Source of the DNA: a virus
Length of the DNA: 57,325 nucleotides
Reading direction: 5' to 3' (one strand)
Virus record (IMG/VR): IMGVR_UViG_3300031867_000069
The notes under the pieces were generated by a model, which did not search any database, had not been told where the DNA came from, and was given only the letters and a program-made list of their open reading frames with translations. The position numbers were made by a program, and so were the translations under genes. This document shows positions 1 through 57,325 of the stretch, in pieces. Within the stretch, counting starts at the first letter, position 1, and every line of letters begins with the position of its first letter.

Positions 1-1576
1 TGATCTAGTTAAAAACTCAGCCAAAGCAGCTATGGAGTTAGTCAAATTAGCAGAAGAAATTCCTAATACTGGTGGTTTAGTAGCCAAAATAACAGGTGAC
101 AATAGTCTTGCTGAATTTGGTAAAGAACTAGAACCATTCGGAACAAGTTTATCTGATTATTCTTATAATATATTAGGAATAGACACCGAATTGATAAAAC
201 AATCAGCGAGCGCAGCTCTTTCTTTGGCCAAAATGGCAAATTCTTTAGACGGTTATGACTATGATGATCTTGAAGATTTTCCAAGAGAAGATTTAACATC
301 GCTTGGAACTACTATGAAACAATATTCTGATAACGTAAACGGATTATCACTTTCTGATATTAGCAATTCATCATTTGCTTCCAAAATAATAGCATCTATG
401 ATTGACAAATTGTCTAAAATAGATTATTCCAAATTAAAGATGCTTCCTAATAATTTATCTGATTTTGGCGCTAAGTTAAAATCATATTCTTCATCTGTTT
501 CTGGTATAGATAAAGAAAAGATAGTTCATGCTTCTACTTCTGTTGAATCTATATCTAGAATGATGAAATCAATGAATGGGATAAATGTTTTGAGTATCAA
601 AGCGTTCAAGACAGGACTCGCTGATATATCAAAAACGGATATTAATAGTTTTGTTAAAGCATTTGAAGATTCAGCACCAAAAGCTTCATCTTCTATAAAA
701 GCACTTATTAAAGTTCTTAATGCTGATTTAAAGACTGGATCTAATACGTTAAAAAAGACTATTTTATCATCTCTTTCTGCTATGCTAAATTGCATAACAG
801 ATAAAAATGATGATTTTAAAAATAGCGGAATAAAAATAGTTAACAGCTTCATTAATGGTATTACTAAAAATAAGAAAAACATACCGAATTCTTTTACATC
901 GTCTTTAATGACGGCCGTTACTAGTATGAGAACAACATATTATGCTAAATTTTATAATGCAGGTTCATATTTAGTTACTGGATTTTGTAATGGTATAAGC
1001 GAAAATCAGTATAAAGTAGTTTCTAAAGCAAAAACCATGGCACTTTTTGCTGAGAAAGCAACGAAGAAACAATTAGGTATTCATTCTCCTTCTAAAATAT
1101 TTAGAAAGATTGGTTCCTTTATTCCTTTGGGATTTGCTCAAGGTATTGGCGACTTTGGTAGCATGATACAAAAATCATCAGCATCCATGGGAGACAGAGC
1201 AATAGATGGTACTAAAAATGCTATTTACAAGATTAGCAAAATAGCCAATATGGATATCGATTCTCAACCTACGATTCGTCCAGTAGTTGATCTTAGCGAC
1301 GTGTCTTCTAGTGTTAATTCTATGAATAAAATGTTTAACATTAATCCTTCCATTGGAGTTATTTCTAATGTTCGTTCTATTAGTTCATCTATGAATTCAA
1401 ATCAAAATGGAAATGGCATGCTGTTATCCGCTATTGATAAATTGAACGATAAGATGAAGAGCGGCGATAATGTTAATGTTACTGTTAATGTAGATTATAC
1501 ATCTGGAGAAAATGCGGATGAAATTGCTAATGATATAGCAGCAAGTTTGCAAAGAGCTATAAGGAGAGGTGTTTAA
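1..1576 (+). CDS. Tail tape measure protein, C-terminal segment (same ORF as 52048..57325, joined across the circular junction)
   Basis: The frame is open from base 2. The window end (...VATVNTDLVKNSAKA) continues in frame into DLVKNSAKAAMELVKLAEE. A GIHSPS motif is present and the stop is TAA 1574-1576. Track ORF 32..1576 starts at an internal Met only. Confidence 0.85.
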   Translation, partial: DLVKNSAKAAMELVKLAEEIPNTGGLVAKITGDNSLAEFGKELEPFGTSLSDYSYNILGIDTELIKQSASAALSLAKMANSLDGYDYDDLEDFPREDLTSLGTTMKQYSDNVNGLSLSDISNSSFASKIIASMIDKLSKIDYSKLKMLPNNLSDFGAKLKSYSSSVSGIDKEKIVHASTSVESISRMMKSMNGINVLSIKAFKTGLADISKTDINSFVKAFEDSAPKASSSIKALIKVLNADLKTGSNTLKKTILSSLSAMLNCITDKNDDFKNSGIKIVNSFINGITKNKKNIPNSFTSSLMTAVTSMRTTYYAKFYNAGSYLVTGFCNGISENQYKVVSKAKTMALFAEKATKKQLGIHSPSKIFRKIGSFIPLGFAQGIGDFGSMIQKSSASMGDRAIDGTKNAIYKISKIANMDIDSQPTIRPVVDLSDVSSSVNSMNKMFNINPSIGVISNVRSISSSMNSNQNGNGMLLSAIDKLNDKMKSGDNVNVTVNVDYTSGENADEIANDIAASLQRAIRRGV

Positions 1577-4500
1577 TGAATGATGTAAAAAAACCAACCG
1601 TTGGCCTTTCTAGAGATAATTATAATTTTGTACTGTCATTCGGACATCTGGATAGTAGACTCACAAATACTAATGATTATCATGGAGGTCGACACTATAA
1701 AAACGGTAGAATATGCATAGAAAGAGAAGTACATATAAAAGGTAGTTCTAAAATTATGGATAAAAAAACCGTTGAAATAGGCGCGGGAAATTCTTCATGG
1801 ACTTATAAACTCGATAAAAACGAGTATTACCCTTTTGTAAGTAAAGGCGAATCGCTTAACCGTAGAATTTCCAAAATAGTATTTAGAGTCTGGGTCAAAT
1901 TTGATGAGCGTTATAAAGAGACAAGTCCGGGTGGTCAATATATCGGTTATAGTTATAAAACTAAAAAATCCGAAAAGGTTACAAAAACATATGTGATGGA
2001 GGCTGCGGTGAAACCCACCGTGGCCATCGGATATACAGAAGATGGAACCGGTTTGTCTTTCGGTATTTATTTAAATAGTAATTACGCTATTGGGACAAAT
2101 ACTAGAAAAGTAAGTACCAGATGTTGGGGTTATTTGACTCGACAAATTTTGGGCAAAAAAGAAGAAATTGTATCTGGTTTCAAAGGAAAATGGTATAATT
2201 TGGAAGAAAATAACAGGAGCGTAAACAGGATAAGTTTCAAAAATGATATTAGTGGTTTTGACAATTTTGAAACTCCAGTAAAATATACTATTCGAGCTTA
2301 CTGTGCTGGTCCTGGCGGCAGATCTGAAATGGTAAAAAGAACTCATGTATTTGCTGTTCCAAAAATACAATCTGCTCCATCTGTCATCAAAAAAAATATT
2401 GGTTTTTATGGCGTAAAATGGCATATAGATACTAGTAGTGGCTGGCGACCAGTTGATAGTGTTTCCATTGAATACTGCGATAGTACCTCTTTCATAACTG
2501 ACGGGTATGGCGATGGGTCTTGGTCTACCGCTAAAGAAAATATTAATTATAAGATTACTTCGATCATGACTAATGACATAGGTAAGCCAGCAGCTGATTC
2601 GGCTAGATATTTTAGGTTAGTGGTTGTTCATGACGGCAACACAACATATTCGAGATTATCTAACGTTGTTCAATACGGAAAACTTAGTGGCATATCGCCA
2701 AGAGTTAATGATGTATCTGTTGGTGGCAAAAAAGTTGTGTCTATATCATGGGATAATATACCTAATTGTGTATTATATAAAGCAGGCGATTCTAGGAGTG
2801 TTAGAATAGAAATTTATGAAAAAGATACCAGTAATTTGATAAAAACCGTAAACTATAATTCTAACGAATGGAATAATAAAGAATGGGTGTACAATAAATA
2901 TGACGCCAATATAAATCCATATAAAAAATTCGCAGTTAAAGTAGTCGTTGGCGATAATAATGTAAAAGGCTATAGTGATTTAGAATGGGTTAAAGGCGGA
3001 ACCACTCCTGCCACCATAACAAAGGTTGTTGCTTCAAAATGGAAAAACAATACAACTTGTGAAGTATCATGGGTTAACCCGGTTGATGTAGATACCATTT
3101 ATAATGGGGTTCAAGTGGCATGGTCGGAAAATCCTGATATTTGGATGACGAATAATAACCCAAACACAGCAACATTCGACAATGTTAACATGACTAAAGT
3201 TTATATTACAGGTTTGTCATCTGGCAATATGTATTATTTCTGGGTAAGAAATTATAGAATTGAAGGAGAACAGACTATTTATGGTGATTGGTCAGAAATG
3301 TCTGCTGGCGTGTTAATGTCCGAAGATCCAGATATTCCGGTTTTAACTTTATCTCGTTCATGGGTAAAAGAAGGTTCTACACTGGCTGCACAATGGAATT
3401 ATGTAGCAAGTGCCAATTGCCCACAAACGGAGGCTAAAATTGAGTATAGCCATTACAAAGGTTTTCAGCAATTATATAAAGTATTGGCGAAGGTTGACGG
3501 AGAAGAAGATCGTTGCGATATTGACACAACTGTTATGGAACCTTACGAAACAGGTTCATCCAGTGTATTTGAATTAAACTATGGTAGCAGTTCTATTAAA
3601 AAATATTCTAGCATAATGTTGTATATTGATCGAAATTGGATTAATAAAGATGATATATTACATGTTAAATGGTTTTATACCGATGGCACTGCATATGGCG
3701 CTTTACAAAAACCGACAGATGTGCAAAACTATACTCAGCTGAATGCTGGTATTCAGTATACATCAGATGATATATACGATGATGACATAACACCTATATG
3801 GAATATGTTAGGCGATTCATCTGCTCAAAATGGAGAACAAGAATTAGATATTAATCTTGATTCCGATATAAAATGTAGACGTTATTATATAAAAATGTTA
3901 TCTACTCATAAGATAAACGGTTCTACTGTATCGCTAGAGTCTAATCCAATACCTTTGGATATCGTTAATCGCCATTATTTAAGAGTTGTGGTTAGTAATA
4001 ATCATGGATCAACACCATCTGAACCTGTGGAATTAATTCTAGCGAGAAAACCTCGTTGCATTTTGCAACCTAGTAATTCGTTGACGACTGTTACTCGTGA
4101 AGATACTTCAAAAGAAATAAAGGTTCTTAAAGATTCATATTTTAGTGTATATGTAGCCGGAACAGGAACTTTAAAACTTTATTTGTATGTTTTGGATACA
4201 TTCGAGCATGAAAGACCTGACAAAACTGATATCTTATATGAAAATGATTGTGTTTGGTCTGCTACTGTTGAAGAAGGCGAGTATACAATATTGGGAGCTA
4301 ATCTCGTAGATAATTGTAAATATCGTTTACAATTAGAGTGTACAGATCCAGATACTTCTTTAACTGCTGATCCTCAATATATCGACTTTGAAGTTCATTG
4401 GAGTCATCAGGCTGTTGCACCGGCTGATTCTAAAATTTTAGTTGGCTATAAATTGGATTCAAAAGGCGATTATATTTTAAATGAGGATGGAGAAAAAACC

Positions 4501-5130
4501 ATAGATGAAGGTGCTGCTTATTTAATCCCTGTAAAGCCAGAAGGGGCAGATGAAACGGATGTGTGCGACATATATCGTAGTACATCTGACGGAAGATATT
4601 TATGTAAAAAAGATGTTCCTTGGGGATCTGTAATAAGAGATGTGCTTCCTTCTTTTGGTGATGAGTTCGAGCATTCATATTGTTTCTGCACAAGAACAAA
4701 GAATGGCGATGAAGAATGGATTGATATTCCATACGAATTAAAAGGTACCGGAACAATTATAAATTATGGTGACGATAGAATAGCTTTACCTTGGGATGTA
4801 ACCATTGATGATAGCAGGACTAAGCAAGGTGAAACTCGTTATCATCTCGGGGGATCTAAAGCATATTACGCTCTTCCTTATATAGAACGAAGTGTTAGTA
4901 TTAATGCTAAATTAGTAAAGAATGAAAATGAAGATCTTGTAGAAAAGTTGTATGATTTATCAAGATTTTCAAACGTTTGCTATGTTAGAACATCAAATAA
5001 CTTAGGCTATCCTGCCACTGTTGATGTTTCTATAAATAGAGAATTTAATAACCAAATACTGTCAATTTCTTTGAGCATTAAGGAAACCGAAGTAAAAGAT
5101 GAGTATTTGGGCGATTTGATAACAGAATGA
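1576..5130 (+). CDS. Large tail/baseplate structural protein (1184 aa, distal-tail-protein position)
   Basis: The ATG overlaps the TMP stop (TAATG) and AAGGAGAGG lies upstream. It sits immediately downstream of the TMP. I recognise no catalytic motif. Confidence 0.6.
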   Translation: MNDVKKPTVGLSRDNYNFVLSFGHLDSRLTNTNDYHGGRHYKNGRICIEREVHIKGSSKIMDKKTVEIGAGNSSWTYKLDKNEYYPFVSKGESLNRRISKIVFRVWVKFDERYKETSPGGQYIGYSYKTKKSEKVTKTYVMEAAVKPTVAIGYTEDGTGLSFGIYLNSNYAIGTNTRKVSTRCWGYLTRQILGKKEEIVSGFKGKWYNLEENNRSVNRISFKNDISGFDNFETPVKYTIRAYCAGPGGRSEMVKRTHVFAVPKIQSAPSVIKKNIGFYGVKWHIDTSSGWRPVDSVSIEYCDSTSFITDGYGDGSWSTAKENINYKITSIMTNDIGKPAADSARYFRLVVVHDGNTTYSRLSNVVQYGKLSGISPRVNDVSVGGKKVVSISWDNIPNCVLYKAGDSRSVRIEIYEKDTSNLIKTVNYNSNEWNNKEWVYNKYDANINPYKKFAVKVVVGDNNVKGYSDLEWVKGGTTPATITKVVASKWKNNTTCEVSWVNPVDVDTIYNGVQVAWSENPDIWMTNNNPNTATFDNVNMTKVYITGLSSGNMYYFWVRNYRIEGEQTIYGDWSEMSAGVLMSEDPDIPVLTLSRSWVKEGSTLAAQWNYVASANCPQTEAKIEYSHYKGFQQLYKVLAKVDGEEDRCDIDTTVMEPYETGSSSVFELNYGSSSIKKYSSIMLYIDRNWINKDDILHVKWFYTDGTAYGALQKPTDVQNYTQLNAGIQYTSDDIYDDDITPIWNMLGDSSAQNGEQELDINLDSDIKCRRYYIKMLSTHKINGSTVSLESNPIPLDIVNRHYLRVVVSNNHGSTPSEPVELILARKPRCILQPSNSLTTVTREDTSKEIKVLKDSYFSVYVAGTGTLKLYLYVLDTFEHERPDKTDILYENDCVWSATVEEGEYTILGANLVDNCKYRLQLECTDPDTSLTADPQYIDFEVHWSHQAVAPADSKILVGYKLDSKGDYILNEDGEKTIDEGAAYLIPVKPEGADETDVCDIYRSTSDGRYLCKKDVPWGSVIRDVLPSFGDEFEHSYCFCTRTKNGDEEWIDIPYELKGTGTIINYGDDRIALPWDVTIDDSRTKQGETRYHLGGSKAYYALPYIERSVSINAKLVKNENEDLVEKLYDLSRFSNVCYVRTSNNLGYPATVDVSINREFNNQILSISLSIKETEVKDEYLGDLITE

Positions 5131-5147
5131 TAAAAGGAGGTTTTAAT

Positions 5148-6173
5148 ATGAATTGGAGTCAAGGATATACTTCAAAATGGAAATTATATTCTGTTGATAA
5201 AGAAACATGGGGAGAAAAAGAAGAAATCGAAAAGTTTGTTTCAGCGTCTATCACAAAAGATACAGATAGTAGTTTGATAGAAGATGCTAGTATATCCATT
5301 GATGGTGAACCAGTTAACGGATATGTTCGAATAGTATTGGAGGCAAAAGGAATAGAAGGCTTTGCCAGAGTTGATATGGGAACTTTCTTAGTTACATCGC
5401 CAAAAAGATCTATAAAAGGAACATTATCTACTATAGATTTACAATGCTATAGCGTATTAAAACCTGCCGATGATAAATTACTGCCTCCTGGATGGTATTT
5501 TCCAGAAGGCGGTGATCCTATCGCTGGAGCTTCAACATTATTAAGTGAATCACTTCAATGTCCTGTTGATCCGACGGAATCGGACATAAAGACAGACGAA
5601 ATAAAAGTTGCTGAAAGTAACGAAACGGTTTTATCCATGGTTAACTATTTGTTAACCGACACCGATTATTTCATAGATATTAACGGAAAAGGTAGAGTCA
5701 CTATCAAGAAGAAAACAGATGAAATTAAAGCAACTTTTGACACTAAAGAAAACGATGTGCTTATGTCTGAACTTTCTGATGAAAGTGATATTTTTGATAT
5801 ACCAAATGTATTAAGAGTAAGTGATAGTAATGGTCATTATCAAACATTAGTTAACAATGATGAAAATTCTGAAACATCTGTTGATAAACTAGGCTGGGAA
5901 AAATGGTCTGCCGAACAGTTGACATTAGACGCGGATGAAACATTAACAAGCAAAGGATCTGAACGTTTAGAAGAATTATCAAAATCCACTAGAAAAATTG
6001 ATTATACTAGGGAATTTAATCCTGATATAAATGTTAATGACATGGTAGCTTTTGTGTTACCACGACAAGGTATTTTAGGTTCATTTAGAATAATAAGCCA
6101 ATCTTTAACGATTGGGTCCGGAGCAACCGTTAAAGAGATTGCTCAATTTGAAAGTGAAAATTGGAGGGCTTAA
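5148..6173 (+). CDS. Tail/baseplate structural protein (341 aa)
   Basis: SD AAAAGGAGG lies before ATG 5148 (the track start 5127 is upstream of the SD). Called by tail-module synteny. Confidence 0.55.
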   Translation: MNWSQGYTSKWKLYSVDKETWGEKEEIEKFVSASITKDTDSSLIEDASISIDGEPVNGYVRIVLEAKGIEGFARVDMGTFLVTSPKRSIKGTLSTIDLQCYSVLKPADDKLLPPGWYFPEGGDPIAGASTLLSESLQCPVDPTESDIKTDEIKVAESNETVLSMVNYLLTDTDYFIDINGKGRVTIKKKTDEIKATFDTKENDVLMSELSDESDIFDIPNVLRVSDSNGHYQTLVNNDENSETSVDKLGWEKWSAEQLTLDADETLTSKGSERLEELSKSTRKIDYTREFNPDINVNDMVAFVLPRQGILGSFRIISQSLTIGSGATVKEIAQFESENWRA

Positions 6174-6174
6174 A

Positions 6175-7614
6175 ATGGATTTAAAAACTCAAAAGATATT
6201 AGTGGAAAGCATTGCAAAAACTCAAGATTCAAAAATAGCACCTTACACTACTACTGGTGTTGTAACCAGTGTTAGTGACGATATAATATATGTCAGGTTA
6301 CAAGGTAGTGATAATTCCACACCGATAAAGAAAACATCTGTTTCGGTCAAAATGGGCGACACAGTAGACGTTTCAGTTTCACATTCCGATACTCATATTA
6401 CAGGCAATAGAAGTGATGTTGCAATGAATGCAACAACCACCAATGATATATCGAAGCAATATGCCGAAGAAGTAAAAGATGAAATCAATTTAAAGTATGC
6501 AAAGATTCAAGATTTAGATGTAGCAAATGCTAACATCGAAAATCTAAAAGCGAACAAAGCAGAAATTGATGATTTAAAAGCAATAAATGCAGATGTAGAT
6601 AATCTAAAAGCTAAAGATTTAGAAATAACAAATCTCGTTGCTAACAAAGCCGAAATAAAAGATTTAGATGCTGCTAATGCTAATATCGAATACTTAAAGG
6701 CTCATTCTGCTGACATCGATTTTTCTAATATTGGTACAGCAGCTATTGAAAAGATATTTTCAGATACCGGCTTGATAAAGAATTTGGTTGTGGGTGATCA
6801 AACCATAACCGGTAATCTTGTTGGTGTTACTATCAATGGCGATCTGATTGAAGGTAACACGATTAAAGCTGATAAATTGGTAGTACTCGGTTCAGACGGT
6901 TTATATTACAAGCTTAATGTGAATGGATCAAGTATTGAACAGGAACAAACAGATTATAATAGTTTGAATGGCTCCAATATTCAAGCAAAATCAATCACAG
7001 CAAGTAAAATAGCTGTAGACGATTTGGTAGCATTTGGTGCTACTATAGGTGGTTTTCATATAACTAATAAATCCATATATTCCGGGGTTAAAAATAACAT
7101 TGATGATAAAACACATGGCGTATATCTCGATAGTGATGGCCAAATAGCCATTGGCGATAGCAATAATTATGTAAAATTTTACAAGAATCAAAATGGAGAA
7201 TATAAACTTGCTATAGCGGCTGAAGAAATAACTATGGGCAGTGTTTCAGGTAAAACTCTTGAAGATGAACTTAGAGACATGAATGAAAAAATGGAAACCA
7301 TGAAAGACGAAATAACTACTAATTTAGTAATTGAATCTTCTAGAGGAACCGTATTTAAAAATAATAGTGTTTCCACCGTATTATCAGTTGTGATATATCG
7401 TGGCTCTGAAAGAATCATAGACATCGATCATCTACATTCTTCTATGGGCGATAATACATATTTACAATGGAAATGGCAAAGACTGAATGAGGATTCATTC
7501 GGTATTATTTCTTCTAGTGATAGTAGAATCGGAAACGATGGATTTACTTTTACTTTATCGCCAGAAGACGTAGACACAAAAGTTACTTTTATGTGTGAAC
7601 TTATTAGCAGTTAG
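6175..7614 (+). CDS. Tail fibre/baseplate protein with coiled-coil repeats (479 aa)
   Basis: SD GGAGGG lies before ATG 6175. It carries the repeat run DLDVANANIENLKANKAEIDDLKAINADVDNLKAKDLEITNLVANKAEIKDLDAANANIEYLKA. Confidence 0.6.
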   Translation: MDLKTQKILVESIAKTQDSKIAPYTTTGVVTSVSDDIIYVRLQGSDNSTPIKKTSVSVKMGDTVDVSVSHSDTHITGNRSDVAMNATTTNDISKQYAEEVKDEINLKYAKIQDLDVANANIENLKANKAEIDDLKAINADVDNLKAKDLEITNLVANKAEIKDLDAANANIEYLKAHSADIDFSNIGTAAIEKIFSDTGLIKNLVVGDQTITGNLVGVTINGDLIEGNTIKADKLVVLGSDGLYYKLNVNGSSIEQEQTDYNSLNGSNIQAKSITASKIAVDDLVAFGATIGGFHITNKSIYSGVKNNIDDKTHGVYLDSDGQIAIGDSNNYVKFYKNQNGEYKLAIAAEEITMGSVSGKTLEDELRDMNEKMETMKDEITTNLVIESSRGTVFKNNSVSTVLSVVIYRGSERIIDIDHLHSSMGDNTYLQWKWQRLNEDSFGIISSSDSRIGNDGFTFTLSPEDVDTKVTFMCELISS

Positions 7615-7629
7615 GTGGGTGGGTTTTTA

Positions 7630-7755
7630 ATGTATGTAGATATTTTCGATGGTGTTTGGAATGTCGGGTTTATTAATCATGATACAGGTGCAATAGAACC
7701 CGAGACCGAAAGCTCTTTATATTCTAATTCAATTTCAATTAAAAAAAAATACTAA
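7630..7755 (+). CDS. Short ORF (41 aa) terminating just after an A9 tract; possibly the 5' part of a frameshifted long tail-fibre isoform
   Basis: GGTGGGTGGG lies before ATG 7630. The stop TAA 7753-7755 is 4 nt past A9 (7741-7749). The +1 frame is open from 7697 to 9043. Confidence 0.3.
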   Translation: MYVDIFDGVWNVGFINHDTGAIEPETESSLYSNSISIKKKY

Positions 7756-7972
7756 TTATGTTTTCGGATTTAATGACAATTCTAAAATCGGTAATTGTCG
7801 AATTAGAATTTGGTCTTCAGACGGAAAATATGTTGGAAGTATAGATACAATACAACCTAGTTCTGTGGATAATACATATTCGTCACCTGACGATCAAATT
7901 ATACGAATTTTAATGTATAGCGGTCTTACTAATGAACAAAAAACCAATTTTTATTTTAAGGAGGAACGAAAT

Positions 7973-9043
7973 ATGGCTATTAAATCAGCCGATCAAATTA
8001 CAATCGTTGATGTTACCGATGCCTATTCGGTTATGTTAACAAGCGAAGCGTATACATTTGTAGGTAATACAAGCGGAGCTCCATCAGGTCTGTCTTGCAG
8101 CACCGAAGCTGTAGCATTCTGCGGAACAAATCAGTGTTCAGTATTAACAGTAAACAAAGATGATATCACACTTCCTACAGGATTTAGTGCTACTGTAGAA
8201 AATAGTGGTACATCGAGAGTGAAGATTACCTTTACCACAACAGCTACTATCACGGCGGCTTGCGAAGCAACTATTCCAGTAGTAGTAGATGGTATTACAA
8301 TGAATAAAAAGTTCTCATTTGCAATAGCCAAAGCCGGCACAAATGGTACGAACGGTAAAAACGGAACATCAGTAACAGTAAGTTCCACATCCGTTACATA
8401 TCAAGTTGGAACTAGTGGTACCACCAAACCAACTGGTACTTGGCAGTCATCCATTCCTTCCGTTGGCAAAGGTCAATATCTCTGGACAAAGACAGTTGTG
8501 TCATATTCGGATGGTAAGTCAACTGAAGCCTATGCTGTTTCATACCAGGGTGTCAATGGTACAGACGGCACGTCTGTAACTATATCATCCACATCCGTTA
8601 CATATCAGGCAAGTTCAAGTGGTACAACACCACCAACTGATACTTGGAACACATCTGTGCCATCAGTATCCAACGGACAATTCTTATGGACTAAAACGGT
8701 TGTAAACTACTCCGACGGTAAATCTACTACATCTTACAGTGTTTCATATAAAGGCACAAATGGTACGAACGGTAAAAACGGTGAAGATGCAATTACCCTT
8801 ACAATCACTACTTCCAATGGTACTGTATTTAAGAACAACTCAGGTTCAACCATTCTTACAGCTCATGTGTTCAAAGGCGCTGTAGAGCAAACAGTCGCCG
8901 ATAACGGTACAGTATCTGGTCTTGGAACAATTAAATGGTATAAAGTTGGCAATTCAACAGCGGTTGCTACAGCAAAAACTTTAACTGTCTCAGCAAATGA
9001 CGTAACAAATTCTCAGGCGTATACTTGTCAGCTTGAAGGATAA
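7973..9043 (+). CDS. Tail fibre protein with two ~64-aa tandem repeats (356 aa)
   Basis: Strong SD AAGGAGG lies 8 nt before ATG 7973. The unit SVT(V/I)SSTSVTYQ..SGTT.PT.TW..S.PSV..GQ(Y/F)LWTKTVV.YSDGKST occurs twice, flanked by GTNGKNG. Confidence 0.65.
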   Translation: MAIKSADQITIVDVTDAYSVMLTSEAYTFVGNTSGAPSGLSCSTEAVAFCGTNQCSVLTVNKDDITLPTGFSATVENSGTSRVKITFTTTATITAACEATIPVVVDGITMNKKFSFAIAKAGTNGTNGKNGTSVTVSSTSVTYQVGTSGTTKPTGTWQSSIPSVGKGQYLWTKTVVSYSDGKSTEAYAVSYQGVNGTDGTSVTISSTSVTYQASSSGTTPPTDTWNTSVPSVSNGQFLWTKTVVNYSDGKSTTSYSVSYKGTNGTNGKNGEDAITLTITTSNGTVFKNNSGSTILTAHVFKGAVEQTVADNGTVSGLGTIKWYKVGNSTAVATAKTLTVSANDVTNSQAYTCQLEG

Positions 9044-9057
9044 GGAGGCGTTTGGTA

Positions 9058-12000
9058 ATGGCAGTAAAAGCTAAAGCTACAATAACAATCTCAAGAATCG
9101 TTGACATCCAATCTGTCACTAGATATTATCTATTGCAATCTTCTACGGCTAGTACACCAAGTAAACCAACTACAAATCCACCTGGCGGCAATTGGGTAAC
9201 AGTAGAGCCAGCATTTCAAAATGGTTCTACTAATACTTTATATTCTGTTGAATTAACTGTATTTTCGGATGATTCGTTTGATTATTCAGATGTTTCTAAA
9301 TCCACAAGTTATGAAGCTGCAAAAGAAGCGTGGAATAAGGCTAACAATGCTCAAAATACCGCCAACAGTGCAAATGCTAAAATTTCTAATTTAAATATTG
9401 GAGGACGAAATTTAATTAAGCATGGCCAAGGCGATAAACAAAAAGGTTTTTTCAAAAGTTTTAGTATTAATGGTGATGGTTATTTGGAAGCATCTATGAC
9501 TTCTAAAAATACCAATGCTACAATTAAATTAGATGAAGCATTTGTCATAAAACCAAGAGATTATCCTGTCGGAGAAACTTATATTTGGTCTTATGATATT
9601 ATGTATACGAAATGGGATTTTCCAGAAGGATCAACTTGTAATGCTTTATGGATGGGCCAACGTTACACTAATGCTCCGTCAGGTCAAACTTCTACTGGAC
9701 AATGGACTAGAATAACGGCTCATGATTTACCAAAAGTTGGTTCTAACGGTTGTGAATTAAATAAGTGGTATCATGTAGAGCAACTTATTACCATTCCCGT
9801 TCAAGCTTCCGATAACGTTGGGGTTGGTTCACAGTTTGAGTTTTACAACCAAAGCACAACCGTGGCAGCATCTATATCTATGCGATTTAAAAACGTCAAA
9901 CTGGAACATGGTAATATCGCTACTGATTGGACTCCGGCACCAGAAGATTTGGATGAATTAGTAACTAAGCTTGATGTTATGAAAATAGGCGGAGAAAATT
10001 TATTGTCTAATAGTAAGGAATTACCTACTGATATATACAATATTGGTGGAGGTTCAATCGACATCAGCACATATAAAGGTTTTAAAGTTTCAACCGGAGT
10101 TTGTAATAAAGATACACGTTTTACTGATATTCTATCTTATAATGGTAAGATTTCGCCAAAAGCGGATACATATTACACATTATCTTTCTACGCAAAAGCC
10201 AGTAAAAATGGTTTTATAATGAAATCTTTTTTTTATCCTGACTGTACAGTAATGATAAATGCTCCTGATGGTAATTCGTCTGGTAAATTTTCTAATTCTG
10301 GCGACGGCATGTCTGATAATATATTGACTACTGAATGGAAAAGATACTGGGTTAGATGGAAGACCACTAGTTCCGTATCTGGCGTCAAAAATATTCTTAT
10401 ATGTAGATTACAAGCAGATGTTAATCACTCAACTAATGACGGAGTTCAAGTTTGGGTATGCGCTCCTAGATTGGAAGAAAATACTTTTAATACTAATTGG
10501 GCCCCTAATTTAATGGATATCGAATCTGAAGTAACGGAGCAAGGAGCTGTAATGCACGTTATGAAAGATTCAATTGAATTGAAAGCTGACAAAACCGAAG
10601 TTACTAAATTAGGCGATGATGTTAAAAATTTAACCTCCACTACGAATAGTCAGTTTAAGCAAATGTCCGATTCTTTAACCGCCACAGTTTCTTCCGTAAA
10701 CCAAATTAAATCTAATTATAAATTAGGAGTTTATCATCGGGCTAATGGGGATTCGACTAAAAACGGATGTATATCTTTCGCTAGAATCACTATAAAAAAT
10801 GCTTGGTGCGGAACTCCTATATCTTTTGGTATTATTTCTACAACTAAGCAATATTATAATATTAATGTGCGCTTTAAGCATGCCAACACAACTGATCCAG
10901 ATTTAGATTATATTTCTTGTGATGGAAATGTTGATGTGTATGCTCACAAAGTCGGTACTTCTACTTGGGATATTTTATGTTCTAAAGACGATGGAGGAAA
11001 ATCGGATTTTGTTTTGGTATCTGATTATATTTTCAATTCTAGTAACACAGAATTGTTATCCAATGACACCGCTCAAACAAAATCTATTGGTGTTAAATGG
11101 ATTGATCAACATTATGATACTCCTACGGAAGCACAATTAAATAGCAAAGAATATATCAAAGCTGAACAATTAGCTGGTAAAATGACTAAGGAGACCATTA
11201 CGTCCGAAGTTAAACAAACTGCAGAAGGTTTGACAGTTAAACTAAATAAATCTTACCATGATACAAGTAATTATTCTCAGTTAAATATCAATACTGCTTC
11301 ATCTTGGAATTTTAATTATGATAATACCGCGGATGGTAGATGGTATACTCCAAAAACAATGGCAAGAGATATACCTATTTCTGATTTTTACGAATGCCTT
11401 GGCGGAGAAAAATTCAAAATAGAATTCGAGATATCAACTTCTGTTAAGGGTTCTTCTACATATGGAGGAACTGATCAGGTTTTTGTAGGGACAACAGTTG
11501 AGATATTTGGATTGGATGATACTAATAAATATAATTCATATTTAGCACCAACACCAATAGTCTCAGGACAAAGCACTAGAATAATGGGGACTGATGCGGC
11601 AACGCCCGTGAAAGTTGCAGGTTCAATAACTATTCCAACAAAATGTCGAAGATTCAGAGTCTTTATTCAGACAGATGGTTGGGGCAATTGGGCCGGCACT
11701 TTAAAGATCAGAAATATCGTAGTTAGTAAGATTAACGCGGTTTCTGATGCTGCTAGTACAGCTCAGTCTACGGCTAATACAGCCAGAACAGAGGCTGCTA
11801 ATGCCGCTAAAACAGCTACTAATTATTTAGGTTTCTCTAGTGCTGGTTTAACTGTTGGCGACTTATCCAAAGACACGTTAGGAAATAACGTAAACATTAA
11901 TTCCAGCAGTGTTGATATTCGTAACGGGCAAAAAGTTCTTGCTAGTTATGGTTCGGATACAATCTTATATAACAATGGATTAGAAGTGTTTTCAATCAAG

Positions 12001-13452
12001 AAATCATCATTACTGGCGAAGGCGATGGATCCTAACGACACAACGGTTGGATATTTAAAAACTACCGAAACTTTAGAAATGACTACAAGTGACGTATATT
12101 TGAAAGATTTTCTAAATAAAAAAAATAACACCGAAAAAATAATTACAACTTGTGATATCAATTTGGAACCATTAACTAGTGGCTTTTTAGTATGGCACAT
12201 ACAATGGAATCCGAAATATCCTAACGATGAACATGAAATAATACCGGATCAATATAAAAATGACTACATTGTTATTGATTTGACAACTCCTGCTGGCGGT
12301 GGCAGCCGATATACATGGAATGCTATTAAACTAACTTTTAGGCCTTATCGTAGAAACTATGTAGTTATTACTTTTGAAGAATATGGTTCTAGACAATTAT
12401 ATTGCACATATCTCGACAGCTATTCTGCTATATCTGTAACTTTAAACGGCGGATTATGGATTAACAATTCCGGAGATATAAACGGTTTTACAGAAGGAAT
12501 TCCTCCTTTTGGAATTGGCTATAAAGACAGTGAACATCTGGAAATGGACTATAACGAAATATCTGCCAAGTCCGATAATGTTACACCAAGCCATTTATAT
12601 TTTAACATGGAAGGCGGAGGTGTAAGTGTTAACAATAACTGCGACAGAGCTGTCATGTTTAAAGATGGTGCTATATATGCCAAAAATAAATCGTTTAATG
12701 ACGGTGAGTGGATAGGAATAGTTGACGGTTTAAACGAAGCTGGCGATACGACTTTTGGTTATGGCGGATATTTAAATAATATAGGTTCCACCAATATTTA
12801 CGGAAAAGATATTAACCTTACATCAAAGGGCGATGTCGTAGCTAATACAAGTTTTATAGTTCCGAATGGTAGTAGTTTCCAAGGTAAAAACACATCGGGT
12901 CAATTACGTAATAATTTCCAACCATGCAATACTAATAACAGTTGTGTTATAGGTTATGGCAGCTATACGGCAAAAGAAGGAAACACTGGCTTATATGGTA
13001 ACAGTGTTGGCATTACTTCGCAATCCGATATTAGTATTGCCTATTCCGGTAACTTGAGAATAAACGGAACTCAATATGACTCTGGATGGATAACACCAAC
13101 ACTTGTATCAACCATGACTAATTATGGCTCGGACTCTACAAACGCAGTCAAGTATAGAAAAATAGGTAGCGTGGTTGATATTGCCGGAACAGTAAGTCCT
13201 AAAGCAACTACCACATTAGCAAATGGAGGAGCTGTAACTCTGTTCACGTTACCAGAAGCATATCGACCATCTTATACTAGATCTTTCTTATGCCAAGGTT
13301 CAGCTCGTTGCATATTTATGCTTCAGATAGAAAGTAACGGAGCAGTAACCATAAGTAGATATAGAAATAGCACAAGTACAACTGACGCTTATCCAACAAG
13401 TGTTTCTACCAATTCATGGCTTGCTATATCTGCAACTTTCTTTGTTGATTAA
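9058..13452 (+). CDS. Receptor-binding / host-specificity tail protein (1464 aa)
   Basis: SD AAGGAGG lies 9 nt before ATG 9058. The N-terminus (ATITISRIVDIQSVTRYYLLQSS..PSKPTTNPPGGNWVTVEP) is typical of Bacillota phage tail-tip proteins. It is the last large gene before the holin. Confidence 0.65.
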   Translation: MAVKAKATITISRIVDIQSVTRYYLLQSSTASTPSKPTTNPPGGNWVTVEPAFQNGSTNTLYSVELTVFSDDSFDYSDVSKSTSYEAAKEAWNKANNAQNTANSANAKISNLNIGGRNLIKHGQGDKQKGFFKSFSINGDGYLEASMTSKNTNATIKLDEAFVIKPRDYPVGETYIWSYDIMYTKWDFPEGSTCNALWMGQRYTNAPSGQTSTGQWTRITAHDLPKVGSNGCELNKWYHVEQLITIPVQASDNVGVGSQFEFYNQSTTVAASISMRFKNVKLEHGNIATDWTPAPEDLDELVTKLDVMKIGGENLLSNSKELPTDIYNIGGGSIDISTYKGFKVSTGVCNKDTRFTDILSYNGKISPKADTYYTLSFYAKASKNGFIMKSFFYPDCTVMINAPDGNSSGKFSNSGDGMSDNILTTEWKRYWVRWKTTSSVSGVKNILICRLQADVNHSTNDGVQVWVCAPRLEENTFNTNWAPNLMDIESEVTEQGAVMHVMKDSIELKADKTEVTKLGDDVKNLTSTTNSQFKQMSDSLTATVSSVNQIKSNYKLGVYHRANGDSTKNGCISFARITIKNAWCGTPISFGIISTTKQYYNINVRFKHANTTDPDLDYISCDGNVDVYAHKVGTSTWDILCSKDDGGKSDFVLVSDYIFNSSNTELLSNDTAQTKSIGVKWIDQHYDTPTEAQLNSKEYIKAEQLAGKMTKETITSEVKQTAEGLTVKLNKSYHDTSNYSQLNINTASSWNFNYDNTADGRWYTPKTMARDIPISDFYECLGGEKFKIEFEISTSVKGSSTYGGTDQVFVGTTVEIFGLDDTNKYNSYLAPTPIVSGQSTRIMGTDAATPVKVAGSITIPTKCRRFRVFIQTDGWGNWAGTLKIRNIVVSKINAVSDAASTAQSTANTARTEAANAAKTATNYLGFSSAGLTVGDLSKDTLGNNVNINSSSVDIRNGQKVLASYGSDTILYNNGLEVFSIKKSSLLAKAMDPNDTTVGYLKTTETLEMTTSDVYLKDFLNKKNNTEKIITTCDINLEPLTSGFLVWHIQWNPKYPNDEHEIIPDQYKNDYIVIDLTTPAGGGSRYTWNAIKLTFRPYRRNYVVITFEEYGSRQLYCTYLDSYSAISVTLNGGLWINNSGDINGFTEGIPPFGIGYKDSEHLEMDYNEISAKSDNVTPSHLYFNMEGGGVSVNNNCDRAVMFKDGAIYAKNKSFNDGEWIGIVDGLNEAGDTTFGYGGYLNNIGSTNIYGKDINLTSKGDVVANTSFIVPNGSSFQGKNTSGQLRNNFQPCNTNNSCVIGYGSYTAKEGNTGLYGNSVGITSQSDISIAYSGNLRINGTQYDSGWITPTLVSTMTNYGSDSTNAVKYRKIGSVVDIAGTVSPKATTTLANGGAVTLFTLPEAYRPSYTRSFLCQGSARCIFMLQIESNGAVTISRYRNSTSTTDAYPTSVSTNSWLAISATFFVD

Positions 13453-13468
13453 AAGGAGATGTTTATTT

Positions 13469-13690
13469 ATGAAAATGAATAATAAAGTTTATGATATTCT
13501 TAAATGGATTGCACAATATCTATTACCAGCTATTGGTACTTTATATTTTGCATTGGCAGGTATTTGGGGCCTTTCATACGGCGAACAGATCGTAGGTTCC
13601 ATTACCGCCATTGACACTTTCTTGGGCGTTATTCTAGGTTTAAGTTCAAGGAAGTATAACAAAACTGATAATTCATCAAAGGATATTTAG
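13469..13690 (+). CDS. Holin (phiLC3/LL-H-like, 73 aa)
   Basis: SD AAAAGGAG lies before ATG 13469. The sequence YDILKWIAQYLLPAIGTLYFALAGIWGL...ITAIDTFLGVILG gives two hydrophobic helices. It is the last gene before a strong terminator. Confidence 0.7.
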   Translation: MKMNNKVYDILKWIAQYLLPAIGTLYFALAGIWGLSYGEQIVGSITAIDTFLGVILGLSSRKYNKTDNSSKDI

Positions 13691-13738
13691 ATTTAAAATC
13701 TAAAAAATCCCCGGAGTGAAATTTCGGAAAACCATTTT

Positions 13739-13780
13739 AAGAGGAGGTAGTCGTTTCGATTACTTCCTCTTTTATTTTTT
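13739..13780 (+). terminator. Rho-independent terminator ending the late region
   Basis: 15-bp stem (aagaggaggtagtcg / cgattacttcctctt, 2 G-U pairs), loop ttt, then a T-run. Confidence 0.8.
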
Positions 13781-13832
13781 ATACCGATTTTTATATCACG
13801 TTCTATTCTTGTTGATCTTTTATTAAATGATA

Positions 13833-13861
13833 TTCGCTAAAAAAACATGCCTCTTTATGAA
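13833..13861 (+). promoter_or_regulatory. Conserved promoter-like motif TTCGCT-N17-TATGAA
   Basis: Member of the 18-copy family. Intergenic, upstream of the SD and ATG 13880. Confidence 0.55.
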
Positions 13862-13879
13862 AAGAGAGGAGTGACATTT

Positions 13880-14020
13880 ATGTTTAATAAAATAAGATAT
13901 GCCTATCATTTAACAGCTTGTAAGAAAATTATGAAAAAATATAAGTATACTTATGAGCTGAATAAACGATTTATTTGGCATAGGAGACGGTTGAACAAAT
14001 TGATGCTTAATCTGAAATAA
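13880..14020 (+). CDS. Small basic protein (46 aa), below the ORF-track cutoff
   Basis: SD GAGAGGAG precedes the ATG. Product MFNKIRYAYHLTACKKIMKKYKYTYELNKRFIWHRRRLNKLMLNLK. Bounded by the motif upstream and a terminator downstream. Confidence 0.5.
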   Translation: MFNKIRYAYHLTACKKIMKKYKYTYELNKRFIWHRRRLNKLMLNLK

Positions 14021-14027
14021 AAAGATC

Positions 14028-14060
14028 GAGCTCTTTAACAAGGGCTCTTTCTTTTTTTTT
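14028..14060 (+). terminator. Cassette terminator (GAGCTCTT-TAAC-AAGGGCTC + T-run)
   Basis: 8-bp stem with one G-U pair, then T-run tttcttttttttt. Confidence 0.75.
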
Positions 14061-14129
14061 GTCGCATATTTTACAACTTATATGCTTCACAAGGAGAGGG
14101 AACACATACTGCACGCTCTTTTCTTTTTG

Positions 14130-14158
14130 TTCGCGTATTTTACAACTTATATTATGAA
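14130..14158 (+). promoter_or_regulatory. Promoter-like motif TTCGCG-N17-TATGAA
   Basis: ttcgcgtattttacaacttatattatgaa. Intergenic, upstream of gene 14198. Confidence 0.6.
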
Positions 14159-14197
14159 AAGAATCATTTTTTCAATATTTTAAAGGAGGTTTCTATT

Positions 14198-14395
14198 ATG
14201 AAAAAATACTTTAAAGATTATAAGGCTTTATGCAAACATTGCGGAAAATTTTATAAAGATCATTGGTTCGGAAGCTTAATGTTTACAACCATTGGTTTTG
14301 GATTATTAATCGCGCCGATTGCTATTAAGTCCATTAAAGATCACAAAGAATTTGAAAAAAAGAATCTTATAGTAAATGACGAAAAAGATGATTAA
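14198..14395 (+). CDS. Small membrane protein (65 aa)
   Basis: SD AAAGGAGG. Transmembrane (TM) segment WFGSLMFTTIGFGLLIAPIAI. Confidence 0.65.
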   Translation: MKKYFKDYKALCKHCGKFYKDHWFGSLMFTTIGFGLLIAPIAIKSIKDHKEFEKKNLIVNDEKDD

Positions 14396-14406
14396 TTCAA
14401 AAGATC

Positions 14407-14435
14407 GAGCTCTTTAACAAGGGCTCTTTCTTTTT
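14407..14435 (+). terminator. Cassette terminator (same sequence as 14028)
   Basis: gagctctt taac aagggctc tttcttttt. Confidence 0.75.
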
Positions 14436-14464
14436 GTCGCGTAAATTACAACTTATATTATGAA
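14436..14464 (+). promoter_or_regulatory. Promoter-like motif GTCGCG-N17-TATGAA
   Basis: gtcgcgtaaattacaacttatattatgaa, directly abutting the terminator. Confidence 0.6.
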
Positions 14465-14504
14465 AAGAATCATTTTTAAATAACTTTTAATGGAGGTATC
14501 TATA

Positions 14505-14729
14505 ATGAGTGAATTATTTTATAACTTTTGTAACTGGATTACTAAAATGATTACCGATATTCATAACACCAAAGACATGAATTTGTACGACCTTATTTAC
14601 TATTGTAATGTAGAAAATCAGGTCGAACATACAACAACTTTGGTACTATTGGTAATATTAGGAATCGTTGCTATTACAATAACATTCATCATGGTACATA
14701 AACTAATTGATGATTTTTCAAAAGATTGA
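14505..14729 (+). CDS. Small membrane protein (74 aa)
   Basis: SD TGGAGG lies before ATG 14505 (track ATG 14490 is inside the SD). TM segment LVLLVILGIVAITITFIMV. Confidence 0.6.
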   Translation: MSELFYNFCNWITKMITDIHNTKDMNLYDLIYYCNVENQVEHTTTLVLLVILGIVAITITFIMVHKLIDDFSKD

Positions 14730-14755
14730 GGCCTTAAACAAGGTCTCTTTCTTTT
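14728..14755 (+). terminator. Cassette terminator (GAGGCCTT-AAAC-AAGGTCTC)
   Basis: 8-bp stem with compensatory changes relative to 14028, then a T-run. It overlaps the stop codon. Confidence 0.75.
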
Positions 14756-14762
14756 GCTTTTG

Positions 14763-14791
14763 TACGCTTTAAAAACATATAATATTATGAA
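14763..14791 (+). promoter_or_regulatory. Promoter-like motif TACGCT-N17-TATGAA
   Basis: The TATGAA abuts SD AGGAGG. Confidence 0.5.
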
Positions 14792-14808
14792 AGGAGGCGA
14801 TTATATTT

Positions 14809-15099
14809 ATGAACATTGATTGGAATAAAAATATCGTTTTTAACCATGCAATAGCACTAGATAATGGAGTTGATGATATAAATCACAAACTTCTAACCTT
14901 TATAGATGATGTTATATGCTGGGGTAAAGCTTATAAATTAAAATTAATTGATTTTGAAGCGAGCTCACAGTATATAAATTTCGAATGGGAAGGAAAAAAA
15001 GAAGATGTATTTTTATTCTTCCGCCATTATAGTGTTAACTTAATAGGAAAAAATGATGATGAAACAATTAACACATTAAAATTAATAATAGCCAAATAA
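14809..15099 (+). CDS. Hypothetical protein (96 aa)
   Basis: SD AAAGGAGG. A terminator follows. Confidence 0.65.
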   Translation: MNIDWNKNIVFNHAIALDNGVDDINHKLLTFIDDVICWGKAYKLKLIDFEASSQYINFEWEGKKEDVFLFFRHYSVNLIGKNDDETINTLKLIIAK

Positions 15100-15104
15100 T
15101 GATT

Positions 15105-15133
15105 GAGGCCTTAAACAAGGTCTCTTTCTTTTT
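15105..15133 (+). terminator. Cassette terminator (GAGGCCTT-AAAC-AAGGTCTC)
   Basis: Same hairpin as 14728, then a T-run. Confidence 0.75.
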
Positions 15134-15160
15134 CGTTTATTTTACACGGTATATTATGAA
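15132..15160 (+). promoter_or_regulatory. Promoter-like motif TTCGTT-N17-TATGAA
   Basis: ttcgtttattttacacggtatattatgaa, abutting SD AGGAG. Confidence 0.5.
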
Positions 15161-15177
15161 AGGAGATGAATTATAAT

Positions 15178-15333
15178 ATGATTACTTTTACTATATTATT
15201 AATAGCACTATTAATAATCATTACAACTATAATAGTATTATTCTCATCAGGAACAATATTATTCATGTTTGTATTTTGCGATATAATAGTAGCAATAATA
15301 ATAATTGTTTTCATATGTAAAAAATTGTTCTAA
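15178..15333 (+). CDS. Very hydrophobic small membrane peptide (51 aa), below the ORF-track cutoff
   Basis: Product MITFTILLIALLIIITTIIVLFSSGTILFMFVFCDIIVAIIIIVFICKKLF. SD AAAGGAG. Confidence 0.55.
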   Translation: MITFTILLIALLIIITTIIVLFSSGTILFMFVFCDIIVAIIIIVFICKKLF

Positions 15334-15354
15334 AAGAAAAACAAATAAGAATTT

Positions 15355-15383
15355 GAGCTCTTTGACAAGGGCTCTTTCTTTTT
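15355..15383 (+). terminator. Cassette terminator (GAGCTCTT-TGAC-AAGGGCTC)
   Basis: Near-identical to 14028 and 14407. Confidence 0.75.
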
Positions 15384-15412
15384 GTCGCGTAAATTACAAC
15401 TTATATTATGAA
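15384..15412 (+). promoter_or_regulatory. Promoter-like motif GTCGCG-N17-TATGAA
   Basis: Identical to the 14436 copy. Confidence 0.6.
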
Positions 15413-15456
15413 GACTTTTGTTCTTAATACATAAAAAATAAAGGAGGATGAGATCA

Positions 15457-15705
15457 ATGAAATTATTCAACGATGCTCACGTATTTAACTTGGACGAGAA
15501 GAACGTATTACAGGTAGTTGACATTATCAACGATTCGTCAATGGATGAACTATATAATTTATCCATAAAACGATTAAATGATTCATCAACATACATGATT
15601 AAGTTCTTTACAAAAAAAGAAATATGGGATGACATATTAGCTGAATTAAACAATAATGGTTTTGAAATGATCATCAAACCGAATAACATTATGTGGTTAA
15701 GATAG
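15457..15705 (+). CDS. Hypothetical protein (82 aa)
   Basis: SD AAAGGAGG lies 9 nt before ATG 15457 (track ATG 15448 abuts the SD). Confidence 0.6.
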   Translation: MKLFNDAHVFNLDEKNVLQVVDIINDSSMDELYNLSIKRLNDSSTYMIKFFTKKEIWDDILAELNNNGFEMIIKPNNIMWLR

Positions 15706-15724
15706 GAGGATTAATAATTAGACT

Positions 15725-15752
15725 GAGACCTTAAACAAGGTCTCTTTCTTTT
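15725..15752 (+). terminator. Cassette terminator (GAGACCTT-AAAC-AAGGTCTC)
   Basis: Perfect 8-bp stem, then a T-run. Confidence 0.8.
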
Positions 15753-15779
15753 CGCTAAAATAACATGTTCCTTTATGGA
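15751..15779 (+). promoter_or_regulatory. Promoter-like motif TTCGCT-N17-TATGGA
   Basis: ttcgctaaaataacatgttcctttatgga (AACATGTTCC spacer subtype). Confidence 0.55.
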
Positions 15780-15801
15780 ATAATTAGAAAGGAGGTTTAC
15801 T

Positions 15802-15930
15802 ATGAATTTTATTAAAAATTGTTTGGTTTTAACAGCTAGCGCTGTTTCGGTAGCCATAGGCTATAAATTCGGCGAAGTTGTATGGGACCGAATTTTAAAA
15901 AATAAAATTGAAAATAAAATCAATTACTAA
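15802..15930 (+). CDS. Small membrane peptide (42 aa), below the ORF-track cutoff
   Basis: SD AAAGGAGG. Product MNFIKNCLVLTASAVSVAIGYKFGEVVWDRILKNKIENKINY. Confidence 0.55.
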   Translation: MNFIKNCLVLTASAVSVAIGYKFGEVVWDRILKNKIENKINY

Positions 15931-15943
15931 TTATTGAAACTGA

Positions 15944-15985
15944 AAGGGTTTAAGTTTAAATACTTAGACTCTTTCTTTTATTTTT
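15944..15985 (+). terminator. Rho-independent terminator
   Basis: 12-bp stem (aagggtttaagt / acttagactctt, 2 G-U pairs), then a T-run. Confidence 0.7.
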
Positions 15986-16166
15986 AATAGGCGCAATTAT
16001 AGGCACTATAATTACTACCATATTACATTTTTCACATAAAACATTTGGAGAATTGGATATCAATCACAATGGCGACGTTTGTCGATTAAAGTTAAATTCC
16101 AAAGAAATTTCGAAAAAGAATAAAAAGAAAGTTGCGCTTAAAATTATTCATATTTCGCATGAATAA
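15960..16166 (+). pseudogene. 5'-truncated remnant of a small membrane-protein gene
   Basis: The open frame (...LIGAIIGTIITTILHFSHKTFGELDINHNGDVCRLKLNSKEISKKNKKKVALKIIHISHE*) has no ATG and no SD. Its 5' end is overwritten by the terminator. Confidence 0.4.
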
Positions 16167-16182
16167 CATTTGCTATTATGGA
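16154..16182 (+). promoter_or_regulatory. Promoter-like motif TTCGCA-N17-TATGGA
   Basis: ttcgcatgaataacatttgctattatgga. It overlaps the 3' end of the remnant ORF. Confidence 0.5.
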
Positions 16183-16220
16183 ACCGAAAGGTTTTTAATA
16201 TTTTAAAGGAGGTTTTTATC

Positions 16221-16613
16221 ATGAGTATAAAGACACTATTAAACGCTGAAATTGAATCCGAGTTCAAAGAACTTGAAAAAACTCAGGTGGGCTCAGATGA
16301 GTACAAAGTATCTATCGATGGTATTAGTAAACTGATCGACAGATCTATCGAAATGTCAAAGCTCGAAGCTGATATTAAGGACAAAGAAGAGACTCGTGAA
16401 TTAGAGACTCAACTTGAACTTAAGAAACAGAAGGACGAGCATCGAAATAAAATGATAGCTAATGTCTTAACTGGTACTAGTATCATTTCTGGTATAGCTT
16501 TGACTGTTTGGGGCACTCTAAAGAGTTTGAAGTTTGAAGAAACCGGAACCATAACGACTTCGGCAGGTAGGAGTTTTATTAATGGGATTGTAAAATCTTT
16601 TACAAAACATTAA
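16221..16613 (+). CDS. Coiled-coil protein with C-terminal TM segment (130 aa)
   Basis: SD AAAGGAGG lies before ATG 16221. TM segment MIANVLTGTSIISGIALTVWGTL. Confidence 0.65.
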   Translation: MSIKTLLNAEIESEFKELEKTQVGSDEYKVSIDGISKLIDRSIEMSKLEADIKDKEETRELETQLELKKQKDEHRNKMIANVLTGTSIISGIALTVWGTLKSLKFEETGTITTSAGRSFINGIVKSFTKH

Positions 16614-16631
16614 ACAAAAAGGTTCAAGATT

Positions 16632-16665
16632 AGAGGTTATGTAAACTCATAGCCTCTTTTCTTTT
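16632..16665 (+). terminator. Rho-independent terminator
   Basis: 10-bp stem (agaggttatg / catagcctct, one G-U pair), then a T-run. Confidence 0.7.
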
Positions 16666-16695
16666 GCTAATAAACTCTTAAAGGAGACGAGACCG

Positions 16696-16827
16696 ATGAG
16701 ATCAGTAAAAAGATTTTTGAAACGTCAGTCTCCAACAGTAACAGTACGACAAATAATGTGGGCTTTAAAAATGAAGCCTATTAAAAAAGAAAAATGGGAA
16801 ACTTGTTTCGATAGGAGAGATATTTAA
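16696..16827 (+). CDS. Small basic protein (43 aa), below the ORF-track cutoff
   Basis: SD AAGGAGA. Product MRSVKRFLKRQSPTVTVRQIMWALKMKPIKKEKWETCFDRRDI. Confidence 0.45.
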   Translation: MRSVKRFLKRQSPTVTVRQIMWALKMKPIKKEKWETCFDRRDI

Positions 16828-16856
16828 TTCGCGCATTTTACAACTTGTATTATGAA
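16828..16856 (+). promoter_or_regulatory. Promoter-like motif TTCGCG-N17-TATGAA
   Basis: It starts immediately after the TAA stop. 34 nt (16825-16858) are identical to 18023-18056. Confidence 0.6.
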
Positions 16857-16892
16857 GATATTGGTTATTACCGAAAGGAGGATTGATTAGCT

Positions 16893-16958
16893 ATGCTCAT
16901 TGTTGGCCTAATATTGATAGCTATAGGATGTTTTCTAGTTGGTAAAGCATTATCTTAA
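16893..16958 (+). CDS. Tiny hydrophobic peptide (21 aa)
   Basis: SD AAAGGAGG. Product MLIVGLILIAIGCFLVGKALS. It has its own motif upstream and its own terminator. Confidence 0.4.
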   Translation: MLIVGLILIAIGCFLVGKALS

Positions 16959-16964
16959 CGAGTC

Positions 16965-16990
16965 AGGGGACCAAACCGGTCCTCTTACTT
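16965..16990 (+). terminator. Rho-independent terminator
   Basis: Stem aggggacc / ggtcctct, then a T-rich tail. Confidence 0.65.
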
Positions 16991-17019
16991 TTCGCGAATA
17001 TTGCATAGCATATTATGAA
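16991..17019 (+). promoter_or_regulatory. Promoter-like motif TTCGCG-N17-TATGAA
   Basis: ttcgcgaatattgcatagcatattatgaa, abutting SD AGGAGG. Confidence 0.6.
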
Positions 17020-17033
17020 AGGAGGAAGTTCTT

Positions 17034-17195
17034 ATGAACATTAAACTAGATGCAAGTAAACTTTTAGGTATTGGGACTATCGCTCTTGGGCTAGTATCAA
17101 CAATACTAGCCGGAGTGAAAGAAAACAACGACAAAAAAGTTTTAAAAAGCGAAATCACAGATGAAGTTCTTAAAAACTTAAAAACCAAAGAATAG
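17034..17195 (+). CDS. Small membrane protein (53 aa), below the ORF-track cutoff
   Basis: Product MNIKLDASKLLGIGTIALGLVSTILAGVKENNDKKVLKSEITDEVLKNLKTKE. Confidence 0.55.
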   Translation: MNIKLDASKLLGIGTIALGLVSTILAGVKENNDKKVLKSEITDEVLKNLKTKE

Positions 17196-17196
17196 G

Positions 17197-17225
17197 AGGG
17201 GATCAACAGATCCTCTTTTATTTTT
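17197..17225 (+). terminator. Rho-independent terminator
   Basis: Stem aggggatc / gatcctct, loop aaca, then a T-run. Confidence 0.7.
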
Positions 17226-17251
17226 GCTCATTATGAAAGGAGAAATTAAAA

Positions 17252-18025
17252 ATGAGTAAAATGAATTTATCAAGCATTGTTAAAAGCATGCGCCGTACAT
17301 TAAAAAAACACAGCCCTGAAATCCTTACTGGCATAGGTATTGCCGGTATGATTACGACCACAATATTGGCTGTTAAAGAAACGCCAAAAGCTGTTCGTTT
17401 GCTTGATGAAAGAAAAAACGAACTCGAAACTGAAAAATTGCCAGCGGTAGAAATCGTAAAAACTAGCTGGAAATGTTATATTCCAGCAGCTGTTACTTGT
17501 ACGCTATCTGCTGCTTGTTTGATTGGTGCGAGCTCCGTTAACTTAAAACGAAATGCTGCGCTAGCAACTGCTTATCAGCTTTCCGAAAAGGCTCTAACTA
17601 CTTATAAAGAAAAAGTAGTAGAAACTATCGGAGAGAAAAAAGAGCAAGTTATCAAAGATAAAGTGGCAGAGGAACATATGAAAGAAAATCCTAAGAGCCA
17701 TAACGAAGTTATTGTTACTGGCAATGGCGATGTGCTTTGCTACGATGCTTTCTCTGGACGATATTTTACATCTAGTAAAGCTAAAATTGATGATGCTGTT
17801 AATGCCATTAATAAAACAATGCTGGACGACTGGTGCGTAAGTCTGAATGACTTTTACGACGAGTTGAATCTGGATCATACTAAACTTGGCGATAGTATGG
17901 GATGGAATACTGATGGCGATTTGGTTAAAGTCTATTTTTCCAGCCAATTGACAGATGAAGGAAAGCCATGCTTGGTACTGGATTTCGATGTGGCGCCAAA
18001 CTATAACTATTACAGAATGAACTAA
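17252..18025 (+). CDS. Membrane-anchored protein, paralog of 19505..20446 (257 aa)
   Basis: The N-terminus LKKHSPEILTGIGIAGMITTTILAVKETPKA is shared with 19505 (LKKHSPEILVISGVVGTVAAGVMACKATTKA). SD AAAGGAG. Confidence 0.7.
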   Translation: MSKMNLSSIVKSMRRTLKKHSPEILTGIGIAGMITTTILAVKETPKAVRLLDERKNELETEKLPAVEIVKTSWKCYIPAAVTCTLSAACLIGASSVNLKRNAALATAYQLSEKALTTYKEKVVETIGEKKEQVIKDKVAEEHMKENPKSHNEVIVTGNGDVLCYDAFSGRYFTSSKAKIDDAVNAINKTMLDDWCVSLNDFYDELNLDHTKLGDSMGWNTDGDLVKVYFSSQLTDEGKPCLVLDFDVAPNYNYYRMN

Positions 18026-18054
18026 TTCGCGCATTTTACAACTTGTATTATGAA
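18026..18054 (+). promoter_or_regulatory. Promoter-like motif TTCGCG-N17-TATGAA
   Basis: Identical to the 16828 copy. The track ORF start 18050 is the ATG inside the motif. Confidence 0.6.
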
Positions 18055-18097
18055 GAACATTAATTGTTCGAAAATTATATTTACTGGAGGTACAAAA

Positions 18098-18352
18098 ATG
18101 GAAGAAGAAAAAATTGTTGAGATTGTAGACGAGGAAGAAACAGTGAAAACTGAAAATGATTCTAAGGCTTTGGTCACTAAGGCTAAAGACAAGTTTGTCA
18201 AGTACGGAAAGAAAGCTGGCGTTATCGCAGCTGGAATCGGTATTGGCGTTCTTGGATTTATTCTTGGATCAAAAACTAAAGATAATTCGGATGACTGTTA
18301 TGTCGAAACTACAGTCGCAGATGATTCTACCGAACACGATTCAGAAGAATAA
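18098..18352 (+). CDS. Small acidic membrane protein (84 aa)
   Basis: SD TGGAGG lies before ATG 18098. TM segment AGVIAAGIGIGVLGFILGS. Confidence 0.6.
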   Translation: MEEEKIVEIVDEEETVKTENDSKALVTKAKDKFVKYGKKAGVIAAGIGIGVLGFILGSKTKDNSDDCYVETTVADDSTEHDSEE

Positions 18353-18372
18353 TCGAAACAAATGTTCAAGGA

Positions 18373-18412
18373 GGGGGAATACCTGTAACAAGGTATTCTC
18401 TCTTTTGTTTTT
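18373..18412 (+). terminator. Rho-independent terminator ending the cassette array
   Basis: 12-bp stem (gggggaatacct / aggtattctctc, 2 G-U pairs), then ttttgttttt. Confidence 0.75.
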
Positions 18413-18426
18413 GACAGGAGATGAAA

Positions 18427-18627
18427 ATGGATAATCATGTGTATCATTATGAAGGACCTGTAATGCGTTATGGAACTTGCCTTTCTTCTAGGTGGTCGGC
18501 AAATACTATTGCTCCATCTAAAGCAAAAGCTAGGTCTAATTTTATGTATCAATATAAATCCTTAATTAATCTGTCTCCGACTGCAAAAATATATTTGCCT
18601 GGTGAGGTTGTATTAGTTAAAGATTAG
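18427..18627 (+). CDS. Hypothetical protein (66 aa)
   Basis: SD AGGAG lies 6 nt before ATG 18427 (track ATG 18421 abuts the SD). Confidence 0.55.
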   Translation: MDNHVYHYEGPVMRYGTCLSSRWSANTIAPSKAKARSNFMYQYKSLINLSPTAKIYLPGEVVLVKD

Positions 18628-18639
18628 GAGTGACAAAAA

Positions 18640-19236
18640 ATGGCAGAATACAAACCAAATTCTCACAAGTATAGAGAAGAACAGAATGCCGAAAGACAGA
18701 AAATACAAAAAGCTGTCAAAGGCAAAGTTAAAGTAAAAAAGAAAAAAGGAATTAATAAGTTAGCTGATAACTTTATTTCCGAAGATGTTAAGAATGTAAA
18801 GTCTTATGTCATCATGGACGTACTTATTCCATCACTTAAGAAAGCTATATCTGATATCGTTACGAACGGTATCGATATGATTCTTTACGGTGAAACAAGA
18901 GGTAAAAAGAAGACGGCTACCAATTATGTTTCCTACGATCGTTTTGCGGATAATCGAAGAGACGATAGAAGCAGAACAACATCAAGAGTAAGATATTCTA
19001 TCGATGATATCATCTTTGAAACTAAACGAGATGTTGATGATGTCATTCAAGGAATGGAACAAATCATTGATCAGTACGGTGTAGTAAGAGTTGCTGATCT
19101 TTACGATTTGGTTGGCATTACTGGCGATTATACCGACAACAAATACGGTTGGGATGATATTCGTACAGCAGATGCAGTAAGAACTAGGGACGGCGATTAT
19201 GCTCTTAGAATGCCTAAAGCCAAGCCTATTAAATAA
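18640..19236 (+). CDS. Hypothetical protein with basic N-terminus (198 aa)
   Basis: SD AGGAGTG. Long ORF with coherent composition. Confidence 0.65.
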   Translation: MAEYKPNSHKYREEQNAERQKIQKAVKGKVKVKKKKGINKLADNFISEDVKNVKSYVIMDVLIPSLKKAISDIVTNGIDMILYGETRGKKKTATNYVSYDRFADNRRDDRSRTTSRVRYSIDDIIFETKRDVDDVIQGMEQIIDQYGVVRVADLYDLVGITGDYTDNKYGWDDIRTADAVRTRDGDYALRMPKAKPIK

Positions 19237-19247
19237 AGGAGAGCAAT

Positions 19248-19508
19248 ATGAAGATTGAAAAGCAGGATATGGTTAACCATCCTAGCCATTATATTTCCAA
19301 GACAGGTCTCGAAACTATCGATGTTATCGAGGCTTTTACTGATGCCCTTAAGGGTATTGAAGCTACAGACACAGGCAATATCATTAAGTATATTTGCCGT
19401 TGGAAAGGTAAGAATGGAGTCGAGGATTTAAAGAAAGCTCAATGGTACTTGAACCATCTTATCGAACATGTTGAAAAAACTACTAAAAAGGAGAATAAAT
19501 TATCATGA
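19248..19508 (+). CDS. DUF3310-like phage protein (86 aa)
   Basis: The pattern VNHPSHY...ETIDVIEAF...GNIIKYICRWKGKNG.EDLKKAQWYLNHLI matches the DUF3310 signature as I recall it. Confidence 0.6.
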   Translation: MKIEKQDMVNHPSHYISKTGLETIDVIEAFTDALKGIEATDTGNIIKYICRWKGKNGVEDLKKAQWYLNHLIEHVEKTTKKENKLS

Positions 19509-20446
19509 AAAAATTAAAAATCACAAAAAATGTAACTAGAGCTTTTGGTAAAGCTAAACTACAGCTAAAAAAGCATAGTCCAGAAATCTTGGTTATTTCT
19601 GGTGTTGTTGGCACAGTTGCAGCAGGTGTAATGGCTTGTAAAGCAACTACTAAGGCTTCTGATATTTTGGAAGAAATGCATGAATCTATGGATCAGATTC
19701 ATAAAGTAAATGAAATGGCGGAAGAAAATGAAAACATTTCTTATGATGAAAACGATCTTAAGAAAGACACAACTATGGTTTATGTTCAGACAGGCGTTAA
19801 GTTTGCTAAACTTTATGGTCCTTCTTTAGCCGTTGGTATTCTATCAATCACTAGCATTCTTGTTGGTCATAACATCCTTCGCAAGAGAAATCTAGCGTTA
19901 GCAGCTGCTTACACAACCGTTTCTAATAGCTTTAAAGCTTATAGAGATCGTGTTGTGGATCGTTTCGGTAAAGATCTAGATCGTGAATTACGTTATGATG
20001 TTAAAGCAAAAGAAGTAGAAGAAACTGTTGTTGATGAAAACGGCAATGAAACTACTGTTAAGAATACTGTGAATGTTATTGATCCTAACCAAGTAAGCGA
20101 CTTCGCTCGAATCTTTGACGATGGTAACATTGGATGGGAAAAAGATTCCGAACACAATCTGGCATTCCTTAAGATGCAACAGAATTACGCGAATGATATT
20201 CTACAAACCAGAGGATATCTGTTCCTGAATGAAGTTTATGACATGCTTGGCTTTAACAGAACTAAAGCTGGTCAAGTAGTTGGCTGGTATTATGACGAGA
20301 AAAATCCAACTGGTGATAACTTCGTTGACTTTGGTATTTATCGTGGTGAATCTCCAGCAGTTAGAGCATTTGTTAACGGTGACGAACGTAGCATCTTGCT
20401 AGACTTTAATGTTGATGGTGAAATTCTTAACAGAGTATATGAATAA
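19505..20446 (+). CDS. Membrane-anchored protein, paralog of 17252..18025 (313 aa)
   Basis: Shares the N-terminal TM module and the RNLALAAAYT / RNAALATAYQ segment with 17252. ATGA overlap with the upstream gene. Confidence 0.7.
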   Translation: MKKLKITKNVTRAFGKAKLQLKKHSPEILVISGVVGTVAAGVMACKATTKASDILEEMHESMDQIHKVNEMAEENENISYDENDLKKDTTMVYVQTGVKFAKLYGPSLAVGILSITSILVGHNILRKRNLALAAAYTTVSNSFKAYRDRVVDRFGKDLDRELRYDVKAKEVEETVVDENGNETTVKNTVNVIDPNQVSDFARIFDDGNIGWEKDSEHNLAFLKMQQNYANDILQTRGYLFLNEVYDMLGFNRTKAGQVVGWYYDEKNPTGDNFVDFGIYRGESPAVRAFVNGDERSILLDFNVDGEILNRVYE

Positions 20447-20462
20447 TTGAGGAGATGATTCT

Positions 20463-20732
20463 ATGACTGGTAGAGATCTTGTCATTTATATTTTAGAGAA
20501 CCATCTAGAAGATAAACCGGTTATTTCAGAAACAGGTGAATTAATCGGTTTCTTAACCATTACCCAGGCCGCAAAGGAATTGAATGTAGGAACTGAAAGC
20601 ATAAAAACTTTGTTCCTATTAGGAGGCTTAGAAGGTATTAAAATCGGAGATACTATATTGCTATATCCTAAAAGTGTATATGATCGTAAAGAATTTAATA
20701 ATGCCAAACGAAATGAATTATTTGGATGCTAA
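20463..20732 (+). CDS. Small HTH DNA-binding protein (89 aa)
   Basis: The helix-turn-helix pattern LTITQAAKELNVGTESIKTLFLLGGLEGIKIG is excisionase/MerR-like. Confidence 0.5.
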   Translation: MTGRDLVIYILENHLEDKPVISETGELIGFLTITQAAKELNVGTESIKTLFLLGGLEGIKIGDTILLYPKSVYDRKEFNNAKRNELFGC

Positions 20733-20856
20733 AAGAAAACGTCATGTTGTCGGCGGTGTGCTAATTAGCGTATCATTTCTATTCGGAGGACTTGCATTAA
20801 CCGTATTTACCATTAAAGAAGATGAAAGGAGTTCTTATGAACAAAGTACTAACTAA
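20701..20856 (+). CDS. Small membrane protein (51 aa)
   Basis: ATG 20701. TM segment VVGGVLISVSFLFGGLALTVF. It overlaps the upstream gene by 32 nt. Confidence 0.4.
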   Translation: MPNEMNYLDAKRKRHVVGGVLISVSFLFGGLALTVFTIKEDERSSYEQSTN

Positions 20857-21322
20857 CCTATTTATATTTTTAGCAGGTGCAGCAGTAGGTTCAGGTATAA
20901 CCTACTATTTGCTTAATAGAGAAGACCAGTATGAGATTATATCTGGAGAAGAAACTGACGAATCTGAATCAGACGACGAAGACTCATCTAATGAAGAATA
21001 CTCTGATATAATCATCGATAATGGTTACACAACAGATACAAAGAAAGAGGTGGATGATAAAATGGAAAGCAGACCTTATGTTATTCCTCCTGACGAATTC
21101 GATATGATGGACTATGACACATCAAGTTTGACTTATTATGCAGACGGTGTTCTTACCGACGAATGCAACAATAAGATCGACGATATCGATGAGATTGTAG
21201 GTTTAGAATCACTAAAACATTTCGGAGAGTACGAAGATGATAGTGTATTCGTAAGGAATGACAAACTTAAAATTGATTACGAAATCTTATTAGATGTTCG
21301 TAAATATGAGGATACATTATGA
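20837..21322 (+). CDS. N-terminally anchored, highly acidic protein (161 aa)
   Basis: SD GAAAGGAG lies before ATG 20837. TM segment LFIFLAGAAVGSGITYYLL, then EETDESESDDEDSSNEEYSD. Confidence 0.6.
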   Translation: MNKVLTNLFIFLAGAAVGSGITYYLLNREDQYEIISGEETDESESDDEDSSNEEYSDIIIDNGYTTDTKKEVDDKMESRPYVIPPDEFDMMDYDTSSLTYYADGVLTDECNNKIDDIDEIVGLESLKHFGEYEDDSVFVRNDKLKIDYEILLDVRKYEDTL

Positions 21323-21873
21323 TTCTTGATAGCAATTTCGCTGATTGGATTGCTAACGATTACTTTGAATGGATTTGTAGTAAAGTATGTGAAAATAGAT
21401 TTCATGAAGAAGTATCTTTTAGAAAACTTCTAATGTGCTTACATGATATTGAATTCACATATATTATTAAAAATGATGTAAATCGTGAAGAAGATGGTTT
21501 AAATCTACGTTATAGATACTGTCTTCTTCATGACCACATGGATGATTTGCATTATTTAAATGGTCCATGTAGTGTGCTAGAAATAATGGTTGCTTTGGCA
21601 ATAAGATGCGAAGAAGATTTCATGTCTGACACCCGTTTAGGTAATCGTACCGCACAATGGTTTTGGAACATGATAGTTAGTTTGGGACTTGGATCTCAAA
21701 TTGATTATAATTTCGACAGAGAGTATGTTGAAAAAACTATCGACAGATTTCTTAATAGAAAGTACGAACGAAATGGAAAAGGCGGTTTGTTCACTGTTAG
21801 GAATTGTAAATATGACTTACGTAAAGTTGAAATATGGTGTCAAATGAACTGGTACCTAGACAACTTTGATTGA
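21319..21873 (+). CDS. Hypothetical protein (184 aa)
   Basis: ATGA overlap with the upstream gene. It sits immediately upstream of the replicase. Confidence 0.6.
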   Translation: MILDSNFADWIANDYFEWICSKVCENRFHEEVSFRKLLMCLHDIEFTYIIKNDVNREEDGLNLRYRYCLLHDHMDDLHYLNGPCSVLEIMVALAIRCEEDFMSDTRLGNRTAQWFWNMIVSLGLGSQIDYNFDREYVEKTIDRFLNRKYERNGKGGLFTVRNCKYDLRKVEIWCQMNWYLDNFD

Positions 21874-21891
21874 AAGGGGAACGTAAGATGA

Positions 21892-24800
21892 ATGATTGAT
21901 TTTTTAATGATTTCCACACGTAGTCCGAAACGTGGAATTATAGAAATCTATCCTAAATTCATTATTAAAGAAACTTCTGATCTAATGATTAGAGGTGGTG
22001 ATTTTTATGCAGTTTGGATAGACGAATTAGGTTTATGGTCCACTAGAGAACAAGATGCTTTACAACTTATAGACCACGAATTAAAAAAATACACTGAAGA
22101 AAACAAAAGTAAATTCGATGGACTTGTAAAGACTCTTTATATGTGGGATGCAGAATCAGGCATGATTGACCGATGGCATAAATATTGTCAAAAGCAAATG
22201 AGAGACAATTATGTCATGCTTGATGAAAAACTTATATTCTCTAATACTAAGACCACTAAAAAAGACTACGCTAGTAAAAGATTAAGCTATCCTCTTGAAT
22301 CGGGCGACTTCCCCGCATATGAAAAGATAATGTCTACTTTATATTCTCCAGAAGAACGTCATAAAATAGAATGGGCTATAGGTTCTATTGTTACTGGAGA
22401 TAGTAAAACTATACAAAAATTCATGGTTCTTTACGGAGCTGCTGGTACAGGTAAATCAACAATATTGAATATTATCCAACAATTATTTGAAGGATATTAT
22501 TCGGTATTCGACGCCAAAGCTTTAGGATCATCTACCAATGCCTTTGCATTGGAAGCATTTAAAAATAATCCTTTAGTAGGCATTCAACATGACGGTGACT
22601 TATCAAGAATCGAAGATAATACTAGGCTTAATAGTTTGGTTTCTCACGAACTTATGACGGTTAATGAGAAATTTAAGAGCACTTATTCCAATAGGTTTAA
22701 GTGCTTTCTTTTTATGGGCACTAATAAACCTGTAAAAATTACAGACGGTAAATCTGGTTTACTTCGAAGATTAATTGATGTTACTCCATCTGGTAATAAA
22801 CTTAGTTTTCGAGAATACAACACTGCTATAAAGCAGGTGCCATTTGAGCTGGGGTTTATTGCCAACCATTGCAAAGAAGTATATTTGAGCGATCCAGCTA
22901 AGTACGACGATTATATTCCTATTTCAATGATGGGAGCTTCGAACGATTTCTATAACTTTATTATAGATTCATACCATATATTCAAGAAGGAAAATGGAAC
23001 TACTCTAAAGCAAGCATGGGCTTTGTATAACACATATTGTGAAGAGGCTAGAGTTCCATATCCATTCTCGAAAAGGAGTTTTAAAGAGGAACTAAAAAAC
23101 TACTTCTGGGATTTCAAAGAAAGATTTATATCCGAAGATGGTTCCAGAGTACGAAGTTATTATGTTGGTTTTAGAACCGATAAATTTGAAGATGAAAAAA
23201 ATCCGGAGGGCAAAAATGATAAAAACAAAGTAAATCTTATCAGTTTCAAAGAACAGCCATCTATATTTGATACTTATTGTGCGGATTGCATTGCTCAATA
23301 TTCAACTCCGAATGAAATTCCGAACCAACCTTGGGATAAAGTAACAACTAAACTTTCAGACATCAACACATCAAAACTTCACTTCGTTAAAGTGCCTTTG
23401 AATCATATTGTCATTGACTTTGATATTAAAGGACCAGATGGTAAAAAGAGTTTTGAACGAAACTTAGAAGCGGCTAGTAAATGGCCTGCTACTTATGCTG
23501 AACTAAGTAAGTCTGGAGCAGGAATTCATCTTCATTATATTTATAGTGGAGATCCAACGAAATTAAGTAGTGTGTATGATGAGAACATTGAAGTTAAAGT
23601 ATTCAAAGGTAAATCTTCTCTTAGAAGAAGATTAACTAAATGCAATGACTTGTCAATAACTACTATTACGTCTGGATTACCTTTGAAAGGAGATACCAAA
23701 ATGATAAACAGGGAGGCTGTTAAAACCGAAAAAGGTATTCGTACTTTAATCAAGCGAAACCTCAATAAGGAATACCATCCTGGGACAAAACCAAGCATCG
23801 ACTTCATTTATAAGATATTAGAAGATGCTTACAATCAAGGACTTAAATATGATGTGTCCGATATGAAAAATGCAGTAATTGCTTTTGCCGCTGGCAGTAC
23901 ACATAAAGCCGATTATTGTTTGAGGCTTGTTGGCAAGATGAAATTTAAATCAGAAGAACAGTCCAAAGTTAAGGATGAAGACAAGACTTTAGTATTCTAT
24001 GATATTGAAGTCTTTCCTAATCTATTCTTAGTCAACTGGAAAGCAGCCGGCAAAGGAAAACCTGTTGTGAGAATGATTAATCCTTCTTCAGAAGAAATTG
24101 AAGACCTATTAAAGTTCAGACTTATAGGTTTCAATTGTCGTAGATACGATAATCATATTTTGTATGCTCGTTTAATGGGTTATACAAATGAACAGCTATA
24201 TAATCTATCACAAAAGATTATATCTGGTGATCGTAATGCATTCTTTGGCGAAGCTTACAATCTATCCTATACGGATGTTTATGACTTTTGTGCGAAAAAG
24301 CAATCCCTTAAAAAATGGGAAATCGAACTAGGTATTCATCATAAAGAATTAGGATTGCCTTGGGATCAACCTGTTCCAGAAGATATGTGGATTAAGGTGG
24401 CAGAATATTGCGATAATGATGTTATTGCTACTGAAGCCGTATTCGATACTAGACAGTCAGACTTTGTTGCTAGAGAAGTTCTAGCTGATGTGGCAGGAAT
24501 GACTGTTAACGATACAACTAACAGTCTTACAACTAGAATTATATTTGGTAAGAATAAGAAACCTCAATCTTCATTTAACTATAGAGACATGGGTGACATG
24601 TCTATACCTCATCAAAAATTCATAATAACAAAGGATATGGATTTATATCCTAATGATGAATTTGATGATTTTACAATATTTGATGAAGAAAATCGTCCTT
24701 TATTTCCGGGTTATAAATATGAAGCCGGAAAATCAACATATCGCGGTGAGGAAATCGGCGAAGGAGGTTATGTATATGCCGAACCAGGCATGTACAAAAA

Positions 24801-25842
24801 TATTGCCTTACTTGATATTGCTAGTATGCACCCTAGCAGTATTGTAGCAGAGAGACTATTCGGTGATTACACTGATAGATTTCAAGATATTTTGAATGCC
24901 CGTATTGCCATTAAGCATAAAGACTTTGAAAAAGCAAGAACCATGCTTAATGGTGCTTTGGCGAAGTATCTAACCAATGAAGAATCTGCAGCAGATCTAG
25001 CTCAAGCGCTAAAGATTGCCATAAATTCAGTTTATGGATTAACCTCAGCGCGATTCGATAATCCTTTTAGGGATATTCGAAATAAGGACAATATAGTTGC
25101 AAAACGTGGAGCTTTGTTCATGGTAAACCTTAAACATGAGGTTCAAAAAAGAGGATTTACAGTGGCACACATTAAAACGGATTCAATTAAAATTCCTGAT
25201 GCCACACCCGAAATCATTCAGTTTGTCATGGATTATGGCAAAATGTATGGTTATAATTTCGAGCATGAAGCCACTTATGACAGAATGTGCCTAGTCAACG
25301 ATGCTGTATATATTGCCAAATACGATAATGGTGAATGGACCGCTACAGGTACTCAATTCCAAGTGCCATATGTATTCAAAACTCTATTTTCACATGAACC
25401 AATTGAATTCAAAGACATGTGTGAAACAAAGTCAGTATCAAAAGGTGATTTATATTTGGATATGAACGAAAAACTTCCAGAAGACGAACACAATTATATT
25501 TTCGTCGGACGAGTTGGTAGTTTCTGTCCAATTAAGCCTGAACATAATGGCGGCATTCTATATCGTGTTAATGATGGCAAGTATTATGCAGCTGCCGGAA
25601 CAAAGGGTTACCGTTGGTTAGAAGCGGAAACCGTTAAGGTTCTAGAAAAAGAAGATTCCATTGATAGAACTTATTACGAAGCTTTAGTTCATGATGCAGT
25701 TACTGATATTTCGAAGTATGGCGATTTTGATTGGTTTGTTAATGGCTCAACTAAGATTCAGGAATCTGATTCTAATGATATTCCACCTTGGGAAGTCGAT
25801 CCTAGAATGGTTCTTCCTGATGACACATTTGATAAAAGATAA
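21892..25842 (+). CDS. Fusion replicase: P-loop (SF3/D5-like) helicase + AEP primase-polymerase + family B DNA polymerase with 3'-5' exonuclease (1316 aa)
   Basis: Helicase Walker A is VLYGAAGTGKST. The archaeo-eukaryotic primase (AEP) motifs are VIDFDIK and AGIHLHYIY. The exonuclease motifs are ExoI FYDIEV, ExoII FNCRRYDNHIL and ExoIII YCDNDVIATE. The PolB motifs are A LLDIASMHPSS, B KIAINSVYGL and C HIKTDSIKI. Confidence 0.85.
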   Translation: MIDFLMISTRSPKRGIIEIYPKFIIKETSDLMIRGGDFYAVWIDELGLWSTREQDALQLIDHELKKYTEENKSKFDGLVKTLYMWDAESGMIDRWHKYCQKQMRDNYVMLDEKLIFSNTKTTKKDYASKRLSYPLESGDFPAYEKIMSTLYSPEERHKIEWAIGSIVTGDSKTIQKFMVLYGAAGTGKSTILNIIQQLFEGYYSVFDAKALGSSTNAFALEAFKNNPLVGIQHDGDLSRIEDNTRLNSLVSHELMTVNEKFKSTYSNRFKCFLFMGTNKPVKITDGKSGLLRRLIDVTPSGNKLSFREYNTAIKQVPFELGFIANHCKEVYLSDPAKYDDYIPISMMGASNDFYNFIIDSYHIFKKENGTTLKQAWALYNTYCEEARVPYPFSKRSFKEELKNYFWDFKERFISEDGSRVRSYYVGFRTDKFEDEKNPEGKNDKNKVNLISFKEQPSIFDTYCADCIAQYSTPNEIPNQPWDKVTTKLSDINTSKLHFVKVPLNHIVIDFDIKGPDGKKSFERNLEAASKWPATYAELSKSGAGIHLHYIYSGDPTKLSSVYDENIEVKVFKGKSSLRRRLTKCNDLSITTITSGLPLKGDTKMINREAVKTEKGIRTLIKRNLNKEYHPGTKPSIDFIYKILEDAYNQGLKYDVSDMKNAVIAFAAGSTHKADYCLRLVGKMKFKSEEQSKVKDEDKTLVFYDIEVFPNLFLVNWKAAGKGKPVVRMINPSSEEIEDLLKFRLIGFNCRRYDNHILYARLMGYTNEQLYNLSQKIISGDRNAFFGEAYNLSYTDVYDFCAKKQSLKKWEIELGIHHKELGLPWDQPVPEDMWIKVAEYCDNDVIATEAVFDTRQSDFVAREVLADVAGMTVNDTTNSLTTRIIFGKNKKPQSSFNYRDMGDMSIPHQKFIITKDMDLYPNDEFDDFTIFDEENRPLFPGYKYEAGKSTYRGEEIGEGGYVYAEPGMYKNIALLDIASMHPSSIVAERLFGDYTDRFQDILNARIAIKHKDFEKARTMLNGALAKYLTNEESAADLAQALKIAINSVYGLTSARFDNPFRDIRNKDNIVAKRGALFMVNLKHEVQKRGFTVAHIKTDSIKIPDATPEIIQFVMDYGKMYGYNFEHEATYDRMCLVNDAVYIAKYDNGEWTATGTQFQVPYVFKTLFSHEPIEFKDMCETKSVSKGDLYLDMNEKLPEDEHNYIFVGRVGSFCPIKPEHNGGILYRVNDGKYYAAAGTKGYRWLEAETVKVLEKEDSIDRTYYEALVHDAVTDISKYGDFDWFVNGSTKIQESDSNDIPPWEVDPRMVLPDDTFDKR

Positions 25843-25870
25843 AAATTATATTTAAAGGAGATTAAAAATT

Positions 25871-26350
25871 ATGGAACTAACTTATGCACCTAGAGAAATT
25901 TTACAGATTGATGATGCTAAGATCATCTACAGAAACTTTGCAGGCAGAGGCGACAAGTATAATCGCGAAGGCGATAGAAACTTTGCCGTTGTTATCCCTG
26001 ATCAAAAAATAGCTAATGAGCTTATTGATAGAGGCTGGAATGTTAAGATCAAGCCACCTCGTGATGAAGATGACGAGCCATTTATGTACTTACCCGTTAA
26101 GGTTAAGTTTAATGATAGAGGCCCTCATGTATATTTGGTTACCGGTAAAAACAAGAATCGTCTAAGAGATGACGCAATTGCATGCCTTGATGACATTGAT
26201 ATTTCCAGAGTTGATCTGGACATTAGACCTTATGATTGGGAAGTAAATGGCAAAACAGGTAGAACTGCATATTTACAAAACATTCAGGTGGTTCAGGAAA
26301 TCGACCGTTTTGCGGCAATCTATGCCGAGGAAGAATATCCTGAGGAATAA
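25871..26350 (+). CDS. Putative ssDNA-binding protein with acidic C-terminal tail (159 aa)
   Basis: Positioned after the polymerase. The C-terminal tail is IYAEEEYPEE. The pattern YNREGDRNF..V.....A..L...GWNVK...LDI.PYDW..NGKTG.TAYL is one I recall from phage SSB-like families. Confidence 0.45.
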   Translation: MELTYAPREILQIDDAKIIYRNFAGRGDKYNREGDRNFAVVIPDQKIANELIDRGWNVKIKPPRDEDDEPFMYLPVKVKFNDRGPHVYLVTGKNKNRLRDDAIACLDDIDISRVDLDIRPYDWEVNGKTGRTAYLQNIQVVQEIDRFAAIYAEEEYPEE

Positions 26351-26379
26351 TTCGCGATATTTACATCGTGTATTATGAA
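26351..26379 (+). promoter_or_regulatory. Promoter-like motif TTCGCG-N17-TATGAA
   Basis: ttcgcgatatttacatcgtgtattatgaa, abutting SD AGGAGG. Confidence 0.6.
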
Positions 26380-26392
26380 AGGAGGCGATTAT

Positions 26393-26572
26393 ATGAAGGT
26401 CACTTCAAAAGATCTTGTTGAGATCGGTAAGTTATCAAAGGAGATCAAATTAAATTGGCACGAATCTGAAGCTAAAAAGAAATTAGCTTATGATTTGTTG
26501 AACGATTTAAATTCTAAACTTTCCGATCTATGTGGAGAGGTCATGGAGATGGAAGATGTACTCGCTATTTAA
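26393..26572 (+). CDS. Hypothetical protein (59 aa)
   Basis: SD AAAGGAGG lies before ATG 26393 (track ATG 26375 is inside the motif). Confidence 0.55.
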   Translation: MKVTSKDLVEIGKLSKEIKLNWHESEAKKKLAYDLLNDLNSKLSDLCGEVMEMEDVLAI

Positions 26573-26590
26573 AAACTATTAACAAAAAAT

Positions 26591-26627
26591 TGAGGGCTCA
26601 AGTTTAATAACTTGGGCTCTTCTTTTT
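26591..26627 (+). terminator. Rho-independent terminator
   Basis: 11-13-bp stem (gagggctcaagtt / aacttgggctctt), then ctttttt. Confidence 0.75.
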
Positions 26628-26812
26628 TATGGTGCCGACTTTATACATGTTCGGTTAAATGTCCAGCAAGGTTCAAACTAGGTCGTGAACTAGGGAGATA
26701 AGAGGAAACAGCCAAAATGAAAGGAAAATGAACGATATGCAATTAGATTTAATAGAATTATTGTAAACAATGCATACCCAGATATTTTCCTGATATTTGA
26801 AAGGAGAATAGT

Positions 26813-27121
26813 ATGACAGGAATACAAATGCAAATAGAAACCAGATTAAGACCTTGCTATATTAATATTGGAAAAGGTAATAAAGAAAAAGCTTTATTTC
26901 ATTGCTGGAGCCATTTTAGCAATGTTATCGAGCCATCACTAATGGTTGGAGGACACCCTGGAGGAGTTATCGCATATCCTACAGGAATTGTAGAGCTTGA
27001 AGACGGTAAAGTTATCGAAGTAATGCCAACAAATATTACTTTTTGTAAAGGCATATTCAATGACTATTGCTGGGATGAGAAAGGAGAAAAAATGAGTAAA
27101 GCAGGTGAACAAGATGTATAA
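26813..27121 (+). CDS. Hypothetical protein (102 aa)
   Basis: SD AAAGGAGAA lies before ATG 26813. Confidence 0.6.
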   Translation: MTGIQMQIETRLRPCYINIGKGNKEKALFHCWSHFSNVIEPSLMVGGHPGGVIAYPTGIVELEDGKVIEVMPTNITFCKGIFNDYCWDEKGEKMSKAGEQDV

Positions 27122-27341
27122 TTCTTCTACTTGTATATGGCCGGAGGGATTCAATTGTAAAGATTGCCCTAACCGGTCTATAGAACCAAATTGTCATACG
27201 ACCTGTGAAGGATATTTGGCTATGAAAGAGAATCAGGAAACTCACAGCAAAAAAAGGCGAAAAGAGTCTTCATACACAGATTACTATTACGAAGCCAAAC
27301 AACGTATGAGAAAACACAAAAACAAAAAATATTGGAAATGA
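27114..27341 (+). CDS. Cys-rich small protein with basic tail (75 aa)
   Basis: ATG 27114 overlaps the upstream stop. It contains C..C.....C...C in STCIWPEGFNCKDCPNRSIEPNCHTTCEGY. Confidence 0.5.
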   Translation: MYNSSTCIWPEGFNCKDCPNRSIEPNCHTTCEGYLAMKENQETHSKKRRKESSYTDYYYEAKQRMRKHKNKKYWK

Positions 27342-27353
27342 GGTTTATATTTT

Positions 27354-27551
27354 ATGAGCAAGCAATTAGTTTTAGCATGTGATTATTGCATACATAAAAG
27401 CGTATGCGGGAAAAAACATCTTTTTGAAGGTGCACAGAAAGATCTTGAACAATTTAATGTTCTAAAGATTATTAATGATAAAGATTGGATTACAGTCCAA
27501 CCTTTAAAATGTTCATATTATTTAGGTTACAGTGATATCAGTGATGAGTAA
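27354..27551 (+). CDS. Cys-containing small protein (65 aa)
   Basis: ATG 27354 lies after GAGG. Contains CDYCIHKSVCG. Confidence 0.5.
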   Translation: MSKQLVLACDYCIHKSVCGKKHLFEGAQKDLEQFNVLKIINDKDWITVQPLKCSYYLGYSDISDE

Positions 27552-28770
27552 AGATTTTTTATATAGCTATCAAAAAAAGGCTGTTGATCAAATGAAAAAC
27601 GGCTGCATACTTAATGGCGGGGTCGGTTCTGGTAAATCTAGGACTGGCCTTTACTATTATTTCAAAGAACAAGGTGGATCTATTGATTCTAAATATATAG
27701 AGATGAAGAATCCTAAAGATCTTTATATCATCACGACTGCTATGAAAAGAGATAGCTTAGAATGGGAAGGCGAATTGGCTAATTTCTTATTGACTACTAA
27801 TAAGGACGAAGCCATTTACCATAATCATACTGTTGTAATCGATAGTTGGAATAATATTAAGAAGTATGCTGATATTAAGAATTCATTCTTTATATTTGAC
27901 GAGGATAGGGTCACAGGCAAAGGTGTTTGGGTTAAATCTTTTCTTAAGATAGCAAAATCTAATGATTGGATTATATTATCAGCAACCCCAGGAGACACAT
28001 GGGAACAATATATTCCTGTGTTTATTGCGAACGGATTTTACAAAAACAAAACGGAATTCCTTAGGGAACACGTTATCTTTTGTAGATATACAAAATTCCC
28101 TAAAATCGACAGATATATTAATACAGGAAGACTCATTCGTCTACGTAATAAGATATTAGTCGATATGGATTTTACCAGAAATACTATAGCACATCATGAA
28201 GATGTGTATGTCAGGTATGATATTTCGAAGTACAAGGATGCCATCAGAACTAGATGGAATCCGTTTAAAGATGAACCAATACGACAAGCATCGGATCTAT
28301 GCTATGTTTTAAGAAGAATTGTAAACAGCGATGAGTCTAGACAAATTGCTTTGCTTGAGTTATTTGAAAAACATCCTAGAATGATTGTTTTCTATAACTT
28401 TGATTACGAGCTTGATATTTTAAAAGGATTGTATTATGGAGAAAACGTTGATGTTGCGGAGTGGAATGGACATGCTCATAATCCTATACCAACTTCTAAA
28501 CAATGGGTATATCTTGTGCAATATACTGCCGGATGCGAAGGATGGAATTGCATCAAAACAGACACTATTGTCTTCTACTCTCAAAACTATTCCTATAAGG
28601 TTATGGCGCAAGCCTCCGGGCGTATTGACCGTCTCAATACTCCGTTCAGGGATTTATATTATTACCATATTAAATCTAGAAGTGGAATTGACTTGGCCAT
28701 CAGTAAAGCATTATCAAACAAAAAGAAGTTTAATGAAAGAAGATGGTATGATAAATTTGCAAATGATTGA
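27544..28770 (+). CDS. SF2 (DEAD/SNF2-like) helicase (408 aa)
   Basis: Motif I is LNGGVGSGKSRT, motif II is FFIFDEDRV and motif III is ILSATPG. ATG 27544 overlaps the upstream stop by 8 nt. Confidence 0.75.
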   Translation: MSKDFLYSYQKKAVDQMKNGCILNGGVGSGKSRTGLYYYFKEQGGSIDSKYIEMKNPKDLYIITTAMKRDSLEWEGELANFLLTTNKDEAIYHNHTVVIDSWNNIKKYADIKNSFFIFDEDRVTGKGVWVKSFLKIAKSNDWIILSATPGDTWEQYIPVFIANGFYKNKTEFLREHVIFCRYTKFPKIDRYINTGRLIRLRNKILVDMDFTRNTIAHHEDVYVRYDISKYKDAIRTRWNPFKDEPIRQASDLCYVLRRIVNSDESRQIALLELFEKHPRMIVFYNFDYELDILKGLYYGENVDVAEWNGHAHNPIPTSKQWVYLVQYTAGCEGWNCIKTDTIVFYSQNYSYKVMAQASGRIDRLNTPFRDLYYYHIKSRSGIDLAISKALSNKKKFNERRWYDKFAND

Positions 28771-28774
28771 TGAA

Positions 28775-28803
28775 TTCGCGTAAAACACATGTTCCTTTAT
28801 GGA
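28775..28803 (+). promoter_or_regulatory. Promoter-like motif TTCGCG-N17-TATGGA
   Basis: ttcgcgtaaaacacatgttcctttatgga. Confidence 0.6.
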
Positions 28804-28845
28804 ATCATACTGATTCAGAATTATATTTTAAAGGAGGACGAATCT

Positions 28846-29139
28846 ATGAAATTCGTTGAAAAAACTAAAAACTTTGTAAAGAAACATAAGAACATTTTTA
28901 TCATGGGTGCTGCTACTGGTGGAGCAATACTAATCGGTTGTTTAGCTTATGACTTCGGGACTAAGCGTCAATTAAAAGCGCTTGGCTTGGATTCTAAGAA
29001 AGAAATTTGGATTGGAAAAAGCAAAATCAACAAAGCCGAATGGTTAAAAGATGGAACTATGTCGGATGAAGCTAGAGAGTTTTTAAATTCAATGAAACAA
29101 GAAGAGATCGATACAACATTCTTTTTACAAAATAAATAA
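28846..29139 (+). CDS. Small membrane protein (97 aa)
   Basis: SD AAAGGAGG lies before ATG 28846. TM segment IFIMGAATGGAILIGCLAY. Confidence 0.65.
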   Translation: MKFVEKTKNFVKKHKNIFIMGAATGGAILIGCLAYDFGTKRQLKALGLDSKKEIWIGKSKINKAEWLKDGTMSDEAREFLNSMKQEEIDTTFFLQNK

Positions 29140-29160
29140 AATGAATCGATTCCAAATTTA

Positions 29161-29192
29161 GGAGATCTTAAACAAGGTCTCCTATTATTTTT
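29161..29192 (+). terminator. Cassette-type terminator (GGAGATCTT-AAAC-AAGGTCTCC)
   Basis: 9-bp stem with the same loop context (TTAAACAAGG) as the 14.7-15.7 kb terminators. Confidence 0.7.
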
Positions 29193-29213
29193 GTTAAACA
29201 AAGGAGAATGACA

Positions 29214-29447
29214 ATGAATGAAATTGTTATCAAAAGTAAGGATTCGGAAAATAAATGGAGATTAGCCGAGATCATACGAAATCAAGTCTTAGACTCTGAT
29301 TACAGCAGCAAAGGAATCATATTAGATTTCAGCGAAATTCGTAGAGTAATTATATTCTACGATGATAGTGAAACCGCATTAAATATGGTTGAGCATATTC
29401 GTGATTACATGAACGGTCCAGGTGCTGAATTTGGACGAGTTGTTTAG
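29214..29447 (+). CDS. Hypothetical protein (77 aa)
   Basis: SD AAGGAG lies 7 nt before ATG 29214. Confidence 0.6.
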   Translation: MNEIVIKSKDSENKWRLAEIIRNQVLDSDYSSKGIILDFSEIRRVIIFYDDSETALNMVEHIRDYMNGPGAEFGRVV

Positions 29448-29674
29448 TGGAGGCCTATTTGAAAAGAATAAGAAAAAGGTATTATTGTTTATATTTGGTT
29501 GTTGCTAATCTATCTGGTGTTTATAGTGATTACACATATTTGTTAAAGACCAGATTTAAGATCACTGCAATGATTAAAAGGTATATTTATGCAAAAGTTT
29601 TATCCAATGCTTTGCGAAGTGATCCTAAGTATAAACAGAAGTCATACATATCTATTGTAGAGGATTATTTATAA
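29447..29674 (+). CDS. Hypothetical basic protein (75 aa), GTG start
   Basis: The GTG overlaps the upstream TAG by 1 nt. The SD is weak. Confidence 0.3.
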   Translation: MEAYLKRIRKRYYCLYLVVANLSGVYSDYTYLLKTRFKITAMIKRYIYAKVLSNALRSDPKYKQKSYISIVEDYL

Positions 29675-29713
29675 ATTCGGAAGATAGAAAGTTCGTTGGT
29701 CAATAAAATGTAA

Positions 29714-29742
29714 TTCGCGAGAATAACATGTTCCTTTATGAA
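29714..29742 (+). promoter_or_regulatory. Promoter-like motif TTCGCG-N17-TATGAA
   Basis: ttcgcgagaataacatgttcctttatgaa. Confidence 0.6.
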
Positions 29743-29764
29743 AACATATAAAGGAGGATTTATT

Positions 29765-29998
29765 ATGTATACGAAAAAAGTGACTGTTGAATATTACGAT
29801 CGAAAACATGGTTTGGTTCGTAAGATTGAGAGAACTTACCAGTATGACGATAAAGCTTCTTATATCAACTCTTTGAGAAAAAAAGTTGAAAAAAGAAGAT
29901 TTATGGAAATTTGTAAGTATGATCAATCTCTACCACACTCAAGTATCGATGATATTATGGATGCTTACAAAGAATACATAGAAGTTCTAAAGTTTTAA
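29765..29998 (+). CDS. Hypothetical protein (77 aa)
   Basis: SD AAAGGAGG lies before ATG 29765 (track ATG 29738 is inside the motif). Confidence 0.6.
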   Translation: MYTKKVTVEYYDRKHGLVRKIERTYQYDDKASYINSLRKKVEKRRFMEICKYDQSLPHSSIDDIMDAYKEYIEVLKF

Positions 29999-30003
29999 AG
30001 TTT

Positions 30004-30041
30004 AAGGTGTCTGAAACATGGCACCTTATTCTTTTATTTTT
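30004..30041 (+). terminator. Rho-independent terminator
   Basis: 8-bp stem (aaggtgtc / ggcacctt), then attcttttattttt. Confidence 0.65.
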
Positions 30042-30056
30042 GAAAGGAGAATTTAC

Positions 30057-30932
30057 ATGAGCAAAAAATATGAATTCACGGGAGAAACTAAAACGATGCA
30101 GGATGGCAATATTTTGCATAGAATCATAGCTTGTAAAACATTCGGAAATGTAAAATCCGGAGAACTCGGCGGATGGATCGAAAACGAAAATAATTTGAGT
30201 CATGAAGGAAATGCTTGGGTTTCTGAAAATGCTAGTGTTTATGGAAATGCTAAGGTTTCTGGAAATGCTGAGATTTCTGGAGATGCTAGAGTTTATGGTG
30301 ATGCTGAGATTTTTGGAGATGCTGAGATTTCTGGAGATTCTTGGGTTTCTGGAAATGCTAAGGTTTCTGGAAATGCTGAGATTTCTGGTGATTCTTGGGT
30401 TTTTGGAAATGCTGAGATTTCTGGAAATGCTGAGATTTCTGGAAATGCTAGTGTTTATGGAGATTCTGGGGTTTATGGTGATGCTAAGATTTCTGGAGAT
30501 GCTAAGATTTCTGGAGATGCTGAGATTTCTGGTGATTCTTGGGTTTATGGTGATGCTAGGGTTTATGGTTATTCTTGGGTTTATGGAAATGCTAGGGTTT
30601 ATGGTGATGCTAGGGTTTCTGGAAATGCTATAGTTTATGGAGATGCTAGAGTTTTTGGAAACGCTTGGGTTTTTGGAAATGCTGAGATTTCTGGAAATGC
30701 TGAGATTTCTGGAGATGCTGATTATGCAACAATCAAAGGATTTGGAACTAACTTTAGAAATACTACTTTCTTTAAGTGTTCCGACGGATCTATAAAGGTC
30801 AATTGCGGTTGTTTCTATGGAACTTTAAAAGAGTTTAGAAAACAGGTAAATAAAACTAGATCTGGAAAAATCAGAAAAGAATATCTTATGATTGCAGATC
30901 TAATGGAAATGCATTTTTCAAATAAAACTTAG
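30057..30932 (+). CDS. Hexapeptide-repeat (left-handed beta-helix type) protein of unknown function (291 aa)
   Basis: SD AAAGGAGAA lies before ATG 30057. There are 28 consecutive G-[ND]-[AS]-x-[VI]-x hexads. The C-terminal domain contains a GCFYGTLKEF motif. Confidence 0.75.
   Translation: MSKKYEFTGETKTMQDGNILHRIIACKTFGNVKSGELGGWIENENNLSHEGNAWVSENASVYGNAKVSGNAEISGDARVYGDAEIFGDAEISGDSWVSGNAKVSGNAEISGDSWVFGNAEISGNAEISGNASVYGDSGVYGDAKISGDAKISGDAEISGDSWVYGDARVYGYSWVYGNARVYGDARVSGNAIVYGDARVFGNAWVFGNAEISGNAEISGDADYATIKGFGTNFRNTTFFKCSDGSIKVNCGCFYGTLKEFRKQVNKTRSGKIRKEYLMIADLMEMHFSNKT
30207..30719 (+). repeat. 18-bp tandem repeat array (about 28.5 units, consensus ggaaatgctgagatttct)
   Basis: Read directly from the sequence. 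It encodes the hexapeptide repeats. Confidence 0.9.
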
Positions 30933-30948
30933 TGAAAGGAGCAAAACT

Positions 30949-31119
30949 ATGAACAAACAAATGGATTATGTACTAAGGAGATATGATAAAAAGTGCCCAA
31001 TTTGCGGAAAGACTTTTGCATATTATCCGTCGGAGCATGTATACAAGCGTGGCAAAGGACGAGAAACTTTATATTTTTGTTCTTGGACTTGCATGAGAAA
31101 ATACGATAAAATCGTATGA
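30949..31119 (+). CDS. Small zinc-ribbon-like protein (56 aa), below the ORF-track cutoff
   Basis: SD AAAGGAG. Contains CPICG...CSWTC. Confidence 0.5.
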   Translation: MNKQMDYVLRRYDKKCPICGKTFAYYPSEHVYKRGKGRETLYFCSWTCMRKYDKIV

Positions 31120-31138
31120 TATTGAAAGGAGAATAAAA

Positions 31139-31303
31139 ATGGCTAATAAACCTAAAAAAGCTTGCCGAGGATGCTTATATTGCACTCCATATTACGGAAA
31201 TAAGAATAAGTTCGGAAAGAGAACCATTTCTAAATATTGGTGTATTAAGAAAAGTACTACGTGTTCTGATCCGAAAGAGTGTTCATTTAGAAAGGAGAAA
31301 TAA
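31139..31303 (+). CDS. Small Cys-rich basic protein (54 aa), below the ORF-track cutoff
   Basis: SD AAAGGAGAA. Contains CRGCLYC...C....TTC....C. Confidence 0.5.
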   Translation: MANKPKKACRGCLYCTPYYGNKNKFGKRTISKYWCIKKSTTCSDPKECSFRKEK

Positions 31304-31305
31304 AA

Positions 31306-31561
31306 ATGATTAAAATTGAAAACGCGGAAGTTATGGGTTGGGAGGCTGCTATTCGTGGAATGCGAAATCCAATGAATTCTTGGGATAGGAGTGATAGCGA
31401 ACGAAAATACGAATCATGGCACGATATGTCTGGAGGAGAGTTTACCATTGGCCCAAATGATCATGACTTGATGATGCGGTTGGCAGCGGGTGGACCGGTT
31501 CATGCGAAGTATCGTAGGATGATTACGGTATATGTTGATATTACTGCTCCTCTATATTGGT
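31306..31561 (+). CDS. ThyX-like (flavin-dependent thymidylate synthase fold) protein, exon 1
   Basis: The N-terminal 85 aa end in ...VDITAPLYW, which corresponds to ThyX ...[10 protein letters not shown]. The apparent TAG stop is the first bases of the intron. The exon ends on U31561. Confidence 0.7.
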
Positions 31562-31607
31562 AGTTCTTTCTGCCAATGAAACACTTTTCCTAGTTATCGC
31601 TAGGGGT

Positions 31608-31636
31608 CACGCGTAAATAACATGCTCCTTTACGAA
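31608..31636 (+). promoter_or_regulatory. Promoter-like motif CACGCG-N17-TACGAA (inside the intron)
   Basis: A variant copy. Its CACGC can pair with GCGUG at 32471-75, closing the insertion. Confidence 0.45.
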
Positions 31637-31650
31637 AGGAGGAATTAAGT

Positions 31651-31839
31651 ATGATATTTAGAAGAAACAAACTTACAGTTGACGAAATTGAAGCATATGT
31701 ACAAAATCATTTAGATCTATATAATAGCCAAATAAAAATATTAGAAGATGATAATTATACATGTGAATGTTTAAAAGCACAAAGAGTAACTTGTAAAGAG
31801 ATACTTAGATTCATTAAAGTTAGAAAGGCTCAGCAATAA
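31651..31839 (+). CDS. Intron-nested small protein (62 aa)
   Basis: SD AAAGGAGG. The stop lies inside the terminator stem. Confidence 0.55.
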   Translation: MIFRRNKLTVDEIEAYVQNHLDLYNSQIKILEDDNYTCECLKAQRVTCKEILRFIKVRKAQQ

Positions 31840-31859
31840 CGCTGGGTCTTTTCTCTTTT
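31827..31859 (+). terminator. Rho-independent terminator (copy 1 of a 35-nt exact repeat)
   Basis: Stem ggctcagc / gctgggtc, then ttttctctttt. 31826-31860 is identical to 32428-32462. Confidence 0.7.
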
Positions 31860-31879
31860 ATGAAAGGAAGGTGATATTT

Positions 31880-32149
31880 ATGACCAATACCGAAAAACAA
31901 ATAGAAAATATGGGGTATGAAATTCGTGTTAGTGATATGCTTTGCAATTATGTTGTTTATGAGAACAAAAAAGAAGATCAAGAAATAATCTTGGAATGGG
32001 ATGATGAAGATCAATATTGTATGTTGTTTTCACAAACAATATCGAGAGAAAAGGATTGGCTCGGACATACACGACAAATGCCTCAAGCATTAACTATTCG
32101 TGAATTGGAAATATTTACAGCTAGACTTAAAGAATTGAGAGAGGCCTAA
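31880..32149 (+). CDS. Intron-nested small protein (89 aa)
   Basis: TATGAAAGGAAGG lies before ATG 31880. Confidence 0.55.
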   Translation: MTNTEKQIENMGYEIRVSDMLCNYVVYENKKEDQEIILEWDDEDQYCMLFSQTISREKDWLGHTRQMPQALTIRELEIFTARLKELREA

Positions 32150-32180
32150 TTAATGGTCTCTTTCTCTTTTTTATTTTTTT
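32140..32180 (+). terminator. Rho-independent terminator
   Basis: Stem agaggcc / ggtctct, then a long T-run. Confidence 0.7.
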
Positions 32181-32191
32181 GAAATCTAAAA

Positions 32192-32220
32192 TTCGCGAAA
32201 TACGCACTTCCTTTTATGAA
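32192..32220 (+). promoter_or_regulatory. Promoter-like motif TTCGCG-N17-TATGAA (inside the intron)
   Basis: ttcgcgaaatacgcacttccttttatgaa, abutting SD AGGAG. Confidence 0.55.
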
Positions 32221-32234
32221 AGGAGTGAATTATT

Positions 32235-32402
32235 ATGTTACAATCACACGAAGTTAAAAATTATTTACATTCATTAAATGCGGTAAAATATCATTATGAT
32301 ACTGATGAATTTAACAGACGAGTTAATTTCGTTTGTAAAATATGTAGTTATCATGGATATTTGTCGTATGGAAAGATAAGAGAAATATTCGAAAATTGTT
32401 AA
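32235..32402 (+). CDS. Intron-nested small protein (55 aa), below the ORF-track cutoff
   Basis: Product MLQSHEVKNYLHSLNAVKYHYDTDEFNRRVNFVCKICSYHGYLSYGKIREIFENC. Confidence 0.5.
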   Translation: MLQSHEVKNYLHSLNAVKYHYDTDEFNRRVNFVCKICSYHGYLSYGKIREIFENC

Positions 32403-32428
32403 ACATTGTAATGGATTATAGAGCGAGA

Positions 32429-32461
32429 GGCTCAGCAATAACGCTGGGTCTTTTCTCTTTT
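32429..32461 (+). terminator. Rho-independent terminator (copy 2 of the 35-nt repeat)
   Basis: Identical to 31827-31859. Confidence 0.7.
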
Positions 32462-32528
32462 ATATTTAAAGCGTGGCTAACGGGGAACCACCCATTGGAA
32501 TCCCGTGGGAAACATTTCAAAAATATAA

Positions 32529-32557
32529 TACGCGAAAAATACATAGCGTATTATGAG
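32529..32557 (+). promoter_or_regulatory. Promoter-like motif TACGCG-N17-TATGAG with no ORF downstream
   Basis: It lies between the P4-P6 and P7 halves of the intron core. No SD or credible ORF follows in the next ~300 nt. Confidence 0.4.
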
Positions 32558-32834
32558 AAATAGACTTGTGAAGACAAATGACACATGAATTTGCGGTTTG
32601 TATATTTTATACAAATTGAGAGAAGTGAGAAACCTGATATCGGATCATAGGAAAATGAGACTATGTGAACATAGCAAGTTCTATTCTTTTTTATTTTTGA
32701 AACGAACCTGTAGAGGCTATCCCCTATGCCTTCTGGGCGGGGGAGTAGGGCTACTATTGATACGTAGCTGGATTTTAGGAAACGAAGTCCATGAAAACCG
32801 AAATGGTGTCCTATTGTTTTGAATTTGTGTGTGA

Positions 32835-33421
32835 AAAAAATTATGGTGGACTTATATTTATAATAACGAACATGATTCGTATATCTATAAAGGTCCTTAT
32901 AGTATTGATTTGATGTATCAAAAACGTGATAAATTCGATGGGAATATTTATGAGCATAATTTAAGAACAAAGAAAGATATAAAGGCTGCTAGTGAAGATA
33001 CCTTAATAGAGGAGTTTGATACCTTTTATAAGAAAAACAAAAATGATATAGATAATCTTTTACGTCCTGGTTTTGATAATTTAATGAATACTCCGTATGC
33101 TAAATTAACAAAGGACGGCGTTACATATAAAGATGTGGCTGGAAATTCAAGAAATCTGCAAAACAATATAAGTATGCGGAAAAATTTGTAAATAGATTAA
33201 AGGAACAGAAATATTCCGCTATCGAAGATATGAATAATAAAGGTTCGTATTATAATTCTATAAGTCCTGTTGTCATTCTTGATGGCAAACAATATTTATC
33301 AGAAACCGGAATATCTTCTTTACCAGCAAGTCATGTTTATGCATACGGTAATTACGTTATGAATGTATTAGGTTACAAAAACGAGCAAGCCGGTTATCGT
33401 AATATCATAAAACAATTTTAA
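32835..33421 (+). pseudogene. Frame-disrupted intronic ORF (possible decayed homing-endonuclease gene)
   Basis: Two overlapping frames (32835/32913..33191 and 33131..33421) sit between the P7 5' and 3' strands. There is no SD. I see no LAGLIDADG, GIY-YIG or HNH motif. Confidence 0.3.
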
Positions 33422-33461
33422 ATAAACACACAAAACAATAGTAAAAGATAGTCCATTAATG

Positions 33462-33886
33462 GGAAAGAATTTGATACTTATAAGGTTGGTACTGTTGCAA
33501 ACTCATGCTCAACGATGCACAAGATTCATGAGAAGGAGTTTATGATGGAGGATTTTAGTTGTGAAAAGCTTATAAACTCAGCATGCATGGAAATTCAAGA
33601 ACAGCATATTCGTATAAGCCCGATACAAGCATTGGCAACGACCATTGAGTGCTTGAATTCCTATCGGGATTTATATTTGCAAACCAAAGATAAAAAATAT
33701 TGGTGGCAGATGATCCAGCTTCTTCCAAGCTCATATAACCAGAAGAGAACTGTAATGCTGAATTACGAGGTTCTTGCTGGCATTTATATTTCTAGGAAGG
33801 ACCATAAGCTCGACGAATGGAAGGAGTTCTGTAAGTGGATAGAAAGCCTTCCATATTCTGAGTTAATTACTGGAAAGGAGAACTAA
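33462..33886 (+). CDS. ThyX-like protein, exon 2
   Basis: The frame is open from 33452. (W)KEFDTYKVGTVANSCSTMH... continues the ThyX alignment, and ...LLPSSYNQKRTVMLNYEVLAGIYISRKDHKLDEW corresponds to ThyX [34 protein letters not shown]. Confidence 0.7.
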
Positions 33887-33887
33887 T

Positions 33888-34664
33888 ATGGCTATTGAAG
33901 AAAAATACAGAAAAATAAGGAGAAAGGATCGACATCTAATGAATAATGTAAATAACGCTGAACTCTATGATATCATCCCTTTTAAAGAGGACAAGAGCTG
34001 GTATCTTAAATTAATTTACAAATATGAAGACGAGTACGGTAAACATTCGGTTGTGATACCAAAAGCCGCAATACCCTTTGTTCAAAGAAAACTTCCGACT
34101 ATTATGAGATTAACATCCCATCCGCATATCGATTTTTTAGAGCGCCCTTATATTGAATGTAATAGTTCAATGCCATTATACAAAAACCAATGTAACCTCG
34201 CACTTGAGCGAGGCATTAAGAGATCCGACTGTTATTTTGATATTATAACAGATTTCACTCCAATGCAGAGCAAAATTAGGAATGTGTATTTCAACGACCC
34301 TTTAACTGTTGTAATTTGGACAGATGGCACTAAGACATTTGTCAAAAATGCTGACGGTGACCATAACTATGATCCTGAGAAGGCTCTTGCCATGGCTATT
34401 TCTAAGAAAGCTCTTGGAAATAAGTATAGATATTACCAAGAGTTTGAAAAATGGCTTCCTGAAGAGAAAGCGAAGACTTCTAGAAAAAGCTTCTCATCCT
34501 TTAAAATGGCATCTAAAGAATGCGTAGATGGACAACTAGCTTTAACAGAAAATCCTGTAGAAAAAGCATATTTAATGCTTCTAAAAATGAAAGATGATCC
34601 ATCAAGCACAGATATTGATGCCATAATCGAATATTTAGGAGAAATGCTATATCTGGATATTTAG
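33888..34664 (+). CDS. Hypothetical phage protein (258 aa)
   Basis: ATG lies 1 nt after the upstream stop. It carries the conserved phage segment VYFNDPLTVVIWTDGTKTFVKNADGDHNYDPEKALAMAISKKALGNK. Confidence 0.65.
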   Translation: MAIEEKYRKIRRKDRHLMNNVNNAELYDIIPFKEDKSWYLKLIYKYEDEYGKHSVVIPKAAIPFVQRKLPTIMRLTSHPHIDFLERPYIECNSSMPLYKNQCNLALERGIKRSDCYFDIITDFTPMQSKIRNVYFNDPLTVVIWTDGTKTFVKNADGDHNYDPEKALAMAISKKALGNKYRYYQEFEKWLPEEKAKTSRKSFSSFKMASKECVDGQLALTENPVEKAYLMLLKMKDDPSSTDIDAIIEYLGEMLYLDI

Positions 34665-34696
34665 GAGAGGCGTTAGATAGCTAAGGAGGAACTATA

Positions 34697-34894
34697 ATGC
34701 ATGATGCATCAATGTTTATAGTATTTTTGCTAATATTGGCATTAATACTTATATTGGTAGCCGGGGCTTTCGTGTTTATACACGAGGCTCTGGAAGACCG
34801 AAGAAAAAGAAAAATAAAGAAAGAACAACGTATGATTCGTAGGGAATGCTACGAATATTGGAAGGAGAAGTATTCAAATGACAAACAAGAATGA
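34697..34894 (+). CDS. Small membrane protein (65 aa)
   Basis: SD AAGGAGG. TM segment FIVFLLILALILILVAGAFVFI, then a basic tail. Confidence 0.6.
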   Translation: MHDASMFIVFLLILALILILVAGAFVFIHEALEDRRKRKIKKEQRMIRRECYEYWKEKYSNDKQE

Positions 34895-35321
34895 AACACT
34901 AAGAGAAAAAGCAAAAGCATGTAACAGCAACATTCAAGATCTTATCAACAAGTTAACCGATATTCAAAAGGATATCAGTGAGTATGTGAATAAGAGTAAT
35001 GCAATCGATGCTTTAGAGGAATTAAATATGCCTATTAATCCGATGATAGCTTTTCAATTAATTCAAATTCAAGTTAAGATGTTATGCGACAGTACAGCAT
35101 TGGGAGAACATTTGGACACAGTAGTAAACAGTCTGCAAACTGTCGCTAATGCCTTTAACAAAGACATGTTTGGCGACAACAATAAGCATACAAATCTTAA
35201 TGATATTCCTAAAGATGCTGTTCAATTGAAAGGAAAAATCGGAACTGTTGATAGCTTCCTCACTGATATTGAAGCTATAATGAAAATGATGGAAGATGAA
35301 GAAGGTGAGAACAATGAATAA
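34878..35321 (+). CDS. Hypothetical protein (147 aa)
   Basis: SD GGAAGGAG. Confidence 0.6.
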   Translation: MTNKNETLREKAKACNSNIQDLINKLTDIQKDISEYVNKSNAIDALEELNMPINPMIAFQLIQIQVKMLCDSTALGEHLDTVVNSLQTVANAFNKDMFGDNNKHTNLNDIPKDAVQLKGKIGTVDSFLTDIEAIMKMMEDEEGENNE

Positions 35322-35511
35322 TTCGGATAAATTCAACGGTTCGGGCTGTGTTGATTTAACGGCATATGAAGCCATTAAAAACATTGAAGACGAAGAAGTT
35401 CGCTTTAAAAAGCTCTTACATACTATTAAATATATTTGCGATATTGCAGACTTCGAAATCTGTGGTCGCATTGTACTTAGAGACAGAAAGTCTGAAAGGA
35501 CTTGGAGGTAA
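35314..35511 (+). CDS. Hypothetical protein (65 aa)
   Basis: ATG 35314 overlaps the upstream stop. Confidence 0.5.
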   Translation: MNNSDKFNGSGCVDLTAYEAIKNIEDEEVRFKKLLHTIKYICDIADFEICGRIVLRDRKSERTWR

Positions 35512-35518
35512 CATATTT

Positions 35519-35866
35519 ATGGTTGTAAAAAAGATGGGCAATAAGATATTTGGAGCTGAGTTAACTCGTAATGAGCAAAAGGCTTTAGATATTGAGATTA
35601 AGAAACAATTGGCCGAATATGACCGTAAGAATATGATGGAGATGGACTCTATTATATTGTGGATCCTTCATTCCATGTATGGACTCGGCGAGAAAAGGCT
35701 TAGAGCATTTTATGATAATTTCCATACAGAGCTTGAAGCTTTAGCTGATCGTTATGAAATGGATGATGAAGACGCATATTTATGTACCGAAAATCTAAGA
35801 CGAATTGGCATTGATGTTGAAAAATGGCATCAAGAAAAAGCCGAAAGATTATCAAAAGAGTTATAA
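35519..35866 (+). CDS. Hypothetical protein (115 aa)
   Basis: SD GGAGG lies before ATG 35519. The track start 35366 lacks an SD and overlaps the previous gene. Confidence 0.6.
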   Translation: MVVKKMGNKIFGAELTRNEQKALDIEIKKQLAEYDRKNMMEMDSIILWILHSMYGLGEKRLRAFYDNFHTELEALADRYEMDDEDAYLCTENLRRIGIDVEKWHQEKAERLSKEL

Positions 35867-35881
35867 TTTTTTGAAATAATT

Positions 35882-35916
35882 GGGCTAGTTTTAATAACTA
35901 GTCCTTTTATTTTTCC
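35882..35916 (+). terminator. Rho-independent terminator
   Basis: Stem gggctagtt / aactagtcc, then ttttattttt. Confidence 0.75.
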
Positions 35917-35941
35917 ATTTTTGAGGATGTTTTTAGTGTTT

Positions 35942-36129
35942 ATGCCCACTTTTGTGGCCAAAAGCCCACTTTATGCCCACTTTTGGCCAATAAAAATGGC
36001 CACAAGAATTGTCCAATTTGGGTCATTTTTGGTCGTTTTTGGGGTAAAAAAGGGCATTTTTGGGGTATTTTGTGGTGTTTTTTCACATTTTTTGAGAATT
36101 TTTAAGGTTTGTGGCCAAAAGCCCACTTT
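35942..36129. repeat. Short direct repeats (iteron-like): ATGCCCACTTTTG x2 and TTTGTGGCCAAAAGCCCACTTT x2, plus multiple TGGCCA
   Basis: The 13-mer is at 35942 and 35973. The 22-mer is at 35951 and 36108. TGGCCA occurs about 7 times between 35955 and 36249. Confidence 0.85.
36021..36110. repeat. Nine helically phased T4-6 tracts (10-nt period), predicted bent DNA
   Basis: ggtcattttt ggtcgttttt ggggtaaaaa agggcatttt tggggtattt tgtggtgttt tttcacattt tttgagaatt tttaaggttt. Confidence 0.8.
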
Positions 36130-36196
36130 TATTTTAATTTATTTAAGAAAAAAGTATATATATTTAAAAAGAATTGACAAAAAAAAACGGGTTTTT

Positions 36197-36302
36197 GGCC
36201 ACAGGCATATTTTAGGGTCGAATAAGGTTGAAAATGTGCATTTGGCCACAGGCATATTTTAGGGTCGAATAAGGTTGAAAATGTGCATTTGGCTATATTT
36301 TT
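36197..36302. repeat. Perfect 47-bp tandem repeat, 2 full units plus a partial third
   Basis: ggccacaggcatattttagggtcgaataaggttgaaaatgtgcattt occurs at 36197-36243 and 36244-36290, followed by ggctatattttt. Confidence 0.9.
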
Positions 36303-36315
36303 CAATTTTTTAAAA

Positions 36316-36344
36316 TTCGCGTGAAAAACATGCCCTTTTATGAA
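36316..36344 (+). promoter_or_regulatory. Promoter-like motif TTCGCG-N17-TATGAA heading the nuclease / RNA polymerase operon
   Basis: ttcgcgtgaaaaacatgcccttttatgaa. Confidence 0.6.
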
Positions 36345-36424
36345 GGGAAGTACAAATATGTCGTATTTTTACGGTGTATCATTTCCTTTTGAGTTTTGTT
36401 TAAGATGAAAGGAGAGAGCATTTA

Positions 36425-36721
36425 ATGGCAAAACTAGAAAGTATATTTCAAAAAGAATTGATGGATGAAATTAGGGAACGTTATCCTGGGTGTGTTATTA
36501 TCAAGAATGATCCGAATTATATTCAAGGATTTCCAGATTGGACAATTCTGTATAAAGACAAATGGGCTGTTATAGAAGCAAAGCGCAGTGCATCTGCTAA
36601 ACATCAGCCTAATCAAGACTTTTATGTAAAAAAGCTCAACGATATGTCTTATGCAGCTTTTGCATATCCTGAGAATAAGGAGGTTATATTACGTGAAATT
36701 CAATCAGCATTTAAATCTTGA
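36425..36721 (+). CDS. VRR-NUC-type PD-(D/E)XK nuclease (98 aa)
   Basis: Contains GFPDWTILYKDKWAVIEAKRS....QPNQDFYVKKLND (the G.PD...E.K...Q pattern). SD AAAGGAGAG. Confidence 0.6.
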   Translation: MAKLESIFQKELMDEIRERYPGCVIIKNDPNYIQGFPDWTILYKDKWAVIEAKRSASAKHQPNQDFYVKKLNDMSYAAFAYPENKEVILREIQSAFKS

Positions 36722-37250
36722 AGGATTGCATGCACCATTTAGTGCCAGTCAAAACTCTTGGCTAAGATATGATGACGGCAAAGCAATGGAAGTATACAAA
36801 AATAAAAAAGCGGCATTGATAGGAACCAAATTACATCAATGGGCAAAAGAAACTATAGATTTGGGCATAAAGCAACCTAGATCCAAGAAGACCTTATATT
36901 CGTATGTAAACGATGCTATAGGGTACCAAATGGATACTGAGGTTGTTTTATTTCATTCAGAAAGATTTTTCGGAACAGCAGATGCTATTTGTTTTAGAAA
37001 TGGTGTTTTGAGAATTCATGATCTAAAGACAGGGAAAACACCAGTACATATGGAGCAGCTAGAAATATATGCAGCTCTTTTTTGTTTGGAATACAGAACC
37101 AAACCTGGCGAAATAAAAATGGAGTTACGAATATATCAGAATGATGAAGTACTAGTTCATAAGCCAACTGCTGAGGATATTCTCCCTATTATGGATAAAA
37201 TAATACATTTGGATAATTTGTTATCAAAGATTGATCAAGAAGGAGAATAG
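36693..37250 (+). CDS. RecB/Cas4-like PD-(D/E)XK nuclease (185 aa), GTG start
   Basis: SD AAGGAGG lies 7 nt before GTG 36693. Contains FGTADAICF...LRIHDLKTGK...QLEIYAALF. Confidence 0.6.
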   Translation: MKFNQHLNLEGLHAPFSASQNSWLRYDDGKAMEVYKNKKAALIGTKLHQWAKETIDLGIKQPRSKKTLYSYVNDAIGYQMDTEVVLFHSERFFGTADAICFRNGVLRIHDLKTGKTPVHMEQLEIYAALFCLEYRTKPGEIKMELRIYQNDEVLVHKPTAEDILPIMDKIIHLDNLLSKIDQEGE

Positions 37251-37253
37251 TGT

Positions 37254-40088
37254 ATGAACAATATCATAAAAGATATGGATGAACATGTGCTAATGCATTA
37301 CGGAATGCCTAAACGTTCTGGACGATATCCTTGGGGAAGTGGTGATAATCCATATCAGCGTACAGGCGATTTTATGGGTAGAGTTGACGAGCTAAGAAAA
37401 CAGAATTTTACTTATACTGATGAAAAAGGAAAAGTTTGGACAGGCGATACTGCTATTGCCAAATCTATGGGTTTGTCAACAACTCAATTTAGAACCGAAT
37501 ATTCTATTGCTAAAAACGAACGTAGACTCTATCAAGTAAATACTGCTAAAGCGTTGCAGAAAGATGGACTCGGTGCTACAGAAATCGGTAGAAAAATGGG
37601 TATACCAGAATCATCAGTTAGATCCTTATTGAATGCAAAATCCGAAACAAAAATGAATCAGGCTAAAGAAACAGCTAAATTCATAAAAGAGCAGATTGAT
37701 AAAAAAGGAATGATTGATGTTGGTACTGGTGTTGAAAGAGAACTAAACATATCTAAGGAAAAACTTAATCAGGCCTTATATTTACTCGAAAGAGAAGGCT
37801 ATCCTATATATAAAGGCGGCATTCCCCAAGTAACAAACATAGGTAATCAAACAAATCAAAAGATTATTTGTAAACCTGGTACAGAACATAAAGAAATTTA
37901 TGATTTTGACAAGGTTCATGCTCTTAATGAGGATAACTATATTTCTAGAGATGACGGTAAAACTTTCGAAAAGAAATTCCATTATCCAGAAAGTATGGAT
38001 TCAAAACGTCTTATGATTAGATACAAAGAGGACGGCGGCATCGATAAAGATGGTGTTGCAGAAATTAGACCAGGTGTTGACGATCTTTCACTTGGCGAAT
38101 CTCGATATTCTCAGGTTCGTATAATGGTTGATGGTAAAAAATACATAAAAGGTATGGCTGTATATGGCGATCCTAAAGATTTTCCTAAAGGTGTTGACGT
38201 TATATTTAACACTAACAAATCAAAGTCTGTATCTAAACTAGATGTTCTTAAAGATATTAAGAGCGATCCAGATAATCCATTTGGTTCTTTAATTAAAGAC
38301 GCTACACAAGGCGGTCAATATTGGTATACGGATTCTAAGACCGGAAAGAAGAAGCTTGGACTTATTAATAAGACAAGAGAAGAAGGCGATTGGGATGATT
38401 GGAAAGATGCTCTGCCTTCACAGTTCTTAGCTAAGCAGCCTATACAAATGATTAAGAAACAATTAAAGTTAGCAGTTGCTGATAAGGAAGCAGAATATGC
38501 TGATATTATGTCTATTAATAATCCTACTATTAAGAAATATTATCTTAATAAGTTTGCGGATGAATGTGATTCGACGGCTGTACATTTAAAAGCAGCCGCA
38601 TTACCAGGACAAAAGTATCACGTTATTATTCCTAATAATACGCTTAAAGAGAATGAAGTGTATGCGCCGGGCTATGCTTCAGGCACAAAGCTTGCTTTAA
38701 TAAGATATCCACATGGTGGAACATTTGAGATTCCTATATGTACAGTAAACAATAAGAATGCATTAGGTAAAAAACTTATAGGTACAACTCCTATAGATGC
38801 TGTATGTATTAATTCTAGAGTTGCTGAAAGATTATCAGGAGCGGATTTTGATGGCGATACGGTTATGTGCATTCCAACCCATGATCGTCAAGGAAAAGTT
38901 AAGATTACTTCTACTCCTCCTTTGAAAGGTCTAGAAGGTTTTGACCCAAAGATGGCCTATCCAGAACGTCCAGGTATGCAGTATATGAAAAATCCTAAGA
39001 CTGGAAGTGATAGCACTCCAGTGCAAATGGGAATGATTTCGAATCTTATAACCGATATGACTTTACTTGGCGCTACCTCTGATGAATTGGCTGCTGCCGT
39101 ACGTCACAGTATGGTAGTTATTGATGCTGGTAAGCACAAGCTGGACTATAAGCAGAGCGAGATAGATAACAACATAGCCGCTCTAAAGAAAAAGTATCAA
39201 GTGGGTGGCGCTTCTACTTTAATGTCTAGGGCTAAAGGTGAGTATGATGTACCCAAAAGGCAGGGTAATCCCCGTGTCAATTTAAAGGGCAAAACATATT
39301 ATGACCCTACCCGTCCCGAGGGAGCCCTAGTATATAAGACGGCAGACGACGCCAAATGGATACAAACAAAAGTCAATAAACGTACTGGAGAAGTAAAAAA
39401 AGTTGAGAGGATTCGTACTCAGAAGAGTACCAATATGGCAGAGACGGATGACGCATATACCCTAGTGTCTAAATTTAACACCCCTAAGGAGAGAGCCTAT
39501 GCCGACTATGCCAATAAAATGAAATCAATGGCTAACCAGGCCCGTATAGAAGCATCTAATTCGGGCAAAATAGCCTATTCAAGATTGGCAAAAGCAGAAT
39601 ATCAAAAAGAAGTAGATTCTTTGAATGCAAAATTAAACAAAGCTTTACTTAATTCTCCTAGAGAACGTCAAGCTCAACGTATGTCTAACGCTGAAATGAA
39701 TATAAAAAAGAGAGCCTATTATGATGAAACGGGCGCAAAGATGAAAACTAAGGATATAAAGAAAGCCAGTCAGCAAGCAATATCAAAGTATCGTGATGAA
39801 GTAGGCTCTGTATCTAGAAGAAACCGTTCTATTACTATAGATGATAGAGAATGGGAAGCTATTCAAAAGGGTGCAATAAGCGAAAGCGTGCTTAATAAGA
39901 TACTGAATAATAGTGATCCTGACAAACTAAGAGAAAGAGCAACACCTAAAACTTCTAAAGGTTTAAACACTGCTAAAGTAAACAGAATCAAAGCTTTGTC
40001 TGCTTCTAATTACACATTAGAACAAATCGCTAACAAACTTGGTATTTCAACTTCAACAGTTGCTAAGTATTTGAAAGGAGGAAATTAA
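37254..40088 (+). CDS. YonO / RdRP-like two-barrel single-subunit RNA polymerase candidate with flanking HTH domains (944 aa)
   Basis: The core motifs are ALIRYPHGGTFEIP (R484), then LSGADFDGDTVMCIPTHD (D531-D535, nt 38844-38858), then GMISNLITD...AAAVRHSMVVIDAGKHKLDYK. The HTH segments are GATEIGRKMGIPESSVRSLL near the N-terminus and YTLEQIANKLGISTSTVAKYLKGG at the C-terminus. Confidence 0.6.
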   Translation: MNNIIKDMDEHVLMHYGMPKRSGRYPWGSGDNPYQRTGDFMGRVDELRKQNFTYTDEKGKVWTGDTAIAKSMGLSTTQFRTEYSIAKNERRLYQVNTAKALQKDGLGATEIGRKMGIPESSVRSLLNAKSETKMNQAKETAKFIKEQIDKKGMIDVGTGVERELNISKEKLNQALYLLEREGYPIYKGGIPQVTNIGNQTNQKIICKPGTEHKEIYDFDKVHALNEDNYISRDDGKTFEKKFHYPESMDSKRLMIRYKEDGGIDKDGVAEIRPGVDDLSLGESRYSQVRIMVDGKKYIKGMAVYGDPKDFPKGVDVIFNTNKSKSVSKLDVLKDIKSDPDNPFGSLIKDATQGGQYWYTDSKTGKKKLGLINKTREEGDWDDWKDALPSQFLAKQPIQMIKKQLKLAVADKEAEYADIMSINNPTIKKYYLNKFADECDSTAVHLKAAALPGQKYHVIIPNNTLKENEVYAPGYASGTKLALIRYPHGGTFEIPICTVNNKNALGKKLIGTTPIDAVCINSRVAERLSGADFDGDTVMCIPTHDRQGKVKITSTPPLKGLEGFDPKMAYPERPGMQYMKNPKTGSDSTPVQMGMISNLITDMTLLGATSDELAAAVRHSMVVIDAGKHKLDYKQSEIDNNIAALKKKYQVGGASTLMSRAKGEYDVPKRQGNPRVNLKGKTYYDPTRPEGALVYKTADDAKWIQTKVNKRTGEVKKVERIRTQKSTNMAETDDAYTLVSKFNTPKERAYADYANKMKSMANQARIEASNSGKIAYSRLAKAEYQKEVDSLNAKLNKALLNSPRERQAQRMSNAEMNIKKRAYYDETGAKMKTKDIKKASQQAISKYRDEVGSVSRRNRSITIDDREWEAIQKGAISESVLNKILNNSDPDKLRERATPKTSKGLNTAKVNRIKALSASNYTLEQIANKLGISTSTVAKYLKGGN

Positions 40089-40091
40089 CAA

Positions 40092-40373
40092 TTGAATAAT
40101 GATTATGATGAAAACTATTCTATTGAAAAGAATTACATGTTAACAACAGTTGACAATCCTTTTGATCCTTTTGAGCAATTTGTTTCTTGGTTCATGTTCG
40201 ACACTGAAAAAGGTTATAATACTTGTTCTACTTTAGCAAGGATAGCGAATATTTCAGATGATATGTCTCAAAAAGAAGTAATCGATGAAACGAATAGAGC
40301 TATCGATGAAATAATAAAGTATGACTTTTTAGACATATATAAAAAAGTAGAACGAGATAATATCAATTCATAA
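40092..40373 (+). CDS. Hypothetical conserved phage protein (93 aa), TTG start
   Basis: SD AAAGGAGG lies 11 nt before TTG 40092. Contains TVDNPFDPFEQFVSWFMFDTEKGYNTCSTLARIA. Confidence 0.5.
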   Translation: MNNDYDENYSIEKNYMLTTVDNPFDPFEQFVSWFMFDTEKGYNTCSTLARIANISDDMSQKEVIDETNRAIDEIIKYDFLDIYKKVERDNINS

Positions 40374-40398
40374 CCATATCCATATTATTTTATACATA

Positions 40399-40462
40399 GG
40401 GGGGGTGTCGAAAATTACACCCCCTCCCCACATCGCCGCCCTCCTCGAAAATTCCCCGGGGG
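40399..40462. other. GC-rich island with hairpin and palindrome (candidate cos / packaging site)
   Basis: A G7 run is followed by the stem GGGGGTGT (40401-08) / ACACCCCC (40417-24). TCGAAAATT occurs twice (40408 and 40445). CCCCGGGG lies at 40454-61. The island is unique within an otherwise AT-rich genome. Confidence 0.45.
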
Positions 40463-40490
40463 ATATTTTTGAAAAAACTTTTTGTTGGAG

Positions 40491-40623
40491 CTAGTGTTCC
40501 AAGGAGCGTATGAGTTTTATATTTTTCTAGTCCACAATCATTACGTTGCATTCTTTAAATGAAATATATTCTCCTTTCAAATATTAAGTTCTTATATGGC
40601 TCATACGTTCCTTAGAATACTAG
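40491..40623. repeat. 24-nt imperfect inverted repeat (21/24) separated by 85 nt
   Basis: ctagtgttccaaggagcgtatgag (40491-40514) pairs with ctcatacgttccttagaatactag (40600-40623). As + strand RNA, two of the mismatches become G-U pairs and one is a C-A mismatch. Confidence 0.8.
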
Positions 40624-40695
40624 CCTAAAAGTATACACAAAGCGATAAAAACATATTTGTTTGTGTGTCTAAATAGCAGAAAGGAGATAAAAAGC

Positions 40696-41037
40696 ATGAA
40701 AAAAGTTGGTAAAAAAGACGATAAAGATTCCTCTTCTAATAAAATCAGACCTGCTTTAACGCCCGAAGCCAGAGAAAATCAGATGATATCTTTGGCTGTA
40801 GACTTAGCAGAGAAGCAATTACAAGAAGGAACTGCGTCTTCTCAAGTAATAACGCATTTTCTAAAGCTGGGATCCACAAAGCAACAATTAGAAAAACAGA
40901 AACTAGTAGAAGAGAATAAGTTATTACGTGCTAAAACAGAAAATCTTCAATCAGTGGGTAGAATAGAAGAGTTATATGCGGAAGCTATTAATGCTATGAG
41001 AAATTATTCAGGTCAAGGAGATTCGGATGAATATTAG
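40696..41037 (+). CDS. Putative terminase small subunit (113 aa)
   Basis: SD AAAGGAGA lies before ATG 40696. It is the first gene of the packaging module, with a basic N-terminus and a coiled coil. Called by position only. Confidence 0.4.
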   Translation: MKKVGKKDDKDSSSNKIRPALTPEARENQMISLAVDLAEKQLQEGTASSQVITHFLKLGSTKQQLEKQKLVEENKLLRAKTENLQSVGRIEELYAEAINAMRNYSGQGDSDEY

Positions 41038-41446
41038 AACATATTCAGAATTAATTACTTTGCCAACATTTGAAGAACGTTATCGTTATTTGAAGTTAAA
41101 TGGCAATGTTGGAGAAGAGACATTCGGATTCGATAGATATTTGAATCAAATGTTTTACAGATCTGCTAAATGGCGGTCTATTAGAGATTATGTAATTATT
41201 CGCGATGGCGGATTTGATCTCGCTATCAAAGACAGAGAGATCAGAGGTAAAATACTAGTTCATCATATGAATCCAATATCTAAAGCTGATATTTTAAATG
41301 AATCTGAGTTTCTTTTAAATCCTGAGTATTTAATAAGCACTGTGAAAAATACTCACGACGCTATTCATTACGGAGATGAAAGTTTATTAATCACAAATCC
41401 TGTTACACGTAGAAGAAATGATATGTGTCCATGGAAGAAAGACTAA
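41027..41446 (+). CDS. HNH endonuclease (139 aa)
   Basis: Contains ILVHHMNPISKADILN...NPEYLISTVKNTHDAIHYG (HH..N..N..H). It is terminase-proximal. Confidence 0.75.
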   Translation: MNIRTYSELITLPTFEERYRYLKLNGNVGEETFGFDRYLNQMFYRSAKWRSIRDYVIIRDGGFDLAIKDREIRGKILVHHMNPISKADILNESEFLLNPEYLISTVKNTHDAIHYGDESLLITNPVTRRRNDMCPWKKD

Positions 41447-41461
41447 AGGAGGAAATTAGAG

Positions 41462-41770
41462 ATGGCAAAACATACTAATTACAGCAAACCAAAAAAAATC
41501 GATAAGGTAGAAGAAACAACAGTTAATGTTGAAGAAGTGCTACCGGTAGACGTTGAAACACCAGAAGTTCTTGTTGGATTTGTAAGCGGTTGCAAGAAAC
41601 TTAATGTTCGTTCGAATCCTTGGATTGATGCGGAAGTGCTAACTGTAATTGACGAGAACGATGAAGTGAGTGTTATTCGCTACGAAAGTGAACCAGCGGA
41701 TTTCTATCAAGTAAGAACAAAGAATGATGTCGAAGGTTATTGCATGAAAAAGTACATAACACTTAGTTAA
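41462..41770 (+). CDS. SH3-like domain protein (102 aa)
   Basis: The pattern LNVRSNPWIDAEVLTVIDENDEVSVI...FYQVRTKNDVEGYCMKKYI is typical of bacterial SH3 domains. Confidence 0.45.
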   Translation: MAKHTNYSKPKKIDKVEETTVNVEEVLPVDVETPEVLVGFVSGCKKLNVRSNPWIDAEVLTVIDENDEVSVIRYESEPADFYQVRTKNDVEGYCMKKYITLS

Positions 41771-41772
41771 GG

Positions 41773-42123
41773 ATGATGATCATGGATAGTGTATTAACAT
41801 CTATTAAAAAGCTGCTCGGTATTACCGAAGAGTATAAGCAGTTCGATCAGGATTTGATTATACATATTAACTCGGTGTTGATGGGATTGACACAAATCGG
41901 AGTTGGTCCTTCCGAAGGCATGAGAATCCAAGATGATTCTACTACTTGGAATGATTTATTATCAAATATTTCTAATCTTGAAGCTGTTAAAACATATGTG
42001 TATTTGAAAGTCAAAATGGTTTTTGATCCGCCTACAAGCTCTTCGGTGATGGATGCCATGAATAGATCAATAAACGAGTATGAATGGCGTTTAAACATAA
42101 ATGCCGATTCTCAAAAGGAGTGA
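41773..42123 (+). CDS. Hypothetical protein, possibly head-tail-connector-like (116 aa)
   Basis: Three in-frame ATGs (41773, 41776, 41782). Only weak resemblance to the N-terminus of gp6-like connectors. Confidence 0.45.
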   Translation: MMIMDSVLTSIKKLLGITEEYKQFDQDLIIHINSVLMGLTQIGVGPSEGMRIQDDSTTWNDLLSNISNLEAVKTYVYLKVKMVFDPPTSSSVMDAMNRSINEYEWRLNINADSQKE

Positions 42124-42128
42124 TTGCA

Positions 42129-42359
42129 ATGGACGTCACAACTATTGTAGTTGCTGTTTTATCTTTGGCTGGAACATTTATAGGAACATTAGGCGGCATA
42201 TTGACAAGTACAAAGTTAACAAGCTATAGAATTGAACAATTAGAAAAAAAAGTAGAAAAGCATAATTCAGTGGTTGAACGTACTACTGTTTTAGAAAAAG
42301 AGTTCGAAATAGTTCGGCACGATATTGATGAATTAAAAAATGATATGACTCGAAAATAA
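42129..42359 (+). CDS. Small membrane protein with coiled-coil tail (76 aa)
   Basis: SD AAAAGGAG lies before ATG 42129. TM segment IVVAVLSLAGTFIGTLGGIL, then RIEQLEKKVEKHN... Confidence 0.55.
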   Translation: MDVTTIVVAVLSLAGTFIGTLGGILTSTKLTSYRIEQLEKKVEKHNSVVERTTVLEKEFEIVRHDIDELKNDMTRK

Positions 42360-42374
42360 AGGACGGTGAGATTA

Positions 42375-43046
42375 ATGAATGATGAACTTTATCATCACGG
42401 TATCAAAGGTATGAAATGGGGCGTTCGTAGATATCAGAATAAAGACGGTAGTTTGACTCCTAGAGGAAAAAAGAAATATGGAACTAGAGAGAATTTTGAA
42501 AGGCACTTGGCCTCTAAAAAATTTAAAAAGAGTTCTCATAAACTTTCTGGTATAGAGAAGAAAAAGCCTATAAAGTCGGCTAAGGATATGACCGATGATG
42601 AATTAAAAAGTAGGATCAATCGTCTTCAAATGGAAAGGCAATATCTTGATTTAAATAAACAGATTTCTTCTTTAACTCCTAAAAAAGTGTCGAAAGGAGA
42701 ACAGTTCATCAAAGCAATCGGTAAAGACGTTATAGCTCCAGTTGCCAAAAATATTGGCAAACAATATTTGGAAAAAGCATTAAAGAAAAATCTAGGATTG
42801 GATATAAAAGATACTTTGGAAGGTCTAGAAAAAGAAGCAAAGAAATTAAGACTAAAAAAAGAAATAAATGATCTAAAGAATCCTAAAAAAGACTATAAAG
42901 ATGAATTTGTTAAGAATTGGAACAAACATAAAAGATGGAAAAAAGCAGTTGAAGAATATGAAAATGAAGCTGCTGATGATTTTGTAAATAGTAATGCTGA
43001 TTCCGGAAAGCAATATGTAGAAACAGCTTTGGCTATACGTAAATAG
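42375..43046 (+). CDS. Lys-rich protein with N-terminal LYHHGIKGMKWGVRR motif (223 aa)
   Basis: Shares a 53-bp exact DNA segment with 44839..45414. It sits immediately upstream of terL. Confidence 0.65.
   Translation: MNDELYHHGIKGMKWGVRRYQNKDGSLTPRGKKKYGTRENFERHLASKKFKKSSHKLSGIEKKKPIKSAKDMTDDELKSRINRLQMERQYLDLNKQISSLTPKKVSKGEQFIKAIGKDVIAPVAKNIGKQYLEKALKKNLGLDIKDTLEGLEKEAKKLRLKKEINDLKNPKKDYKDEFVKNWNKHKRWKKAVEEYENEAADDFVNSNADSGKQYVETALAIRK
42379..42431 (+). repeat. 53-bp exact direct repeat, copy 1
   Basis: atgatgaactttatcatcacggtatcaaaggtatgaaatggggcgttcgtaga, identical to 44867-44919. Confidence 0.95.
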
Positions 43047-43060
43047 CGAGGAGGATTTTT

Positions 43061-44824
43061 ATGGCATTATCGAATGTTGCCACCCCTAAATATTACGGTA
43101 AATTTCGAGATGCTGTAATTAGAGGTGAAATACCTGTATGCGAAGAAATTTCAATGGAAATGAATAGAGTAGATGCTCTTATTGATAATCCAGGAGTTTG
43201 GTATGACAATCAAGCTATAGACGGATTTATTAGATATTGTGAGAATGAACTAACTCTAACTGATGGCGAAGATTTGCATTTACTTGACACATTTAAACTT
43301 TGGGCTGAACAAATCTTTGGCTGGTATTATTTTGTAGATAGAAGTATTTATGTCCCTTCAGAAGATGGTCATGGCGGGCACTATGAAACTCGAACTATTA
43401 AAAAACGTTTAATTACAAAATTTTATTTAATAGTAGCTAGAGGTGCGGCCAAGTCTATGTTCGCATCATGTATTCAAAATTATTTTCTAAATGTCGATCC
43501 AGCGACAACGCATCAAGTGACAACAGCGCCAACAATGGCGCAGGCAGAAGAAGTTATGTCACCAATACGAACTGCCATCACTAGATCTAGAGGACCACTT
43601 TATAAATTTTTAACAGAAGGTTCCTTACAGAATACCACAGGTTCCAAGGCTAATCGTGTTAAATTGGCTAGTACTAAAAAAGGAATTCAGAATTTTCTGA
43701 CAGGTTCTTTATTAGAAGTAAGGCCTATGTCTATCGATAAACTACAAGGTTTACGAGTTAAGGTAGCGACAGTTGATGAATGGTTGTCTGGTGATATAAG
43801 AGAAGACGTCATAGGTGCGTTGGAACAAGGTGCTGCTAAAGAACAAGGCGGTGGTAAGAATGACGACTATCTAATATTAGCTATTAGTTCCGAAGGTACT
43901 GTTCGTAACGGAAGTGGCGATACAATCAAAATGGAATTAATGAGTATACTTAAAGGTGAATACAATGCTCCTCATACCGCTATTTGGTGGTACAAACTTG
44001 ATTCAATAGATGAAGTATCAGATCCATCCAAATGGTTGAAAGCCAATCCAAACCTTGGAAAAACAGTTTCCTACGAAACATATCAGCTTGACGTTGAAAG
44101 AGCAGAAAAGAATCCAGCTGCAAGAAACGATATCCTGGCAAAACGTTTTGGTTTACCTATGGAAGGTTATACATACTATTTTACATATGAAGAAACACTA
44201 CCACATAGAAGAAGAGACTATTGGGGTATGCCTTGTGCATTAGGAGGAGATTTATCTCAAGGTGACGACTTTTGTGCGTTTACATTTTTGTTTCCATTAT
44301 CGAGTGGGGCTTTTGGAGTAAAAACTCGAAATTATATAACTGAACTTACATTATCGAAATTACCAGGTGCCATGCGAATGAAATATGAAGAATTCATCAA
44401 AGAAGGAAGTTTAATAATCATGCCTGGCACTGTTCTAGATATGATGGAAGTTTATGAAGATCTAGATAATCATATTTCTAGAGTTGAGTATGATGTTCGT
44501 TGCTTTGGATTCGATCCATATAATGCGAGAGAGTTTGTCGAAAGATGGGAACGAGAAAACGGACCATTCGGCATAGAAAAAGTAATCCAGGGTTCCAAAA
44601 CAGAATCTGTTCCGCTAGGAGAGTTAAAGAAACTTGCTGAAGAAAGAATGCTTTTGTTTGATGAAGAACTGATGACATTTGCGATGGGTAACTGTATCAC
44701 ATTAGAGGATACTAATGGTAATCGTAAATTATATAAGAAAAGATATGAACAAAAAATCGATGCAGTTGCGGCTATGATGGATGCATATGTTGCATTTAAG
44801 CTTAACCGAGAAGCTTTCGAATAA
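43061..44824 (+). CDS. terL: Terminase large subunit (587 aa)
   Basis: Walker A-like LIVARGAAKS, Walker B KVATVDEW, and nuclease C-terminus QKIDAVAAMMDAYVAF. Terminase_1/COG4626-like. Confidence 0.9.
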   Translation: MALSNVATPKYYGKFRDAVIRGEIPVCEEISMEMNRVDALIDNPGVWYDNQAIDGFIRYCENELTLTDGEDLHLLDTFKLWAEQIFGWYYFVDRSIYVPSEDGHGGHYETRTIKKRLITKFYLIVARGAAKSMFASCIQNYFLNVDPATTHQVTTAPTMAQAEEVMSPIRTAITRSRGPLYKFLTEGSLQNTTGSKANRVKLASTKKGIQNFLTGSLLEVRPMSIDKLQGLRVKVATVDEWLSGDIREDVIGALEQGAAKEQGGGKNDDYLILAISSEGTVRNGSGDTIKMELMSILKGEYNAPHTAIWWYKLDSIDEVSDPSKWLKANPNLGKTVSYETYQLDVERAEKNPAARNDILAKRFGLPMEGYTYYFTYEETLPHRRRDYWGMPCALGGDLSQGDDFCAFTFLFPLSSGAFGVKTRNYITELTLSKLPGAMRMKYEEFIKEGSLIIMPGTVLDMMEVYEDLDNHISRVEYDVRCFGFDPYNAREFVERWERENGPFGIEKVIQGSKTESVPLGELKKLAEERMLLFDEELMTFAMGNCITLEDTNGNRKLYKKRYEQKIDAVAAMMDAYVAFKLNREAFE

Positions 44825-44838
44825 TAAGGAGGATAATA

Positions 44839-45414
44839 ATGACTAATTACATTATAAAAACAAAGGATGATGAACTTTATCATCACGGTATCAAAGGTAT
44901 GAAATGGGGCGTTCGTAGACAACAGAAAAAACAGGCAAAGAAAGATTTTGCAAACATGCCAAGTAAGAAGAAAGGCCCAGTTGATATTGGTAATTCCGCA
45001 GCACGAAGTTATTTTAAGTCGCAAAATCTTATAAGAAAGGCTGATAAAACTAGAAGTTTTGCCAAGTATAGGAAATTAAATAAAAAAGCCCATCGTTTGC
45101 AAAAAATAGCAGATAGAAAAACAGGTCAATTAAACGAGGCGCAAGTTAAAGCCGGTCGCTATAGAATCGCTAGAAATAGAAACTATAGAAGAACAGCTTT
45201 ATCCGCTGTTATAGGAACAGCAGCTGGAGTAGCTGCTATGGGACTTGGTGCAGCAGCATTGGGCGTTCCTATTGCTGGTGCGGCATACATTACAAGTAGA
45301 TATGCTAGTGGTGGTAGACGATATCGAAGAGAACAGATTAGTTATAAGAAGTTTGCAACAAAAGAAAGCAAGCCGATAAAGAAAAATAAATCTAAATCTA
45401 AATCTAGTAAATAA
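44839..45414 (+). CDS. Basic protein with N-terminal LYHHGIKGMKWGVRR motif and C-terminal Gly/Ala-rich hydrophobic segment (191 aa)
   Basis: SD AAGGAGG. Hydrophobic segment ALSAVIGTAAGVAAMGLGAAALGVPIAGAAYI. It lies between terL and the portal gene. Confidence 0.65.
   Translation: MTNYIIKTKDDELYHHGIKGMKWGVRRQQKKQAKKDFANMPSKKKGPVDIGNSAARSYFKSQNLIRKADKTRSFAKYRKLNKKAHRLQKIADRKTGQLNEAQVKAGRYRIARNRNYRRTALSAVIGTAAGVAAMGLGAAALGVPIAGAAYITSRYASGGRRYRREQISYKKFATKESKPIKKNKSKSKSSK
44867..44919 (+). repeat. 53-bp exact direct repeat, copy 2
   Basis: Identical to 42379-42431. Confidence 0.95.
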
Positions 45415-45434
45415 TATCTAGTGGGAGTATCAAA

Positions 45435-46679
45435 ATGGAAATAAACATAGGTACAAGAGTTAAACGCGCCTGGAATGCGTTTTTAAACAGAAGTCCTACT
45501 ACTAGAGCTGATATAGGTTCTAGTTATTCATACAGACCGGATCGTCCACGGTTGGCAAGAGGCAATGATCGTTCGATTATAACGGCTGTCTATAATAGAT
45601 TAGCGATCGATATATCATCAATCGAAATAAAACATTGTAAATTGGATGACGAGGGTAGATATTTATCCGACGTTGATTCTGGGCTTAATGAGTGTTTAAA
45701 CACTTCTGCCAATATAGATCAAACAGGTCGATCATTTATACAAGACGTGGTAATGTCTATGTTCGATGAAGGTTGTGTGGCAATAGTGCCAGTAGATACA
45801 AACGCCGATCCTAAAGAAACTAATTCCTATGATATATTATCTTTGAGAACTGGCAAAATAGTGGATTGGTATCCATCTCATGTGAAGGTTAAATTATATA
45901 ATGATAGGACGGGTAACAAAGAAGAATTAATATTTGCGAAGTCTAATGTTGCGATTATTGAAAATCCTTTTTATTCCGTAATGAATGAGCCGAATTCGAC
46001 TTTACAGCGTTTGATTAGAAAATTAAGTTTATTGGATGTGACAGATGAAAACACGGCTTCTAGTAAATTAGATTTGATAATTCAGTTGCCTTACGTTATA
46101 AAAACGGATGCTCGAAGAAAGCAAGCTGAAGATAGGCGAAAAGATATTGAAAAACAATTATCCGGATCTAAATATGGCATAGCTTACACTGACGGTACCG
46201 AAAAAATCACTCAACTTAATAGAAGTGTAGAAAATAATTTGTTGTCGCAAATAGAATCATTGACTAATCAATTATTTAGTCAGCTTGGAATAACACAATC
46301 TGTTTTGGATGGAACTGCCGACGAACAAACAATGCTTAACTATAATAATAGGACAATTGAACCGATAATATCAGCCATTATCGATGAAATGAAACGAAAA
46401 TTTCTAACAAAAACGGCCAGATCACAAGGTCAATCAATAGTGGCTTTTAGAGATCCTTTCAAACTTGTTCCTTTAAATAACATAGCTGATATGGCCGATA
46501 AATTCACTAGAAATGAGATTCTAACTTCAAACGAATTTAGGCAAATAATCGGTATGAAACCATCAGATGATCCAAAAGCGGATGAACTGGTAAATAGTAA
46601 CATTAGTCAACCTAGTGAAGGTGAAAACTCCGATGAGTATTCAGAATTTTCAGATAATGAAGAAACATATCCGGATTAA
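45435..46679 (+). CDS. Portal protein (414 aa)
   Basis: Called on size and position between terL and the protease-capsid gene. The C-terminus is acidic. Confidence 0.6.
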   Translation: MEINIGTRVKRAWNAFLNRSPTTRADIGSSYSYRPDRPRLARGNDRSIITAVYNRLAIDISSIEIKHCKLDDEGRYLSDVDSGLNECLNTSANIDQTGRSFIQDVVMSMFDEGCVAIVPVDTNADPKETNSYDILSLRTGKIVDWYPSHVKVKLYNDRTGNKEELIFAKSNVAIIENPFYSVMNEPNSTLQRLIRKLSLLDVTDENTASSKLDLIIQLPYVIKTDARRKQAEDRRKDIEKQLSGSKYGIAYTDGTEKITQLNRSVENNLLSQIESLTNQLFSQLGITQSVLDGTADEQTMLNYNNRTIEPIISAIIDEMKRKFLTKTARSQGQSIVAFRDPFKLVPLNNIADMADKFTRNEILTSNEFRQIIGMKPSDDPKADELVNSNISQPSEGENSDEYSEFSDNEETYPD

Positions 46680-46717
46680 ACACACAAATTTCTAATATAT
46701 AAGGAGGAAAAATCAAA

Positions 46718-48538
46718 ATGGATTATGATTTTAGTGGTTGGGCCACCAGAAATGATCTATTATGTGGAGATGGACGTACCATTCGAAAGAATGCGTTTAT
46801 TGAAAATGATGGCGAAACCGTTCCATTAATATATAATCACGATCATTCAAACCCTGATGCTGTTTTGGGTCACGCTCTTTTACAAAACAGAGATGAAGGC
46901 GTTTATGCCTATTGCAAATTCAATGATACAGAATCAGGGCAGCATGCCAAAGAACTTGTCAAAAATGGCGACGTTCGTTCTTTATCTATTTATGCTAATA
47001 AGCTTAAACAGATTGGACGCGACGTTATTCATGGCAGTATTAAAGAATTAAGTTTAGTTCTTGCAGGCGCTAATCCGGGAGCTTACATTGATTTTGTAAT
47101 GGCTCACGGCGACGACGAAGAAGACGGATTATATGCGAACTATGACGAAAGTGCATTAGTGCTTTATCATTCAGATAGTTCTGCTAAAAAGGAGGAAAAA
47201 GAAATGAAGGAAGAGAAAAATAAGACTCCCGAGTCTAACGATAAGGGCGATGAAAAAACAGTTCAAGACGTTCTTGACACTTTCAATGACGAACAGACTA
47301 AGGTTCTATATGCATTGATCGGTCAAGCACTACAGGATGCTGGTGTAGAACCAGAAGATTTAGAAGATGATGAAGAAGGAGACGATGAAGATATGAAACA
47401 TAACGTATTTGATAACGATGTGCAGACATCACAGAATGTTCTAACCCATGCCGATCAGGAAGCTATTATTGAACTTGCCAAATCTAAGAATGTTGGTAGT
47501 TTCCAGTCAGCTCTAGAACTTTATGCTGAAGATCATCTTGCGCATGGTATTGATAGTATTGAAACTCTATTCCCAGAATACGAACTAACAAATCCTGGTG
47601 CTCCAGAGATGCTCACTAGAGACCAGACATGGGTTGAATCTGTTCTAAGCAAAGCTCATAAAAGTCCTATCAGTAGAATCAGAACAAGACATGCTGATGT
47701 TAGAGCAGAAGATATCAGAGCTATGGGTTATAAAAAGACTAAGGAAAAGCAGCTTATTGCTAATCTAAAGCTGTTGAACAGAACTACAGATCCTCAGACA
47801 GTTTATGTTAAGGATAAACTAGAAAGAGATGATATTATTGATATCACTGATTTCGATGTAGTAGAGTATCAGCGCAAAATTATGCGTATGGCATTGAACG
47901 AAGAAATTGCTAAAGCTATTCTTATTGGTGATGGCAGAGAAGAAGGCGACGAAGGCAAGATTCAAGAAACTCATATTCGTTCTATTTGGAAAGATGAAGA
48001 TCTATACACAATTCGTGCTGATGTTGATGTTGCAGCAGCAAAGAAGGAACTTCAGGGCTCTAATACATCCGCTAATTTTGGCGAAAATTATGTTTACGCA
48101 GAAGCTATCATTACTGCAGCTCTTTATGCTCGTGAAAAGTATAAGGGTAGTGGTAGTCTAGATTTCTATTGCACACCACATCTTCTAAATGTTATGTTGT
48201 TAGCTAGAGACCTAAATGGCCGCAGAATTTATGATTCAAAGTCTGATCTTGCAGCGGCATTAAATGTAGCTGATATTAAGACAGTTGAACAGTTCGAAGG
48301 TAAGACACGTACAACTTCTGATGGTAAAACTAAGAAGCTTCTAGGTCTATTTGTAAACATGAGTGACTATCAGATCGGTTCCACAAAGGGTGGCGAAATC
48401 ACAAACTTTGAAGATTTCGATATTGACTTCAATAACTATAAGTATCTAATGGAAACTAGACTATCTGGTGCATTAACAAAAGCATTCTCAGCTATTGCTC
48501 TTGAAGAACCAGTTGCGGAAGCTGAAGTATCAGGCTGA
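46718..48538 (+). CDS. Prohead protease - acidic scaffold-like linker - HK97-fold major capsid protein fusion (606 aa)
   Basis: The N-terminus resembles S78/U35 proteases (VPLIYNHDHSNPDAVLGH...SLSIYAN...IKELSLVLAGANPGAYI). A Glu/Asp/Lys-rich linker spans about residues 150-225. The C-terminal ~380 aa are capsid-like. Confidence 0.75.
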   Translation: MDYDFSGWATRNDLLCGDGRTIRKNAFIENDGETVPLIYNHDHSNPDAVLGHALLQNRDEGVYAYCKFNDTESGQHAKELVKNGDVRSLSIYANKLKQIGRDVIHGSIKELSLVLAGANPGAYIDFVMAHGDDEEDGLYANYDESALVLYHSDSSAKKEEKEMKEEKNKTPESNDKGDEKTVQDVLDTFNDEQTKVLYALIGQALQDAGVEPEDLEDDEEGDDEDMKHNVFDNDVQTSQNVLTHADQEAIIELAKSKNVGSFQSALELYAEDHLAHGIDSIETLFPEYELTNPGAPEMLTRDQTWVESVLSKAHKSPISRIRTRHADVRAEDIRAMGYKKTKEKQLIANLKLLNRTTDPQTVYVKDKLERDDIIDITDFDVVEYQRKIMRMALNEEIAKAILIGDGREEGDEGKIQETHIRSIWKDEDLYTIRADVDVAAAKKELQGSNTSANFGENYVYAEAIITAALYAREKYKGSGSLDFYCTPHLLNVMLLARDLNGRRIYDSKSDLAAALNVADIKTVEQFEGKTRTTSDGKTKKLLGLFVNMSDYQIGSTKGGEITNFEDFDIDFNNYKYLMETRLSGALTKAFSAIALEEPVAEAEVSG

Positions 48539-48556
48539 TAAAAGGAGAGATTCAAA

Positions 48557-48877
48557 ATGGGCAAATGGTATGGAAAAATAGGTTTTGCTGAAACCATGGA
48601 AACAGAACCTGGCGTTTGGGAAGATGATCGCATCACAGAGCATGATTATTATGGTGAAACGATTAGAAATTGGTCTAAAAAGTTTCAGCCTTCATCAGGG
48701 GTTAATGATAACATTACTTTGTCTAATAGTATCAGCATATTAGCAGATCCGTTTGCCACCAAGAATCTCGGCAATATGCGTTATGTTACATTCATGGGTT
48801 CTAATTGGAAAATCACAGATGTTGAAGTCCAGTACCCTAGAATAATTTTAACCATAGGGGGGTTGTATAATGGCTGA
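48557..48877 (+). CDS. Head-tail adaptor / head-closure protein (106 aa)
   Basis: Called by synteny directly after the capsid gene. Confidence 0.4.
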   Translation: MGKWYGKIGFAETMETEPGVWEDDRITEHDYYGETIRNWSKKFQPSSGVNDNITLSNSISILADPFATKNLGNMRYVTFMGSNWKITDVEVQYPRIILTIGGLYNG

Positions 48878-49175
48878 TAGATTGAAATTGCATGCGAAGC
48901 TAATCGAGCTATTAGGAAGTAATCATGTTTATTATCAATCCCCTGAAACAATCAAAATGGAGTATCCTGCTATACGATACTCTAAAACTAACATAAAGAG
49001 TACATTTGCGAACAGCAATGTGTATTCAAATAAAAAATCATATGAAATAATTGTGATAGATAAGAAGCCAGATAATCCTATCATAGATAAAATGTTTGAG
49101 TTACCTTATGTGCGATTTGATAGACATTATGTGGCAGACAATCTAAATCATGATGTATTTACATTATATTATTAA
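48870..49175 (+). CDS. Head-tail joining / tail completion protein (101 aa)
   Basis: Called by synteny. It overlaps the upstream gene by 8 nt. Confidence 0.35.
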   Translation: MADRLKLHAKLIELLGSNHVYYQSPETIKMEYPAIRYSKTNIKSTFANSNVYSNKKSYEIIVIDKKPDNPIIDKMFELPYVRFDRHYVADNLNHDVFTLYY

Positions 49176-49191
49176 AAGGAGGACAAATATT

Positions 49192-49869
49192 ATGTCTAAA
49201 TTAGTATGGGACAAAGAAGGCGAACATCTTTACGAAACTGGTGTCAAAAATTGTGCCTTATATGTTCATGATGGTAAAAAATATGGCAACGGTGTTGCGT
49301 GGAACGGTATCACAGGTATCACAGAAAGTCCATCCGGTGCGGAAGCAAGCCCACTATATGCTGATGATACTAAGTATCTAAACTTATACAGCGTAGAGGA
49401 ACTAGGTGCTACAGTTGAAGCTTATACATATCCTGACGAATTCGCAGAATGTGATGGTTCTGCTTCAGTTGCTACTGGCGTTACTATTGGTCAGCAGAAT
49501 CGTAAAACTTTCGGCCTAGCTTATAAGACCGTTGTAGGTAACGACACAGAGGCTAACGATTATGGTTATAAAATTCATATCATTTATGGTGCTAAGGCTT
49601 CTCCTTCTGAGAAAGCATACGCTACAATTAACGACAGTCCAGAAGCTATCACATTCTCTTGGGAACTTACAACAACTCCAGTAGAAATTACTGGTTATAA
49701 GAAAACCGCTAGCGTCACTATCGATACAACCAAGTTTACAACAGAAGAAGCTAAGAATAAGCTTAAGTCTCTAGAAGATAAGCTATTTGGTTCTGAAAAT
49801 GAAGAACCTACTCTTCTTATGCCTAATGAAATCATTACGTTAATCGGCAAAAATGTAGTATCAGGCTGA
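49192..49869 (+). CDS. Major tail protein (225 aa)
   Basis: SD AAAAGGAGG lies before ATG 49192. The N-terminus is MSKLVWDKEGEHLYETGVKNCALYV. A strong terminator follows. No sheath gene is present. Confidence 0.7.
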   Translation: MSKLVWDKEGEHLYETGVKNCALYVHDGKKYGNGVAWNGITGITESPSGAEASPLYADDTKYLNLYSVEELGATVEAYTYPDEFAECDGSASVATGVTIGQQNRKTFGLAYKTVVGNDTEANDYGYKIHIIYGAKASPSEKAYATINDSPEAITFSWELTTTPVEITGYKKTASVTIDTTKFTTEEAKNKLKSLEDKLFGSENEEPTLLMPNEIITLIGKNVVSG

Positions 49870-49900
49870 TTTATTTAATCTATTAAAAATTATTAATCTA

Positions 49901-49932
49901 AGGTCTCTCCTTTACGGGAGAGGCCTGTTTTT
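49901..49932 (+). terminator. Rho-independent terminator after the major tail gene
   Basis: 10-bp stem (aggtctctcc / ggagaggcct, one G-U pair), then gttttt. Confidence 0.8.
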
Positions 49933-49954
49933 ATTACCGAAAGGAGAAACCAAA

Positions 49955-50371
49955 ATGTTAACAAAAACTATCAAATATACAGACTATAATGGTGTAGAAA
50001 GAAGCGAGGACTTCTCATTCAATCTTACCAAAGCAGAAATTATGGAAATGGAAATGAGCACAGTTGGTGGCTTAGCAGAGTCAATTAATAAGATCGTTGC
50101 CGCCCAGGATGCTCCGCAGCTAATCAAATTATTTAAAGATCTCATTCTTAAAGCTTATGGCGAAAAGAGTGCAGATGGTAAACGATTCGTGAAGAGCGAT
50201 GAGCTAAGAGAAGCCTTCTCTCAAACTGAAGCATATTCAATTCTATTTATGGAACTAGCTGAAAATGCTGATGAAGCTTCAAGATTCATCAATGGTATTA
50301 TTCCTGCGGATCTTAGTAAAGAACTACAGAAGCAACAGGCTCCAAAGATTCCAGGACAAATTAATAAATAA
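49955..50371 (+). CDS. Tail assembly chaperone (138 aa)
   Basis: FSFNLTKAEIMEMEMS... plus an acidic region. It lies after the major tail gene. Confidence 0.6.
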   Translation: MLTKTIKYTDYNGVERSEDFSFNLTKAEIMEMEMSTVGGLAESINKIVAAQDAPQLIKLFKDLILKAYGEKSADGKRFVKSDELREAFSQTEAYSILFMELAENADEASRFINGIIPADLSKELQKQQAPKIPGQINK

Positions 50372-50397
50372 AGTAGATTATTACGGAGGAATAAGGA

Positions 50398-50949
50398 ATG
50401 CTTCGAATTACAATACCTGCGACTGAACTATGGGACGAAAGAAAAGAAGAATTTGTTTCCATAAAAGAAAAGACGTTGGAATTGGAGCATTCCCTCGTCT
50501 CTCTTTCAAAATGGGAATCAAAATGGTGTAAACCTTTCTTAACAGATGCGAAGAAAACTGATGAAGAAACTATAGATTACATAAGATGTATGACTATTAC
50601 ACCTAATGTTGATCCAGAAATATATTATGCGTTGACCAAAGAAAACGTTGAACAAATAAATAAGTATATAGAATCCCCAATGACCGCAACATTTTTTTCA
50701 AAAGATAAAGCTAGAGGCGGCAGGGGAATGAGCAGAGAGATAATAACTTCCGAACTTATATATTATTGGATGATTTCTTTTAACATCCCATTTGAATGCC
50801 AGAAATGGCATATAAACAGACTCATTACATTAATCAAGGTTTGTAGTATAAAGAATGAACCCCCTAAGAAGATGAGTAAAAAATCGCTAATGAGTCGTAA
50901 CGCAGCTTTAAACGCTGCTCGAAGAAAGCAATTTAACACGAAAGGATGA
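50398..50949 (+). CDS. Gp15-like tail-module protein / second chaperone (183 aa)
   Basis: LEHSLVSLSKWESKWCKPFL...EETIDYIRCMT is a pattern I recall from Bacillota siphovirus Gp15-type proteins. Confidence 0.45.
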   Translation: MLRITIPATELWDERKEEFVSIKEKTLELEHSLVSLSKWESKWCKPFLTDAKKTDEETIDYIRCMTITPNVDPEIYYALTKENVEQINKYIESPMTATFFSKDKARGGRGMSREIITSELIYYWMISFNIPFECQKWHINRLITLIKVCSIKNEPPKKMSKKSLMSRNAALNAARRKQFNTKG

Positions 50950-51659
50950 TGCATATGGCTAAACTTTATATTATTTGTGGTCATGGCGCCGGCGATCCTG
51001 GTGCATGCGCTAATGGTTACAGTGAAGCAGAACGAGTTAGAGCTCTTGGTAAAAAAATCAAAGAGCTTGGTGGTTCAAATGTTGTTTTAATGGATACAAG
51101 CCGAAATTGGTATGAAGATAATGGCATCTCTTCTTATAAATTTCCTAAAGGCGCTGTTGTTTGTGAACTGCATCTTGACAGTGCTTCTGCTTCTGCCAAA
51201 GGCGGACATGTTATTGTCAAAGAAGGTCTAAAGGCCGATAACTATGACAGAAATATTGCCAAATTTATTACAGGCATGTTTCCTGGGCGTTCGGCATCAA
51301 TTGCGTATAGAAACGATTTAGCAAATCCTAATCGCGCAGCATTTAGAGGCGTGAACTATCGTCTTGTAGAATGCTGCTTTATAAGCAATGCCGATGACAT
51401 TGAAAAATTTAATAAAAACATTAGCAAAATCGCAAAAGGATTTATTGAAGCGGTTGGTCTTAAAGCATCAACAGCTAAGACGTCAACAACTTCAAAGAAA
51501 TCCGATACCAAAAAGAAAACAGCGAAAAAATCTATCGATGTCATTGCCAAAGAAGTAATCAATGGTAAATGGGGAAATGGCGATGCACGTAAGAAGAAAC
51601 TAAAAGCCGCTGGATATGATTATGCTTCAGTTCAGAAGAGAGTTAATGAGCTTCTTTAA
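50946..51659 (+). CDS. N-acetylmuramoyl-L-alanine amidase (Amidase_3) with C-terminal CW_7-type cell-wall-binding repeat: endolysin (237 aa)
   Basis: Contains LYIICGHGAGDPGA, ELHLDS and VECCFISNADD. The C-terminus is VINGKWGNGDARKKKLKAAGYDYASVQKRVNELL. Confidence 0.8.
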   Translation: MMHMAKLYIICGHGAGDPGACANGYSEAERVRALGKKIKELGGSNVVLMDTSRNWYEDNGISSYKFPKGAVVCELHLDSASASAKGGHVIVKEGLKADNYDRNIAKFITGMFPGRSASIAYRNDLANPNRAAFRGVNYRLVECCFISNADDIEKFNKNISKIAKGFIEAVGLKASTAKTSTTSKKSDTKKKTAKKSIDVIAKEVINGKWGNGDARKKKLKAAGYDYASVQKRVNELL

Positions 51660-51673
51660 AAGAGGTATTTAAA

Positions 51674-52051
51674 ATGATTAGTTTCAGACAAAAGGGAGAT
51701 TTCTCTAAATTAACAAGATTTTTGGAAAGAGCAAAAGAGGTTACACACCTTGGCGTTCTCGACAAGTATGGTAAAGAGGGAGTGGCAGCCCTTTCGTCTG
51801 CAACGCCTCATGATACCGGAAAAACTGCTGAATCATGGTATTACGAAATAGAGAATAAAAATGGCTCAGCGACCATTTCATTTTGCAATTCAAATATTCA
51901 AAATGGAGTTAATATAGCAATAATATTGCAATATGGACATGCCACTAAAGGCGGAGGATGGGTTCAGGGAAAAGATTACATCAACCCTGCAATCCGTCCT
52001 ATTTTTGATAAAATCGCAGAAGATGCTTGGAAGGAGGTCTCTAAATTATGA
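51674..52051 (+). CDS. HK97 gp10-family tail-component protein (125 aa)
   Basis: Contains ...ATPHDTGKTAESW...ILQYGH. ATGA overlap with the TMP start. Confidence 0.5.
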   Translation: MISFRQKGDFSKLTRFLERAKEVTHLGVLDKYGKEGVAALSSATPHDTGKTAESWYYEIENKNGSATISFCNSNIQNGVNIAIILQYGHATKGGGWVQGKDYINPAIRPIFDKIAEDAWKEVSKL

Positions 52052-55000
52052 GCAAAACAATAGACGAAAGAGTTGTTGAAATGCGATTCGACAATAAACA
52101 ATTTGAATCAAATGTTAATCAAACGATGTCGACTCTAGATAAATTTAAACAAAAGTTGAATCTGTCTGGAGCATCCAAAGGGCTCGAAGAAGTTGGTCGT
52201 AGTGCAAAGAACGTTGATGTTTCTTCTATTAGCTCTGGTTTAGACTCCGTTAAAGCCAAATTTTCAGCATTACAAGTTATGGGCGTTACCGCCTTAGCTA
52301 ATATAACTAATTCGGCAGTAAATGCTGGTAAAAGACTTGTATCGGCTTTTACCATCGATCCTGTTAAATCTGGCTTCGAAGAATATGAAACTCAGATAAA
52401 TTCTGTCCAAACCATTTTGGCCAATACCCAAAAAGAAGGAACAAAAATAGGCGATGTAAATAAAGCTCTCGATGAGTTGAATCTATATGCTGATAAAACT
52501 ATCTATAATTTTACTGAAATGACTAGAAACATAGGTACATTTACAGCTGCCGGGGTTAAGTTGAAAACATCAGTATCATCAATACAAGGTATAGCTAACC
52601 TTGCCGCGGTATCAGGTTCGAACGCTCAGCAAGCTTCTACTGCAATGTATCAGCTTTCTCAGGCTCTTGCTGCCGGTAAAGTTCAGCTTATGGACTGGAA
52701 ATCAGTAGAAAATGCTGGTATGGGCGGTCAAGTTTTTCAAGATGCTTTAAAGAAAACCGCTAAAGAACATGGAGTAGCAGTAGATGAGATCATAAAGAAA
52801 AGTGGATCTTTTAGAGAAAGTTTGCAAAAAGGCTGGATAACATCAAAAATACTTACCGAAACTCTTGGCAAAATGACAAAATCCGGTGCTGCCGAATACT
52901 TGGCAAAATTAACCGGAGTAACTCAAAAAGAAATTACAGCTGCTCAAAAAGCGGTAGAAACCAATAAAGATGGATCTGCTTCTTACGACAAGTTAGCTGA
53001 AAAAATGGCTAAATCCGGAAAGATAACTAAAAAGGAAGCTCTAGAAACTTTAAAAATGGCCGATACTGCTGAAGACGCAGCTACCAAAGTTAAGACTTTT
53101 TCACAGTTAATGGACACCTTAAAGGAAGCTGCTCAATCCGGTTGGTCACAAACTTGGAGAATATTAGTAGGCGACTTTGAAGAAGCAAAAGATTTATTTA
53201 CTCCTCTTAATGATTTCTTTAGTGGAATTATTAATAACATATCCAATGCTAGAAATGCAATGCTTAAAAGCGCTTTAGGTAAAAGTTTTAAAAAACTAGG
53301 TGAAGAAATTACAGCTATAACGAAGCATATAAAGAAAACCGCGGATGGCGTTAAGGAAGCTTCTAAAAGTTTAGAAAAATATGGTGAGATTGTAAACCAA
53401 ATAATTAGAGGCGACTGGGGTAACGGACAAGAAAGATTTGATAAGCTTACAAAGGCCGGTTATGATTGGGCTCATGCGCAGAATTTGGTAAATGAGAAAT
53501 TAGGTGATTCTACTCGTTATGAAACCAAATATGCAGAAGCTAAGAATAAATCGTCAAAGGTGCAAGGAGATTCCGCAAAGTCACAATCAAAAAATTTGGA
53601 AGCTCTTACTAAAATGTCTGATGCTGAATTGAAGCATATTGGTCTTAATGATAAGGAAATAAAATCTCTTAGACAATTAAAAAAAGAAGCTGATAAAGTT
53701 GGAATGTCAGTTTCTAATTTTAGTGCTAACATAGACAATATCAATGGTAGATGGCTTATATTTGACTCTTTTAAGACAATAGGTAAAAGTCTCGTTAAAG
53801 TGTTGCATTCAGTGAAAGATGCATGGGACGAAGTATTTCATGGAACTACCGATAACAATAAAATTGCTAATCAAAGAGCAAAAAGTTTGTATAATCTTAT
53901 AGCTGCTTTCCATAAGTTATCGATGAAACTAAAAGTTAACGATGAGACGGCCGATAAGATAAAGCGTACATTTAAAGGTTTATTTGCTATCATAAAACTA
54001 ATCACATCGATAACTGGTGGCACTTTTAAGACTGTTTTTACAGTAGCTCAAAATGTATTGGGAGCATTTAATCTTGATATTTTGGATGTTACAGCTTCTG
54101 TTGGTGATGTCCTTGTTAAATTTAGCGATTGGGTTTCGCAAAATAGTCTATTAACAAAAGCTATTAAGTTTTTAACCCCTTATATTACAATTGCCGTAAA
54201 AGCTGTTAAAGACTGGATAAATGCTATTATTGAATCCGGTGTAGCTCAAAAAGTATTTGATGGTTTTGTTAGTTTTTTAAAATCGGCATTCAGTAGTATA
54301 AAAGGGTGGATAATAGCAATTAAAGACTCCGAAATTGCACAAAACATTATTTCTGGTTTGGTCAACGGACTTAAAACCGGAGCTAGTTCAGCATGGGATG
54401 CAATCGTTTGGTTAGGCACTACTTTGCTTGAAAAGATAAAAGCCATTCTAGGTATTCATTCTCCATCTACCGAATTCTTTGAAATTGGTGGAAATATTAT
54501 TTCAGGTTTATTTAATGGGTTGAAAAATGGAGCATCATGGATTTACGATTTCATAACTGATCTCGGCTCAAAAATAATAAACATAGTCAAAAATTTAGAT
54601 ATCGGAACCGTTATAGCTGGCATATTAGCTGGTGGTATGTTTGTTGGTATTAAAAAATCTTTTGATTTTATAGAACTTATTTCCGAACCATTGCATGGAT
54701 TGAATAAAATATTTGATTCCGTTGCCGGAGTAATAAAAGCATCACAAAAAGGTATTGCTAAGTCATTAAAAGGTTTAGCCAAAACTTTTAAAGCATTTGC
54801 GTTTAAAATGCGTATGGATGCTATAAAAGATTTAGTGATATCAGTAACAATTTTAATAGCAGCTTTGATTGTTTTAGCGCATCAAGATACTGATAAACTG
54901 TGGGATGCAGTAGGTGTACTAGGCGCAGTCGTTGGCATGTTAGCCGCTTTGGTAGTCATCACTGAAGTATGTACTAAAAGCTCAACTAAAATAGATGCAG

Positions 55001-57325
55001 CGTCAAAAACTTTCGAATCATCAGGTCTATTAGCTATGCTTATTGGAATTGCTGGCGCGATACTTCTAATTGCGATAGCAGTTAAAATGCTAGGTGGATT
55101 GAATCAAGATCAAGCGATTCAAGGGTTCATAGGTGTTGGTCTAATAGCAACTGCTATAGCCGGCGTGATTTTAGTGTTTGGCAAAGTAGTTAAAGGACAG
55201 TCCGCAAAAAATATAGATGGACTTGGAAAAATGTTAGTCAAAATGTCAGTCGCTATACTATTAATGGCTATTGTTATTAAAATGCTTGGACGTTTGGAAA
55301 CTAAAGCACTAGTACAAGGCTTTGCTGCTATGATGGGATTTGTAGGCATTATAGCTTTATTAACATTAATAGCAAAAATGTCTGGCGGTGCCATTGAGTC
55401 AGTTGGTAAAACCATGATACAATTTGCAGCAGCCATGTTGCTAATGGCTGTAGTTATTGGTATTTTAGGTCATATGGATCCGCAAAAATTAGCTAAAGGT
55501 TATGTTGCTATGCTAGGATTTGTTGGAATTATAGCATTGTTAACATTGATTACGAAATTAGCTGGGTATGGAACAATGGAACGATTGAGCACTGTGTTAC
55601 TATCAATGTCCGCTTCTATGTTTATAATGACCATAGTTATGTCATTATTGGGCCATATGGATCCTAGTGTAATGGCAAAAGGTATTGTTGGAATAGGTTT
55701 GTTGGTTGGCGTTATAGCATTATTAGTATACATAACGAAATTAGCTGGTAAAGATTCAGCTAAAATATCATCTACCCTTTTAGCCATGTCTGCTTCTATA
55801 GCAATATTGGCAGCTGTTGCTGTTGTGTTAAGTTTATTAGATATCGGTTCATTAGTTAAAGGTATAGTTGCTGTTGGTATATTGACATCTTTTATGGTCG
55901 GTCTTATTTACGTAACAAAGTATGCGCAAGACAGCATGAAAAACATTATTGCACTTACAGTAGCCGTTGCTGTAATGGCCGCGGCAGTTGTTGTTTTATC
56001 GTTAATAGATACAAGCAAATTAGTCCCAGCAGTGGCCGGAATGATATTCATGATGACATCATTTGGCGTAATGTGTAAGCTAGCTTCTAACATAAATTCT
56101 AGTTTGCCATCATTAATTATTATGGTTGGTGTCGTCGCAATATTAGCTGGCGTTGTTGTTTTATTATCAACATTACAAGTAGAAAGTGTAATGGGTTCAG
56201 CTATTTCGTTATCTGCATTATTATTAGCTGTTTCTGCCGCTATGTTTATAGTTAGCAAAGTACCAGTAGCTAGTGCTTTACAAGGCGCATTAGGATTGTT
56301 AGCAATGGCCGTCCCTCTTTTAGCATTTGTCGGCATTCTATATTTAATGAATAATGTGCAAAATGCATTAACTAATGCTATGGCGCTGACTTTATTAGCA
56401 GGAGCATTAACTTTAATGTTGATACCTTTGACTTTAATCGGATCACTTATTGCTCCGGCGTTACTTGGCGTGCTAGCTTTATTAGCCATGGCGGTACCAC
56501 TAGTTGCGTTTGTTGGCGTTCTATATTTAATGGAAGGTTTGCAAAATGCTATGGCTAACGTAATTATATTAACGACATTGTTGAACGCGTTGACTAGTTC
56601 ATTATTGATCGTTAGTTTATTAGGTCCGTTAGCAATAATTGGCGTTGTGGCTTTAACGGCTATGATAGGTTTGGTTGGTATAATGGGCGCGTTCATGGTG
56701 GCAATAGGGGCTTTAAATGAATATTGCCCAATGCTGCAAACTTTCTTAGAGAAATCATTACCTATTCTCGAACTTTTAGGTCAAGGAATAGGCCGATTCT
56801 TAGGCGGTTTAGTTACCGGAATATTGGATTCTTTAGACTTATCAGGATTGACAAAAATAGGAAACGATTTATCTATGTTTATGATGAGTTTACAACCTTT
56901 TATACTCGGAGCAAATATGATAGACGCCAAATGTATGGAAGGTGTCAAATCGTTAGCCATGATGATTGTCATATTAACTGCGGCTAAGGTTTTGGATGGT
57001 CTTACTTCTTGGCTTACTGGGGGCTCATCATTAGCCGATTTCGGTAAAGAATTAGTTCCATTTGGTATATCATTGGCAGCGTTTGCGGCGACAACTGCTG
57101 GTATAAATGGAGATCAAATAAAGAAAGTAGCGCAAGCAACTAAAATATTAGCTGAAATGGCTTCGGAAATTCCAAATAAAGGCGGACTTGTTGCATGTAT
57201 AACAGGTGACAATAGTCTTGCTGAATTTGGTAAGGAACTTATAAGTTTTGGCCCTTACTTAGCTATGTATTCCATGTCTGTAGCAACTGTTAATACTGAT
57301 CTAGTTAAAAACTCAGCCAAAGCAG
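52048..57325 (+). CDS. Tail tape measure protein, N-terminal 1759 codons (continues at 1..1576; 2274 aa in total)
   Basis: ATG 52048 overlaps the upstream TGA. There is no stop in this frame to the window end, and the ORF is missing from the supplied track. Contains NFTEMTRNIGTFTAAGVKLK...QLMDWKSVENAGMGG and a GIHSPS motif. Hydrophobic repeats span about 54.8-56.7 kb. Confidence 0.9.
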   Translation, partial: MSKTIDERVVEMRFDNKQFESNVNQTMSTLDKFKQKLNLSGASKGLEEVGRSAKNVDVSSISSGLDSVKAKFSALQVMGVTALANITNSAVNAGKRLVSAFTIDPVKSGFEEYETQINSVQTILANTQKEGTKIGDVNKALDELNLYADKTIYNFTEMTRNIGTFTAAGVKLKTSVSSIQGIANLAAVSGSNAQQASTAMYQLSQALAAGKVQLMDWKSVENAGMGGQVFQDALKKTAKEHGVAVDEIIKKSGSFRESLQKGWITSKILTETLGKMTKSGAAEYLAKLTGVTQKEITAAQKAVETNKDGSASYDKLAEKMAKSGKITKKEALETLKMADTAEDAATKVKTFSQLMDTLKEAAQSGWSQTWRILVGDFEEAKDLFTPLNDFFSGIINNISNARNAMLKSALGKSFKKLGEEITAITKHIKKTADGVKEASKSLEKYGEIVNQIIRGDWGNGQERFDKLTKAGYDWAHAQNLVNEKLGDSTRYETKYAEAKNKSSKVQGDSAKSQSKNLEALTKMSDAELKHIGLNDKEIKSLRQLKKEADKVGMSVSNFSANIDNINGRWLIFDSFKTIGKSLVKVLHSVKDAWDEVFHGTTDNNKIANQRAKSLYNLIAAFHKLSMKLKVNDETADKIKRTFKGLFAIIKLITSITGGTFKTVFTVAQNVLGAFNLDILDVTASVGDVLVKFSDWVSQNSLLTKAIKFLTPYITIAVKAVKDWINAIIESGVAQKVFDGFVSFLKSAFSSIKGWIIAIKDSEIAQNIISGLVNGLKTGASSAWDAIVWLGTTLLEKIKAILGIHSPSTEFFEIGGNIISGLFNGLKNGASWIYDFITDLGSKIINIVKNLDIGTVIAGILAGGMFVGIKKSFDFIELISEPLHGLNKIFDSVAGVIKASQKGIAKSLKGLAKTFKAFAFKMRMDAIKDLVISVTILIAALIVLAHQDTDKLWDAVGVLGAVVGMLAALVVITEVCTKSSTKIDAASKTFESSGLLAMLIGIAGAILLIAIAVKMLGGLNQDQAIQGFIGVGLIATAIAGVILVFGKVVKGQSAKNIDGLGKMLVKMSVAILLMAIVIKMLGRLETKALVQGFAAMMGFVGIIALLTLIAKMSGGAIESVGKTMIQFAAAMLLMAVVIGILGHMDPQKLAKGYVAMLGFVGIIALLTLITKLAGYGTMERLSTVLLSMSASMFIMTIVMSLLGHMDPSVMAKGIVGIGLLVGVIALLVYITKLAGKDSAKISSTLLAMSASIAILAAVAVVLSLLDIGSLVKGIVAVGILTSFMVGLIYVTKYAQDSMKNIIALTVAVAVMAAAVVVLSLIDTSKLVPAVAGMIFMMTSFGVMCKLASNINSSLPSLIIMVGVVAILAGVVVLLSTLQVESVMGSAISLSALLLAVSAAMFIVSKVPVASALQGALGLLAMAVPLLAFVGILYLMNNVQNALTNAMALTLLAGALTLMLIPLTLIGSLIAPALLGVLALLAMAVPLVAFVGVLYLMEGLQNAMANVIILTTLLNALTSSLLIVSLLGPLAIIGVVALTAMIGLVGIMGAFMVAIGALNEYCPMLQTFLEKSLPILELLGQGIGRFLGGLVTGILDSLDLSGLTKIGNDLSMFMMSLQPFILGANMIDAKCMEGVKSLAMMIVILTAAKVLDGLTSWLTGGSSLADFGKELVPFGISLAAFAATTAGINGDQIKKVAQATKILAEMASEIPNKGGLVACITGDNSLAEFGKELISFGPYLAMYSMSVATVNTDLVKNSAKA
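57297..57325. repeat. 29-nt terminal overlap identical to bases 1-29 (circular closure or terminal redundancy of the assembly)
   Basis: tgatctagttaaaaactcagccaaagcag occurs at both ends. Joining them keeps the TMP frame intact. Confidence 0.9.

Follow-up and report, generated by a model that had tools for sequence, protein, structure and literature searches.

A mobile group I intron with a T4 td-like catalytic core very probably interrupts a conserved phage gene with a predicted ThyX fold

Group I introns are textbook features of the DNA-metabolism genes of phages, and the finding as such adds a member to a known class. The td intron of phage T4, a group IA2 intron, lies in the gene of the thymidylate synthase ThyA and carries I-TevI, while the introns in the DNA polymerase genes of SPO1-like (HMU) Bacillus phages carry I-HmuI. 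In introns of subgroup IA (the td, SPO1 and Twort type), two additional helices, P7.1 and P7.2, separate P7 from P3'. Precedents also exist for endonuclease loss and for variants that differ in loop content: the T4 nrdB intron has a defunct I-TevIII and is mobilised in trans by mobE (PMC2790892), and deletion derivatives of the Streptococcus thermophilus phage lysin intron are among the work cited in PMC8541194. Two further elements proved close to the one described here, an unannotated element that splits the DNA polymerase gene of Enterococcus phage EF1 and one that splits an NrdD-like gene in Lak-A1.

The locus lies in a stretch of viral DNA of 57,325 nucleotides (IMG/VR record IMGVR_UViG_3300031867_000069), hereafter the window. 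We conclude that positions 31562-33461 very probably form a mobile intron of group I, inserted in a gene of PHROG 6721, whose catalytic core is of the IA type and resembles that of T4 td. The interrupted gene consists of the following parts.

31306..31561, + strand: first exon of the interrupted host gene, comprising 85 codons and the first base (U) of a split TGG codon (ORF list, PHROG match, alignment to the intron-less allele L005)
31562..33461, + strand: predicted group I intron of 1900 nt, with A31562 as its first and G33461 as its last base (empty-site allele, covariation)
33462..33886, + strand: exon 2, beginning with the remaining GG of that TGG codon and including the stop codon (alignment to L005, codon substitutions)

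The first-pass annotation, made from the letters alone, had placed a group I intron at 31562-33461, splitting a ThyX-like gene, and the position was confirmed to the base. As it had described, the ORF at 31306-31563 terminates in ...APLYW-TAG, the reading frame of exon 2 extends upstream without a stop to 33452 (we find a TAG just before it, at 33449-51), and joining 31561 to 33462 yields tat tgg t/gg aaa gaa in a continuous ORF of 226 aa, which reads ...APLYWWKEFDTYK... across the junction. The joined product matched phrog_6721 over residues 1-223 in a single stretch (E=4e-77). L005 aligned to the window in two blocks (943-1202 to 31302-31561, and 1203-1561 to 33462-33820) that break exactly at 31561/33462. 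More than 8000 uninterrupted homologues of the host protein exist, in which W85 and W86 are invariant, and the identical 1900-nt element is present in two other independent assemblies. Precise excision restores a conserved ORF for which intron-less alleles exist, as is expected of a group I intron, and the joined ORFs are intact in every carrier with sufficient flanking sequence.

A different view of this locus would be that there is no intron, and that the gene was disrupted by an inserted cluster of small genes, either a moron island or a transposon, leaving the two halves as separate proteins or unexpressed. The comparison of L005 with the window showed no target-site duplication, and neither terminal inverted repeats nor a transposase were found. 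The 17 codons that follow the 3' splice site (33464-33514) had 144 synonymous versus 17 non-synonymous differences in the exon-1 frame, compared to 17:139 and 0:156 in the other two frames. The region 33462-33514 thus evolves as coding in the exon-1 frame, yet it has no in-frame start codon. These substitution patterns support a reading of exon 2 in the frame set by exon 1.

The host protein had been called ThyX-like, a description that held for the predicted fold and failed for the sequence. The top Foldseek matches of its structure model (pLDDT 71.8) in the PDB were all ThyX (E 9e-6 to 1e-4, TM 0.42-0.56, ~225-240 aligned columns), the best being 3ah5_A, nearly full length (E=9e-6, TM ~0.5). 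Judged from this model, the host protein has a ThyX fold. At the sequence level, the ThyX/Thy1 profile (PF02511) gave no Pfam or NCBIfam match, a 40-sequence profile gave no match in the PDB, and hhalign against TM0449 was not significant (E=0.28). One local hhalign alignment had a consistent register (...DITAPLY against ...HVKAPIF), the sole plausible one. Its weak extension, which is without statistical support, placed the ThyX RHR opposite the near-invariant T91-Y92-K93, and S88/R90 of ThyX opposite C/T. The insertion was also said to lie at a nucleotide-binding motif equivalent to the RHR loop. It does lie inside the most conserved block of the family (APLYW/WKEFDTYKVG), but no RHR motif is apparent; with T-Y-K opposite RHR in the weak alignment, the site is in a conserved block rather than in a demonstrated nucleotide-binding motif.

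The insert belongs to a widespread gut-phage intron family with swappable small genes in three loops. At least 27 complete copies, 447-2277 nt long, occupy the same codon in other phage contigs. The intron core has a mean identity of 88.8%, compared to 63.7% for the host genes. The closest host allele (87% identical at the protein level) is intron-less. Other intron-less alleles, with no more than 44-60% protein identity, contain the exact 31-nt junction, and one of them came from the same sample as an intron-plus contig. Part of the exon selection signal could predate recent insertions.

Covariation was assessed on 21 distinct same-site sequences. The proposed pairs were formed in 98.3% of cells versus 41-47% with the partners slid, and 34 pairs were changed on both sides versus 5-12 when slid. 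A shuffled control gave 14.3±1.7 both-side changes, and 0/500 shuffles reached 34. All helices that vary also covary, including P3 and P7 of the pseudoknot; P1, P4 and P10 are invariant, so that covariation is uninformative on these three. Minimum free energy (MFE) folding and RNAalifold independently recovered P1, X or Y, P4, P5, P6, P7.1, B, C and P8. The splice-site pairings and the 5' region are as follows.

31556..31577, + strand: P1, exon AUUGGU 31556-61 with guide GCCAAU 31572-77, loop 31562-71
31566..31571, + strand: P10 half of the internal guide sequence, CUUUCU, pairing with exon-2 GGAAAG 33462-67
31581..31585, + strand: P3 5' strand, ACACU, directly after P1, pairing with GGUGU 32805-09
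31589..31604, + strand: hairpin X, provisionally 'P3.1', CCUAG-UUAUCG-CUAGG
31606..32477, + strand: hairpin Y, provisionally 'P3.2', GUCACGC 31606-12 with GCGUGGC 32471-77, closing an 858-nt cargo loop

P1, with the U31561·G31572 pair at the 5' splice site, was found where the first-pass annotation had drawn it and is invariant in 21/21 sequences. G33461, likewise proposed as the last intron base, was fixed independently by the empty-site allele and is invariant in 27 copies. The six pairs of P10 were formed in 99.2% of cells in the 21 sequences. Together, the P1 and P10 halves make up a 12-nt guide (6+6 nt) complementary to the ligated junction; by arithmetic, such complementarity has a chance of ~(6/16)^12, roughly 8e-6 per register, with wobble allowed.

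The P3 pairing ACACU/GGUGU has four independent covariants in all, among them a double compensatory change in L056 (AUGC/GCAU), AAUGGUU/AGCCAUU in EF1 and AUAUCU/AGAUAU in sibling B of L016. Covariation also backs both X, where 4/5 pairs have both-side changes (for example CCUUC/GAAGG, CCUGC/GCAGG and CUCAC/GUGAG), and Y, where four pairs do. In L072, L013, L066 and other compact copies, the loop of Y measures just 14-16 nt. The placement of the P3 5' strand directly after P1 is unusual. P2 is absent from the window intron, and the strand order is P1-P3-X-Y-J3/4-P4, not the canonical P1-(P2)-P3-J3/4-P4; the connectivity of P3 to P1, P8, P7 and J3/4 appears otherwise preserved. A pair of hairpins between P3 and J3/4 is, to our knowledge, without precedent. 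The catalytic core and the 3' domain follow.

32480..32506, + strand: P4 enclosing P5 (P and Q elements), P4 ACGGG 32480-84 with CCCGU 32502-06
32507..32709, + strand: P6 and the long P6a stem, P6 GGG 32507-09 with CCU 32707-09, P6a 32513-25 with 32692-704
32715..32720, + strand: P7 5' strand (R element), GGCUAU, pairing with AUAGUC 33448-53
32721..32743, + strand: P7.1 hairpin, CCCCU-AU-GCC...GGC-GGGGG
32750..32768, + strand: hairpin B, the P7.2 equivalent, GCUAC-UAUUGAUAC-GUAGC
32770..32790, + strand: hairpin C, an extra helix after P7.2, GGAUUUU-AGGAAAC-GAAGUCC
32805..32809, + strand: P3 3' strand, GGUGU, one base upstream of P8
32811..33441, + strand: P8, CUAUUGUUUUG..UGUGUG 32811-33 with CACACAAAACAAUAG 33427-41, closing a ~590-nt cargo loop
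33442..33461, + strand: J8/7 (UAAAAG 33442-47), P7 3' strand (AUAGUC 33448-53) and the 8-nt tail CAUUAAUG

All three core strings that had been picked out as td-like are in place: CUAACGGGGAACC...AAUCCCGUG at 32477-32507, GGCUAUCCCC...GGGGAGUAGGG at 32715-32750 and AAGAUAGUCC at 33445-54. The proposed P7 (GGCUAU/AUAGUC), presumed to be the guanosine-binding helix, is backed by compensatory changes in L072 (GGCCAU/AUGGUC) and Lak-A1 (GGUCAU/AUGACC). To these elements we add the 6-bp P10, the P3/P7 pseudoknot, P6, P7.1, P7.2 and P8. P5 (CCA 32488-90 with UGG 32496-98, J4/5 AA and J5/4 AAU) covaries in L056, and the invariant P4 is identical to that of td. The P6 pairing GGG/CCU came from RNAalifold. 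P6a coincides with inverted repeat I14, has both-side changes in 12/13 pairs, and closes a conserved non-coding module of ~167 nt (folding z=-3.9); a closely similar module, with 94-96% identity, occurs in L015, L025, L027 and L058.

Both-side and one-side changes in P7.1 keep its pairing (for example CCCUU/AAGGG in L083). Hairpin B, which shows A-U to G-C changes in L083 and L086, is a signature motif common to the EF1 and Lak-A1 elements. The variants of hairpin C are compensatory: GGGUUUU/GAAGCCC in most copies, UGAUUUU/GAAGUCA in EF1 and GUAUUUU/GAAGUAC in Lak-A1. P8, inverted repeat I3, has both-side changes in 5/7 scored pairs and is a 7-bp hairpin (CUCACUA/UAGUGAG) in compact copies. 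J8/7 and the P7 3' strand together form the S element, and the segment from J8/7 to the tail is invariant in 27/27 copies. With P7.1 and hairpin B both covarying between P7 and P3', the intron has the hallmark of subgroup IA. Assessed after PMC3984707 and Rfam RF00028, it has both the P4-P5-P6 scaffold and the P3-P7-P8 domain with its pseudoknot.

P9 is absent, as 8 nt alone (CAUUAAUG) separate P7' from the splice site in 27/27 same-site copies; the sibling introns of L016 and EF1 do have a P9 hairpin at this position. Such a loss of P2 and P9 could mean that the intron is of group I type but not autocatalytic alone, so that it needs a phage or host protein or the ribosome. That host factors and translation aid T4 intron splicing, as described in PMC3984707, would fit this reading. 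On the other hand, tertiary contacts that are missing here could be provided by the extra hairpins X, Y and C, all of which covary, and no maturase-like ORF is conserved across copies, whose cargo is entirely variable. We consider such dependence unlikely.

The core is homologous to those of td-type introns. The td strings that the first-pass annotation had quoted are real: a 152-nt td sequence with GACTATCCCTTTGGGGAGTAGGG and GAGATATAGTC was 100% identical to T4, and the T4 locus L001 reads ctaaacggggaacc...aatcccgtg. 'Td-like' is apt for the core but not for the periphery, which lacks P2 and P9, has hairpins X and Y inserted between P3 and J3/4, and gains a further hairpin beyond P7.2. Shared with td are the near-identical core strings cUAAaCGGGGAACC...AAUCCCGUG, GaCUAUCCC..GGGGAGUAGGG and AGAUAuAGUC, and the td P4 region (cggggaacc...aatcccgtg) is near-identical to P4/P5 of the window. 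The td P7 (GACUAU/AUAGUC) is the same helix, in the window with one G·U. The td P3' (cgaaacGATAGAc) matches the P3 3' strand of the window in position. P7.1/P7.2 lie between P7 and P3' in both, with P7.1 at the same position. Both introns have the U·G pair at the 5' splice site, a terminal G, cargo in a terminal loop, and as target a conserved site in a nucleotide-metabolism-type fold, although the folds of ThyA and of the ThyX-like window host are unrelated. The td intron has P2 between P1 and P3, P9, P9.1 and P9.2, and a single ORF, in P6, whereas the window intron has cargo in three loops and the extra hairpin C.

The EF1 element shares the 5' core CUAACGGGGAA...CAAUCCCGUGGGAA and the order P1-P3-X-Y, and differs in its P9 hairpin, its single ORF in P6 and its host gene. 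The EF1 and Lak-A1 3' domains are ~80% identical to that of the window intron, in EF1 including hairpins B and C. As for the SPO1-like introns, copies L013 and L061 of the present intron carry an I-HmuI-like HNH enzyme; a link to the published SPO1 intron RNA is presumed.

The first-pass annotation had proposed a search with Rfam RF00028 as a check, and here its expectation failed: the window had no match at the gathering threshold or at E<=10. RF00028 also gave no match on the 447-nt compact copy L072, none at the gathering threshold that overlapped the 3' domains of this clade in the 44 related loci scanned, and none at E<=0.1 on EF1, Lak-A1 and MT835485. This null is a weak test, because genuine T4 td itself, used as a control, scores 40.3 bits against a cut-off of 50. 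The compact sibling L016-B (L016 1346-1637) had a full-length RF00028 match below the threshold (29 bits, E=5.7e-5). Our covariance model of the family gave this sibling 91 bits, and did not detect T4 td.

The small genes within the intron are listed below.

31651..31839, + strand: cargo ORF 1, 62 aa, terminator-like hairpin 31823-52 (ORF list, terminator scan)
31880..32149, + strand: cargo ORF 2, 89 aa, a conserved small protein, terminator-like hairpin 32137-64
32235..32402, + strand: cargo ORF 3, 55 aa, terminator-like hairpin 32425-54 (ORF list, terminator scan)
32910..33421, + strand: P8-loop cargo, two ORFs that differ in frame, one of 93 aa (32910-33191) and one of 63 aa (33230-33421)

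Three small-gene modules precede the catalytic core in the window copy, and the ORF of each is followed by a terminator-like hairpin on the sense strand. Cargo ORF 1 had no family matches in profile searches including Pfam, PHROG and NCBIfam. ORF 2 has 67 homologous clusters, and homologues of 74-76% identity lie outside the intron in L015, L022, L041 and L058 with a leader and terminator of the same kind. A homologue of ORF 3 in MT835485 (58% identical) adjoins an intron-core fragment, and the ORF 3 terminator region is a 49-nt direct repeat of 31813-61. Neither P8-loop ORF was recognisable as an endonuclease (weak PHROG matches alone, phrog_7502 at E=0.003) or similar to the cargo of other copies. 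The window cargo consists of ordinary small phage gene modules (leader, ORF and terminator-like hairpin), which would presumably be expressed as such.

Complete modules with their own leaders and terminators, together with the failure of Rfam to find an intron, are what an inserted small-gene block would predict. The same site is, however, occupied by an ORF-less 447-nt version, 13 helices are conserved and covarying across the whole insert and both exon ends, and intron-type homing endonucleases are present in some copies. Covariation and the compact copies effectively refute a mere insertion, to which we assign a negligible probability, and leave the group I intron as the reading we adopt.

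No homing endonuclease was found in the window copy with Pfam, PHROG or NCBIfam. Elsewhere in the family, the P8 loop of L013 and L061 encodes the I-HmuI-like HNH endonuclease (NUMOD4+HNH_3+I-HmuI-like), and the P6 loop of L056 and L083 an 'intron-encoded nuclease' matching phrog_374/9084/7140, so that a recognisable homing endonuclease is present in only 4/27 copies. Across copies, the loops hold many unrelated small genes that shift between loops, which differs from the nrdB and lysin variants, where a single endonuclease gene decayed or was deleted.

The three terminator-like hairpins could block full-length transcription. A copy that is group I by descent might therefore no longer splice at 1.9 kb, with its host gene inactivated or decaying; the missing endonuclease, the broken frames of the P8-loop ORFs and an A·C mismatch at the second P6a pair, seen in the window copy alone, would be in keeping with such decay. 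Yet the family-conserved core positions are all intact in the window, where the only helix changes are compensated ones (hairpin C, GGAUUUU/GAAGUCC) and others confined to the long stem of P6a, and both exons are free of frameshifts and stops. At least three independent assemblies retain the identical element, and elsewhere the host ORFs remain intact in copies whose cargo is as large or larger (up to 2277 nt). The same type of terminator hairpin follows ordinary small genes of these phages, where it is presumably read through. We find a loss of splicing quite improbable.

A splicing-competent intron would work as follows. The pre-mRNA would fold so that the guide CUUUCUGCCAAU pairs with both exon ends through P1 and P10. 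An external guanosine in P7 would attack after U31561, within the U·G pair; the terminal G33461 would then take its place, and the 3'-OH of exon 1 would attack after G33461. Ligation of ...UAU UGG U to GG AAA GAA... would restore codon W86 and thus the 226-aa protein. The three long inserts form the terminal loops of hairpin Y, P6a and P8, outside the ribozyme core. HNH homing endonucleases in the loops of relatives would explain spread into intron-less alleles, with a conserved target of ~31 nt. The window copy itself most likely persists through vertical inheritance, or through homing or recombination helped in trans.

More speculatively, the family may be a vehicle for accessory genes with a structurally distinct group I architecture that covariance models do not see, a reading we regard as possible rather than probable. 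Insertions would be tolerated in loops Y, P6a and P8, which would act as docking sites, complete small gene modules would be swapped into and between them by recombination through shared leader and terminator sequences, and homing into the conserved 31-nt site would spread cargo genes between diverged phages. If true, the distinct architecture would comprise the order P1-P3-X-Y-J3/4, three helices after P7 and a dispensable P9, and this covariation-supported layout, which departs from the canonical one, could reveal what parts of its periphery a group I core is able to exchange. The clade that Rfam misses at its curated threshold includes the same-site family, the EF1 polymerase and Lak megaphage nrdD-like elements and dozens of IMG/VR contigs, and its invisibility leads to split genes being mis-annotated as two hypothetical proteins. 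The site of the intron also points to the functional centre of PHROG 6721, whose ThyX-fold members make up a very large family of thousands of clusters. Rotating small genes other than endonucleases, with a recognisable endonuclease in so few copies, suggest that introns can ferry accessory genes between phages.

Two ORFs of the window are halves of one gene, separated by the element at 31562-33461. As the first-pass annotation had described, the upstream ORF (31306-31563) ends in ...DITAPLYW followed by TAG, and the frame of the downstream ORF (33515-33886) is open back to 33452. Deleting 31562-33461 joins tat tgg t/gg aaa gaa (slash, junction) and restores a continuous 226-aa ORF. The ligated exon junction reads ...GCTCCTCTATATTGGT/GGAAAGAATTTGATACTTATAAGG..., and the predicted spliced protein reads APLYWWKEFDTYK across it. 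The joined protein matches PHROG 6721 in one stretch (residues 1-223, E=4e-77). Single-piece homologues were found by tblastn in Clostridium, Enterocloster, Fusobacterium and other phages, and more than 8000 uninterrupted homologues came from a large protein collection, with identity reaching 87% across the full length. When 17 of the uninterrupted homologues were aligned, the junction fell inside the longest conserved block, APLYWWKEFDTYKVGTVANSCSTMHKI, and W85 and W86 are invariant.

The limits of the element were set by comparison with its closest intron-less allele, on contig L005. Since this contig aligns to the window as two abutting blocks (943-1202 with 31302-31561 and 1203-1561 with 33462-33820), the insertion is exactly 31562-33461, with no duplicated or ambiguous bases. 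The identical 1900-nt element is present in two independent assemblies and is therefore not an assembly artefact. The window itself is a tailed-phage genome encoding a large terminase subunit, a portal protein and a prohead protease, and the region had no megablast match among GenBank phages.

Group I introns are described by P1/P10, the P-Q and R-S pairings, P4-P6, a P3-P7-P8 pseudoknot, a last G, P7.1/P7.2 in subgroup IA, and cargo in loops (PMC3984707). In the predicted structure of the element, P1 and P10 make up the substrate domain, in which a U·G pair marks the 5' splice site. The P/Q pairing lies in P4 and the R/S pairing in P7, and a P4-P6 scaffold accompanies a catalytic domain of P3, P7 and P8 that contains the pseudoknot. 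The element ends in G, P7.1 and P7.2 mark subgroup IA, and the cargo lies within protruding loops. The P7 helix is that of T4 td, with GACUAU found exactly in 6 of 21 copies. All RNA strings cited in the first-pass annotation lie where it placed them, and the td strings it quoted are real: a 152-nt stretch of td that includes GACTATCCCTTTGGGGAGTAGGG and GAGATATAGTC matches T4 at 100% identity, and the T4 5' core reads ctaaacggggaacc...aatcccgtg.

Other kinds of insertion were considered and rejected. For a group II intron, the boundaries are wrong and both a domain V-like element and a reverse transcriptase are missing. An intein would be interrupted by the in-frame stop at the start of the insert, and for a transposon there is no target duplication, terminal repeat or transposase. 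The main reading of the first-pass annotation holds: judged from its sequence, 31562-33461 is a genuine group I intron with exact limits and a core of td type, and its splicing is predicted.

The structure was examined across related copies. With the three variable loops trimmed, 21 distinct copies were aligned (alignment A4) and a hand-built structure was scored, with the following elements.

Predicted elements of the intron RNA (window positions on the strand as given; changes are those among the 21 copies)
31556-61 / 31572-77: P1, invariant
31566-71 / 33462-67: P10, invariant
31581-85 / 32805-09: P3, compensatory changes
31589-604: hairpin X, compensatory changes
31606-12 / 32471-77: hairpin Y, compensatory changes
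32480-84 / 32502-06: P4, invariant
32488-98: P5, compensatory changes
32507-09 / 32707-09: P6, short helix added by RNAalifold
32513-25 / 32692-704: P6a, inverted repeat I14, closes a large insert
32715-20 / 33448-53: P7, compensatory changes
32721-43: P7.1, compensatory changes
32750-68: hairpin B (P7.2), compensatory changes
32770-90: hairpin C, compensatory changes
32811-33 / 33427-41: P8, inverted repeat I3, closes a large insert
33442-47: J8/7
33454-61: tail ending in G33461, CAUUAAUG

Paired cells amounted to 98.3% in this alignment, against 41-47% when partners were slid by 1-3 columns. Changes on both sides were seen in 34 pairs, compared with 5-12 after sliding and 14.3±1.7 after shuffling (0 of 500 shuffles reached 34), and the covariation score was 0.233 versus 0.02-0.06. 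Compensatory changes occurred in every helix but P1, P4 and P10, which are invariant and therefore uninformative for covariation. An energy-only fold of the whole 447-nt compact copy, L072, recovered P1, Y, P4, P5, P6, P7, P7.1, B, C and P8, and RNAalifold on the alignment gave the same nested helices plus the short P6. Two alternative pairings were discarded: P3 as CGUGG/CCAUG is broken by the covariation of hairpin Y, and the nested pairing of the P3' and P7' strands given by RNAalifold is broken in copy L056 and lacks compensatory support.

The periphery departs from the canonical layout. The P3 5' strand comes directly after P1 and is separated from J3/4-P4 by the covarying hairpins X and Y. 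Four independent forms of P3 support this placement: ACACU/GGUGU in most copies, AUGCU/GGCAU in L056, AAUGGUU/AGCCAUU in the related element of Enterococcus phage EF1, and AUAUCU/AGAUAU in sibling B of L016, a contig with two compact introns. The four connections of P3 (from P1, to P8, from P7 and towards J3/4) are preserved, and we infer that X and Y are a peripheral insertion and not a different fold. The third hairpin, C, which follows P7.2, is a further departure. P2 is absent, and so is P9: in each of the 27 same-site copies, CAUUAAUG alone separates P7' from the splice site. A P9 hairpin is present in EF1 and in both L016 siblings. No published precedent for the P3-X-Y layout and no description of this intron family was found in the literature searched, an absence that proves little.

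The Rfam group I model, RF00028, which the first-pass annotation had proposed as a check, matched neither the whole window at the gathering threshold nor 31450-33550 at E≤10, where only chance-level microRNA and thermometer matches appeared. It was likewise silent at the EF1, Lak-A1 and MT835485 elements (E≤0.1), at 44 related loci (gathering threshold) and on the compact L072 (E≤10). As a control, bona fide T4 td scored 40.3 bits against a cut-off of 50, with only its 3' half aligned sensibly; ORF-bearing IA-type phage introns can therefore be missed, and the negative result is a weak test here. The two compact siblings of L016 are ORF-less and lie in another gene. Sibling B (1346-1637) matched RF00028 over its full length (29 bits, E=5.7e-5), overlapping a 91-bit match of R1, our 3'-domain covariance model, which ties the clade to the curated model, though below the gathering score. 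R1 did not reach T4 td. All available relatives had been selected by hairpin B, which td lacks. With filters off, R1 found no second intron of the clade in the window.

Some of the related loci hold further introns. On L016, same-clade introns at 819-1136 and 1346-1637 sit about 200 nt apart in one gene, both with a P9 hairpin, and score 17.3 and 29 bits with Rfam. Canonical group I introns were called by Rfam at 60-72 bits on L042 (1821-2041), L021 (3667-3927), L009 (5464-5724) and L059 (7434-7694), where weak R1 matches fall at other coordinates; these phages appear to carry many introns.

Evidence for splicing comes from the exons. Wherever a carrier has enough flanking sequence, its joined ORF is intact (220-356 aa), and the hosts are very diverged. 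The 17 codons from the 3' splice site to the first ATG (33464-33514) contain no in-frame start codon. Across 23 haplotypes compared with the window, codon differences in this stretch, read in the exon-1 frame, were synonymous in 144 cases and non-synonymous in 17, against synonymous:non-synonymous counts of 17:139 and 0:156 in the other two frames. The split codon is TGG in 23 of 23 haplotypes. The selection seen in the exons may in part be older than recent insertions. Splicing, expression of the cargo and transcription through the internal terminators are predictions.

The host protein had been called ThyX-like. Structure was modelled on P0001, an intact homologue 87% identical to the host protein. 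The AlphaFold model (pLDDT 71.8) found only ThyX among its top PDB structure matches in a Foldseek comparison (E from 9e-6, TM ~0.5, 14-16% identity). No sequence link to ThyX was found by Pfam, NCBIfam, phmmer or hmmsearch against PDB; hhalign with 16- and 40-sequence profiles was negative or non-significant, and an exhaustive profile search listed only close family members. Because structure matches ThyX while sequence methods find no link, the name is fair, on this model, for the fold only. The further claim of a nucleotide-binding motif at the insertion site is not established. With TM0449 confirmed as the ThyX comparison sequence, the only local hhalign alignment paired ...DITAPLY with ...HVKAPIF, non-significantly, and extending this weak register places the ThyX RHR opposite a near-invariant T-Y-K. 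The host family comprises 4669 clusters at 50% identity. Seven members of 370-444 aa (P0132, P0204, P0232, P0235, P0236, P0248 and P0249) match the profile in two stretches with a break near profile position 130, which suggests that the family has a second site with a large insertion, whether a domain or an intein.

We found relatives of the intron in other phages and other genes. By sensitive blastn, its core is ~80% identical over 100 nt to elements of Lak megaphages and Enterococcus phage EF1, and its 5' core is 85% identical to faecal phage MT835485. The EF1 element lies between two DNA polymerase pieces, and that of Lak-A1 splits an NrdD-like ORF. Scanning IMG/VR with two core motifs gave 68 and 48 loci. 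Among them are 27 complete copies inserted in the same gene at an identical codon; they range from 447 nt in L072 to 2277 nt in L058, with length variation confined to three points. A recognisable endonuclease is present in only 4 of the 27: an I-HmuI-like HNH enzyme (NUMOD4, HNH_3, I-HmuI NUMOD-like) in the P8 loop of L013 and L061, and an HNH or 'intron-encoded nuclease' in the P6 loop of L056 and L083.

Over 171 pairs, mean nucleotide identity was 88.8% for intron cores versus 63.7% for host genes. The closest host allele to that of the window is intron-less, and the closest intron relatives are 95-96% identical in host genes that are ~64% identical. The 31-nt ligated junction equals the empty site, CTCTATATTGGTGGAAAGAATTTGATACTTA, and is present without change in the DNA of alleles that lack the intron and whose proteins are only 44-60% identical; one of these shares a JGI sample with an intron-plus contig. 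These comparisons, together with the endonucleases carried by some copies, are evidence that the intron is, or was, mobile. No empty-site allele with the window's own haplotype was present in viral contigs. Three metagenome matches share the 31-mer and are diverged genes, and no recent gain/loss pair was found in either set.

Two of the related loci hold partial or mosaic elements. On the reverse complement of MT835485.1 (L004), 2088-2681 contains an isolated 5'-core piece, made up of the Y 3' strand, P4-P5-P4' (P4 weakened to G·U pairs) and the P6a 5' strand. Upstream of it lies a homologue of cargo cluster C7, and downstream a homologue of the window's 55-aa ORF. The 42.7 kb of this record that were searched yielded no 3' domain, and the phage's ThyX-fold gene is uninterrupted. 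The piece appears to be a fragment of the intron that was carried elsewhere along with cargo modules. In Prevotella phage Lak-A1 (L003, ~1460-2640), the element that splits the NrdD-like gene shares ~81% identity with the window's in its 3' domain but is unrelated in its 5' half, a mosaic that suggests exchange of intron halves between lineages. The first NrdD-like ORF of this locus might hold a protein-level insertion.

In the window's copy, the Y loop carries three small ORFs (62, 89 and 55 aa), each with a ...UAUGAAAGGAG-type leader before it and a terminator-like hairpin after it; none matched a known function in family database searches. The 89-aa protein is a member of a conserved family that spans 67 clusters, and its homologues in L015, L022, L041 and L058 lie ~4 kb outside the intron with a similar leader and terminator. 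A conserved, significantly structured non-coding module fills the P6a loop, and the P8 loop holds two ORFs in different frames, for which no convincing relatives were found. The loops of the 27 copies contain 36 ORF clusters, and three ORF families sit in different loops in different copies.

The P6a-loop module (32526-32691) has no credible ORF, folds with z=-3.9 and shares 94-96% identity with a module found at the 3' end of the larger P6 loops of L015, L025, L027 and L058. A sigma-70-like match falls at 32578-32606, and the module could represent a small RNA, a promoter or what is left of a cassette. The leader motif, (T)ATTATGAAAGGAG, occurs 11 times on the + strand against ~1 expected, upstream of small genes across the window (13851, 14781, 15150, 17009, 17227, 26369 and 36334, plus 31626, 31854 and 32210). 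The motif probably represents a promoter or ribosome-binding-site context common to these genes, and gene modules are likely to recombine through it. Upstream of the host gene, 30018-30932 encodes a 304-aa protein with YdcK beta-solenoid and bactofilin-type repeats (GNAEISGDA...); a 143-aa alternative-frame ORF with EMLRFL repeats (30202-30633), wholly inside it, is almost certainly a by-product of the repeat periodicity.

The largest cargo, a 293-aa DUF7211 protein, occupies the P8 loop of L015 and L058 (intron positions 996-1877) and is also found in L023, L024 and L069. Its C-terminal part resembles the 'head morphogenesis' family PHROG 7625, and by this similarity it is a putative structural-protein-like gene in an intron loop, not an endonuclease. 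Four features make this intron of interest: the periphery is unusual, Rfam does not see it, several of its loops carry cargo other than endonucleases, and its insertion site marks the key motif of a large, uncharacterised ThyX-fold family.

Follow-up and report, generated by a model that had tools for sequence, protein, structure and literature searches.

The ThyX-like (thymidylate-synthase-like) gene of this phage is, judged from its alignment with uninterrupted homologues, split by a group I intron of 1900 nt (31562–33461) that is td-like (IA2-type), and an 858-nt block (31613–32470) with three small ORFs is carried in the loop of one of the intron helices, stem B, 5′ of J3/4 and P4. All positions refer to the full window, i.e., the 57,325-nt IMG/VR record IMGVR_UViG_3300031867_000069. 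The reading that we favour, with a probability of roughly two in three, is that moron-like, self-insulated early-gene cassettes are parked in the loops of the intron, and that the ThyX-like gene would be expressed by read-through of their terminators. The argument starts from the anatomy of the intron, the covariation of its stems, homologues that lack the insertion or carry alternative cargo, the portability of the cassettes and their horizontal spread.

The split ThyX-like gene and its ribozyme

The 5′ splice site is straddled by a TAG stop codon at the end of exon 1, and the terminal G of the intron, G33461, marks the 3′ splice site (Table 1). The predicted ligated junction (28 nt) is found verbatim in five intron-less homologues. 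When metagenome contigs were searched for the exon junction, the matches were exclusively intron-less genes of other phages (69–90% identity), which supports the predicted position of the junction; neither spliced RNA nor an intron-minus allele of the phage itself was found in these contigs. P1 is 98% paired across 21 related introns, with the splice junction fixed independently by the protein alignment. The intron core is 90–100% identical between genomes, compared with 56–70% for the exons. Third-codon-position identity rises weakly near the junction, a trend that is confounded by P1 and P10 and by a conserved protein motif. A megablast search of the region against phage records gave no match.

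Table 1. Coordinates of the exons, ribozyme elements, and features carried in the intron loops.
Feature	Position (nt)	Strand	Basis or remarks
Exon 1, ThyX-like gene (phrog_6721)	31306–31561	+	PHROG profile positions 7–82 of 218; aligned with uninterrupted homologues
P1	31556–31577	+	Exon ATTGGU (31556–31561) with guide GCCAAU (31572–31577); U·G at splice site
P10	31564–31571 with 33462–33469	+	P1 loop UUCUUUCU with first 8 nt of exon 2, GGAAAGAA; from sequence
P3 5′ strand, ACAC	31581–31584	+	Pairs with GUGU 32806–32809; 100% paired, 2/4 compensatory
Hairpin A (originally termed P2), CCUAG-UUAUCG-CUAGG	31589–31604	+	100% paired, 4/5 compensatory
Stem B 5′ strand, GUCACGC	31606–31612	+	Overlaps upstream hexamer of first promoter-like motif
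Promoter-like motif, copy 1	31608–31636	+	Degenerate, 5 mismatches; CACGCG for TTCGCG, CTTTAC for TATTAT
Hairpin CUCCUUU-ACG-AAAGGAG	31625–31641	+	−8.0 kcal/mol, z = −2.7
ORF1, conserved small protein	31651–31839	+	62 aa; ATG start, SD-led; 37 homologue clusters, 66–100% identity
Predicted terminator T1	31823–31862 (stem 31823–31852)	+	U-tract; −16.7 kcal/mol, z = −5.1; repeat copy 1
Truncated motif, 3′ block TTTTATGAA only	31856–31864	+	Ahead of ORF2 SD
ORF2, conserved small protein	31880–32149	+	89 aa; ATG start, SD-led; 67 homologue clusters
Predicted terminator T2	32137–32180 (stem 32137–32164)	+	U-tract; −16.0 kcal/mol, z = −4.2
Promoter-like motif, copy 2	32192–32220	+	Good, 2 mismatches
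Predicted SD-sequestering hairpin, motif copy 2	32205–32227	+	Folding
ORF3	32235–32402	+	55 aa; ATG start, SD-led; 58%-identical homologue in L083
Predicted terminator T3	32425–32464 (stem 32425–32454)	+	U-tract; −20.5 kcal/mol, z = −5.6; repeat copy 2
Stem B 3′ strand, GCGUGGC	32471–32477	+	J3/4 (UAA) and P4 follow directly
J3/4, P4, P5, P4′, P6, P6a 5′ strand (CAUUUCAAAAAU)	32478–32524	+	99–100% paired; conserved in EF1 intron
P6-loop insertion	32525–32692	+	Motif 32529–32557, about 130 nt without ORF, U-rich tail
P6a/P6 3′ strands, J6/7, P7 5′ strand (GGCUA 32715–32719), P7.1, P7.2, P3 3′ strand	32693–32809	+	About 80% identity to Lak phage and phage EF1 introns; covariation
P8	5′ strand 32810–32821; 3′ strand 33431–33441	+	100% paired, 2/4 compensatory; compact hairpins in relatives
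P8-loop insertion, decayed ORFs	Within 32810–33441	+	About 609 nt
J8/7 and P7 3′ strand (AAAAGA-UAGUC), short tail, terminal G	33442–33461	+	
Exon 2, ThyX-like gene	33462–33886	+	PHROG profile positions 101–216 of 218; homologue alignment

The fold was evaluated by covariation across 21 distinct homologous introns, with shuffles and slid pairings as controls. For the fold as a whole, 97.9% of the cells are paired and 21 of the 57 pairs show compensatory changes; none of 500 shuffles was as good, and the slid controls reached 34–47%. The core comprises P3–P8 and P4–P6 with a P3/P7 pseudoknot, and every helix is 87–100% paired. The extra helices typical of subgroup IA follow P7 and precede the P3 3′ strand: pairing is 87% in P7.1 and 95% in P7.2b, where compensatory changes affect 4 of 7 pairs, and P7.2a is invariant. 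One pair of the P6a closing stem is restored by a natural variant, the J8/7–P7′ block reads AAAAGAUAGUCC (33443–33454), and P3 takes the forms AUGG/CCAU, CACUCU/AGAGUG, and CUCCU/AGGAG in more divergent members of the family. The canonical order P1–P2–P3–J3/4–P4 is not matched, the order given by covariation being P1–P3–A–B–J3/4. Rfam returned no group I intron for the window, either at the gathering score or at E ≤ 10, nor a group I match for a 308-nt compact homologue, and nothing useful for the relatives L083–L085, L109, L137, and L152. The compact relative L140 aligns with RF00028 (Intron_gpI) at 42.4 bits (E = 1.6e-9), against a gathering score of 50.

Stem B (7 bp) is 96.5% paired in 33 related introns, with compensatory changes at five of the seven pairs; 0 of 500 shuffles reached the observed pairing, and slid pairings gave 25–49%. 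The original prediction had described an insertion of about 860 nt between P2 and the P3–P4 core, closed by CACGC (31608–31612) and GCGUG (32471–32475). The covariation of stem B bears out this pairing and extends it to 7 bp, and the insertion itself is confirmed by the insertion-free introns with which it was to be compared: the stem B loop measures only 3–16 nt in about 20 homologues of the intron that occupy the identical position in the gene. The proposed placement is correct in that the block lies 5′ of P4, but not with respect to P3, whose 5′ strand is upstream of both hairpins.

Cargo of the intron loops and its putative expression signals

The contents of the stem B loop vary among the related introns. 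Some contain a 15-nt “scar” or a 115-nt segment with a predicted promoter and terminator but no ORF, and others contain one-gene cassettes from at least six unrelated ORF families, or three-gene arrays. Different cassettes are found at exactly the same nucleotide position in related phages, and cargo is located only in stem-closed loops, never in core strands. The G+C content of the insertion is 0.295, as compared with 0.349 for its surroundings. Loop cargo is 91–100% identical between phages whose exons are only 58–78% identical, which indicates that intron and cargo have spread horizontally.

The coordinates proposed for the three SD-led ORFs were confirmed, and homologues exist for all of them, while none of the three belongs to a Pfam or PHROG family. 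The ORF1 homologue clusters came from a large protein search; an IMG/VR pattern search gave no relatives of ORF1. The ORF1 cassette is found in the stem B loop elsewhere, in the P8 loop, and outside the intron. Copies of ORF2 with 75% identity are present outside the intron, 4–6 kb downstream, in L095, L138, L102, and L121, and the copy in L095 has its own promoter-like motif and terminator. The L083 homologue of ORF3 is located behind an orphan intron fragment.

A promoter-like motif, TTCGCG-N6-ACA-N5-TATTATGAA, is present in the window in 16 copies at ≤3 mismatches, all on the plus strand, compared with 0.08 expected by chance. By inspection, the copies are intergenic, and many are positioned right after a terminator and right before an SD. 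One good copy is at 32192 and another at 32529, just beyond the region studied here; the copy at 31608 is too degenerate for this threshold and was recovered by a looser repeat search only. Its counterparts in relatives are good, e.g., CACGCT...TATAATGAA. As its upstream hexamer, the ORF1 cassette has TTCGCG when it is located outside the intron and AACGCG when it is in the P8 loop; CACGCG is seen only where the hexamer contributes the 5′ strand of stem B, in agreement with the earlier suggestion that CACGCG is constrained by the pairing. The hairpin at 31625–31641 is predicted to sequester the ORF1 SD in read-through RNA, and the ORF1 anti-SD arm is also present when the cassette is outside the intron.

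Each of the three intrinsic terminators predicted originally (31827, 32140, and 32429) has a stem, a U-tract, and a strong folding energy, and none of 200 shuffles folded as well as T1, T2, or T3. T2 is a member of a phage-wide terminator family, GAGnCCT...GGTCTCTTTCT. The direct repeat shared by T1 and T3 is exact as described, but its length is 36 nt (31826–31861 = 32428–32463) and not 35 nt. Of the two full promoter motifs and one truncated motif that had been proposed, the copy at 32192 is good and the truncated one is present, but the copy at 31608 has five mismatches, and ORF2 has no full motif of its own. The ORFs and terminators agree with the description of three promoter- and terminator-bounded cassettes, but because of the poor 31608 copy and the absence of an ORF2 promoter, three autonomous cassettes is an overstatement for this phage.

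Besides stem B, the intron has two more insertion sites, in the P6 and P8 loops. The P6-loop insertion is 94–96% identical to P6-loop segments of six relatives. Its ORF-less unit folds no better than shuffles (z = −1.25), and its U-rich tail is unconvincing as a terminator (−3.4 kcal/mol). In the P8 loop, the ORF frame is changed by a 1-nt indel in L159. No endonuclease domain was found in any ORF of the window; among the relatives, an HNH/I-HmuI-like ORF occupies the P8 loop (L093, L141), and a Zn-ribbon and DUF2726-like ORF is found in the P6 loop.

Transcription across the intron and alternative readings

The original prediction pointed to terminators inside an intron as a difficulty, and the difficulty is genuine, since a transcript from an internal promoter cannot include the ribozyme's 3′ half unless a terminator is crossed. 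With cargo terminators between the exons, expression of the ThyX-like gene needs terminator read-through, and with the host RNA polymerase, a series of three terminators should greatly reduce the transcription of exon 2. Read-through is apparently needed elsewhere in the genome as well, as inspection of the motif list and sequence reveals no motif promoter for the genes past the terminator near 30030. The phage encodes a candidate RNA polymerase, a YonO-like protein of 944 aa (37254–40088) that matches phrog_4291 and contains GADFDGD and a sigma-70 region-4-like HTH; a PDB sequence search with this protein gave no match. This single-chain polymerase candidate might supply the read-through.

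If the motif and the hairpins were not transcription signals, the 1.9-kb intron would be one RNA, and the small ORFs would be translated from the pre-mRNA or from the excised intron, with the conserved boundaries acting as sites of RNA processing, stability, or recombination. Excised group I introns can be stable, and the −10-like block adjoins the SD such that TATTAT, taken as a sigma-70-type −10 element, would put the transcript start inside the SD. The degenerate 31608 copy and the missing ORF2 promoter would also be in line with a single RNA. We nevertheless regard this as unlikely, because all 16 motif copies are on one strand in intergenic positions, many of them between a terminator and an SD, and because the hairpins look like complete intrinsic terminators, with a GC-containing stem and a U-tract. 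Moreover, anti-SD arms are sensible only with two classes of transcript. A dead intron, with the ThyX-like gene reduced to a pseudogene in this lineage and cassettes piling up in a decaying, dispensable region, is less probable still. Three strong terminators between the exons, the decayed P8-loop ORFs and lack of an intact homing endonuclease, and the silence of Rfam would agree with such decay, but all core helices are intact and covarying, as are P1, P10, and the terminal G. Furthermore, cargo is confined to the stem-closed loops, the natural variant in P6a restores a pair in the closing stem, and the spliced ThyX-like ORF is open in all 30-plus loci, 12 of them with cargo, with a dN/dS of about 0.13. 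The intact exons are weak evidence for working splicing, since the intron is a recent arrival.

The two exons might also be made on separate transcripts and be joined by trans-splicing after assembly of the ribozyme halves via stem B. T1 would end an exon 1 transcript that bears P1 and the 5′ strands of P3 and stem B, and group I introns that are split in peripheral loops can trans-splice. However, no promoter is positioned to produce the 3′ half: transcripts from 32192 would encounter T3 before the stem B 3′ strand, and the promoter-like motif at 32529 is downstream of P4–P6, so that read-through would be needed even with trans-splicing. The short-loop relatives are plainly cis-splicing, and we consider this route highly improbable. 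An assembly artefact, in which repeated promoter and terminator sequences produced a chimeric join and misplaced the cassettes in the intron, might be suspected from the repeats that flank and punctuate the block, including the 36-nt exact repeat. Misassembly can be rejected, as the gene-plus-intron arrangement (2581 nt) recurs with 100%, 100%, and 99.9% identity in contigs of three further samples and of two data sources, and other cassettes occupy the exact same position in related phages.

Proposed origin of the cassettes and relation to known systems

In the cassette reading, which we prefer, the cargo would represent the standard early-gene modules of this phage group, each built around a small ORF, with a promoter-like motif and an SD, hidden by an anti-SD arm, in front of it and an intrinsic terminator behind it. 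Modules of the same kind are arranged in tandem at 13.8–18.4 kb. Recombination at the shared promoter and terminator ends probably shuttles modules between intergenic sites and loops B, P6, and P8. The loops may tolerate cargo in three ways: a covarying stem would close the loop and extrude the cargo, an anti-SD hairpin would bar ribosomes from the cargo ORFs in the read-through pre-mRNA, and a terminator would confine the transcripts of the cassette. The three-gene array most likely began as an ORF1 cassette alone, the state seen in L158, to which ORF2 and ORF3 were added at the terminator, leaving the 36-nt repeat. When the polymerase passes T1–T3, stem B would form, the intron would splice, and the ThyX-like protein could be produced. 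For this course of events, we infer promoter activity, terminator activity, read-through, splicing, and the mechanism of recombination.

The T4 introns in td, nrdB, and nrdD (sunY) are similar: their ribozyme is of the phage IA type, includes P7.1/P7.2, and interrupts a gene of nucleotide metabolism, and a closing stem extrudes a long ORF-bearing loop. The sequence blocks of P4–P6 and P7 also resemble those of td. Unlike the T4 introns, the cargo consists of three unrelated small genes rather than a homing endonuclease, each unit ends with an intrinsic terminator, three loops are in use, and the P3 5′ strand precedes the 5′ hairpins. The cargo also varies between close relatives and occurs outside introns. 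Masking of the SD has a precedent in T4, where an intron ORF has its own intron-internal promoter and an SD that a hairpin covers in read-through RNA but that is free in promoter-initiated RNA, as in the control of I-TevI by SD sequestration in read-through RNA (PMC2988022). The introns of Enterococcus phage EF1 (PolIII-alpha gene) and of Prevotella Lak megaphages belong to the same ribozyme family in different host genes, with about 80% identity over ~100 nt of P7.1–P7.2 (32705–32808) and matching P4–P6 and stem B. In contrast to the present intron, the EF1 intron has a stem B loop of only 27 nt, and its P6 loop contains an endonuclease ORF of the GIY-YIG type (motif read by eye).

The morons described by Juhala and Hendrix are reportedly autonomous promoter–gene–terminator units located between genes of lambdoid phages. 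Like these, the present units combine a putative promoter, one small gene, and a terminator, are present or absent among relatives, and have a G+C content below that of their surroundings. They differ in being lodged in ribozyme loops inside a gene, in that the promoter upstream element doubles as a strand of an RNA helix, and in probably being early lytic genes instead of genes expressed from a prophage. Integron arrays offer an analogy only, with interchangeable single-gene units on a fixed platform and contents that vary between relatives; here, integrase, attC, and attI are all absent, every unit comes with a predicted promoter and terminator of its own, and the platform is the RNA loop of a mobile intron.

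Group I introns are not known to carry genes other than that for the homing endonuclease that moves them. In this family, by contrast, the loops of one intron hold interchangeable non-endonuclease genes with their own predicted expression signals. We suggest, tentatively and with less than even confidence, that the family acts as a cargo vector with loops B, P6, and P8 as docking sites, and as a corollary that read-through gates exon ligation. If so, accessory early genes would be passed along between phages even though the divergence of the phages' own genes has reached saturation, and the gating would make the intron a temporal switch. A self-splicing pre-mRNA made across at least three intrinsic terminators also poses a problem of coupling between transcription and splicing. 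As Rfam misses the family at the gathering score, mis-annotation of such split genes is probably widespread in gut viromes. If confirmed, the arrangement would give genes a new way to move between phages, with “safe-harbour” insertion sites set by RNA structure.

The split gene and its intron

In a PHROG profile search, the two ends of phrog_6721, whose phiCTP1 homologue has a weak Pfam Thy1/ThyX match, are matched separately by ORFs 31306–31563 and 33515–33886. Alignment to uninterrupted homologues places the junction at ...APLYW/WKEFDTYK, and thereby delimits a td-like (IA2-type) group I intron of 1900 nt (31562–33461). Five homologues from other phages that lack the intron contain the exact ligated junction CTCTATATTGGT/GGAAAGAATTTGATAC, and the TAG stop of the exon-1 frame straddles the splice site. 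P1 is formed by exon ATTGGU and GCCAAU, with a U·G pair at the splice site, and P10 by the P1 loop (UUCUUUCU) and nt 1–8 of exon 2; the last intron nucleotide is G. Spliced ORFs are open at all loci compared, with dN/dS of about 0.13 among cargo-bearing copies, which is only weak evidence for working splicing because the intron arrived recently. An assembly artefact was rejected, since contigs from three other samples are 99.9–100% identical across the whole 2581 nt of gene and intron. Just upstream of the split gene, an ORF (30018–30932) encodes a 304-aa protein in which an 18-nt (hexapeptide) unit of GNAEIS or GDAKVS form is repeated in tandem about 24 times (30144–30809).

An Rfam search of the window gave no intron match. 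Over about 100 nt, the intron core is about 80% identical to sequences of Lak megaphage and of Enterococcus phage EF1, where the counterpart is part of an ORF-bearing intron splitting the PolIII-alpha gene; presence of the ribozyme family in EF1 and in Prevotella Lak megaphages implies that its host range is very wide. Of 68 viral loci recovered with a 24-nt word from the core, about 37 have this intron in the same gene and at the same codon, and the smallest intron in the family is 308 nt (L109). Twenty-one distinct copies were aligned after cutting out the long loops (alignment A3), and evaluated against a full fold model consisting of P1, P3, hairpin A (31589–31604, P2 in the original prediction), stem B, which closes the insertion, P4, P5, P6, P7, P7.1, P7.2a/b, and P8. 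The model leaves 97.9% of cells paired with compensatory changes at 21 of 57 pairs; none of 500 shuffles is as good, and slid partners are 34–47% paired. With P3 defined as the pairing with the segment immediately 5' of P8 (32806–32809), its 5' strand (31581–84) follows directly after P1, a non-canonical helix order that puts hairpin A and stem B between P3 and J3/4–P4. The insertion had been assigned to the interval between P2 and the P3–P4 core; it does precede J3/4–P4, but the 5' strand of P3 is upstream of both hairpins. This helix order is probably the reason that the family goes undetected by Rfam RF00028. The compact member L140 matches Rfam Intron_gpI (E = 1.6e-9) but, with 42.4 bits, falls short of the gathering score (50).

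Loop B and its cassettes

Stem B pairs GUCACGC (31606–12) with GCGUGGC (32471–77), which extends the CACGC/GCGUG pairing originally proposed to 7 bp. It was extracted in register from 33 distinct introns, other host genes included, taking as 5' strand the complementary stretch that immediately follows hairpin A, a position fixed in all short-loop copies. The stem is 96.5% paired with compensatory changes at five of seven pairs, is matched by 0/500 shuffles, and is 25–49% paired when slid. GUCACGC...GCGUGGC is common to all cargo-bearing copies. Related introns that lack the insertion, for which a search had been advised, have a short loop at the same hairpin, and comparison of loop contents (see table) indicates an optional insertion with interchangeable content.

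The three SD-led ORFs of the insertion (ORF1–ORF3) and the three hairpins with U-tracts (T1–T3, predicted terminators with folding z-scores of −4.2 to −5.6) are all where they had been predicted. T1 and T3 share an exact repeat, of 36 nt rather than 35 (31826–31861 = 32428–32463). Of the two full promoter motifs and one truncated motif described, the second full copy and the partial block hold, but the first full copy is degenerate. The motif, TTCGCG-N6-ACA-N5-TATTATGAA, is a phage-wide element with 16 copies at three or fewer mismatches, all on the + strand, versus 0.08 expected; by inspection, copies often directly follow a terminator belonging to one family and directly precede an SD. ORF1 and ORF2, with 37 and 67 homologue clusters, respectively, are real conserved genes without annotation. 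About ten terminator/motif/small-ORF units of the same module type, all on the + strand and spaced 250–380 nt apart, form a tandem array at 13770–18410, probably an early or host-takeover region. A further terminator-like hairpin with U-tract (22676–22715, −15.4 kcal/mol) lies within a 1316-aa primase-polymerase ORF, and is either a chance occurrence or an internal attenuator.

Features of the intron, its cargo and related viral loci (L-numbers)
Feature	Location	Description
ORF1	31651–31839	62 aa; ATG start, SD-led
ORF2	31880–32149	89 aa; ATG start, SD-led
ORF3	32235–32402	55 aa; ATG start, SD-led
T1	31823–52	hairpin and U-tract; −16.7 kcal/mol
T2	32137–64	hairpin and U-tract; −16.0 kcal/mol
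T3	32425–54	hairpin and U-tract; −20.5 kcal/mol
Promoter-like motif	31608	degenerate, 5 mismatches; recovered only by looser repeat search
Promoter-like motif	upstream of ORF2	3' block only
Promoter-like motif	32192	good
Promoter-like motif	32529	good; in P6 loop
P8 loop	32822–33430	two out-of-frame ORFs, 93 and 63 aa; decayed
944-aa protein	37254–40088 (+)	phrog_4291 match, annotated 'RNA-dependent RNA polymerase', 1197 bits
Loop B, 3–16 nt	about 20 loci	
Loop B, 15 nt	L142	promoter 5' half and terminator tail
Loop B, 115 nt	L130, L133	promoter and terminator, without ORF
Loop B, 270–325 nt	11 loci	one cassette; at least 6 unrelated ORF families
Loop B, three genes	L099 and window	
ORF1 cassette alone in loop B	L158	hexamer CACGCG
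ORF1 cassette in P8 loop of same intron	L156, L157	hexamer AACGCG
ORF1 cassette just downstream of exon 2	L154, L155	outside intron; canonical hexamer TTCGCG
Orphan intron fragment	L083 (MT835485.1) 3190–3850	stem B (GCCGCG/CGCGGC) enclosing cassette, P4–P6, P6-loop promoter, ORF3 homologue
EF1 family member	L084 1686–2665	PolIII-alpha gene; GIY-YIG-type ORF in P6 loop (motif read by eye)
Prevotella Lak megaphage family member	L085 (Lak-A1) about 2500–2680	

Portability of cassettes and intron

The ORF1 cassette occurs in three settings (see table), each time together with the anti-SD arm and the same terminator. Its hexamer begins with CA in loop B versus TT outside the intron, which directly supports the idea that CACGCG is constrained by the stem. 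Four relatives have ORF2 homologues (75% identical) outside the intron, 4–6 kb downstream, and the one inspected (L095) sits in a cassette of its own. The ORF3 homologue in MT835485, from another gut phage, follows an orphan intron piece without P1, P3, hairpin A, and the P7–P9 half, with no ThyX-like exon within 3.5 kb upstream or 2.4 kb downstream; this fragment suggests that cassette arrays can carry intron pieces to new places. The array in the window probably grew from an L158-like state by addition of units at the terminator, which would explain the 36-nt repeat.

The P6 loop (32525–32692, closing stem CAUUUCAAAAAU/AUUUUUGAAACG, in which the natural variant C32703T restores a pair) holds a good motif copy followed by about 130 nt without ORF and a U-rich tail. 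This unit recurs at 94–96% identity in the P6 loop of six relatives (L087, L091, L095, L105, L107, and L138) and could represent either a gene for a small RNA or a cassette that has been emptied; its predicted fold is not significant. In the P8 loop, a 1-nt indel polymorphism at 32834 alters the ORF frame, and the left boundary of the insertion coincides with the one seen for DUF7211-gene insertions in relatives; the insertion is thus probably the remnant of a cargo gene. In relatives, the P8 loop holds HNH/I-HmuI-like endonuclease and DUF7211 genes and the P6 loop a Zn-ribbon plus DUF2726-like ORF (234–247 aa), and many small cassettes occur in these loops as well. A DUF7211-type N-terminus (...YHHGIKGMKWGVR...), encoded by a 93%-identical 70-nt repeat (42374–42443 and 44862–44931), begins two different window genes and also heads the relatives' P8-loop cargo genes.

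Exons of the window and its relatives are 56–70% identical with saturated dS, whereas ribozyme segments are 90–100% identical; likewise, loop-B cargo is 91–100% identical between phages with exons 58–78% identical. Judged from these identities, intron and cargo are much younger than the genes holding them.

Proposed expression across predicted internal terminators

Homing endonuclease genes in phage introns are already known to have promoters within the intron and masked SDs. The searched literature yielded no report of non-endonuclease cassettes or intrinsic terminators within a group I intron, or of the same cassette in different intron loops and outside the intron. We propose that the cassettes are insulated by a promoter, an anti-SD arm, and a terminator. 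The arm, between the ACA block and the −10-like block of the promoter, would mask the SD only in RNAs starting upstream, as for I-TevI in T4 (PMC2988022); hairpins of −8 kcal/mol precede ORF1 and ORF3.

The transcript problem raised for terminators between exons is real: no internal promoter can generate the 3' ribozyme half unless transcription passes T3, and trans-splicing is therefore no escape. Read-through appears to be needed elsewhere in the genome too, since genes after a terminator near 30030 are, by inspection, without a motif promoter. It could be provided by leaky termination, an antiterminator, or the 944-aa protein, a candidate YonO-like single-chain RNA polymerase with a phrog_4291 match, a GADFDGD motif (residues 529–535), a sigma-70 region-4-like HTH at its C-terminus, and homologues in Arthrobacter, Gordonia, Streptomyces, Lactococcus, and Faecalibacterium phages. 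A motif copy (36316) lies upstream of its gene; two tandem 47-nt repeats, 91% identical, are found just upstream of that copy (36184–36277). A self-insulated unit would be tolerated in a ribozyme loop by keeping ribosomes and stray transcripts from disturbing the core, and the cost of such cargo would be that transcription gets to exon 2 only if it reads through T1–T3.

Follow-up and report, generated by a model that had tools for sequence, protein, structure and literature searches.

The DNA analysed here, a stretch of 57,325 nucleotides referred to throughout as the window, is taken as a circular permutation of the whole genome of a gut phage, because its ends split the tape-measure gene; all of its genes are co-oriented. 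The element under study, called the hub in the following, is a non-coding segment of ~450 bp within the intergenic region 35867–36424, which separates two + strand genes. The operon downstream of the hub codes for a 98-aa PD-(D/E)XK-like endonuclease, a 199-aa exonuclease, a 944-aa YonO-like single-subunit RNA polymerase (GADFDGD motif, N- and C-terminal HTH domains) and a 93-aa protein. After this operon comes a G/C-rich, cos-like genome end at a distance of 4.2 kb from the hub, and many related contigs stop ~300 bp past the polymerase gene. The nearest replication gene, which encodes a helicase-primase-polymerase replicase (21892–25842), is located 10 kb from the hub. The polymerase places the phage in the Lactococcus 1706/Faecalibacterium FP_oengus/actinophage AM-AU-BI supercluster; a supercluster of 1706, FP_oengus and actinophages was described by Koert et al. 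(bioRxiv 10.1101/842583). In a limited literature search, no description of the hub element was found in that preprint, in the Arthrobacter phage survey (PMC5513430) or elsewhere. With isolated phages, no DNA similarity was detected except for a weak match to FP_oengus. The coordinates of the features are listed in Table 1.

Table 1. Features of the hub and of its surroundings (coordinates refer to the window).
Feature	Position	Strand	Remarks
Intrinsic terminator of the upstream operon	35882–35914	+	9-bp stem, T-run; left border of the hub
Distal box array	35942–36004		GCCCAC boxes at 35944, 35964 and 35975
Palindromic composite GTGGCCAAAAGCCCAC of the distal array	35954–35969		
TGGCCA/GGCCAC variants of the distal array	35984 and 35997–36003		
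Helically phased T tracts and one A6 tract	36017–36106		Predicted intrinsically bent DNA, ~90 bp
Core-proximal composite box	36108–36129		Second copy of the 22-mer; includes the palindrome GTGGCCAAAAGCCCAC
A+T-rich core	36127–36187		61 bp, between CCCAC and the inverted box; almost free of G and C
Core-proximal inverted box AAAACGGGTTTTTGGCCACA	36184–36203		Degenerate form of AAAAGTGGGCTTTTGGCCAC
Perfect 47-bp tandem duplication	36194–36293		2.1 copies, 100% identical
Conserved promoter-like element	36313–36350	+	TCGCG-N17-TATGAA copy at 36317–36344
Start of the endonuclease gene	36425	+	
Nuclease/RNA polymerase operon	36425–40373	+	Presumed target of the hub

Repeats of several kinds are crowded into the hub. 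Two copies of ATGCCCACTTTTG (35942–35954 and 35973–35985) and two copies of the 22-mer TTTGTGGCCAAAAGCCCACTTT, placed 157 bp apart (35951–35972 and 36108–36129), were found just as a preliminary description of this DNA had claimed. The cluster of TGGCCA palindromes also proved to be present, with a count of six plus one TGGCTA variant where about seven copies had been given; the six copies, all inside 35955–36248, are half of the 12 that the window contains. All four exact copies of GCCCACTTT in the 57-kb window fall inside 35944–36129. The core of the box is G(C/G)CCAC, TGGCCAC differing from TGCCCAC by one mismatch, and the full site GTGGCCAAAAGCCCAC, which occurs twice, is a 16-bp imperfect palindrome. 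Inverted arms of 25 nt that are 84% complementary were located at 36110–36134 and 36179–36203. The T4–6 tracts are phased as stated earlier, although they number seven and not nine, and their mean period is 10.4 nt and not exactly 10 nt; the tract starts (36026–36103) are spaced by 10, 21, 11, 10, 10 and 11 nt, and the A6 tract fills the double gap. When 11,445 segments of 100 bp were ranked by their TTT periodicity of 10–10.5 bp, those over 36006–36115 came out on top. The repeats of the hub are real and far beyond chance. A scan of the window revealed no second non-coding box cluster besides the hub, and in Rfam no match at gathering score was obtained for the window, which likewise yielded no tRNA or tmRNA.

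The borders of the hub are formed by a terminator on one side and a promoter-like element on the other, in agreement with the preliminary description. The ORF 35921–36262, dismissed there as an artefact of the repeats, is indeed absent from the relatives except for matches in a single locus (L084); these occur on both strands, so the similarity is one at the DNA level. The hub is not, as had been stated, the only large non-coding gap outside the packaging region, since further stretches free of + strand ORFs of at least 50 aa lie at 15706–16169, 16614–17251 and 32564–33229. The perfect 47-bp tandem duplication exists as reported but does not belong to the conserved architecture: exactly one unit is present in each of two near-identical relatives that come from other samples, and among about 280 related loci no homolog of the unit body was found, from which it follows that the duplication is recent and strain-specific. 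It is bounded by TTTGGC(C/T)A and adds one extra TTTGGCCACAGGC box. In these two relatives every box and the core are unchanged, the few substitutions being situated mostly between the boxes.

Of 80 IMG/VR relatives (polymerases 47–68% identical to that of the window), most were found to have a dense cluster of the same boxes ahead of the polymerase operon, with one cluster per locus, and a few, such as L077, showed no hub; here and below, counts of related loci overstate independence, because the loci share ancestry. The exact 22-mer was present in five viral contigs, each of which carries the same operon. FP_oengus has the same hub layout upstream of its YonO-like RNA polymerase gene. Arthrobacter phage Correa, with a polymerase only 44% identical to the window's, has the identical 16-mer GTGGCCAAAAGCCCAC, phased A/T tracts, a 62-bp A+T core and an inverted box. 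In Lactococcus phage 1706 the same layout, built from a different box, stands directly before the polymerase gene, and the hub stays linked to that gene even though the nuclease genes have moved elsewhere. Similar phased tracts were observed in L009, L047, L058, L066, L006, Correa and phage 1706. To judge from this distribution, the layout of distal boxes, bend, palindromic box, 61-bp core and inverted box is ancient. The hub is clearly a functional and conserved element, consisting of a candidate protein-binding array, DNA predicted to be bent and a core predicted to be prone to unwinding; as far as can be read from sequence, it would be the single-copy master control region of the 1706/FP_oengus/actinophage lineage.

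The stability of the DNA was estimated by the nearest-neighbour method, a thermodynamic prediction only, by which no 40-mer of the 57-kb window is less stable than the one starting at 36130 (dG -36.7, compared with a mean of -49.6 and a standard deviation of 3.4). In 67 of the 73 related loci that have a cluster, the least stable 40-mer of the locus was likewise found inside the box cluster or core. The distance from CCCAC to GTGGG amounts to 59–64 bp in 50 of 57 unique spacers and is mostly 60 or 61 bp. The region of fixed length that is bracketed by the palindromic sites holds a conserved bipartite motif with promoter-like spacing, (A)TTATGA/TTGCGA-(T)AAAAA ... TATATA(G/A)TAAT; since this motif is kept across box types, the core is more than A+T-rich filler. 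A canonical sigma-70 promoter in the core was considered and found to be unsupported: on neither strand did the scores of the 57 unique cores exceed those of composition-matched shuffles, the best matches within them had no consistent position, and promoter scans of L001, L004 and L169 found none. The core differs, moreover, from the promoter-like motif TCGCG-N17-TATGAA of which the phage has 12 copies. An inversion of the window's core with respect to the relatives was rejected, forward alignment being better in 49 of 49 comparisons.

An architecture of this kind may be that of a replication origin, in which the boxes would act as iterons, the bend would help wrapping and the core would be the unwinding element that loads the helicase-primase-polymerase 21892–25842. 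We regard this as a strong rival of the reading preferred below, though as somewhat less probable. It agrees with the single-copy cluster of about nine repeats in both orientations, combined with a bend and a repeat-flanked A+T segment; with the position of the least stable DNA of the genome in the core, as in the related loci; and with the failure of the core to match either a sigma-70-like promoter or the standard promoter-like motif. No other origin-like repeat cluster was found in the window. The position of the hub between the terminator and the next promoter-like motif is insulated and probably untranscribed, which would suit an origin. The window contains no gene recognisable as that of a dedicated initiator, and an SF3-type primase-helicase fusion could load at a site such as the hub. 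Clustered repeats and an A+T unwinding element, as they belong to iteron origins, are both found here, whereas an initiator gene that adjoins the repeats or co-varies with them is not.

The box sequence was swapped at least nine times among the relatives, and the architecture is common to at least nine box types, as assigned by simple patterns. The boxes were GGTTGC-N7-GCAACC in the L006 group, GTAGCAC in L178, GGGTGTC in L227, GTATTACA in the L171 group, TTATTGTAAGACA in L201, TTACATATATGGTAAG in L248, CTTGCA-N6-TGCAAG in L001, GTGTTG-N9-CAACAC in L051, TGATC-N8-GATCA in L004 and ATCACGAAAAAACTTCGGGA in phage 1706; those of the forms GTTGC-N7-GCAAC, CTTGCA-N6-TGCAAG and GTGTTG-N9-CAACAC are palindromes. 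The GCCCAC type is common to phages across phyla and therefore appears ancestral. Most of the swapped types that were examined have a small regulator gene, XRE or RHH, next to the hub. In the L006, L248, L004 and L082 types the gene directly downstream of the hub encodes a Cro/C1-type HTH protein (Pfam HTH_26 with E = 1.6e-12 in L082; HTH_26/HTH_3 with E about 1e-12 in relatives), and in the L171, L201, L178 and L081–85 types the gene directly upstream is ribbon-helix-helix-like, with a weak match to RHH_3. For the XRE protein of the L006 type, GGTTGCCAATTGGCAACC is a candidate target.

Beside the hub of the window, or of the GCCCAC type in general, no regulator gene was recognisable. The neighbouring genes 35296–35511 and 35519–35866, which are enriched beside GCCCAC-type hubs and narrow in distribution, have no DNA-binding signature, and an AlphaFold model of the 35296–35511 product (pLDDT 81) gave no informative PDB match. 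Pfam scans of 20 small ORFs detected no DNA-binding domain except one zinc finger (30949). Two proteins of the phage that had earlier been put forward for binding to the repeats are unlikely readers of the boxes. The HTH protein 20463 has 89 aa and is present in only three related loci, its slot being one of variable accessory genes. The polymerase 37254 has HTH recognition helices that are identical in phages with different boxes (GCCCAC, GGTTGC and GTAGCAC types), which led to the rejection of its HTH domains as box readers; type-specific substitutions in these domains are scattered and track phylogeny. None of the eight core replication proteins exhibited a change matching the box type. A swapped origin-binding domain in the replicase was also considered and rejected, the apparent L006-specific drop (alignment columns 1020–1080) being due to an insertion inside the polymerase domain; the seven other core replication proteins contained no outlier. 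A search for the replicase on plasmids did not find it there.

These observations speak against an origin of replication. At least nine box changes have taken place among relatives with replicases 65–75% identical to the window's, while the eight replication proteins stayed unchanged, and the changes coincide mostly with adjacent small XRE/RHH genes, which are typical transcription regulators and not initiators. The separation of the hub from the replicase gene by 10 kb and its association with the RNA polymerase gene in phage 1706 count in the same direction. DnaA boxes (TTWTNCACA) are not enriched, with 9 matches in the window versus 9.1 expected and one of them in the hub. The GC skew is without inflection at the hub, although it is uninformative because all genes are co-oriented. 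Single-copy clusters of short repeats with bending and an early-melting A+T segment are shared by the hub with lambda ori, SPP1 oriL/oriR and the SaPI ori. SaPI origins resemble the hub further in that their A+T region has an iteron set on either side. In all these origins, however, the repeats are found within or next to the gene of the initiator, with which their sequence co-varies, whereas the hub is 10 kb from the nearest replication gene and its box swaps track small XRE/RHH genes and not replication proteins.

Because the boxes are swapped beside XRE/RHH genes while the replication proteins and the polymerase HTH domains remain unchanged, an operator-clamped site is favoured. Freely swappable regulators are the expectation for operators and repressors. 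A transcription switch is also favoured by the palindromic sites around a segment of constant length with its bipartite motif, and by the lasting linkage of the hub to the polymerase gene. The preliminary description had left the choice between an origin and a regulatory hub or binding array; the regulatory part is upheld by the conserved array, the bend and the unwinding-prone core, and the iteron-origin part is weakened, since the box swaps fit operators better. Our preferred, if still tentative, reading is that the hub may be an initiation site clamped by operators, which would control the entry of transcription into the nuclease/RNA polymerase operon. About nine boxes would be occupied by a DNA-binding protein that is sequence-specific and probably dimeric, with GTGGCCAAAAGCCCAC as its full site and with one set of boxes on each side of the 61-bp A+T core, the predicted easiest-melting DNA of the genome. 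The ~90 bp of bent DNA would return the distal box array onto the core, and the whole region would fold into a looped or wrapped nucleoprotein complex. This complex would gate initiation at the core, the gated event being transcription into the operon of the nucleases and the YonO-like RNA polymerase; if the DNA is circular or concatemeric, the same transcription may run on past cos and reach the late genes. Protein binding, looping and transcription as the gated event are what we infer from the arrangement of these sequences. Nine or more boxes and a 61-bp core with hardly any G or C exceed the needs of most operators, which is a point against the gating of transcription, and so is the copy of TCGCG-N17-TATGAA that the operon already has 125 bp past the core. 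Read-through from upstream genes could serve the downstream XRE genes, so a promoter inside the hub is not strictly required.

Operator-clamped initiation finds its nearest counterparts in looping switches such as lambda OR/OL and TP901-1 OR/OL/OD, and in gal OE/OI, whose sites bracket a promoter. There, as in the hub, palindromic sites suited to a dimeric HTH protein are present; a region of initiation (in the hub, a candidate one) is enclosed by the proximal sites, to which the distal ones are (in the hub, would be) brought by bending; specificity is exchangeable between relatives ('immunity' types), and in many of the hub's relatives a regulator gene stands beside the sites. The hub is unlike these switches in that it has no divergent repressor/cro pair, all genes are oriented alike and phage 1706, if no other, is virulent. 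It also differs in having nine or more sites over 260 bp, in bracketing 61 bp without a recognisable sigma-70 promoter and in lacking a regulator gene alongside in the window.

The standard promoter-like motif of the phage, TCGCG-N17-TATGAA, has 12 copies in the window against 0.75 expected, all of them on the + strand and between 13.8 and 36.3 kb. A 32-nt version of the motif is conserved in 49 related loci. Its last copy, which points away from the core, adjoins the hub, yet is separable from it in relatives. The 27-kb structural block holds none of the 12 copies. From the polymerase operon to the first late gene, neither a + strand sigma-70-like promoter nor a terminator was found, and transcription from upstream of the polymerase operon may for this reason also feed the late genes. 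The hub might be the loading site or promoter of the phage's own RNA polymerase, either as a single late promoter or as a transcription-primed origin of the T7 kind, with the boxes as a swappable gate; we consider this unlikely. In the most specific form of the proposal, to which we give just as little credence, the core with its bipartite motif would be the promoter/loading site of the HTH-flanked YonO-like polymerases, one per genome, clamped by exchangeable repressor boxes, and the polymerase would transcribe its own operon and, across joined cos ends, the 27-kb late block. If this were true, late expression would depend on genome circularisation or concatemer formation, and the same opened core might also prime DNA replication.

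Several observations are in keeping with a role of the polymerase at the core. The hub lies upstream of the polymerase gene in most relatives, in FP_oengus, in Correa and in phage 1706; the core motif, the polymerase and the HTH domains of the latter stay conserved from one box type to the next; and an enzyme that works without a sigma factor may depend on DNA that melts easily. The structural block is without standard motifs, and neither a promoter nor a terminator was found between it and the polymerase operon. In SPbeta, transcription of the late genes by YonO begins at one site and covers them as a single operon, the promoter having yet to be defined in sequence (PMC5467207). The SPbeta system and the present phage both have an RNA polymerase of the single-subunit, two-barrel kind, and in both the late operon is co-oriented, very long and without recognised internal promoters; the polymerase examined here has extra N- and C-terminal HTH domains compared with YonO. 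On the other hand, recognition of the hub sequence by the polymerase is conjectural, and its invariant HTH domains could equally read the invariant 12-copy TCGCG-N17-TATGAA. The polymerase is not listed among the annotated structural proteins of phage 1706, so a host-dependent promoter would still be needed for its synthesis.

The primary origin of T7 contains phage-polymerase promoters beside an A+T-rich region of ~60 bp. A phage-encoded RNA polymerase, an A+T segment of ~60 bp and a phage-specific promoter-like motif nearby are thus found in both systems. In the hub, by contrast, the motif is downstream of the core and not upstream, and the core would be clamped by boxes, which T7 lacks; the polymerase belongs to the two-barrel, YonO-like family and is unrelated to that of T7. 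A phage promoter that directs transcription into the A+T region, as in T7, was not found at the hub, where the nearby motif points away.

Ribbon-helix-helix proteins combined with short-repeat arrays also serve as plasmid centromere binders. With this precedent, and with a cos-like end at 4.2 kb, some other cis role could be considered for the hub, be it in partition, as an accessory site of packaging or as a recombination hotspot, or else the region could be functionless repeat DNA; all of these taken together appear very improbable. The window proteins that were scanned included none recognisable as ParA or ParB, and recognition sites of terminases normally adjoin cos and are not situated 4 kb off. 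Conservation from Firmicutes phages to actinophages, together with the invariant boxes in near-identical strains, excludes junk DNA.

Protein-pattern scans of IMG/VR indicate that this phage lineage is very common in the human gut, and it spans two bacterial phyla. To our knowledge, no promoter, regulator or role has been established for its signature YonO-like RNA polymerase. The hub is the sole unique and deeply conserved cis element beside the polymerase gene. Cultivable members of the lineage are phage 1706, FP_oengus and phages of Arthrobacter and Streptomyces. With the 16-bp site GTGGCCAAAAGCCCAC as bait and with the 61-bp core, three questions are opened to testing in cultivable phages: how transcription is started by this polymerase family, where replication starts and how the early-to-late switch is set. 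The naturally swapped pairs of box and regulator would, in addition, constitute a ready set of orthogonal operator/repressor parts.

Twelve copies of a phage-specific promoter-like motif, TCGCG-N17-TATGAA, were found in the window, against 0.75 expected (positions are collated in the table below). The consensus reads tTCGCG-N3-wwwACA-N7-TTATGAA, and all copies are confined to the non-structural half of the genome on the plus strand. Between 14 and 17 kb each copy is preceded by a terminator-like hairpin, and the layout there is one of small cassettes consisting of promoter, gene and terminator. A 32-nt form of the motif is kept in 49 related loci; Arthrobacter phage Correa has a variant of it upstream of the endonuclease gene. 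In two related IMG/VR loci (L004:5050-5135 and L051:5020-5100, in their own coordinates) a putative tRNA-like sequence was noted by eye after the conserved promoter-like motif and before the endonuclease gene.

The 944-aa protein encoded at 37254-40088 carries the GADFDGD catalytic loop typical of two-barrel RNA polymerases, together with one N-terminal HTH and one C-terminal HTH resembling sigma-70 region 4. In both, the recognition helix hardly varies between gut phages and actinophages; most actinophage records annotate the counterpart merely as 'HTH DNA-binding protein'. These invariant HTH domains may be the reader of the TCGCG-N17-TATGAA promoter class.

Coordinates of the features discussed (window positions unless a related locus is named)
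Feature	Position	Strand	Remarks
TCGCG-N17-TATGAA, copies 1-6	13834, 14131, 14437, 15385, 16829, 16992	+	motif match
TCGCG-N17-TATGAA, copies 7-12	18027, 26352, 28776, 29715, 32193, 36317	+	motif match
Tandem repeat, 18 nt/54 nt, in frame	30207-30719		about 28 units, 79% matches; inside ORF 30018-30932
Two small genes directly upstream of the hub	35296-35511 (first); 35519-35866 (second)
Second repeat with ribbon-helix-helix gene	L081-L085 (e.g. L082:9930-10230); L171:11960-12110; L201:15280-15400
Gap 3' of the polymerase operon	40373-40657
G/C-rich cos-like site	about 40395-40465		within the gap
Long inverted repeat	about 40484-40512 and about 40592-40620		by eye, within the gap
Proteins encoded on either side of the large terminase gene	42366-43046; 44839-45414		common N-terminal motif

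Two small genes adjoin the hub, the non-coding region upstream of the nuclease/RNA polymerase operon. The first is present beside 75% of hubs with GCCCAC-type boxes (the type of the window) versus 14% of the others, and the second beside 45% versus 0%. Homologs of their products are few, and neither product has a fold that can be recognised; one homolog of the first is named after a Hominilimicola sp. genome bin, which hints at the host lineage. In some relatives a second repeat (for example, ATTTATTGTAATACATTAAAT) is present in five to seven copies behind a ribbon-helix-helix gene. The array lies directly upstream of the GCCCAC-type module in L081-L085, where two putative binding arrays therefore stand in series.

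The N-terminal motif shared by the terminase-flanking proteins, DELYHHGIKGMKWGVRR, occurs three times in the related phage L084; it could serve these proteins as a common signal for targeting or processing. The long tandem repeat, which codes for a hexapeptide-type repeat protein, lies in an ORF of the non-structural region assigned to phrog_7964/5070, of unknown function.

The tape-measure gene is split by the window ends (52048-57325 runs off the end and continues at 1-1576); the window is a complete, circularly permuted genome of about 57.3 kb, with all genes on a single strand. Contig ends in many relatives fall about 300 bp past the polymerase gene. Neither a sigma-70-like promoter nor a terminator was found on the plus strand of the gap following the polymerase operon, and for this reason transcription of that operon may run on into the late genes after joining of the ends.
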